Shown here: piece by piece, positions 1-32,000 of the stretch
Layout of the letters: every line of letters starts with the position of its first letter
How positions within the stretch are numbered: position 1 is the stretch's first letter
NCBI GenBank assembly: GCA_963843975.1
Contig: CAWJMG010000003.1
Coordinates: forward strand, 270,001 to 302,000
DNA length: 32,000 nt
Direction of reading: 5' to 3'
Source of the DNA: an uncultured Actinomycetes bacterium
GTDB taxonomy: Bacteria; Actinomycetota; Actinomycetes; S36-B12; CAIYMF01
The notes under the pieces: model-generated
Database searches by the model: none
The model's input: only the letters and a program-made list of their open reading frames with translations
What the model was told of the DNA's origin: nothing
Program-made: the position numbers and the translations under genes

Positions 1-482
1 CAGCACAAGTCATGGGTTCCATCTGTCCGGGTGCAATTGGGATCGTGTCGAAGCCGTTTCGACCCCTCCAGACCTAGGAGCAGGTCGCCGAGCACCTTTG
101 AGACGTTCGCGCGGTTGATCTCGTCGATCAAAACGAGGAAATCCCGGCTCGGTGAGGCCCGCGCCACCTTGATCCATTCCTGGAAAACCCCGGAACGCAA
201 CTCGAATCCCCTGGGCTTGCTTGCGGGGTCTTCCGAACTGGCAGGAGCCGGGTTGTATCGGATTCCTTCGACGAACTCCTCGTAACTCGTGCTTGGGTGG
301 AAGGTGACCGCCCACGAGCCGACTCCAACGGCTGGTTCGCCGCGGTCGTTGCTGCCGATAAGGCGGGGCCAGGCTTCCGCAATGGCCGCGATAGAGAACG
401 ACTTCCCAGTTCCGGGAGGGCCCTCCAGAATTGCGTTCTTGAATACCTGCAGTGCTTCAACGGCATCGCTAACAGTCGTCAC
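1..482 (-). CDS. McrB-like AAA+ (AAA_5 type) NTPase, 5' part only; the gene runs past the left window edge
   Basis: Absent from the supplied ORF track because it is open to the window edge. The minus-strand frame starts at GTG 482, with a GAGGA Shine-Dalgarno 5 nt upstream and an in-frame TGA just before it. It reads VTTVSDAVEALQVFKNAILEGPPGTGKSF (Walker A), VTFHPSTSYEEFVEG, and FLVLIDEINRANVSKVLGDLL (Walker B plus EINRAN). These are the three signature blocks of McrB-family GTPases. No N-terminal DNA-reader domain precedes the P-loop. Confidence 0.75.
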   Translation of the reverse strand, partial: MTTVSDAVEALQVFKNAILEGPPGTGKSFSIAAIAEAWPRLIGSNDRGEPAVGVGSWAVTFHPSTSYEEFVEGIRYNPAPASSEDPASKPRGFELRSGVFQEWIKVARASPSRDFLVLIDEINRANVSKVLGDLLLGLEGSKRLRHDPNCTRTDGTHDLC

Positions 483-672
483 AGCGATCCTCGGCTTTGG
501 TGCTCATGCCCATGCTGCGAGGTTATCCGGGTTCATGACGTTGGGACGGGAAAAGCGGATTGGAAGGCCACCTGGCGAGATCGATCGCTTCGCGAAGAGC
601 GAGCCGGGCCGTCAGCCACTCTCTGCGGCTGGCGGTGCATGCTCCGGCGATTCACGCGTTCGACCTGCGATC

Positions 673-1146
673 TCAGGCGACGTCCTCGTCGGAGCCGACG
701 GACTCGAGGTCGACCGGAAACGGAGTGGATCCTCCGAAGACCGCGGCCACCATGACGCCGATCTCGTCGGCGACCGTCGTGACGGAATCGAGTGCACGCT
801 CGATGGCGGGCTTGTCGACCGACATCCAGTGGATCGCGGCGTCGATCACGATGGCGCCGTCGTCCCAGGAGATCGAGGTCCAGCGGCTGCGGGGGTTGAG
901 CTCGGTCAGTTCGGTGAGCATCTTGCGCGACTTCGGCACCTCGTTCGCAGCCAGTGCAAACACGCGGACACCAGGCTGAGAGCCCCTGACCATTGAGACC
1001 CAGCACATCGACGTCTGGGAGCGGAAGGGGTAGTCGTCGTCGGCGTCGGTGGCCAGCTCGGTGTGGCCCCAGATCTCCTGCAGGGCGCGCTCCACGTGCG
1101 AGCGCAGCATCCGCGTCATCTGCTCGTTGCTCTGGGTCTCGGTCAT
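673..1146 (-). CDS. YbjN / T3SS-chaperone-like (TY-Chap type) small acidic protein
   Basis: 157-aa ORF with GC-rich third codon positions. A strong SD (GAGGAGAGGTGGAG) lies 5 nt upstream of ATG 1146. The layout DADDDYPF...VRVFALAANEVPKSRKMLTELTELNPRSRWTSISWDDGAIVIDAAI...ADEIGVMVAAVFGG matches the YbjN-like fold family. Assignment is by eye only. Confidence 0.65.
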   Translation of the reverse strand: MTETQSNEQMTRMLRSHVERALQEIWGHTELATDADDDYPFRSQTSMCWVSMVRGSQPGVRVFALAANEVPKSRKMLTELTELNPRSRWTSISWDDGAIVIDAAIHWMSVDKPAIERALDSVTTVADEIGVMVAAVFGGSTPFPVDLESVGSDEDVA

Positions 1147-1256
1147 CTCGACTCCACCTCTCCTCGTATGTCACCAGGGTAGGGAGGGGGTCTGACAGTC
1201 GAAATGGCATGGAGGAGTGCAGGAATCACCCGACTCGGAGGTTCCGAAATGTCTGC

Positions 1257-1835
1257 TCATGACTCCGAGTGGGCCACGTCGCTGCGGCCCTTCGAGCGCT
1301 TGCCGTAGGCTCGCCGCAGCTCCGTCAAGCGACTGCGTACGTCCGTTCGCGGCATCTTGTCGAGGTTGAGCGGCGGGTCGAGCTCGGCGAGCAGGGCTGT
1401 TTCCAGATGGTCGAGCGAGTCGGCATCCTCCACGGGGATCGCGATGACCCTGAGGTGGTCGTGCATCCATGCCGTGAGCCGGATCTCGTCGATGCCGGCG
1501 TCTCCGTTGGCGCTCGCGAGGATCGATCCGAGACTCAGCCGGAACGTCGAGAACTCGTGGCGACCGGCGAGGTGCATGCCTTTGATCCGCCCCCACAGGG
1601 TGTTCTTTGACTTCCTCCCGCTCTTCACGCGGGTCGCTCCAGCAAGGCCGGCGTAGATGAGGCCAGGTGCGATCTCCTGCCCAAGGCCTCGTGACAGATC
1701 GTCCGCTCCGCTCGCATCGACCCACCAGCTGTAGAGGCCGGGTGATCGGAGTCCTTCGCCCTCCGTGGCGAGGAACTCGGCAGGCGTCACCGCCGTGCTC
1801 TTCGCCGTCAGCGACTCGAGGAGCCTCCGAGGCAT
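1257..1835 (-). CDS. GIY-YIG nuclease superfamily protein (either an independent gene or the C-terminal module of a frame-broken fusion)
   Basis: 192-aa ORF. Motifs: PGLYSWW (GIY), GLIYAGLAG (YIG), LWGRIKGMH (conserved Arg), and HLETALLAELDPPLN (catalytic Glu plus Asn). There is no obvious SD before ATG 1835, and the upstream ORF has no stop before it. Confidence 0.7.
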   Translation of the reverse strand: MPRRLLESLTAKSTAVTPAEFLATEGEGLRSPGLYSWWVDASGADDLSRGLGQEIAPGLIYAGLAGATRVKSGRKSKNTLWGRIKGMHLAGRHEFSTFRLSLGSILASANGDAGIDEIRLTAWMHDHLRVIAIPVEDADSLDHLETALLAELDPPLNLDKMPRTDVRSRLTELRRAYGKRSKGRSDVAHSES

Positions 1836-2433
1836 CTGGTGCCGGTACCGCTGGCTTGGGTACTGCGGTAGCGGCTGGCTCCTCGACCCCGTACCAGCGG
1901 AGACGCTCGCCCAGGGACAGGCCAGCCAGGGGAGTTCGGATCACGGCACCGGCGGCCTCGAGCCGTGGACGAATCGCGCTGGCATAGGCGGCACCGGCAT
2001 GGATCTCGACGCAGATGCCAGCGAGGGGGCCCTGGACATCCTCGAGCCGCGCGACGACGTCCTCTCCCCAGGTGTTTCGGTACTCCCGCGTCGTCTTCGA
2101 CAATCGGAGGTCGTACGGCGCGATGACGTCGTCTGGCTCGAGCAGCCCGTGCTCGGCCGAAAGGATGTACCAGGTGGTGCCGCTGGCCTCAGCATACGCC
2201 CGCTCCTTGCGGAACAGACTGGACGTGTAGAGGTCCTTGGCAGGTGCCGGCTCGGTGTGCTTGCGCTTCACACAGCCGATGAGGACCACGTCCGGCCGAG
2301 TCGAACCCGACGCGGCCGGCGATGCCTGCGGGCTTGGCGTGCGATCGCCCGAAAAGGGTGTGGCGGACGAATGTGACGGACTCGCCCACTCGGACGTCGG
2401 TGGTCCGGAACCCCGGCCACCCGCTGCCGTCAC
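1836..2433 (-). CDS. DUF6884-like domain segment, with no stop codon of its own
   Basis: ORF 1171..2433 stays open straight through the GIY-YIG gene. Only its 5' part looks protein-like: DVVLIGCVKRKHTEPAPAKDLYTSSLFRKERAYAE...WYILSAEHGLLEPDDVIAPYDLRL...GLSLGERLRWYG, followed by a Pro/Ala linker. Downstream of about 1835 the frame becomes Arg/Pro-rich junk. A possible internal start is GTG 2289. Confidence 0.55.
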
Positions 2434-2620
2434 CGCTCCAGAACGCGCCGTAGCGGTACGCCGAAGGAGGCAGGTCGCCTACGAGAGCCTCGAGCTCCGA
2501 CCACGCGAGCGTGACGGCCTCAGGCTCATCGGCGAGACGTCGGCGGAGGGGCTTCCAGGAGGCCATGTCAGCCCAAGGCCGTCGTTCGCGTTGCCGCTCG
2601 GTGAAGCACGAGGAAAGCAT
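2189..2620 (-). CDS. Small N-terminal module (DUF7662-like; family name from memory), with no credible stop of its own
   Basis: ATG 2620 has a GGGAGG SD 6 nt upstream; the alternative start is ATG 2566. MASWKPLRRRLADEPEAVTLAWSELEALVGDLPPSAYRYGAFWSG...GWPGFRTTDVRVGESVTFVRH looks like the small LPxSA...WW domain. After about 2360 this frame turns junk-like, while the next frame carries a Pro/Ser/Ala linker into the DUF6884-like domain. Confidence 0.45.
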   Translation of the reverse strand: MLSSCFTERQRERRPWADMASWKPLRRRLADEPEAVTLAWSELEALVGDLPPSAYRYGAFWSGDGSGWPGFRTTDVRVGESVTFVRHTLFGRSHAKPAGIAGRVGFDSAGRGPHRLCEAQAHRAGTCQGPLHVQSVPQGAGVC

Positions 2621-2693
2621 GCCCTACCTCCCGGTGGCGACGGAGGCACGACCGGGCCGATGGCCGTCGACTGTCAGACCCCAGCGGTACCTT

Positions 2694-2716
2694 CTGGCTA
2701 CTGGCTACTGGCTACT
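2694..2716. repeat. Tandem heptamer (CTGGCTA/TGGCTAC) x3.3 in the divergent intergenic region
   Basis: The sequence is ctggcta ctggcta ctggcta ct, read directly. It ends 1 nt before the GGGGGAAG SD of the 2727 gene. Confidence 0.9.
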
Positions 2717-2726
2717 AGGGGGAAGC

Positions 2727-5700
2727 ATGTTCGTGCTCGAGGGATCGATCGTCTACAGCGCAAGCGATCTCGCGCAGGCCGCAGGCTGCGAGTTCGCCGC
2801 GCTCCGCACCCTCGACGCGAAGCTGAAGCGCATCGTGTTCGAGTCGAAGGCCGACGCGATGCTCGAGCGCACCGCCCGCCTCGGCGACGCGCACGAGGAG
2901 CGAGTACTCGACCGCTACGTCGAGGCTTTCGGAGCCCACGTGCCTGGGGTTGCCGGTGGCGTGGCAGACATCCCGAAGCCCGAGCGCTACGACGCACCGT
3001 CGCTGAAGGCTGCCCTCGACGCCACCATCACCGCGATGCGCGACGGCGCCGACGTCGTGTTCCAGGGCTCGTTCTTCGACGGCCGATTCCACGGCCGGTC
3101 CGACTTCGTCGTGCGGGTGGACGAGCGGTACGCCGTCCACGACACGAAGCTCGCAAAGCACGCGAAGATCACCGCGCTCCTGCAGCTCGCGGCGTACGCG
3201 CACCAGCTCGAGATCAACGGCATCCCGGTGCACGACGACGTGACCCTCGTGCTCGGCGACGGCGCCGAGTCCGTCCACGGCGTCGGCGACCTGATCCCGG
3301 TCTACCTCGAGCGTCGTACACGGCTGGAGAGGATCCTCGACGAGCACCAGGCCGAGGACGGCCGGGTCGCCTGGAACGACCCGCGCTACCTCGCCTGCGG
3401 CCGCTGCGACGTCTGCGAGGCCGAGGTGAACGCCCACCGCGACCTGCTACTGGTGGCCAACCTCCGTGTGAGCCAGCGGACGCACCTGCGCGCGGCCGGG
3501 ATCGAGACCATTGACGCGCTCGCCTCCTCGGTCGGCCCGGTCGAAGGCATCCCGATGTCGACGCTGACGCGCCTGCGCGAGCAGGCTTTGCTGCAGGTCG
3601 GGCAGGACGGCCGTCCGCTGCTGCCTGGCGATCGGCCCGACGTCGAGGCGGTCGTCTTCGCGACCGAGGCGCTGCAGGCCCTGCCTCTTCCCGACGCCGG
3701 CGACATCTTCTTCGACTTCGAGGGCGACCCGCTCTGGGCCGAGGATGGCTCGGCCGAATGGGGGCTGGAGTACCTGTTTGGAGTGGTCGAGGGCGACAGT
3801 GGCGCGTTCATCCCGTTTTGGGCCCACGACCGGCGCGAGGAGAAGCAGGCGCTGGTCGACTTCCTGGCCTACGTGGCCAAGCGTCGCGCCGCGTTCCCTG
3901 GCATGCACATCTACCACTACGCGGCGTACGAGAAGACCGCGCTGCTGCGGCTCGTCGGCCGCCACGGCGTGGGGGAGGACCAGGTCGACGACCTGCTCCG
4001 TGCGGGCGTGCTCGTCGACCTCTACGCCACGGTGCGGCAGAGCATCCGCGTCTCGCAGCCGTCGTACTCGATCAAGAAGCTCGAGCCCCTCTACATGGGC
4101 GATGACCTTCGCTCGGGCGTGACCAATGCTGCCGACTCAGTGACCGAGTACGCCCTCGCATGCGAGGCGCGCGAGGCCGGCGACACGGCCGAGTTCGACC
4201 GGATCATGGCCGAGATCGCCGACTACAACCACTACGACTGCCGTTCGACGCTGAAGCTGCGCGACTGGCTGCGCGAGCGTGCGATCGCCGCGGGCGTGGC
4301 CTGGGACGGCGACGACGTCGACGAGCTCGAGGAACGGATCGAGCGAGAGCTGGACCCGGTCGAGCTCGATCTGCTCGCCCTGGTCGGTGACACTCCGCGG
4401 TCGGAGCGCACGGCCGACGAACAGGCGGTCGCCATGGTCGCGGCTGCGATCGGCTACCACCGCCGCGAGGACAAGCCCTTCTGGTGGGCGCACTTCGACC
4501 GGCTCGCGCAGCCCGTCGACGAGTGGGCCAACACGCGTGACGTCTTCGTGGCGGAGTCGGGTCGAGTGATCTCCGGCTGGTCGCTCACCGGCAAGCAGAA
4601 GAAGCCGCGTCGCACCATAGAGCTCACCGGCCAGTGGGGGGCCGGTACCACGAACGACGGTGGCGGCGTCTACGTCGTCCACGACGCTCCGGCTCCGGCA
4701 GGCCTTCCGGTGCCCATCGGCAGCGTGCGGTCGTGGATCGACGGCACGGTCACTGGTCGTCGTGTCGACGATGACGGACGCGACGTGCTGACAGTCGAGG
4801 AGATCCGTCCGGCGGAGTCTCCCGAGTACGACGCTCTGCCGCTCGCTCTCACTCCGACCTCTGGCCCTCCGACCACCAACCTCCAGACCGCGATCCACGA
4901 GCTCGCCGAGGCGGTGCTCGACGACGGCCTCCACGCGCAGGCTGGGCTCGACGTGCTCCGACGCCTTCCGCCGCGGATCGCCGGCGTCGCCTTGCCGGCC
5001 GTGGGCCCAGGGGAGCGCGCAGTGATCGACGCGATCACCGCGGCCGTGGCGGGCCTCGACCGCTCCTACATCGCGGTCCAGGGCCCACCCGGCACCGGCA
5101 AGTCGTACGTCGGTTCGCACGTCGTGGCCGCACTCGTCGCCCGCGGGTGGCGCATCGGCGTCGTCGCACAGTCCCACGCGGTGGTCGAGCACTTCCTCGA
5201 CGCCGTGATAGAGGCCGGCGTGCCGAGCGATCGTGTTGGCAAGGAGTCCAAGGCAACCGACGCGCCGACGTGGACGGCGCTCCCCAAGGCCGACAAGCTG
5301 GCCGACTTCCTGGCAGCCCACCCCGATGGGTGCGTCATAGGTGGGACCGCTTGGGACCTCACCAACACCAAACGGGTGGCGCGGGGGCAGCTCGACCTGG
5401 TGGTCATCGACGAGGCTGGCCAGTTCTCGCTGGCCAACACTCTTGCCGTCTCCGCCGCTGGGGAGCGTCTGCTCCTTCTCGGTGATCCGCAGCAGTTGCC
5501 TCAGGTCAGTCAGGGCACCCACCCCGAGCCGGTCGACGGATCTGCCTTGGGCTGGCTCAACGAGGGCCACCGCACACTGCCCGCCGATCGCGGCTACTTC
5601 CTCGAGCGGTCGTGGCGCATGCACCCGGCCGTTTGCGACCGGATCTCCGTGCTGTCGTACGACGGCAAGCTGCGCTCGCAGGAGCCGGAGACCACAAACC

Positions 5701-6203
5701 CATCGATGTCCGGGATCGATGCCGGTCTGCATGTGATCCACGTGGACCACCTCGGCAACTCGGTGTCGTCGCCGCAGGAGGCCGTCGAGATCGTCGAGCA
5801 GGTACGCCGAGTGCTTGGCTGCACCTGGCACGACCCGAAGGAGAGCGCGGTCGCTCGCCCGACGACGCAGGCCGACCTGCTCGTCGTGGCGGCGTACAAC
5901 GCGCAGGTAGCGCTCCTGCGTCATGAGCTGAAGGCAGCGGGCTTCGGCGACGTCAAGGTCGGTACGGTCGACAAGCTCCAGGGCCAGGAAGCGCCCGTGG
6001 TGATCGTGTCGATGGCCGCGTCCTCGTCCGCAGATGTGCCACGGGGTATGGACTTCCTGATCTCACGCCATCGCGTGAACGTCGCAGTGTCACGGGCGAA
6101 GTGGGCGGCCATCGTTGTGCGGTCGCTGTACCTGACGGACTACCTGCCCGGGTCGCCCCAGGGCCTGGCCGATCTCGGTGCGTTCATCCGACTGACGGGC
6201 TGA
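2727..6203 (+). CDS. Three-module protein: RecB/Cas4-like nuclease, RNase H-like (YprB/TM0106-type) domain, and SF1 (Dna2/Nam7-like) helicase
   Basis: ATG 2727 is preceded by a GGGGGAAG SD; the track start at 2511 would overlap the divergent gene. Nuclease motifs are SDFVVRV...VHDTKLAK...LLQLAAYAHQL (D, DxK, QxxxY) plus four Cys (AAGCEF...ACGRCDVCEAE). The RNaseH-like block is IFFDFEGDPLW...HYAAYEKTALLRL...YNHYDCRSTLKLRDWL. Helicase motifs are VQGPPGTGKSY (Walker A), LVVIDEAGQF (Walker B), LLLLGDPQQLPQV, VDKLQGQEAPVVIVSM and VAVSRAKWAAIVV. Confidence 0.85.
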   Translation: MFVLEGSIVYSASDLAQAAGCEFAALRTLDAKLKRIVFESKADAMLERTARLGDAHEERVLDRYVEAFGAHVPGVAGGVADIPKPERYDAPSLKAALDATITAMRDGADVVFQGSFFDGRFHGRSDFVVRVDERYAVHDTKLAKHAKITALLQLAAYAHQLEINGIPVHDDVTLVLGDGAESVHGVGDLIPVYLERRTRLERILDEHQAEDGRVAWNDPRYLACGRCDVCEAEVNAHRDLLLVANLRVSQRTHLRAAGIETIDALASSVGPVEGIPMSTLTRLREQALLQVGQDGRPLLPGDRPDVEAVVFATEALQALPLPDAGDIFFDFEGDPLWAEDGSAEWGLEYLFGVVEGDSGAFIPFWAHDRREEKQALVDFLAYVAKRRAAFPGMHIYHYAAYEKTALLRLVGRHGVGEDQVDDLLRAGVLVDLYATVRQSIRVSQPSYSIKKLEPLYMGDDLRSGVTNAADSVTEYALACEAREAGDTAEFDRIMAEIADYNHYDCRSTLKLRDWLRERAIAAGVAWDGDDVDELEERIERELDPVELDLLALVGDTPRSERTADEQAVAMVAAAIGYHRREDKPFWWAHFDRLAQPVDEWANTRDVFVAESGRVISGWSLTGKQKKPRRTIELTGQWGAGTTNDGGGVYVVHDAPAPAGLPVPIGSVRSWIDGTVTGRRVDDDGRDVLTVEEIRPAESPEYDALPLALTPTSGPPTTNLQTAIHELAEAVLDDGLHAQAGLDVLRRLPPRIAGVALPAVGPGERAVIDAITAAVAGLDRSYIAVQGPPGTGKSYVGSHVVAALVARGWRIGVVAQSHAVVEHFLDAVIEAGVPSDRVGKESKATDAPTWTALPKADKLADFLAAHPDGCVIGGTAWDLTNTKRVARGQLDLVVIDEAGQFSLANTLAVSAAGERLLLLGDPQQLPQVSQGTHPEPVDGSALGWLNEGHRTLPADRGYFLERSWRMHPAVCDRISVLSYDGKLRSQEPETTNPSMSGIDAGLHVIHVDHLGNSVSSPQEAVEIVEQVRRVLGCTWHDPKESAVARPTTQADLLVVAAYNAQVALLRHELKAAGFGDVKVGTVDKLQGQEAPVVIVSMAASSSADVPRGMDFLISRHRVNVAVSRAKWAAIVVRSLYLTDYLPGSPQGLADLGAFIRLTG

Positions 6204-6399
6204 GAGCGGCGGCCGGTTCAGTGCCACGTTCACTTGGGTCAGCTGGGGGTGATCCGACCCATCTCGCCTCGGCTCCCTCAGCAGCGGCCGGGAGTCGGGT
6301 TTGCGACAAGCCACGACGCGAGGTCGGCCGCATTGATCAGTCAGAGAGCGAAACGCATCGAACGGACCGCAGGATGTGTGCGGAGGAAGGGACTCGGGC

Positions 6400-7512
6400 A
6401 TGGACTTGAGCGAGTATGAGAAGCGCGCGCTGGCGGAGATCCAGACGCACAAGGATCGAATGGTCACGGCACAGACCCGGCGCATCGTTCCCGAGTCCGT
6501 GAGGGGCCAGACAGCTGCTGCTGGCAAAGCCGTTCGCGAACGGGCTTCGAAGGTTCCCGGCTTTGACAAGGCGGCGGCTCGTGCCCGCGACGGGTACTTG
6601 CAGGCAGTGAGCGGCATGGGCAAAGCCATCAACACCAGCAGCCGTCTGAGCCTGTCGGAGCAGCGATTGCTCAAGGCCTATGCGAAGCGCGGCCACGACG
6701 TGGGCGATCTGACCGCAATCCGCTCGCTCGACCTACGGATCGTCGAGAAGCGCGCGATGCCCAACTACCTGCCCTACTTGTACGCGAGCGCCGCCGCCGT
6801 TGAGGGGGCGGCCAGCGGCCTCGTCGTGACGGGCGGCCAGATCGTTGCCGAGGGCGGCGCCATTGCCGGGGCCGGAGCTGGAGCCGCTCCGGGACTCGGC
6901 GCCATCACCGCAAGCGTCGCCGTCGACGCTGCGGCTGTCCTCGCGCTGTGCACGCGGGTCGTCGGCCACACCGCCATGTACTACGGCTACGACCCCCGCG
7001 AGCCCGCGGAGGCCGTGTTTGCCCTTGGTGTCATCAATCTCGGCACGGCTGTGAGCGGAGCCGGCAAGTATGCCGCCTACACAGAGCTGTCCAGAATCAC
7101 GCAGCTGTTGACGCGTAACACGACGTGGGCGGCGCTCAACAAGAGCGCGCTTCCTCGGGTCATGAACAAGTTCGCGGCCGCCTTCGGCGTCCGGCTCACG
7201 AAGCGCAAGCGAGGTGCCCTCATCCCCGTCGCTGGAGTCGTGGTTGGTGCAGGAATGAACTACTTGATCGTCGATCAGGTGTCGGACGCCGCTTACTGGA
7301 CCTATCGGGAACGATTCCTGAACGAGAAGCAAGGGATCAGCGACCTGTACGTCCCAGCACCCACCACCCAGTTCGATAGTGACATCGACGAACAGGACGC
7401 CCTCATCGACCTGGTGTCGATCGTCGACGAAGCTGCCGGCCAAGCGGAGGAATTGGATGCGGTGGAGGGTGCCGAAGAGCGATCGCAGCGGCATGCAGAG
7501 GGCGATGCTTAG
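6400..7512 (+). CDS. EcsC-family protein
   Basis: ATG 6400 has a GGAGGAAGG SD 9 nt upstream. MDLSEYEKRALAEIQTHKDRM is followed by a Gly/Ala-rich hydrophobic core, then ...AALNKSALPRVMNKFAAAFGVRLTKRKRGALIPVAGVVVGAGMNYLIVDQVSDAAYWTYRERFL. This matches the EcsC pattern by eye. Confidence 0.7.
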   Translation: MDLSEYEKRALAEIQTHKDRMVTAQTRRIVPESVRGQTAAAGKAVRERASKVPGFDKAAARARDGYLQAVSGMGKAINTSSRLSLSEQRLLKAYAKRGHDVGDLTAIRSLDLRIVEKRAMPNYLPYLYASAAAVEGAASGLVVTGGQIVAEGGAIAGAGAGAAPGLGAITASVAVDAAAVLALCTRVVGHTAMYYGYDPREPAEAVFALGVINLGTAVSGAGKYAAYTELSRITQLLTRNTTWAALNKSALPRVMNKFAAAFGVRLTKRKRGALIPVAGVVVGAGMNYLIVDQVSDAAYWTYRERFLNEKQGISDLYVPAPTTQFDSDIDEQDALIDLVSIVDEAAGQAEELDAVEGAEERSQRHAEGDA

Positions 7513-7706
7513 CGCCTCAGCGACCTCGCCGATCTAGGCGACGAGCGAGCCTCCGCACCAGCAGGTCCAGTTCGTCGCAGCCCACCACTGGGTTCCCATA
7601 GCGTGAGTCGTAGTCGCCGGATTGGTGCGCGGATGAATTGCTGGCGTAGCTGACGCTGCCCCAATCGGCTCCGGCACGAGCAGTAGTCCTACTCCGGACA
7701 TCACGC

Positions 7707-10700
7707 CTATTCATCGAGTTGCCGGGAATCCGTGAGATCCCAGACGTCGGCATCAGCGCTGTCCTCGTCGTCCATGGCCGGGCGGATGGCGTCGGTGCTC
7801 GGATCGCCTAGGCCGTAGACCTCGCGTCGCGTCGTCGAGGCGGCCGCCGCATCGAGGAGCCATTCGTCGCCTGACGGGATGTTGAGCTCGGTGAGGCGCG
7901 CCCATACCCGCTCCATGGCCTCGCTCGGGTTGCGGAAGTACTCCGACCCGCGGATCCGGACGAAGGTCCAACCGGCGCGCTCGAGGATCTCCTGACGTGC
8001 CCGGTCTGCGTGCCATCGTTCGGGGCCGTGCCACTGCTCGCCGTCGCACTCGATCGCCAGTCGCGACTGCGGCCCCTCCACCACGAGGTCGATGCGGTAC
8101 GAGTGGTTCTCGGTGCCGACGTGCACCTGCGAGCGCACGCGCCGATACCCGCGAGTGACAATCTGCCGGATGACCATGCGCTCGAACTCGGAGTCGCACT
8201 GAGCGAGCTGCCCGTCGATGGCGTCATCGAAGGTCTGAGGGTCTCTGCTGTGGCGGATCAGCTCGGCGCGCGGGTCACCATTCGGGAACCGCTCTGGCTC
8301 CAGCGAGTGCACGATCCACATCTGATTACGAGCGCGGGAGGCGGCAACGTTGACGCGCTGTCCGTCGGCCACGCTCGTGAGGGCGCCGATCCTGCTGCCA
8401 GGATTGGTCGGATCAGTCGCCGCGACAAGGGCGACGACCATGACATCACGCTCGTCGCCCTGGAAGTTGGCGGCGTCGCCCACGCGGATCCTTCGGTCCT
8501 CCCAGACTGACGGACCCACGCGGTCGAACAGCTGCGCGCGCACCAGATCCGCCTGGCCACCGCCGAGGAGACAAACCACACCGAAGGTCATGCCCGCGTA
8601 GGCAGGGTCGTCGATGAGCTCGGCGATGAGGTCGACGACCGCTTGTGCCTCTGGCACATTGACGCCGCCCCGGGCCCGGAACCCGTCGAGCACCTTGACC
8701 GCGCCGAGGGCCGGCCAGTTGGGGCGGGGACGCTGGTCGCGCAGCGGCTCGATGAGGCCGCCGTAGTACATCCGGTTGGAGAAGCCGATGATCTCAGGCA
8801 GGCAGCGGAAGTGCTCGCGCAGCATGACCGAACGAGGGAACTTCTGGAAGGCCATGTCGTAGAGGCTGTTGCCTACGTTGAACAGGGTGCGCGAATGCGG
8901 GATGGCGGCGAGGTGCGTGTCAATGAGTTCGAACACTCGTTCTTGATCAGTTCCGACTGTCCCAGGCGACGTCTGCTTGTCGTCACCGACGACGATTGCT
9001 CGTCGTGCCAGTGCCAGGAGCGGCAGGGCCGTCACGTCGATCTGGCTCGCCTCGTCGACGATGATCACGTCGAACGGCACGCTCGCGTCGGGGCGAAAGC
9101 TGGTGAGCGCCCGAGAAGTGGGCATGATCCACACTGGCACGGCGTCTTTCGACTCGTTCAACGCTCGCCGGATCTCCTCCAGCCAGCGGGCTGCGAACTT
9201 GCCGCCCGTCTTGCCGTAACGGCGGACGGCGGTGAGGTAGGCGTTGAGCGCCTGGCGCTGCTTGTCGCCGAGGTTGTCGGCGAGACGTCGCCAGGCGCGT
9301 ACCCCGACCAGGGTCGTGATCACAGAACGGCGCTTCACCTGCAGCTCTTCGATCCGTCTCTGGAGGTCTGCGGGGGAGTCGCCCCGATGGATCTCGTCGA
9401 GCCACGTCTGCATCTGGCGCCAGCGCCAGGCATCGACAACCAAAGCGGGGTCATTCGCCGCATCGGAGTTCACGAGGATCCGCTCGCACCACAGCGGGGT
9501 GGACTCGTGGAGCCGATCACGCAGCTCAACCAGTCGTCGGGCGCGCGGCGCGACCTCCTCGAGGCTGGCGACATCCGCACGAACGGCGTCCCACGCGTCG
9601 GCGTCACGGCCGTCGAATGCGTCGGCCAACTGCACCCAGTGAGGACTGGTCTCGGCCTCTGAGCCGTTCCTTCGCAGGTAACCGCGAAGGTCTTCGAAGT
9701 ACGTGCGCAAGCCCAACTGGCGAGGTCGCTGATCTGTCTGCGCCAACGCGGCCAGCCCCGCCTCCAGGGTGCGCGTCGAGTCCTCGGCCGAAAGTCTGAG
9801 CCCTACGGAGGCTGCCTCTGCGCGCAGCATCGCCATCGCGGAGGCGCGGCCCTGGACGAAGACCAACTGTCCGAGTCGCCGACCGACTTCCTCCTCGGGC
9901 CGCTCTTGTTCGAGCGTCGGGCCGTGCACTGGGCCGATCTGTGCGTTCCACCGAGTCTGGAGGGACCGGCGCACCTCGGCGAGGTCGTGTGCGGCCAGAC
10001 AGAGGTCGATGTCGGCGGCGGAGGTGGCCGGACGGCCATCGATCGAGCACTGGGCGAGCACCTGCTTGAGCTCACCGTTGAACATGCCGAGCTTGCCCTT
10101 GTCGGCCAACTTGGCGCGGACGGCCGCGAGCTGCTGACGGAACTGAGGATCGCCCGCGCCGTTCACGGCGACCGTGTGCGCCGAGAGGCCTCCGCGTAGG
10201 GCAACCGCTCTCTCGCGCTCGTCGGTGACTGCTTTGAGGAAGCCGGACCATTCGTGGGCGAGCAACGGATCGGCCAACTTCGTCGCCACCGTCTCAAGCC
10301 ACGGCTCGTCGCATGCCCGCGAATGGCCGACGGTCCTGTCGAGGTTGGCACGAAGGGCTTGGATGGCGGCCGGATCAGCAGCGTCGAAGATGCGCCACTC
10401 CACGGTGCCATCAAGGGTCGCCAGATCGTCGTCCAGGGCTCGCAGGTCAGCCCAGTATTCGGTCAGCTTGGTCCCGACGGGCACGTCCAGCAACGGCGGG
10501 AGGATAAAGGCCGACTCTCGGGCGCGCTCGATGCCCACCTCGTTGAGCAGGCGTAGCAACTCTGCAAGCTCACCCGCGGTCAGAGCAGGCGAGACGCTTG
10601 AATCGATCTCATCGGGGATGAAGGACAGTGCGTCTTCGTGCTCGTGCAGCCACGCGGCGACCTCGCCCGGGTGCGGGTCTGGCCCGCAGGGCCATGAGCC

Positions 10701-12183
10701 TGCCAGCCTTCGTGACTCCGCCTCGCGCGCGGCCATCAGCCGACCAACCGTCATGGCGATGGCGGCATCGACGCCCTGCAGTTCGGCGGTGAGCTCGTCG
10801 ATCCTCTGGTCCTCGGCTTTCTTGTCCATGCCACTGACGCGCGACTGGATGGCCTGGATCGACGACTCGAGCGCAGCCTGGCTGGCGCGGTCGGCCCCGA
10901 GCACGGACACCGTGAGGTCGGCGATCTCCCGCGGGATCTTGTCGGCGAGCACCCGCAGCGCCTGCTCCTTCTCGGCCACGACCAGGACGCGGTGCCCATA
11001 GGCGACGTAGTGGGAGATGAGGTTGGCGATCGTGTGCGACTTCCCGGTGCCGGGCGGACCCTGTACTACGACGCCGGACTGCACCTGCGCGAGTCGCAGG
11101 ATCCGCTGCTGGTCCTCGTTGGAGGCTAGGGGCAGGAGCAGCGGCTCGGTCTCTGCTGCCGTCCACTCCGACTCGTCGCTGGACGCGAGCGACGACGGGG
11201 CGTCGATGACCAGAGACCGCAGGGCGTCAGGCGCCTCGGCACCGCCGACGTAGAGCTCGCGCATGCGGTCGAGGTATCCCTGGTAATCGGGCCGCTTACG
11301 ACGTACGAAGAGGGTCCATCCCGTGTCGATGCGGGGCGCCCCCTGACTGGCGGCGCCGTCTCCGAGGACCACTCCACCGTCGTGGAGGAGTCGGACCAGC
11401 GTGCGGCATTGCTCCGCCAGTTCGGTTCCGGACCATGGATCGAAGGGCTCGGCCTCGATCGTTCGGCGCTTGGCTCCGATCGCGGTGCGGTCGTGAAGGT
11501 CGATACCGGCGAAGCAGAGGATGTCGAGGCTCGAGTGCCCCGGATGGATTGACGAGCAGCGACTGATCGGCTCGGCGCTCGACATCGACGGGCACAACGA
11601 AGACGGGGTGGTTGACCGTCCCGCCCTCGGTGGACCAGTGAACCCGCCCGAATCCCCACACGAGCTCATAGGTCTCGCGGTTGTCCGCGATCAGCTGGGA
11701 GGCCTCGAACAGGCTGCGGTAGAGCGACTTCACCGAGTCGACCTCGAGCCACGCCTGCACGTAGGGCGACCACACGTCCCGCAGCCAGTCATCGGCCCGG
11801 TCCATCGTGACGATCTGAGTGAGGCGTGCGGTCGCTTCCTCATCCGTGAGGTTGTCAGGGTCGTCTGGCTCGAGGTCAGGCAGCGTGAGCGACGGCTCCG
11901 AGATCGGCCTCCCGGCCCTCGTCAACTCCTGAAGGGCCTCCGCGATCTCGGCCGGCGGAGCCGGCTGGTGCGGATACTCCCGAAACGCGACCTGCAACCA
12001 GGCGTCGGCGGCCGTGCTGACCCCATCGGCGTCGGGTATGTCTTCCTGGCGCTTGCACAGGAGCCCATAGCTCGTGACGTCGCGCACCGGGGGGTTGCGG
12101 ATCGCGTCGAGTTCCTGAAGGAAGTCGATCAGGCTGAGCATGCGGTCGCGTTCGGCCTCGCGAGTAGGTGGTGCAGGCTCCAC
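7707..12183 (-). pseudogene. Hhe-like giant defence helicase (DUF4011-like N-terminus, Upf1/Dna2-like SF1 helicase, C-terminal Vsr/DUF559-type endonuclease), split by a +1 frame change at a C4 run
   Basis: As sequenced there are two ORFs, 11296..12183 and 7707..11669. The N-terminal ORF is protein-like up to ETYELVWGFGRVHWSTEGGTVNHPVFVVPVDVERRADQSLLVNPSG. The second frame becomes protein-like from HSSLDILCFAGIDLHDRTAIG. Helicase motifs are VVQGPPGTGKSHT, IIVDEASQI, IVVGDDKQTSP and VNVAASRARNQMWIV. The C-terminus YRIDLVVEGPQSRLAIECDGEQWHGPERWHADRARQEILERAGWTFVRIRGSEYF is a Vsr/DUF559-like nuclease. The junction is at 11538-11541. Confidence 0.8.
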
Positions 12184-12383
12184 GAGCTTCCCCGAACGGT
12201 TCCTTGGTCAGTGCAGCGCATTCTGCCGGTTGAGTCGCCTGGACGTGGCCTGCCGATGAATGTCTACCCAGTCGGGAAACGACTGGTGGACGACAGGTGA
12301 CTTGCGACAGTGGGTCGAGACGTGGGCGGTGGCGGTCTCGGGCGGCGCAATCGAATGTCGGTGGTCGGGCGGACCATCGAAGC

Positions 12384-12821
12384 GTGTTGGTGGAGCTTGT
12401 CGAATTGATGCGGGTGCTCGAGTCCGCGCTCGGATCCTTGAAGCCAGGGTGGTTCGCCGTCCTGGACTTCGTGGCCAAGCCCCAGGGTGATGCGCCGTAC
12501 GCGCAGGTGGCGCTCGAACCGTCCGGGTGGTACCTCGAGGTGGTCTCGGATTGGTACCTGCCTCGCCACGAGTGGCCGATCGATGAGTTGGCCCTGAGGA
12601 GAGCGGGGTGGTCGCCGCCGGTCGAAGTCTCGGACAACTGGCTCCGGTATGACTCAGCGCAGCTGTCGCTGGGCGACCTGGCAGCGTTGCTGGTGGATGC
12701 GCTCATCGTCGGACGCTGCTGCGACGCGGCGGGTGAGTTCCGCGTGACTACCGGTGCCTTCCCGTCCGGCCCGGACGGAGGCGAGCCGGTGCCGCTGCCG
12801 TGGGTCGCCGTGGCGGCGTAG
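12384..12821 (+). CDS. TY-Chap / YbjN-like chaperone-type domain protein (start uncertain: GTG 12384, GTG 12390 or ATG 12408)
   Basis: The ORF 12297..12821 has a junk-like N-terminus up to about 12380. After that, MRVLESALGSLKPGWFAVLDFVAKPQGDAPYAQVALEPSGWYLEVVSDWYLPRHEWPIDELALRRAGWSPPVEVSDNWLRY matches the 'yvQ..g.l.Evvsn.yL......L..lGW.pP...nw' pattern of TY-Chap domains. Assignment is by eye. Confidence 0.5.
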   Translation: MLVELVELMRVLESALGSLKPGWFAVLDFVAKPQGDAPYAQVALEPSGWYLEVVSDWYLPRHEWPIDELALRRAGWSPPVEVSDNWLRYDSAQLSLGDLAALLVDALIVGRCCDAAGEFRVTTGAFPSGPDGGEPVPLPWVAVAA

Positions 12822-12880
12822 CGGCGCCGCGATCGGCCGATCAGCGGATGCGGGCATCGCGAGCGAGAGAGGATGAGCGA

Positions 12881-13840
12881 ATGGACGCTCCATCGAAGTC
12901 TGACCTTGTGGACGCTGACTGCTGGTTTGCGGTCGATCGGGTGAAGGGTCGTCCTGACATCACGGCCTTCAAGCAGGAGGCAAGGCTTGCCCAAGCGCGG
13001 TGGCGTGAGACGAGGAACCTGCCGGCGGGAACGTCGCCGTATGACCCGTCCAAGGCCAAGGACTCGCGCCCCGCACGGGTCGTTGGGAGTCGGATCGCTC
13101 ATGCCGAGGGTTGGGCGGGCCAGCACAACCTGCTGAGTGAGACGGCCCGGGCCGCTGCGGCTCGACGACTCGCCGAGCCACAGCTTCACCAGATGCTCAA
13201 CTGGGATCGCGTGTGGTGCGACCTGCTGTCGTCGATGCCCCTGTGCTTCAACCTGTTCGGACCCCTGACTGTGGACCGCGAGCTTGCCCAGCGGGCCGTG
13301 AGCGCATGGTTTCCGGATGCACCGGGAACGGTGGAGGACGTGATCCTCGAGTGGTCACCTGAGCGCCGGACGGATCGCTACCTCAGGAACGGCACGGCCT
13401 TCGATGCGGCTGTGATTCTGAGACTGCCCGACGGCAAGCGCGGTGTCATCGGCATCGAGACCAAGTACCACGAGCACCTCGGGCATGAGGAGACCCCGGA
13501 GCCCGGGCGGCTCGCGCACTACCGGGCAATCGCGGAGGCGAGCAAGGCGTTCAAGCGCGACTCGGTCGACAAGCTGGTGGGCGAGCCCCTGCAGCAGATC
13601 TGGCAGGACCACCTGCTTGCGGAATCGATGCTGCTGCAGGAAGACGAAAACTGGGGCTGGTCGAGTTTCGTGCTCGCATATCCGTCTCGGAATCCGTCGT
13701 TCGCCGAAGGCGTGCAGCAGTACTCGGCCCTGCTGGCGAAGCCCGAGAGGGTCCAGCCGAGGACGCTCGAATCGCTTCTGCACTCACATGCTCTTCCCGA
13801 GGCCAACTCGAGTGCACTCGCCGACCGGTACCTCTGGTGA
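12881..13840 (+). CDS. PD-(D/E)XK nuclease-like protein
   Basis: ATG 12881 has a GAGAGAGGA SD upstream. The candidate catalytic core is TAFDAAVILRLPDGKRGVIGIETKYHEH (D ... E-x-K). A C-terminal helical region contains QQIWQDHLLAESML. Family-level call only. Confidence 0.55.
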   Translation: MDAPSKSDLVDADCWFAVDRVKGRPDITAFKQEARLAQARWRETRNLPAGTSPYDPSKAKDSRPARVVGSRIAHAEGWAGQHNLLSETARAAAARRLAEPQLHQMLNWDRVWCDLLSSMPLCFNLFGPLTVDRELAQRAVSAWFPDAPGTVEDVILEWSPERRTDRYLRNGTAFDAAVILRLPDGKRGVIGIETKYHEHLGHEETPEPGRLAHYRAIAEASKAFKRDSVDKLVGEPLQQIWQDHLLAESMLLQEDENWGWSSFVLAYPSRNPSFAEGVQQYSALLAKPERVQPRTLESLLHSHALPEANSSALADRYLW

Positions 13841-13886
13841 GGTAGGTGCCGAGGCAGCTGCGCGGTGGCACTTGTCGAGGGTCGAG

Positions 13887-14120
13887 TCAATCGTCTTTGT
13901 CGATGACGATCCCGCGTCGAGCCCGCTCTGCCGCGATGTCGGCGTGCGTGGGGTTGGTCTGGGCTTGGAGCCAGGCCAGCATCGAGTCGGGCGGGGGAGG
14001 GCCGAAGCAGACAATGCCGCCGAGGATCTGGGCGCCGAACTGAGCGCCGATCCTCTGCGCCTCGGCCATGTTGGGCGGCGGCTCGCAGTCGCACCAGCCG
14101 TCTTCCGTGGCGTGTCCCAT
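13887..14120 (-). CDS. Small hypothetical protein (77 aa)
   Basis: A canonical AAAGGAG SD lies 5 nt upstream of ATG 14120. The composition is not Arg/Pro-junk: MGHATEDGWCDCEPPPNMAEAQRIGAQFGAQILGG.... No family was recognised. Confidence 0.5.
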   Translation of the reverse strand: MGHATEDGWCDCEPPPNMAEAQRIGAQFGAQILGGIVCFGPPPPDSMLAWLQAQTNPTHADIAAERARRGIVIDKDD

Positions 14121-14399
14121 GTCGGCTCCTTTGCGTCGTTGCTTCCGCCCGACGGTCGAGGGGCGGCGGATCTTCCTCCGGGGGCACCGTGCGACGAGCC
14201 GCGCGGTTGCCAGGCGACCAGCCGGAGGGCTTGTGGTCGCGCTTCTTGATCTGCCTTCACGCTATCGGCGAGCACCGACACAGGGGCTCGTGGTGGTTTC
14301 GGCAGGGCGTCGAGTACCGCGCCGATGTGACTTTCGGCCGCGTTACCCTGCTGGTCGGAGCAGTCGCGGGGGCTGCGCGGGGGATGGGGGACGACAACC

Positions 14400-15047
14400 A
14401 TGAGTACGACGAGCCCGGAGCCGGGTTGGTACCTGCGCGAGGACGACACCGAGCACGAGGCCTACTGGGACGGCTCGGCGTGGACCGGCCATCTGCGTGC
14501 GGTCACGACGACGACACCGGGGCCGACGAGTCCTGAGGGGTTGTCCGATGCTGATCTCGGGCCGGAGCGCGTCGACTTCCTGACGGACGCTCGGCGCGCG
14601 GATCTGAGTAGGTCGGCGAGCAGCCCGTCAGCTGCTGGCTGGTATCGCGACCCTGGATCACCGCTGGCGCGCGCTCGCTACTGGGACGAGCGGTGGACGG
14701 GCCGCACACGGCCGATCGCGGGCGCGGTCGCCATCCCGGCGAGCATTGACACGGCGCCCACTCCCGCCGCGCCTCGGGCGCGGGTGCGGATCGCGGACAT
14801 GGACCGAACGCAACTGGCGGCCGCCGTGCGCCGAGTTCGTCGACGGACGGTCATCACCGCGCTGTGGCTCGTCGTGCTCATCGTGATCTCGGTCGTGATG
14901 CCGCCGAACGACGGATCGTGGCTCGGCAACGTCTCGACCTTCAGCGTCTACCTCGCACTGATCCTCTGCCTGTGGATCCTGGCGATCCTGATCAGCGTCC
15001 TGTGGAAGGTTCGCAAGCTCGCGCGCCAGAGGGGCTTTGTGCTTTAG
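14400..15047 (+). CDS. DUF2510-repeat membrane protein
   Basis: There are two GWY...(Y/R)WDxxxWTG repeats: GWYLREDDTEHEAYWDGSAWTG and GWYRDPGSPLARARYWDERWTG. Two C-terminal hydrophobic helices follow: VITALWLVVLIVISVVM and VYLALILCLWILAILISVLW. Confidence 0.8.
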   Translation: MSTTSPEPGWYLREDDTEHEAYWDGSAWTGHLRAVTTTTPGPTSPEGLSDADLGPERVDFLTDARRADLSRSASSPSAAGWYRDPGSPLARARYWDERWTGRTRPIAGAVAIPASIDTAPTPAAPRARVRIADMDRTQLAAAVRRVRRRTVITALWLVVLIVISVVMPPNDGSWLGNVSTFSVYLALILCLWILAILISVLWKVRKLARQRGFVL

Positions 15048-15073
15048 GGATGCTGCCGACGCGGCCCGCGAGG

Positions 15074-16348
15074 TCAGGGGGCGTCGTAGTGGATGTAGGG
15101 GTTCAGGATCTCTCGGCCGAGGAGCGACGCGCGCTGCACCGCGGTGAGGCGCGCCGCGTCGCAGACGTCGTGCCAGGAGTCCGTGATGGTCGAGACCACG
15201 TGGTCCATGATGGCCTCGGCCTCGGCGCTCGTGAGCAGGAAGACCGGGGCGACGGCACGGCAGGCGCGCAGCTGGCTCGCCCGGTCGGTGGCGCTCGAGA
15301 TGCCGATCGCGTGCGAGGCAGGGTCGGTCGAGCGAACCTGCGGGCACACGTCGTACGCCGGGGTCAGCGAGAGCGCGGTGCCGTCCCAGAATGCCGCATG
15401 GTTGCGGAGGTGGTCGTCGGTATTGCCGACGCATACGTTGAGCACCAGGCGCGTGAAGAGCTCGCGCAGCGTCTCGGGCACCCGTGCCCAGCCGTGCACC
15501 CGGATCGCCTCTGCCATCTGGGCATAGCTCGCGTAGCGCGCGCTGTGCTCGGCCAGGCCGAGGACGGTCAGCATCGAGACCATCGCCCGCCGCTCGTACG
15601 CCAGCCCGTCGACCGCGACGCGATCGAAGCGCTCGACGATCAGGACGTCGCGGCCGGCGACAGGGACGACCTCCACGGGCGGAACGTCGATGCCGACATG
15701 GGCAGCCAGCAGCATGGCGACCGCCTCGTGCTGCACTACCGGCCTCACGTCGGCGCTCGACGGGAACTTCGCGATCAGCTGCCGCGCGCCATCCACGAGC
15801 ATCGCCTTCGGGCGCGCGCCACCGATCGAGGTGCCGTGTTGCGCCGCCGCCGTGAGCGAGTCGGGGATCGGCTCGCCGGCCTCTACAAGGTCGGCCAGCG
15901 CCAGCAGTTGCTCGAGCGTGGCGTCGTCGTCGCGTGCGACGTGCTCGTCGGGGCGTGCCTGGAAGTCGAGCGCCCCGATGCGGTTGCTGCCCGAGCCGAG
16001 GAGGTAGGTGGTCTCGTCGACAGGTTGTTCGGGGTGCCCGGCCATGCGGGCGTTGATCACGCGGCGCCCCCAGGTGTCGGGTGCGGCGTCGCGAAGGCAC
16101 GACGGGAGGGGCAGCGGCTCGCGACCCGGGATGCGTCGCGGATCGACGGTGGCATCGGTGAGGGGCAGCTCGGGTGCGAACAGCGAGATCGCCTCGGACC
16201 GGTCGAGGTAGCTGGCGGCGTACCGGAAGGCCATGACGCGCTCGCCGTGCAGCGCGGCGCCGCCGGGCGCGAGGGCACCAGCGACGACGGGCTCGGTCGT
16301 GCCGGGGAGCCATGTCCACACGAACACGCGCTTGGGGTCAGAAGTCAT
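15074..16348 (-). CDS. hipA: HipA-family serine/threonine kinase toxin (type II TA)
   Basis: 424 aa. The N-terminal coupling region is VFVWTWLPG...MAFRYAASYL. The kinase core is GGARPKAML...IAKFPS, and the catalytic loop is VCVGNTDDHLRNHAAFWDG. The start overlaps the upstream HTH gene by 11 nt. Confidence 0.9.
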   Translation of the reverse strand: MTSDPKRVFVWTWLPGTTEPVVAGALAPGGAALHGERVMAFRYAASYLDRSEAISLFAPELPLTDATVDPRRIPGREPLPLPSCLRDAAPDTWGRRVINARMAGHPEQPVDETTYLLGSGSNRIGALDFQARPDEHVARDDDATLEQLLALADLVEAGEPIPDSLTAAAQHGTSIGGARPKAMLVDGARQLIAKFPSSADVRPVVQHEAVAMLLAAHVGIDVPPVEVVPVAGRDVLIVERFDRVAVDGLAYERRAMVSMLTVLGLAEHSARYASYAQMAEAIRVHGWARVPETLRELFTRLVLNVCVGNTDDHLRNHAAFWDGTALSLTPAYDVCPQVRSTDPASHAIGISSATDRASQLRACRAVAPVFLLTSAEAEAIMDHVVSTITDSWHDVCDAARLTAVQRASLLGREILNPYIHYDAP

Positions 16349-16670
16349 TGCTGATCTCCACGGCGCTCGGGCGGACGCGCTGCGGCATCAGGGCGAGCCG
16401 GGTGCGCTCGCGCTCGGCGGCATCGCGCAGCTCACCGGCGTCGGCGCCGAACAGGGGTACGCCGCAGAGCACCGCCGCCTCGAGCACCGTGCCGATGGCC
16501 GTGCTCGGAGCACCCCGCTCGATCCTGCCGACGAGTTGCGGCTGCACGCCGAGACGTCCCGCCAGCTCGGCTGCCGTCCAGCCCAGTTCGCGGCGAGCGA
16601 CGGCGATCTGGACGCCCAGGGTCGCGACTGCGTCGAGTGTCGCGGGAAGGTAGGCACGGGTCTGCTTCAC
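16338..16670 (-). CDS. hipB: HipB-like XRE-family HTH antitoxin
   Basis: 110 aa. LGVQIAVARRELGWTAAELAGRLGVQPQLVGRIERG is a Cro/C1-type HTH. It overlaps hipA by 11 nt. It starts at GTG 16670 with no SD, so it may be leaderless. Confidence 0.85.
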   Translation of the reverse strand: MKQTRAYLPATLDAVATLGVQIAVARRELGWTAAELAGRLGVQPQLVGRIERGAPSTAIGTVLEAAVLCGVPLFGADAGELRDAAERERTRLALMPQRVRPSAVEISNDF

Positions 16671-16676
16671 ATCTGA

Positions 16677-16705
16677 AAGGTACGTTAAAACACTAATTAG
16701 AGCAA
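16677..16705 (-). promoter_or_regulatory. Candidate sigma70-type promoter for a leaderless hipBA transcript
   Basis: On the minus strand: TTGCTC (16705-16700), a 17-nt spacer, TACCTT (16682-16677), then 6 nt to GTG 16670. It lies inside a conspicuously AT-rich stretch (about 16672-16740) in an otherwise GC-rich window. Confidence 0.3.
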
Positions 16706-16844
16706 CAAAAAGCGATATAAAGATGTCTGTTCATCCAACGGTGGAGGCGTGTGCCGCCGAAGACGCAGGCGACGCCCCGTCTCATGGCCCACTGTCGCTG
16801 GCCGTCGATAGCGTGACCGTCGTATCTGCAGAGGGGGTGTGAGG

Positions 16845-18321
16845 ATGTCGGGCCTTCGGCATGACGAGCTGGTCGCCGCACGTCGTCACCACCCAGCGTG
16901 GCGGTTGCTGGCGGCGGACAACGCTCCGCTGGTGCTCGGCTTCTGCTCCCACGCCTACCTCGAGTCCAACGTGCGCACGCTCGCCCAGCCCGACGTCGTC
17001 GAGGCCCTCGACGACTACCTCGGCGCCCAGCGTGCGAGCAACCCCGATCTCTACCCGAAGTCGGCCGAGGCCTACCTCGCCGACTGGTCGCGCCCCGAGG
17101 CGGGCTGGCTGCGCCGGCACTATCCCCTCGGCGCCGACCTGCCCCACTACGAGCCCACTGCGGCGGTCGAGGTGGCCGCACGCTTCGCTCGCGATCTCGG
17201 CCCGCGCGAGTTCGTCGGTACGGCGTCCCGCCTGCTCACCATCCGCACGCTCCTGCGCGGGCTGACCTCGGGCGCAGCGGTCGATCCCGCCGAGCGGCTC
17301 GAGGCCCTCACCCGTCAGCGCGCCGAGGTCGACGCGGCGATCGCGGCCGTCGAGGCAGGCACCTATGAGCCCATGGATGACACGGCCGTGCGGGAGACCT
17401 ACGCGCAGGTGGTCACGACCGCGCGAGACCTGCTGGCCGACCTGCGCAGCGTCGAGGCGGCCATGCGCACGCTCGACCGCGATGTCCGAGCCTCGAGCCA
17501 CCGCGTGGGACGGCCCGCGCGGCGCGTTCCTCGAGACCGTGTTCGGCTCGGAGGAGAGCATCGGCGCGACCGACCAGGGGAAGTCCTGGCAGGCGTTCTG
17601 GGACCACCTCCTGTCGCCCACCGGCCAGTTGGAGCTCGATCGGCTGCTCGCCTCCACACGCGCGATCCCCGCACTCGCCGGACGTACGGCGGAGGGCGAC
17701 CAACTGCTGCGACGCGACCTCTACACCGCGGCCGAGGTGACCCAGGCGACCGTCGCCTCCCTGTCGGCGCAACTGCGCCGCTTCCTGGACGAGGCCGCGG
17801 CAGCGGAAGAGCGGCGGATCGGCGAGCTGGTGCGCGAGTCGCTGTCGGCGGCGCTCGACGCTGCGCGATCGGGCGTCGACGTACGCGCGCTCGGCACCGA
17901 GTTGCACGGGCTGCGGGCGGAGATCGTGCTGCCACTCGAGCGGCCGATGTACACCGTGCGGCTCGACGACGAGATCGCGGCCGTGCAGACCTCGACCGAC
18001 GACGCCTCTGATCTCGACCTCGCCGACCTCCTCGAGCACACGAGCATCGATCTCGGTGCGCTGCGTCAGGCGGTGGCCGACACGCGTGGCCGGTTCGGCT
18101 CCCCGGTGTCGCTCGGCCAGGTGGTGGCTGAGAACCCCCTCCGCCAGGGCCTCGCCGAGCTGGTCGGCTACCTGCAGGTCGCCGACGACTCGACTCACGA
18201 CGACGAGGGCACCGAGCTCGTCGAGTGGGTCGATGCCTCGGGCACCGCTCGGCGTGCTCGGCTTCCGCGGATCGTGTTCGACGAGCCCGGCCCTGACTCG
18301 ACGTACGGAGGACCGTGGTGA
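16845..18321 (+). pseudogene. jetA: JetA / MksF (DUF3375) of Wadjet, interrupted by a +1 frame change near 17493
   Basis: ATG 16845 has a GAGGGGG SD 7 nt upstream. The first frame (ORF 16839..18011) is protein-like through HHPAWRLLAADNAPLVLGFCSHAYLE...LRSVEAAMRTLDRDVRA. The next frame (ORF 17365..18321) is protein-like from RATAWDGPRGAFLETVFGSEESIGATDQGKSWQAFWDHLLS to the stop at 18321. The total of about 492 aa equals normal JetA length. Confidence 0.85.
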
Positions 18322-18905
18322 CTCTGTCCCGCGACGACGCCCTGTCGGTGGCCGTCGCCACCCTTCTGCAGGGGCCTGTCTACGCCGAGGAGAACCCGCT
18401 CGTGTGGTCGGTGCTACAGGCGCAGGTGGCCCGGATAAGCGACTACCTGAGCACCCTTGGGATGCACGTGATCGTGGACGACGTCGACGAGTACGCCTAC
18501 CTCCGCAGCAACGACGAGCTGCCCGAGGGCATGCCCCGCCTGCACCGTCGGCACAAGCTCGGGATGCGGGCCTCGATCCTGCTGGTGCTGCTGCGTCAGC
18601 GCATGACGGCCGCCGAGGCGGAGGAGGCCACGCCGCGCCTCATCGTCACGCGGGAGGAGATGGTCGAGTGGATGCGGCTGTACCACCCCGACGGCACGAG
18701 CGAGGAGAAGATCGCCACCGACATCGCCAAACTCGATGAGCTGGGCTACCTCAAGCGGTTGCGCGGCAACGACAACGCCTTCGAGGCGCGTCGCATCATC
18801 AAGGCGCAGGTGAGCGCCGACTACCTGACCCGCATGGCCGACGACCTGCTCGCTGCGGGCGCTGGCACCGACGACGCACAGGGAGACGCCGATGGCGATC
18901 TCTGA
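18315..18905 (+). CDS. jetB: JetB / MksE (DUF4194)
   Basis: 196 aa. The GTG start overlaps the jetA stop (GTGGTGA). LLQGPVYAEENPLVWSVLQAQVARISDYLSTLGMHVIVDDVDEYAYL...ILLVLLRQRM... is the typical DUF4194 pattern. Its position between jetA and jetC fits. Confidence 0.9.
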   Translation: MVTLSRDDALSVAVATLLQGPVYAEENPLVWSVLQAQVARISDYLSTLGMHVIVDDVDEYAYLRSNDELPEGMPRLHRRHKLGMRASILLVLLRQRMTAAEAEEATPRLIVTREEMVEWMRLYHPDGTSEEKIATDIAKLDELGYLKRLRGNDNAFEARRIIKAQVSADYLTRMADDLLAAGAGTDDAQGDADGDL

Positions 18906-21900
18906 CCCTGCCACTCCCGACCTGTTCCACGACGAGCCGGCTCACGGTTCCCGGCGGCCGGGCCTTCGCCTTCACCGGGTCGAGGTGCTCAACTGGGGCA
19001 CGTTCGACCACAAGGTGGCGGTGCTCGAGGTCAGCGGCGGCAACTGCCTGCTCACCGGGCAGGTGGGCGCGGGCAAGTCGACCATCGTGGACGCTGTGTC
19101 GCTGGTGATGAACCCGCCCAGCCAGATCACCTTCAACCAGGCCGCCGGTGCGAGCCGCCGCGAGCGCACGCTCACCAGCTATGTCCTCGGCGCCTACCGC
19201 AACGTCTCGGACGAGCAGACCGGCTCTTCGAGGCCCGACTACCTGCGGCGCGCGGCGGGAGCGCAGTCGGTGGTGCTGACGGTGTTCGGCGACGACTCCG
19301 GACGCCGGATCACCACGGGCGTCATGCTCCGCTTCCAGAACGAGGCGTCCACCCCGAAGGCCCAGTACGTCGTTGCCGACCGCGATCTGTCGATCGAGAG
19401 CGATTTCACCGGGCATCCCGACGCGCGCGGACTGCGCGCGGCGCTGCGGGCGGGCGGTGTGGAGATCTTCGACAACTACGCGCAGTACTCCAAGATGCTT
19501 GACCGGCGGCTGCGCCTGTCGCGCGTCGCGCTCGGGCTGTTCAACCAGACGGTGTCGATGAAGTCGGTCGCCGATCTCAACGAGTTCGTCCGCCACCACA
19601 TGCTCGAGCCGGTCGACGTCGTGCCAGCGATCGAGAAGATGCTCAGCCACTACGCCGACCTCACCCGTGCGCACGACCTCGTCGTCGACGCGCGGCAGCA
19701 ACGCGAATCTCTCGACAGGGTCGATGCGCAGTCGAAGGCGCTCGACTCCGCCGAGGCGCGCATCGCGGCGACGGAGGCCGCGGTCGCGGCAGTCTCATCC
19801 GAGGTCGACGCCCATCGACGCACCCTGCTCACGGCGGCGATTGCCGTGGCCGAGGCCGAGCTGCCGCAGCTCGCGAGCCGCAAGCGCAGCCTCGACGTAC
19901 AGGTCGACTCGCTCCGGCGCCAGCAGACCGACCTGGAGGTGAGCCTGCGCGCGCACGGCGGCAGCGACCTTGCTCTCGCCGAACGGGAGGTCGACGCGGC
20001 GCGCAGCAGGCACGAGGCCGTGGCTGACGCCCGGCGGCGTCTGGAGGCACTGGTCGAGACCGCCCACATGTCTGCGCCTGCCGGGGTCGACGACTTCGCT
20101 GACTTCCTGGCGGCGCTGGCCGCGATCGAGTTGGAGGTGGCCACGCTTGGAGCGCAGGCGAGCCACCGGCTCGCGGCGGCCGTGGGCGCTCGGTCCGTCG
20201 CGGGCGACGCCCTCGCTGCCAACGAGCGCGACACCGCGGCCGCCAGCGCTCGTGCCTCCAACGTCCCCGCGCGGCTCGCCGAGCTCCGCGACCAGATCTC
20301 GACCGAGCTCGAGTTCCCTGACGACACCCTCGTGTTCGCGGGCGAGCTGCTCGACGTCGCCCCCGACCATGCTGCGTGGCGCGGCGCGATCGAGCGGCTG
20401 ACGCGCGGCTTCGCGACGTCGTTGCTCGTGCCCGCTGAAGCCCACGCGGCGGTCACCCGATGGGTCGAGCAGCACCACCTCGGTCAGCGGCTGGTCACCT
20501 ACCGGGTCGACGAGTCTGCCGGCGCCACGACCTCACCCGCTGAGCCCGGCACCGTGGCTGCTCGGCTGGTGGTGAAGCCGGGGGCGCACGCGGCGTCTTG
20601 GGTGCGGGCCGAGGTGGCGCGGCGCTTCGACCACGTGTGCGTCGAGGACCTGGCCGACCTCCCGGGACACCGGCGAGCGCTCACCCGCGCCGGCCAGGTC
20701 AAGGACTCGCACCGGCAGGAGAAGGACGACCGCCGCCGCATCGACGACACACTCAATTGGGTGCTCGGCTGGGACACCCGCGCCCGGCTCGCCGCCCTGC
20801 GTGCGGCGCACGCCACTCTGACGGGCGAGCGCGACGCCGCCGAGCAGGAGATGCTGCGGGCACAGGACGAGGCGGGCGCACTGACTGTGCGCGACCGTGC
20901 CGTGTCGACCCTCCGCACGCAGTTCACCGACCCGGCGCAGGTCGACCTCGACGCGGCGACGGCGGCGGCCCGTGCGGCCGAGGAGCACCTCGAACGGCTC
21001 CGGGCCGACCCCGGGATCGCCGCGCTCACCGCGCAGCTCGACGACGTCGTACGCCGCGTCACCGCGCTGACGGCCGACCAGAACTCGGTCGTGGGGCGTA
21101 TCGCCACGACCGGGCAGGATCTCGACCGGCACCGCCGGGAGCGGGACACGCTGCCTCCCTCCGACGTCGTGCTCGACGAGGATGCCCGCGCGGTGCTCGA
21201 GCGAGCGCGCGTGCGCGTGGGGGCTGCGCCGGGCGAGCTCACCGACGTCGAGTCGTGGGGCCGGTCCCTGCGCGAGCATGTGGACGGCGAGGCGTCTGCG
21301 GCGCGCGCCAAGCAATCGAGCGTCGAGCAGGCCCTCGTGTCGGTCATGGGTGCCTATGCCTCACGCTGGCCGGCGCGGGTCGTCGACGTCGACGTCGCAC
21401 GGGTGGCTGGCAGGGTGGAGCTTCTGGCGCTGCGCGGCCGGCTCGTGGCCGACGACCTGCCGCGCTTCGAGCGGGACTTCCGGGACAAGCTGCAGTCCAA
21501 CGCCATCAACGAGATCGCGATGTTCGCCCGCAAGCTCGACACCGAGGCGGCAGCGATCGGTGAGCGGATCACCACCATCAACACCGCGCTCGCGGGCATC
21601 GACTACCAGCCAGGGACGAGGATCGAGCTCGCGATCGAGCCGACCAAGGACCAACAGGTGCGCGACTTCCGAGCCGAGCTGCGCGCCATCACCACGGGCA
21701 TGGTCGGTGGGGGCGACGGCGCCTACAACGAAGAGAAGTTCCTCGCGGTCCGCGAGCTGCTCGACCGGTTCCGCGGGCGCGAGGGTCACGCCGACGACGA
21801 CACCCGCTGGGTCCGGCGAGTGACCGACGTACGCAACTGGCACACGTTCGCTGCCAACGAGCGCTCACGTGAGGAGGACACCGTCGTCGAGCACTACTCC

Positions 21901-22278
21901 GACACAGACGGGAAGTCCGGCGGCCAGAAGGAGAAGTTGGCCTACACGATCCTGGCCGCGTCGCTGGCGTACCAGTACGGACTTGCCGACGGCGACGCGC
22001 GCAGGTTCCGCTTCGTCATGATCGACGAAGCGTTCGGTCGTGGTTCGGAGGAGTCGACGCGCTACGGTCTCGACCTGTTCGACCGGCTCGGGCTGCAGCT
22101 GCTCGTCGTCACTCCACTGCAGAAGATCAGCACCATCGAGCCGCACGTGCAGTCGGTGGGCTACATCGGGCGGACGGGGAACACGTCACGGCTGCGGTCG
22201 ATGACGATCGAGGAGTATCGCGAGCTGCGCAGCGGCCGTGTCGCCGAGGGTCTGCGGACCGCGCTGGCGATGCCGTGA
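18892..22278 (+). CDS. jetC: JetC / MksB SMC-like ATPase
   Basis: 1128 aa. Motifs: LNWGTFD...LLTGQVGAGKSTIVDA (Walker A), a long Ala/Arg/Glu coiled-coil middle, SGGQKEKLAYTILAASLAYQYG (signature) and FRFVMIDEAFGRGSEE (Walker B). It overlaps jetB by 14 nt. Confidence 0.93.
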   Translation: MAISDPATPDLFHDEPAHGSRRPGLRLHRVEVLNWGTFDHKVAVLEVSGGNCLLTGQVGAGKSTIVDAVSLVMNPPSQITFNQAAGASRRERTLTSYVLGAYRNVSDEQTGSSRPDYLRRAAGAQSVVLTVFGDDSGRRITTGVMLRFQNEASTPKAQYVVADRDLSIESDFTGHPDARGLRAALRAGGVEIFDNYAQYSKMLDRRLRLSRVALGLFNQTVSMKSVADLNEFVRHHMLEPVDVVPAIEKMLSHYADLTRAHDLVVDARQQRESLDRVDAQSKALDSAEARIAATEAAVAAVSSEVDAHRRTLLTAAIAVAEAELPQLASRKRSLDVQVDSLRRQQTDLEVSLRAHGGSDLALAEREVDAARSRHEAVADARRRLEALVETAHMSAPAGVDDFADFLAALAAIELEVATLGAQASHRLAAAVGARSVAGDALAANERDTAAASARASNVPARLAELRDQISTELEFPDDTLVFAGELLDVAPDHAAWRGAIERLTRGFATSLLVPAEAHAAVTRWVEQHHLGQRLVTYRVDESAGATTSPAEPGTVAARLVVKPGAHAASWVRAEVARRFDHVCVEDLADLPGHRRALTRAGQVKDSHRQEKDDRRRIDDTLNWVLGWDTRARLAALRAAHATLTGERDAAEQEMLRAQDEAGALTVRDRAVSTLRTQFTDPAQVDLDAATAAARAAEEHLERLRADPGIAALTAQLDDVVRRVTALTADQNSVVGRIATTGQDLDRHRRERDTLPPSDVVLDEDARAVLERARVRVGAAPGELTDVESWGRSLREHVDGEASAARAKQSSVEQALVSVMGAYASRWPARVVDVDVARVAGRVELLALRGRLVADDLPRFERDFRDKLQSNAINEIAMFARKLDTEAAAIGERITTINTALAGIDYQPGTRIELAIEPTKDQQVRDFRAELRAITTGMVGGGDGAYNEEKFLAVRELLDRFRGREGHADDDTRWVRRVTDVRNWHTFAANERSREEDTVVEHYSDTDGKSGGQKEKLAYTILAASLAYQYGLADGDARRFRFVMIDEAFGRGSEESTRYGLDLFDRLGLQLLVVTPLQKISTIEPHVQSVGYIGRTGNTSRLRSMTIEEYRELRSGRVAEGLRTALAMP

Positions 22279-23447
22279 CCGGCGAGTGGTCGGCGCCGGC
22301 CGTCGTGCGCGACGCCGCGGCGCGATGGTGGCGAGGGGGCAGGCTGCTGCGCGAGCTGCACGTCCCGGGTGACCCGCCGCTGTTCCCTGCACGCGTACGT
22401 CTCGTACGGCCCTCGGGCGAGGAGATCGCCGACCGGTACGCCGACGTCCGCGCCTGGGCCGACCGGCATGCAAGGGCGGCCGCCGCCGGTGGTTGGGCCG
22501 TCGAGACGCGTCGGGTTCCGGTTCGGGCCCTCGGTGCGCAGGAGGTTCCGTCAGCACTCGTCGTCCCCGACGTGCGCACGGCGCTCGCACTGCTGGGGCC
22601 AGCAGCCGTCGCCGATGCGGAGGTGTTCGCCGGGTGCCTTGATCAAGCGCGCGACGTCCGCGACTGGGCGGTGCGTGCGGCGATGGCGCGTCCCCTCGAC
22701 GTCGTGGCAGCGGCGCCGGACTGGTCCGCGCTCCTCGACGTCGCACGCTGGATGGTGGCGAATCCGCGGCCCGGTGTGCATATCCGGGCGATCCCTGTGC
22801 CCGGTGTGCACACCAAGCTGGTCGAGTCACGACGCGCTCTCCTCGGGCTGCTCCTGTCCGAGGCGCTCGACCCCGAGCACATCGATGACGACGCGGACAC
22901 GTTCGAGGGCCGCTTCGGGTTCGCGACCGGGGAACGGTCGGTCGTGCTCCGCGCTCCCGGCACGATGCTGGGCCTGCCGCACCTTGACGTCGCCGAGGTG
23001 ACGTGGCCGCTGGCTGGTCTCGGTCGACGGCCTCACGGGGTCGCAGAGGTCGTGGTCGTCGAGAACCGGGTCTGCCTCGCGATGGTGCCGTGGCGTGCCG
23101 ACCGGTGCGCAGTGTGGGGTGCCGGCTACGGCGCTGGCGACCTGCTACGTGGTGCGCCGTGGCTCGCGGACGTCGACGTCGTCTACTGGGGTGACCTCGA
23201 CACGCACGGCCTCGCAATCCTGTCGGAGGTGCGTGGTGCGGTGCCCCAGGCGCGGTCCATCCTCATGGACGTCGCGACCCTCGACGAGCACCGAGACCGC
23301 GTGGGGGTTGAGCCGTCATCGCGTACGGACGAGTTGCCCAACCTCAGGCCGAGGGAGGAGGAACTGTGGGAGCGGTTGCGGCGTACGGGTGAGCGGCTCG
23401 AACAGGAGCACATCGCGGCCGAACAGGTGGCGGCCGCGCTCGCGTGA
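22275..23447 (+). CDS. jetD: JetD / MksG Toprim-type nuclease subunit
   Basis: 390 aa, with a GTGA overlap onto the jetC stop. The N-terminus WWRGGRLLRELH...FPARVRLVRPSGEEIADRYADVRAW is DUF3322-like. The C-terminal Toprim block is VVVVENRVCL...VYWGDLDTHGLAIL. Confidence 0.9.
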   Translation: MTGEWSAPAVVRDAAARWWRGGRLLRELHVPGDPPLFPARVRLVRPSGEEIADRYADVRAWADRHARAAAAGGWAVETRRVPVRALGAQEVPSALVVPDVRTALALLGPAAVADAEVFAGCLDQARDVRDWAVRAAMARPLDVVAAAPDWSALLDVARWMVANPRPGVHIRAIPVPGVHTKLVESRRALLGLLLSEALDPEHIDDDADTFEGRFGFATGERSVVLRAPGTMLGLPHLDVAEVTWPLAGLGRRPHGVAEVVVVENRVCLAMVPWRADRCAVWGAGYGAGDLLRGAPWLADVDVVYWGDLDTHGLAILSEVRGAVPQARSILMDVATLDEHRDRVGVEPSSRTDELPNLRPREEELWERLRRTGERLEQEHIAAEQVAAALA

Positions 23448-23629
23448 GGGTTGTGACGCGCGGTAGGCCACAGCTCGCACTGTTCGCTGCTCCCACTCGC
23501 GGCTTGTCGGTGGGAATGGAGTTGCAGCCCTTCGTAGATGCTCGCCCTGCGCGCGGGCCCGACGCGTCACGACTGATGAGGGATCTCGTCGGTGGCCTGT
23601 GCCAGCATCGGGCTCGGAGGGGATGCGAC

Positions 23630-24604
23630 ATGGACGACCTTGCTGACCGCGCGGCGGGTGCGCTGCTGGGCATGGCCTCGGGCGACGCGCTCGGTGCGGG
23701 CTACGAGTTTGGCCCGGCGCTGCCGGCGTCGACCGATGTTTGGATGAAGGGTGGCGGCGGCTTCGGCTGGGCGCCGGGGGAATGGACCGACGACACGCAG
23801 ATGGCGATCCCGCTGCTCGAGGCGGCCGAGCTCGCGTGCTCGTCAGGGACGGCGCTCACTGACCAGTTGGACCACGTGGCGCAGCGCTGGGTGGACTGGT
23901 CGGTGAACGCGGCCGACGTCGGCAACCAGACCCGGTCGGTGCTGGCGACGGTTCGGCACTCCGGCACCGTCGACGCTGCGGCGCTGACAGTCGCCTCGCG
24001 GGCGCTGCACTCGTTGACCAGGCGCACCGCGGGCAATGGCTCGCTGATGCGGACGGCCCCCGTCGCGCTTGCCTACCTGTCCGACCCGGGCGGCCTGGCC
24101 GAGGCCGCTCGGACTGTCAGCGCACTCACGCACTGGGACGACGACGCAGGCGACGCGTGCGTGCTGTGGTGCCTGGCCATCCAGCACGCGGTGGTCGACG
24201 GGTCGCTCGATGTCGAGGCCGGTTTCGACCTCGTGCCCGCTGAACGGCGTACGACGTGGGCTGACCGGATCTCTGCGGCTGCGTCCGGGCATCCGGAGGA
24301 CTTTCCGCAGAACGGCTGGGTCGTGCACGCGTTCCAGGCGGCCTGGTCGTCGATCGTGCGGGCGCAGGCACTGACCGACTCGGCGGCACAGCTCAGGCTC
24401 GGGCTCGAGAAGGCAGTGCGCTCCGGCGGCGACACCGACACGGTCGCGGCCATCGCCGGGCAGCTGCTGGGTGCGCGGTGGGGTGCCTCGGCCGTGCCGT
24501 CGGAGTGGGTCGACGTACTGCACGGGTGGCCGGGGATCAGTGGGCGCGATCTGGCCGCACGCGGAGCAGGACTGGTGGGGGAGTTGGCGTGGCACCTCGA
24601 CTGA
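23630..24604 (+). CDS. ADP-ribosylglycohydrolase (ARH/DraG family)
   Basis: ATG 23630 has a GGAGGGG SD upstream; the track start at 23444 is an upstream in-frame extension. All family blocks are present: LLGMASGDALGAGYEF, GEWTDDTQMAI, AGNGSLMRTAPVAL, GGDTDTVAAIAGQLLGARWG and VPSEW. Confidence 0.85.
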   Translation: MDDLADRAAGALLGMASGDALGAGYEFGPALPASTDVWMKGGGGFGWAPGEWTDDTQMAIPLLEAAELACSSGTALTDQLDHVAQRWVDWSVNAADVGNQTRSVLATVRHSGTVDAAALTVASRALHSLTRRTAGNGSLMRTAPVALAYLSDPGGLAEAARTVSALTHWDDDAGDACVLWCLAIQHAVVDGSLDVEAGFDLVPAERRTTWADRISAAASGHPEDFPQNGWVVHAFQAAWSSIVRAQALTDSAAQLRLGLEKAVRSGGDTDTVAAIAGQLLGARWGASAVPSEWVDVLHGWPGISGRDLAARGAGLVGELAWHLD

Positions 24605-26211
24605 TCCCGCCGGCGCCCGAGTTCCGCTCGCGGGCCGAGCGGAGGCTGTGGGCAGCGCTCAAGTCGCAGCTGCCGCCCGAGGCATTCCTCGCGGCCAACG
24701 TCCACCTCGGCGCACACGAGGACTTCTACGAGGCCGATCTCGTGATCGGCCTGCCCGATTGCGGATTCGTCGTGGTGGAGGTGAAGGGCGGGCAGGTCGG
24801 TCACACCGACGAGGGCTGGATCCAGTACACCCGCGAGGGTCCGAAGCACATCGATCCGGCCGTGCAGGCTGATCGCGCCAAGCGTCTGCTCGACACCTAC
24901 GTCCGCGGCCGCGGGTGGCCGCACGGCCCGATTCGCTTCGAGCACATGGTGGCCTTCCCCGACGTCGAGTTCGGCGACGAGCCACCGGCGCCGGATCTGC
25001 CTAGGTGGCAGCTGATCGCGGCCGGCGACGTCGATGACGCAGCCGGTCGCATCTGGGACGCGCTGGCGCACAGGATCACGGACAAGCCGATCCCGGGAGC
25101 CGCATGGGTGGCCGAGCTCGCCGACCTCATCGGTGGGCGACCCGACTCTGCGCGCGCCCTGCTCGGCGCCGAGCAGGACCGTTCGGAGCACGTCCTGCGC
25201 CTGACCGAGGAGCAGTACCGCGTGCTCGACCACATGGTGTCGAACGACCGGATCTCCGTCGTGGGCGGCCCGGGCACGGGCAAGACGTGGCTGGCGCTCG
25301 AGCAGGCGCGTCGCTGGGCCAAGCAGAAGGAGCGAGTGCTTCTGGTCTGCTACTCGCAGGGGCTGTCGCGTTGGCTCCGCCAGGCGATCGACACGAGCGG
25401 TGTTGCCGTGGCAGGGCGCGTGGATGTCATGACGTTCTCGTCGTACCTCGTGAACCTGGGCGTCGAGGTGCCCGCGGTCGCCGACCAGCACTGGTGGGAC
25501 GTCACGCTGCCGGCCCTCGCTGCGCCGCTGGTGACACCGGCGTACGACGCGGTGGTGGTGGACGAGTCGCAGGACTTCGCCGACGTCTGGTGGCCCCTGC
25601 TGCTCGCCTCGCTGCGTGGCCAGCACCTGTTCATCGCCGGGGATGAGCGGCAGTCGGTGTTCCCCGACCGACGGGGTCGGCCCACTGTGCAACTGGCCAC
25701 CGTGACACTCACCGAGAACCTGCGGAACACCTCTCAGATCGTGTCGCTGCTCAACCCGCTCGTGCCCGACAAGATGCGGCACAGGGGTGGCGTCGGGCCT
25801 CCGGTGCGCTTCGTGCAGTGTGCGACGTCGGACGTTTACGACCGCGCGGACGCCGAGGTCGAGTCACTGTTGTTCGCCGGCCACGTACCCAGCTCGGTGG
25901 CCTTGCTGACCACGCGTCATCGTCACCCGAATCAGCTGCGGATTGAGGAGCTCTTCGGCGGCAAACCGGGCTACTGGGACGGGTTCGGGCTCGGGGACGA
26001 CGTGTTCTACGCGACCGTGATGGGATTCAAGGGATTGGAAAGACCCGTCGTGGTGCTGGCCGTCGATGGTTTCCATGACGGTGTCGCTCGGGACGTGCTC
26101 TACACCGGGTTGTCGCGGGCTCGCGATCAGCTCGTGGTCGTCGGTGATCTCGAGGAGATCCGGGTGGCCGCCGGCAATGAGGTCTGCAAGCGCCTGACCG
26201 CTCCATCTTGA
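24589..26211 (+). CDS. NERD nuclease domain fused to a UvrD/PcrA-like SF1 helicase (Nhi-like architecture)
   Basis: GTG 24589 has a GGTGGGGGAG SD 5 nt upstream. Both lie inside the 3' end of the ARH gene, giving a 16-nt overlap. NERD block: FRSRAERRLWAALK...FYEADLVIGLPDCGFVVVEVKGG. Helicase motifs: VVGGPGTGKTW (Walker A), AVVVDESQDF (Walker B), LFIAGDERQSVF, NLRNTSQI, GFKGLERPVVVLAV and LYTGLSRARDQLVVVG. Confidence 0.85.
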   Translation: MAPRLIPPAPEFRSRAERRLWAALKSQLPPEAFLAANVHLGAHEDFYEADLVIGLPDCGFVVVEVKGGQVGHTDEGWIQYTREGPKHIDPAVQADRAKRLLDTYVRGRGWPHGPIRFEHMVAFPDVEFGDEPPAPDLPRWQLIAAGDVDDAAGRIWDALAHRITDKPIPGAAWVAELADLIGGRPDSARALLGAEQDRSEHVLRLTEEQYRVLDHMVSNDRISVVGGPGTGKTWLALEQARRWAKQKERVLLVCYSQGLSRWLRQAIDTSGVAVAGRVDVMTFSSYLVNLGVEVPAVADQHWWDVTLPALAAPLVTPAYDAVVVDESQDFADVWWPLLLASLRGQHLFIAGDERQSVFPDRRGRPTVQLATVTLTENLRNTSQIVSLLNPLVPDKMRHRGGVGPPVRFVQCATSDVYDRADAEVESLLFAGHVPSSVALLTTRHRHPNQLRIEELFGGKPGYWDGFGLGDDVFYATVMGFKGLERPVVVLAVDGFHDGVARDVLYTGLSRARDQLVVVGDLEEIRVAAGNEVCKRLTAPS

Positions 26212-26292
26212 GCGATCGTCCTGCGCTCCTGAATCGCGATCTTTGGGGGAGAATCGGGCCCGAGTGGGCGAGGTGCCTGGCAAGCTGCCTCC

Positions 26293-27228
26293 ATGGGGGT
26301 AACCGAGCAGCTGGCCTACGACCGCGACGTGCGACTGGCGGCGATGGACTTCGTTTCCTCCGTCGCCGATGCGCACAACGGAACGGTCACCCGAGAGCAA
26401 CTCCAGCAGTTCACGTTTCGTGGCGAGAGCATCAAGCTCCTCGACACTGGCCGAGGGATCCGCAATCCCCGCCAGCTCGTGGCCACCCTGACCATCCTCA
26501 CGTCAGCGAAGTCGCCGTACGACGACACTCCTGGACCCGAGGGTCTGCTTCGGTACGCGATCAGAGACGGTGAACTCGGGGAGGGCGACAACCGAAAACT
26601 GCGGCGGGCCTACGAGCTGCAGGTGCCACTGATCTGGTTTCGCGGGGTGCGGGACGGCGTGTTCGTGCCCTACATGCCGGTTTATCTGGCCGAGGAGGAC
26701 GTGGAAACGAAGCGCTATGTGGTGGCACTAGGCGAGGAGCAGCTCCTGATGGCGCCCAAGCTCCTGGACCTGACGCCGGTCGAGGCCAACCTGAGCGCGG
26801 TCATCGCCCAGCGGGCGTACGTCGAGCGGATGACCAAGCAACGCCTTCACCAGCCGGCCTTCCGCGCCGGCGTGATGCTCGCCTACGGAACTCGGTGCGC
26901 GGTGTGCTCGCTCGCGCACGGTGAGCTGCTGGATGCCGCTCACATCGTCGAAGACGGACGGCCAGGCGGCGATCCTGTCGTTCCGAACGGATTGGCGCTC
27001 TGCAAGATCCACCATGCTGCCTACGACCGCAACATCCTCGGCATCAGCCCCGAGCGAGTCGTGCACATCAACGCCGAAATCCTGGCGGAGGTGGATGGGC
27101 CGATGCTTAAGCACGGGATCCAGGAGTTCCACCAGTCGCAGCTTCGAGTGCTGCCCCACCGCAAGTCCGAGCGGCCGGACGAGCAGCGACTGGCGGACCG
27201 GTTCGAGCGATTCCTGGCCGCGAGCTAA
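26293..27228 (+). CDS. HNH_2-family endonuclease with an N-terminal putative DNA-modification reader domain (type IV restriction-like, ScoMcrA-type layout)
   Basis: 311 aa. The C-terminal CAVCSLAHGELLDAAHIVEDGRPGGDPVVPNGLALCKIHHAAYDRNILGISPE is a canonical HNH_2 motif. The N-terminal roughly 190 aa (GRGIRNPRQLVATLTILTSAKSPYDDTPGPEGLLRYAIRDG...DNRKLRRAYELQVPLIWFRGVRDGVFVPYMPVYL) resembles the reader modules fused to such HNH domains. The exact reader type is unresolved. Confidence 0.8.
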   Translation: MGVTEQLAYDRDVRLAAMDFVSSVADAHNGTVTREQLQQFTFRGESIKLLDTGRGIRNPRQLVATLTILTSAKSPYDDTPGPEGLLRYAIRDGELGEGDNRKLRRAYELQVPLIWFRGVRDGVFVPYMPVYLAEEDVETKRYVVALGEEQLLMAPKLLDLTPVEANLSAVIAQRAYVERMTKQRLHQPAFRAGVMLAYGTRCAVCSLAHGELLDAAHIVEDGRPGGDPVVPNGLALCKIHHAAYDRNILGISPERVVHINAEILAEVDGPMLKHGIQEFHQSQLRVLPHRKSERPDEQRLADRFERFLAAS

Positions 27229-27934
27229 CGCGCGGCTTCTGACTTCGCTGCGGCTAGCCTCCGCGAGCGCGGCCTCGGCCGCGGTTCGCGTGTCATCGGG
27301 GACGGCGTACAACGCGTCGCGGCCCCGGGCGAGGGCGCACAGTTCGTCTGCCAGGGCTCGGAGCTGCTTCGTGAGTGGCTCGCCGGGTCGCGAAGCCTCC
27401 ACGGCCTGAGCGACCTCGTCGTAGTACCACGCGATCTGCGGCGGCTTGGCGTTGAACCGCTTCCAGAGCTTGTCCTCGACTTCGGCGTGGTCGTTGACCA
27501 TCGCGCGCGCGTTAGAGATCTTGTCGGCACAGGTCACCAGCATCTCGGGCGGGTCTGCTGACCAGAGGCGGACAAGGTATGGGATCTTGCGCTCGAGCCA
27601 GCTTCGCTTAGACCGCTCGCCGCCGGGCTCGCCATCGGTGCAGTGCTGCACGATCTTCGCGACCTCGGGGCCGAAGCGGCGGGCGATCTCGTCCGCGCTC
27701 GTCCATCGGTGCTGGTCCTCCAGTGCGTCGTGCAGGAGGCCGGCGATGGCTTCGGTCTCCGTCCCGCCACCGATCCACACGAGCGACGACACCTCGAGCA
27801 GGTGGGCGACGTACGGGATCGTGGGCGGTGCGTCGGGCCCCGCCTTGCGCCACTGGGGGGGCATGCAGGCGTGCCGCGTACGACAGCGCCTCCTCGTACC
27901 TCGGACCGGATGTGGCTGTTGATGCAGACGTCAC
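27225..27934 (-). pseudogene. HD-domain (SpoT/HD_4-like) phosphohydrolase. The frame breaks at a G7/C7 homopolymer, and there is no stop in the main frame before it runs antisense into the HNH gene
   Basis: As-sequenced ORFs are 26728..27864 and 27608..28237. GTG 27934 (AAGGGAG SD upstream) gives VTSASTATSGPRYEEALSYAARLHA in one frame. After the homopolymer at 27855-27861, the next frame gives PQWRKAGPDAPPTIPYVAHLLEVSSLV...AIAGLLHDALEDQ...VTCADKISNARAM, which holds the HD motifs. The end at 27225 is inferred, because a third frame ends AAAKSEAAR-stop there. The literal ORF continues to 26728. Confidence 0.65.
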
Positions 27935-28021
27935 TCGCCTGTCTCCCTTCGACACTTCGAGACTACGTGCGACATCCGACACTCGAGGCCGTGTTTCCCT
28001 GCCGTTCATGCTGTTTCGGGT

Positions 28022-28396
28022 ATGGCCGCGTTGTCGGTGGTGCGCCGTAGCCTGACGAACGTGGAAGCCGACAGCGAGACCGAATACATCCACACGGTGT
28101 ACCTCAAGCTCTACGATTTCGCCGACGGCATCGACAACCCGTACTCGGTCGCTGCGTTCAACGCGCGGGCCGGCATGGTGCGGTGGCTCGCGGGGGAGGG
28201 TGCCTGGGTCGAGGACGGTTACTTCCTGGCACCGCACTTCATCTACGCCGAGAGCGGGTCCTGGCCGATCACGGCGCAGGAGTGCGCCGACCTCGTCGCC
28301 CAGGGTGTCGGTCCGCCGTCCGCAATCAAGGAGCTGCGTCGCATCACTGCGGAGCAGGCTCGCGGCCTTCCGTCCGCGCCGCCACGCCGGACGTGA
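28022..28396 (+). CDS. Hypothetical protein (124 aa)
   Basis: The ORF has normal amino-acid composition (EYIHTVYLKLYDFADGIDNPYSVAAFNARAGMVRWLAGEGAWVEDGYFLAPHFIYAESGSWPITAQE). It is divergent from the HD gene. The SD is weak and no family was recognised. Confidence 0.45.
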   Translation: MAALSVVRRSLTNVEADSETEYIHTVYLKLYDFADGIDNPYSVAAFNARAGMVRWLAGEGAWVEDGYFLAPHFIYAESGSWPITAQECADLVAQGVGPPSAIKELRRITAEQARGLPSAPPRRT

Positions 28397-28421
28397 GCCC
28401 TACGCTCGCCCCGGGGAGCGG

Positions 28422-29441
28422 CTAGGTCCACGTGATGGACCGGCGGGCGGCCTCGTACACCGCTTCAACCTGATCGGCCGACATCAGCACGGTCGAACGC
28501 TTGAAGGCCCTAGGCACATCCATGCGATCGAGAATCGCGACGTCATCCGGCTTGCTCTTGATCGTGACGTCAGGGATCAGGGTGCCTGTCGTGAAGATCA
28601 GCACCGGCTTGACGAACACGGGGAAGCCGGCCGCGGCCGACAGGAGCTTGGTGGCTCGCTCGCCCTCGAAGCGCGAGTTGCGCAGGTAGTCCGTCCGGTG
28701 GCCGTTGACGAGGATCGTCGTCTTGCTGACCCAGACCTTCTTTCCCGGATGCTTCTTGGTGTTGACCGTGAAGACGCCGGCCGGGCCGATAACCACGTGG
28801 TCGATGTCGCTGCCCCGCTTGCCGACGGGGACGGAGTGCAGCACGTACCAGCCGTCCTTGGTGAGCTTCTCGAGTTTCGCACCGATCGTCTCTTCGCCGT
28901 CGGCACCCACTCGCCAGGCCCGCTCGTCGGTCTTGACGTCGAGCGTGCGCGCGAGCCATGTGCCGACCCGCGACTTCTCCTTCATCGCGGCGAGCTCCTC
29001 CTCGGCCTTCGCGCGCGCGGCCTGGCCGGGGCGGTTGAGGGCGAGGTCGTGCCACTCGTCGTCCGCGACCTGAGGAACTGCCACGTCCAAAGAGACGGGA
29101 TCCACCGCGGGCTCCACAGGAGGAGGCAACGGCAGCGATGGACCAGACGGAGGGAGGTGTGGACTCTCGTTGCCCCTGATTGCGGGCGAAGGCGGGGTGT
29201 CGGGCTCATGAGCCGTATGCGCATCCTCCGGCGCTGAGCAGCGCACAGTCGTCGGCAAGGTACCCGCCCGCGTCTGGTAGACCTCGACGACCTCAGCCAC
29301 TGCCGAAGCCAGCTCGGGCACCGTCACGTGAATCTGCCCGGTGAGCAGATCCGCCCATCCGACCTCGAACCCGTCGGCGTCCTTCACGTAGAGCCGGTCC
29401 TTGCCAAAGCGGGTCCACCGGACCCCCGTCAGTTCCCCCAT
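28422..29441 (-). CDS. NERD domain-containing protein
   Basis: 339 aa. The N-terminus is RWTRFGKDRLYVKDADGFEVGWADLLTG, followed by a Pro-rich linker. The NERD core is WRVGADGEETIGAKLEKLTKDGWYVLHSVPVGKRGSDIDHVVIGPAGVFTVNTKKHPG. Confidence 0.85.
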   Translation of the reverse strand: MGELTGVRWTRFGKDRLYVKDADGFEVGWADLLTGQIHVTVPELASAVAEVVEVYQTRAGTLPTTVRCSAPEDAHTAHEPDTPPSPAIRGNESPHLPPSGPSLPLPPPVEPAVDPVSLDVAVPQVADDEWHDLALNRPGQAARAKAEEELAAMKEKSRVGTWLARTLDVKTDERAWRVGADGEETIGAKLEKLTKDGWYVLHSVPVGKRGSDIDHVVIGPAGVFTVNTKKHPGKKVWVSKTTILVNGHRTDYLRNSRFEGERATKLLSAAAGFPVFVKPVLIFTTGTLIPDVTIKSKPDDVAILDRMDVPRAFKRSTVLMSADQVEAVYEAARRSITWT

Positions 29442-29552
29442 GAGAACAGCATCGTCGGGACATCCGACGCTCTTGAGCTTCGCTCAAGGAAGACGTTCGC
29501 CGTTGCTCGCGACGTCCGTTGTCGGAGGTGATCCGTACGTTCATCGGTGTCA

Positions 29553-29571
29553 CCACTCAACGGTTGAGTGG
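29553..29571. promoter_or_regulatory. Perfect 9+1+9 palindrome, a candidate operator in a divergent promoter region
   Basis: CCACTCAAC-G-GTTGAGTGG, read directly. It lies 22 nt upstream of GTG 29593 and 112 nt upstream of the divergent NERD gene start. A second inverted repeat, CTTGAG-cttcg-CTCAAG, lies at 29472-29488. Confidence 0.35.
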
Positions 29572-29592
29572 CAACGGGGAAACGGGGATCAC

Positions 29593-30531
29593 GTGAGTGA
29601 GCAGCCTCCGACCTATCAGGTCGGACAGGAAGTCAACGGTTACCGCTGGACGGGAACCACATGGGAGCCCGTCGCTCCTGCAGCAACGGCGGTCATGACG
29701 GCACCGGTCGCGCAGCCGGAGGTGAAGCCCAAGAAGCCGCTGTGGAAGCGCTGGTGGTTCTGGATTCTCGCGATTCTGCTGCTGATCATCATCGGGTCGG
29801 CGCTGAGCGGTGGGGGAGGCGACAAGGGGGCCGCGGGCTCTCCGTCGACGACGCCGACGGCAGCCACGTCGCTCGAGCCGAGCGATGAGCCCACGGAGTC
29901 GCAGCCCGCCGAGCCGTCGGAGGAGCCGTCCTCCGAGGCGCCGCCTACTACCGATCCGGTCGCGGAGGCCCGTGCGGCTCTCGACGAGACGTTCGGCACC
30001 TTCACGCCGATCACGAAGTCCGGTCGCGGCGACAGCATCATCAAGCTGCCTTCGGGCGTGACGGCGGGGCTCGTGTCTATGCAGTACTCGGGCTCGTCGA
30101 ACTTCGCCGTGAACGTCATCGACGCCTCCAACCAGGCGACGGGTGACCTTCTCGCGAACGAGATCGGATCCTGGACGGGCAACGCGCCTTTCGGCATCAA
30201 CAGCTTCGGCGAGGCACCGGCAAAGCTCGAGGTCACCGGCCAGGGGTCGTGGACGATCAAGATCGCGCCGCTCTCGACCGCGAAGCGGATCGGCGTCCCC
30301 GGAGCCGGGAAGGGGACGGGAACGTTCCTCTACACGGGTGACGTGAGCGACTGGACGATGACCCACAAGGGGTCCAGCAACTTCTCCGTGATCACGATCG
30401 GCACCGACGGCACCAGTGATCTGCTGGTGAACGAGATCGGCAAGTACGCCGGCACCGTGGCGGCCAGCCCTGGCCCCGTGCTCATCGAGATTGGCGCCGA
30501 CGGCGCCTGGACGATCAAGCCGGCCACGTAG
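29593..30531 (+). CDS. Single-pass membrane-anchored protein with a duplicated C-terminal extracytoplasmic domain
   Basis: GTG 29593 is chosen as the start, because the track start at 29401 overlaps the divergent NERD gene. The TM helix is WWFWILAILLLIIIGSAL. A Ser/Pro/Glu/Thr linker follows, then two roughly 93-aa repeats: YSGSSNFAVNVIDASNQATGDLLANEIGSWTG...LEVTGQGSWTIKIAP and HKGSSNFSVITIGTDGTSDLLVNEIGKYAG...IEIGADGAWTIKPA. Confidence 0.7.
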   Translation: MSEQPPTYQVGQEVNGYRWTGTTWEPVAPAATAVMTAPVAQPEVKPKKPLWKRWWFWILAILLLIIIGSALSGGGGDKGAAGSPSTTPTAATSLEPSDEPTESQPAEPSEEPSSEAPPTTDPVAEARAALDETFGTFTPITKSGRGDSIIKLPSGVTAGLVSMQYSGSSNFAVNVIDASNQATGDLLANEIGSWTGNAPFGINSFGEAPAKLEVTGQGSWTIKIAPLSTAKRIGVPGAGKGTGTFLYTGDVSDWTMTHKGSSNFSVITIGTDGTSDLLVNEIGKYAGTVAASPGPVLIEIGADGAWTIKPAT

Positions 30532-30532
30532 T

Positions 30533-30578
30533 CCGGCCTCTGATGAGGCCGGCCGGGCGTCTTCCGGTCGGCCTCATC
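30533..30578. terminator. Bidirectional terminator-like stem-loops between convergent genes
   Basis: CCGGCCTC-tgat-GAGGCCGG (30533-30552) forms a perfect 8-bp stem. The middle arm GATGAGGCCG (30542-30551) is also perfectly complementary to CGGCCTCATC (30569-30578). There is no U-tract. Confidence 0.5.
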
Positions 30579-30618
30579 GTTCGTGACGGCCGGCACGCCA
30601 TGAGCTCGTGGCCCGCGC

Positions 30619-31269
30619 TCAGACCTCGAGTCTGCGTGCCGCGGCTGCGACCTCAGCCAGGTCGTCCGGGTCGGCAAGGATGGCGCGGAGGATGAACTCG
30701 GCCACGAACTCGGGCACGTCCACCGACGTCGACGGCCGACCGGCATGGGCCATGCGGATCGTGTTGAGGTTCATGCCCGAGATGAGCTCCTGCGTCAGCA
30801 CAGGGTGCACGTCGCGCAGCGAACCGTCCTCGACGCCCTGCTTCACGATCACCTGGATGTCGCGGCGCAGCTGCTGGGTCTTGCGCCGCCACGTGGAGAA
30901 CTCCGGTGCCCCGATGAGGTCGTCACGGTGGACTCCCGTCAGGTCGTACGGCGAGTTCAGCAGGTGCTGTGTGTCGAACCAGGCGTAGCGGTAGACGCGC
31001 GCTGCCGCCGGTGCAGGCACGCGGATGAGTCGACGGGCGAGCAGCGTCGGCTCGTCGACGCTGTAGCGCAGGAGCTCCTCGGCGATCTCCTGCTTGGTCG
31101 CGAAGTGGAAGAAGAGGGACGGCTGCCTGATCCCCACTGCGTCGGCGATGTCGCGCGTGGCCGTGCCGAAGTAGCCGCGCACGGCGAACAGGCGAGAGGC
31201 CTCGACGAGGATGCGGTCGCGGGTCACCGCGCCACGGGTCGCGGCCTTCACCTGGGTGGCCTCAGCCAC
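30619..31269 (-). CDS. TetR/AcrR-family transcriptional regulator
   Basis: 216 aa. The N-terminal HTH is RDRILVEASRLFAVRGYFGTATRDIADAVGIRQPSLFFHFATKQEI. A GGAGGTG SD is present. The start lies 12 nt after the upstream peptidase stop. Confidence 0.9.
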   Translation of the reverse strand: MAEATQVKAATRGAVTRDRILVEASRLFAVRGYFGTATRDIADAVGIRQPSLFFHFATKQEIAEELLRYSVDEPTLLARRLIRVPAPAAARVYRYAWFDTQHLLNSPYDLTGVHRDDLIGAPEFSTWRRKTQQLRRDIQVIVKQGVEDGSLRDVHPVLTQELISGMNLNTIRMAHAGRPSTSVDVPEFVAEFILRAILADPDDLAEVAAAARRLEV

Positions 31270-31281
31270 TGTCCACCTCCG

Positions 31282-32000
31282 TCAGAGCCGCGGCGCGGGC
31301 GCCAGCGTGTCGTCGAGCCCCATCGTGTCAGCCACCCAGGCCAGGAGCTCGGAGGTGAACGCCACTCGTTGCCAGCGACCGGGCGTGGGCCAGTGGCCGC
31401 GGGCACCCAGGTCGACCTTCAGCAGCACGCGGTCGCGCGCACCGCGGGCGGAGATGCGGGCCACCCAGCGCGCGGGCTCCCACACCGACACCCGCGGATC
31501 GTGCAGCGCGGACGTCACGAGGAGTCGCGGCTGCACCTCGGGCGGCGGGGTGTTCTCGAGCGGCGCCCACGAGCGCATCCACGCCAGATCCTCGGCGCGA
31601 CGCGGGTCGCCCCACTCGTCCCGCTCGACGATGACGAGCGGCTGGGTCGGGTCGGACATCGTGGTGATCGGGTCCACGAACGGCGCCTCGGCCAGGATTC
31701 CGGCCCAGCGCTCAGGTGCCAGCCCGTTGACCGCGCCCATCAGCAGCCCGCCGGCCGAGAGCCCTTGCGCCACGATCCGCCGAGGGTCCACGATCCCGTC
31801 GGCGAGCGCATCGGCCGCGTCTACGAAGTCGTGGAACGTGTTCTCCTTGCGGTCCATCCGCCCCTGGCGCCACCAGCCGCGCCCACCCTCGCCGCCACCG
31901 CGGATGTGCGCGTGCGCGTAGACGACCCCGGCGCGCACGAGCGCGATCCGCGACGGCTCGAACTCGGGCTCGATCACGGTCTCCCAGGCGCCGTACCCGT
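31282..32000 (-). CDS. S9-family serine peptidase (oligopeptidase B / PtrB-like), C-terminal catalytic part; the gene continues past the right edge
   Basis: The frame is open to the window end (GYGAWETVIEPEF...). Motifs: HIRGGGEGGRGWW, the nucleophile block IVAQGLSAGGLLMG, ALHDPRVSVWEPARWVARI (Asp) and DLGARGHWP (His). Confidence 0.85.
   Translation of the reverse strand, partial: GYGAWETVIEPEFEPSRIALVRAGVVYAHAHIRGGGEGGRGWWRQGRMDRKENTFHDFVDAADALADGIVDPRRIVAQGLSAGGLLMGAVNGLAPERWAGILAEAPFVDPITTMSDPTQPLVIVERDEWGDPRRAEDLAWMRSWAPLENTPPPEVQPRLLVTSALHDPRVSVWEPARWVARISARGARDRVLLKVDLGARGHWPTPGRWQRVAFTSELLAWVADTMGLDDTLAPAPRL

Follow-up and report, generated by a model that had tools for sequence, protein, structure and literature searches.

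Phage ADP-ribosyltransferases (ARTs; T4 Alt, ModA, ModB and many others) have been familiar for decades, and we know of no host system that has been demonstrated to counter them specifically. A candidate class was predicted computationally as ART-less counter-ADP-ribosylation systems centred on an ADP-ribosylglycohydrolase (ARG, here also ARH), which its authors call the first candidate host counter to phage ADP-ribosylation (Iyer, Burroughs, Anantharaman, Aravind 2022, Viruses 14:1977, section 3.8; PMC9503650). The components described there are ARG-phosphatase cores, peptide-binding chaperones (vWA, SseB and TY-Chap1 to TY-Chap3), ARPP, NrtR and REase effectors, the latter "further linked to helicases" and treated as optional add-ons; a Nudix-HTH (NrtR) or WYL repressor is found in >42% of the systems and is not universal. 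In the literature searched there was no experimental test of any ARG-centric system. DarHTG (Liu-DS3; Nucleic Acids Res 2026, PMC13069673), whose anti-phage activity has been validated, combines a UvrD-like helicase without the 2B domain, DarT and the ARH-fold antitoxin DarG3. Nhi and other single-protein nuclease-helicases, and the NERD-helicase associated with the UG34 reverse transcriptase (cluster 485, Mestre et al. 2022; PADLOC model RTasNERD-Hel), carry an N-terminal NERD or PD-(D/E)xK nuclease and a C-terminal SF1 helicase within about 500-550 aa.

The locus analysed here lies in a 32,000-nucleotide stretch of actinobacterial DNA (the window) and consists of an ARH gene overlapping a gene for a NERD nuclease fused to an SF1 helicase (Table 1). 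From its sequence we read this cassette as a minimal, translationally coupled variant of the ARG-centric class, and we put the probability that the two genes form one co-expressed anti-phage cassette, a stripped-down ARG-centric system, at roughly 50%. Like the predicted systems, the ARG occurs without a coupled ART or sirtuin in the window and in twelve annotated related contexts, it belongs to a clade of ARG-phosphatase fusions, and it is accompanied by a REase-fold effector linked to a helicase, here NERD plus SF1 overlapping the ARG. An alarmone-type HD phosphatase lies near the window cassette, REase-ARP lies in the same island, as do TY-Chap1 and TY-Chap3 at distances of 22 and 11 kb, NrtR and ARPP-1 are found in related loci, and the hosts are likewise actinobacteria with variable, island-like neighbourhoods. 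The window operon differs from the described systems in comprising only the ARG and its effector: we detected no NrtR or WYL regulator in the window, and the operon itself encodes neither a phosphatase nor a chaperone. It also differs in that NERD and the SF1 motor share one polypeptide translationally coupled to the ARG, and NERD is named 0 times in the text of PMC9503650. The earlier note on this DNA had regarded the pairing as undescribed, which was too strong, since the ARH falls in the ARG clade of that prediction. With two overlapping genes in 2.6 kb, the cassette is the smallest ARG-centric form among those examined.

Table 1. Features of the cassette and of the surrounding island (window coordinates)
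Feature	Position	Strand	Evidence
TY-Chap1 chaperone, ARG-system type, 22 kb from cassette	673..1170	-	Pfam PF22551, E 3.9e-25
GIY-YIG_2 nuclease, beside TY-Chap1	1257-1940		PF20815, E 9.8e-15
TY-Chap3 chaperone	12297..12821	+	Pfam PF22552, E 6.4e-13
PDDEXK_13 / REase-ARP nuclease overlapping TY-Chap3	12800..13840	+	PF20796, E 1.2e-77; PF22558, E 3e-27
43-nt conserved leader with Shine-Dalgarno GGAGGGG; left edge of cassette	23587..23629	+	blastn, upstream alignment
ADP-ribosylglycohydrolase (ARH, = ARG), 324 aa	23630..24604	+	Pfam PF03747 full length; catalytic residues intact
ARH stop/helicase start overlap, 16 nt (translational coupling)	24589..24604	+	sequence
NERD (PD-(D/E)xK) nuclease fused to minimal SF1 helicase, 540 aa; presumed effector	24589..26211	+	Pfam, PADLOC, AlphaFold, Foldseek
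SRA-like domain + HNH nuclease, predicted type IV modification-dependent restriction enzyme	26293..27228	+	Pfam, PADLOC, AlphaFold/Foldseek
HD_4 (RelA/SpoT-type HD phosphohydrolase), convergent with operon	27208..27934	-	Pfam HD_4, E 1.3e-13

The ARH reading frame runs from ATG 23630 to TGA 24602-24604, and all catalytic blocks are intact, as the earlier note had stated. The motifs GDALG (residues 18-22), WTDDTQM (52-58), GNGSLMR (135-141) and GGDTDTVAAIAG (265-276) are present, the match to Pfam ADP_ribosyl_GH (E 2.5e-52) covers the entire protein, and the catalytic columns show no variation in an alignment of 28 homologs. [quoted passage not shown] The nearest curated or solved relatives are Tri1, which gives immunity to the T6SS toxin Tre1, and DraG, which reverses DraT (PDB 6dre, 2woc, 3g9d; NCBIfam). 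Both have every metal-binding motif in common with the ARH, but its locus holds no Tre1, T6SS, DraT or nif context and no cognate transferase. Orthology to either was rejected, since the NCBIfam scores for DraG (92.6 bits, cut-off 337) and Tri1 (103.4 bits, cut-off 490) are far under the equivalog cut-offs. Pfam scans of all substantial ORFs revealed no ART, DarT, Fic or SIR2 domain in the window, where the absence of an ADP-ribosyltransferase had already been remarked on, and no ART or DarT was present in the twelve related contexts. Crude ORF calling in this high-GC DNA produced many antisense shadow ORFs, which were disregarded.

The helicase frame runs from GTG 24589 to TGA 26211, with GGTGGGGGAG 5 nt 5' of the GTG, and this start is supported by full-length homologs having the same N-terminus, MxPRLIP. 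Pfam identified a NERD domain (residues 15-124) followed by AAA_19, AAA_30 and UvrD_C_2. The NERD residues E48, D50, E64 and K66, the Walker A motif GxGKT (G229, G231, K232) and D325, E326 and Q328 are invariant across 56 sequences. In an AlphaFold model (pLDDT 92) a helical linker lies between NERD and two RecA domains, and the top Foldseek matches of the model were SLFN11/14, IGHMBP2, Dna2, Upf1 and RecD2, with UvrD/PcrA ranking lower. The proposed NERD fusion therefore stands, while the motor is a minimal SF1 core and not the complete UvrD-like helicase that had been assumed. The best fold match to the entire nuclease-linker-SF1 model was to group III Schlafen proteins (human SLFN11, SLFN14) and Dna2 (E 7e-17 to 1e-11), an architectural analogy only, at 14-17% identity and TM-scores of 0.4-0.46 and with a SLFN core in place of the NERD nuclease. 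The PADLOC searches suggested as a check gave RTasNERD-Hel (E 3.8e-31, residues 47-392), C3a187 NERD+UvrD (1.9e-19) and otherwise generic NERD-helicase, GajB and Nhi fragment matches for the helicase; the downstream HNH gene also had a match, whereas no PADLOC model matched the ARH. Membership in Nhi was rejected, as that profile aligns to the Walker A region only (residues 205-254, about 50 residues, E 5.1e-7), far short of full length. DRT (UG34) membership was likewise rejected: the RTasNERD-Hel profile matches, but there is no adjacent UG/Abi reverse transcriptase, Pfam scans found no reverse transcriptase domain in any window ORF, and the partner in the window is the ARH. Among loci the partner slot upstream of the helicase varies between ARH, SNF2, RNase_T-TerB-BRCT and SACS/NOV_C. 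The NERD-SF1 helicase thus appears to be a reusable effector, whose partners include ARH, SNF2, RNase_T-TerB-BRCT and the UG34 reverse transcriptase.

Comparison with other genomes included a survey of 80 species loci centred on the helicase. The 16-nt overlap, with GTG 24589 and its Shine-Dalgarno sequence inside the ARH gene, had been described exactly to the base. In six lineages, with helicases 66-100% identical, the end of the ARH gene overlaps or directly adjoins the beginning of the helicase gene. Besides the window these are L082, again with a 16-nt overlap, L001 and L094 (ATGA), L087 (GTGA) and L088 (2-nt gap). Their flanks are unrelated and contain Wadjet, Fic, hipBA, a DUF697 GTPase or NrtR with a second ARH, and the ARH and helicase identities to the window move together (84/88, 74/76, 74/76, 62/66 and 59/68%). 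The blastn blocks of L082, L094, L001 and L087 all start at 23587, and GGAGGGG is present in the upstream regions of the window, L082, L094 and L001. Judged from these comparisons, the ARH and the NERD-helicase are a co-inherited, translationally coupled unit and not chance neighbours. The adjacency expected in other genomes was thus found in six lineages, but an ARH is missing in roughly half of the close clade and in the greater part of the wider helicase family, so the obligatory pairing of the earlier note was too strong and the ARH is dispensable for the effector. An ARH profile matched within 6 kb in 16 of the 80 loci. The L086 helicase (72% identical) has no ARH although it lies inside the ARH-positive clade, and one entire helicase clade has SDR, alpha/beta-hydrolase and MFS genes around it, in a synteny that looks like housekeeping. 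Other arrangements place an ARH-DSPc fusion (L098, L100) or an ARH (L028, L031) divergently adjacent to the helicase, or an ARH 472 nt upstream of it (L099), and in Geodermatophilaceae NrtR, ARPP-1, ARH and HD_4 are located 1-5 kb from the helicase. A metagenome scan with the helicase protein as single query gave 4 loci only. Plasmid and phage collections contained only distant matches (27-39% identity) and therefore gave no evidence of the cassette on known plasmids or phages.

If the cassette is an ARG-centric anti-phage system, the ARH would be an active hydrolase akin to DraG and Tri1 that strips ADP-ribose put on host proteins by a phage ADP-ribosyltransferase. Its substrates may include the partner nuclease-helicase, with which it could form a physical complex. 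The nuclease-helicase would be the DNA-directed effector, translocating on invader DNA and cutting it, and the nearby HD_4 phosphohydrolase could process the released ADP-ribose further. More tentatively, and on balance we doubt it, the ARH might be a sensor arm, its hydrolysis of ADP-ribose that a phage ART has attached to the nuclease-helicase or to another host protein licensing the nuclease-helicase to destroy invader DNA. Were this so, phage ART activity would be detected directly, beyond repair of the damage, and the cassette would provide a first host counter-measure against viral ADP-ribosylation that is tractable by experiment. The ARG-centric prediction is directly testable here because the cassette has two genes in 2.6 kb, its catalytic residues are mutable, and natural relatives exist with and without the ARH.

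It is possible, though improbable, that the substrate is DNA: the ARH would strip ADP-ribose from bases modified by a DarT- or pierisin/ScARP-type enzyme, and the helicase-nuclease would find, unwind or resect modified or stalled DNA, the pair acting as an orphan antidote or restricting ADP-ribosylated invader DNA. DarHTG, in which an SF1 helicase, DarT and DarG3 are joined, indicates that ARH-fold enzymes can act with SF1 helicases on DarT-modified DNA. The window resembles it in having an SF1 helicase without accessory domains and an ARH-fold hydrolase in one operon (DarG3 was compared by description), and its motor is likewise a minimal SF1 core. The recurrent helicase neighbours (SRA-HNH, GIY-YIG_2, RNase_T-TerB-BRCT, SNF2 and HHH_3) are all DNA-acting, which is equally compatible with a DNA and with a protein substrate of the ARH. 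However, DarG3 is paired with the DarT toxin, whereas the window has no ART and its helicase bears an N-terminal NERD; since DarT is missing from the window and the related loci, membership in DarTG or DarHTG was rejected. DraG and Tri1, moreover, hydrolyse arginine-linked protein ADP-ribose, and the association of the ARG clade with peptide-binding chaperones points to protein substrates.

We consider it unlikely that there is no defence module at all, the ARH belonging to NrtR-controlled ADP-ribose/NAD housekeeping, the helicase being an unrelated repair or defence gene in a shared variable region and the overlap reflecting gene packing. NrtR, the Nudix-HTH regulator of NAD metabolism, does lie beside ARH and ARPP-1 in Geodermatophilaceae and in L087, and the neighbours of one helicase clade are metabolic genes. 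A large part of the wider linkage is contributed by a single family and could therefore be inherited synteny, as may in part be the case in Geodermatophilaceae. Against this, the overlap is kept in six lineages despite full turnover of the flanks and with a fixed block edge, adjacency is kept in three more arrangement types, and the cassette is surrounded by many defence and toxin-antitoxin genes, among them those for Wadjet, for type IV restriction and for large nuclease-helicases. Similarly unlikely is a toxin-antitoxin-like gate, in which an ADP-ribose mark or direct ARH binding would hold the nuclease-helicase off (or on) and the ARH would be the switch or antitoxin: toxin-antitoxin loci typically have a small gene that overlaps a larger nuclease gene downstream of it, as here, the two proteins diverge together and the variable upstream slot resembles swappable regulators, but most family members, close ones included, exist without ARH, so that the nuclease needs no antidote, and the complete catalytic set is unlike that of a binding-only pseudoenzyme. 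The earlier suggestion that the ARH removes an inhibitory ADP-ribose from the helicase is unsupported, because no lineage examined has a writer enzyme to install such a mark.

The position of the cassette next to Wadjet is incidental. Pfam confirmed jetB, jetC and jetD; in this assembly a frameshift breaks jetA in two. The gaps of 182 nt from jetD to the ARH gene and of 81 nt from the helicase to the HNH gene agree with those given before, but the description "directly after Wadjet" has no functional meaning: jetABCD forms an insert of 6.9 kb that separates hipB from the ARH, the hipBA block and the ARH block being 230 nt apart in L094 and L001 and 6.87 kb apart in the window. Wadjet is missing from L082, L094, L001, L087 and L088, and neither JetC nor JetD had a tblastn match in any of the 80 species loci; a role of the pair as Wadjet accessory was rejected. 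L082 has a Fic gene in place of jetABCD, and Fic was rejected as a general explanation for the missing writer because it is found upstream of ARH in this one lineage only. No tRNA genes, and therefore no tRNA integration site, were found, and no promoter or terminator was detected between 23.3 and 28.5 kb, a result that says little in an actinobacterium of high GC content.

On the downstream side, the type-IV-like HNH gene of the earlier note was recovered as a gene matching Pfam HNH_2 and PADLOC HNH (3.4e-15), with a partial match to NCBIfam PT-DNA_restrict. Its AlphaFold model (pLDDT 90) resembled TagI (2e-7), ScoMcrA (2e-5), VcaM4I and SUVH5-SRA in Foldseek, and the product is accordingly modelled as an SRA-like reader joined to HNH, as in the type IV enzymes TagI, VcaM4I and ScoMcrA. 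The SRA-HNH cassette (26278-27230) is a swappable nucleotide block that recurs beside the helicase. At its position L082 has no nucleotide-level match between flanks of 83-85% identity and carries a different HNH_2 gene instead, and in L094 a MNT/HepT toxin-antitoxin pair separates the helicase from the SRA-HNH gene. A role for HNH as a third subunit was therefore down-weighted, and the gene is probably an independent neighbour of the cassette.

Both the window and L082 have an HD_4 gene 2.6 kb downstream, and the window product shares 82% identity with its 251-aa counterpart in L082. In this assembly the window gene carries a frameshift in a G7 run (about 27855-27861), which alters the C-terminal tail. 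Seven of the 80 species loci have an HD_4 homolog no further than 6 kb from the helicase, as do L093 and L099, and HD_4 may serve the ARG system as an accessory phosphatase. Elsewhere in the island, the PDDEXK_13/REase-ARP nuclease is a predicted second effector of ARG-system type. TY-Chap3 lies 11 kb upstream of the cassette and is a candidate link only; a TY-Chap3+TY-Chap1 fusion adjoins the helicase in six other species, and DUF6884+GIY-YIG_2 genes adjoin it in other clades.

The cassette consists of an ADP-ribosylglycohydrolase gene (ARH, or ARG) and a NERD-SF1 helicase gene, in DNA of 68.5% GC whose relatives were all actinobacterial. The coordinates assigned to both genes in the earlier note, including their overlap, were all correct. 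The ARH protein gave a full-length match to Pfam ADP_ribosyl_GH (E = 2.5e-52). The sequence GGTGGGGGAG lies 5 nt 5' of the helicase GTG, and this GTG is the true start, as supported by homologs 534-555 aa long whose alignments begin at residue 1 and which have the N-terminus MxPRLIP in common. Pfam identified a NERD nuclease domain at residues 15-124 of the helicase protein together with an SF1 ATPase core (AAA_19, AAA_30 and UvrD_C_2). The nuclease residues E48, D50, E64 and K66 were invariant among 56 helicase sequences, as were G229, G231 and K232 of Walker A and D325, E326 and Q328. In the AlphaFold model (pLDDT 92.2) a helical linker connects the NERD domain to a pair of RecA domains that lack 1B and 2B inserts. 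Its top PDB matches were SLFN11/14, IGHMBP2, Dna2, Upf1 and RecD2, with UvrD and PcrA ranking behind; the protein is therefore correctly called an SF1 helicase, whereas 'complete UvrD-like' describes it only loosely. A full-length homolog (39% identity) was also found in MT835574.1 (6762-8408), an unannotated GenBank 'Bacteriophage sp.' from human faeces, and another in a Bifidobacterium breve MAG (L036).

Features of the window discussed in the text
Feature	Position	Strand	Remarks
TY-Chap1	673-1170		
Giant SF1 helicase-nuclease	2454-6203	+	
EcsC protein	6376-7512		between the giant helicase-nucleases
Giant SF1 helicase-nuclease	7707-11690	-	
Possible three-gene operon	11521-13840	+	overlapping starts
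TY-Chap3 + REase-ARP	12297-13840		
77-codon ORF	13887-14120	-	
SAM-IV riboswitch	14134-14251	-	Rfam RF00634, 57.9 bits; upstream of 77-codon ORF
hipBA block	15060-16719		
hipB (HTH)	16338-16670	-	
jetABCD insertion	16720-23586		6.87 kb, between hipB and ARH leader
jetA	16839-18321		two ORFs
ARH gene	ATG 23630 to TGA 24604	+	324 aa; motifs quoted by earlier note present
NERD-SF1 helicase gene	GTG 24589 to 26211	+	start inside ARH gene, 16-nt overlap
SRA-HNH block	26278-27230		lower GC
HD_4 gene	27208-27934	-	frameshifted at G7 run, about 27855-27861
Stand-alone NERD-domain protein	28422-29441	-	339 aa

The surroundings of helicase homologs were sampled in 80 species-level loci, 4 metagenome loci and 12 annotated contexts; numbers preceded by L denote such loci from related actinobacteria. 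In six lineages, the window included, the stop of a same-strand ARH gene overlapped or abutted the helicase start. The 16-nt overlap of the window recurred in L082-85 (helicase 88% identical to that of the window), and the junction was ATGA in L001 and L094 (76%), GTGA in L087 (68%) and a 2-nt gap in L088 (66%). The identities of ARH and helicase to the window dropped in parallel (84/88, 74/76, 74/76, 62/66 and 59/68%). Irrespective of the upstream sequence, the aligned nucleotide block started at window position 23587 in L082, L094, L001 and L087, and the 5' flank varied from Wadjet in the window to Fic (L082), hipBA (L094, L001), a second ARH with NrtR (L087) and a DUF697 GTPase (L088). Other geometries were also observed: ARH lay 472 nt upstream of the helicase in L099, was divergent-adjacent to it in L028 and L031 or, as an ARH-DSPc fusion, in L098 and L100, and in Geodermatophilaceae and Paraoerskovia was found at a distance of 1-5 kb. 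With an ARH profile search, ARH was detected at most 6 kb from the helicase in 16 of the 80 species loci, where it was the commonest real neighbour cluster. ARH was absent at L086, whose helicase is 72% identical, at L002, L090-92, L095-97 and L005, and from most helicase relatives of 38-48% identity. ARH is thus a recurrent but not an obligatory partner. Since the helicase is also preceded by SNF2 (L096) or RNase_T-TerB-BRCT (four species), and is partnered by the UG34 RT (Mestre et al. 2022), it behaves as a modular effector.

The position directly after Wadjet, pointed out in the earlier note, results from a secondary insertion, since the hipBA and ARH blocks, 6.87 kb apart in the window with jetABCD occupying the gap, are separated by only 230 nt in L094 and L001, and since JetC and JetD had no match in the 80 species loci. 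At L082 (5773-6987; also L083-85) a 404-aa Fic-domain protein is encoded on the same strand 52 nt upstream of ARH, and this gene was restricted to that 88%-identical relative. At 17491 a single additional C splits the jetA gene. In L081, an independent assembly from the same strain without substitutions over 12.3 kb, jetA is intact (491 aa); the split is probably an assembly error and not a pseudogene. In the L081 assembly it is the ARH gene that is broken, by a 2-nt deletion at 9244 (window 23831-23832). Both indels that distinguish the two assemblies lie in GAGCTC/CTCGAG contexts, a hint that long reads were systematically misread at a methylated motif.

The nearest ARH relatives after the helicase-linked ones were 480-530-aa fusions with DSPc (rhodanese-phosphatase superfamily) or HD_4. 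In Geodermatophilaceae the ARH homolog adjoins ARPP-1 (PF20208) and a Nudix-NrtR regulator gene in divergent orientation, and HD_4 is close by; L087 has the order NrtR, first ARH, a 234-aa protein, second ARH, helicase; and in an Aeromicrobium/Nocardioides clade the helicase is abutted by a TY-Chap3+TY-Chap1 fusion. HD_4, TY-Chap, REase-ARP, NrtR, ARPP-1 and ARH-phosphatase fusions are listed as parts of 'ARG-centric' systems, which lack an ADP-ribosyltransferase (ART) (Iyer et al. 2022). Because of its fusion relatives, the neighbour genes in related loci and the HD_4, TY-Chap and REase-ARP genes of the window itself, we place the ARH in this known, predicted class. Pfam scans of the substantial ORFs of the window found no ART, as the earlier note had stated, and no DarT, sirtuin or RT. 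DraG or Tri1 orthology of the ARH was ruled out by NCBIfam. PADLOC, proposed earlier as a check, has no model for ARH, TY-Chap, REase-ARP or HD_4, and a literature search found no experimental work on the class. The system suggested to be undescribed is not categorically new, the class having been predicted already. Within this class the tightly coupled two-gene form, an operon without regulator, phosphatase or chaperone, stands out as a minimal variant well suited to testing. The possible three-gene operon at 11521-13840 (259-aa ORF, TY-Chap3 and PDDEXK_13/REase-ARP nuclease) contains ARG-centric parts but no ARG of its own. In L098 and L100 the ARH-DSPc fusion is followed by a pair of GFO_IDH_MocA oxidoreductases, in L098 also by an SDR, which may extend the ARG module to sugar processing.

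The best-supported reading, following Iyer et al., is that the ARH counters foreign ADP-ribosylation and the nuclease-helicase is the effector. The ARH would undo the ADP-ribosylation that a foreign ART brings about, the nuclease-helicase coupled to it would act as a DNA-directed effector, and HD_4 may process the ADP-ribose released. A rival reading is that the cassette acts on ADP-ribosylated DNA, for which the validated DarHTG system is a precedent; this SF1-type precedent pairs its helicase with the ARH-fold DarG3 and with DarT, whereas DarT was not found in the window. A toxin-antitoxin-like gate, in which the ARH switches the nuclease-helicase, is weakened by the many helicases that occur without ARH and because no writer enzyme is present. 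The reading as mere co-location is weakened by the junction overlap, kept despite complete turnover of the flanks.

The downstream gene, described earlier as type IV-like, encodes a fusion of an SRA-like reader with an HNH nuclease (model pLDDT 90), and the Foldseek matches of the model (TagI, ScoMcrA, VcaM4I and plant SRA domains) mark it as a type IV enzyme. The gene forms its own block; L082 showed no nucleotide-level match at this position, though its flanks align, and in L094 (6673-7550), as at the equivalent site of L001, helicase and HNH gene are separated by an inserted MNT/HepT toxin-antitoxin pair (nucleotidyltransferase/HEPN). HNH_2 genes near the helicase were also present in L020, L030, L073, L087, L096 and L099. 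We treated the SRA-HNH gene as a co-localised independent defence gene. The homopolymer frameshift of the HD_4 gene leaves its first 26 codons in another frame; its C-terminal tail is unlike that of L082, and the ORF extends antisense across the HNH gene to 26728. The stand-alone NERD protein, the second NERD-domain protein of the window, has conserved counterparts in L001, L094 and L095, whereas in L082 and L083 it is fragmented.

The SAM-IV element recurs at 85-88% identity in L088 and L099, where the ARH gene lies within a few kb of it; the 77-codon ORF had no Pfam match. One giant helicase-nuclease combines RNase_H_2 with AAA_11/12 and has MkoA-like PADLOC matches; the other combines SF1 with an MTES_1575 REase and matches PDC-S37 (1.4e-61) and Hhe-like models. 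The EcsC protein gave a weak PDC-S29 match. The RNase_H_2 helicase is found again close to the cassette of L087 and of L099.
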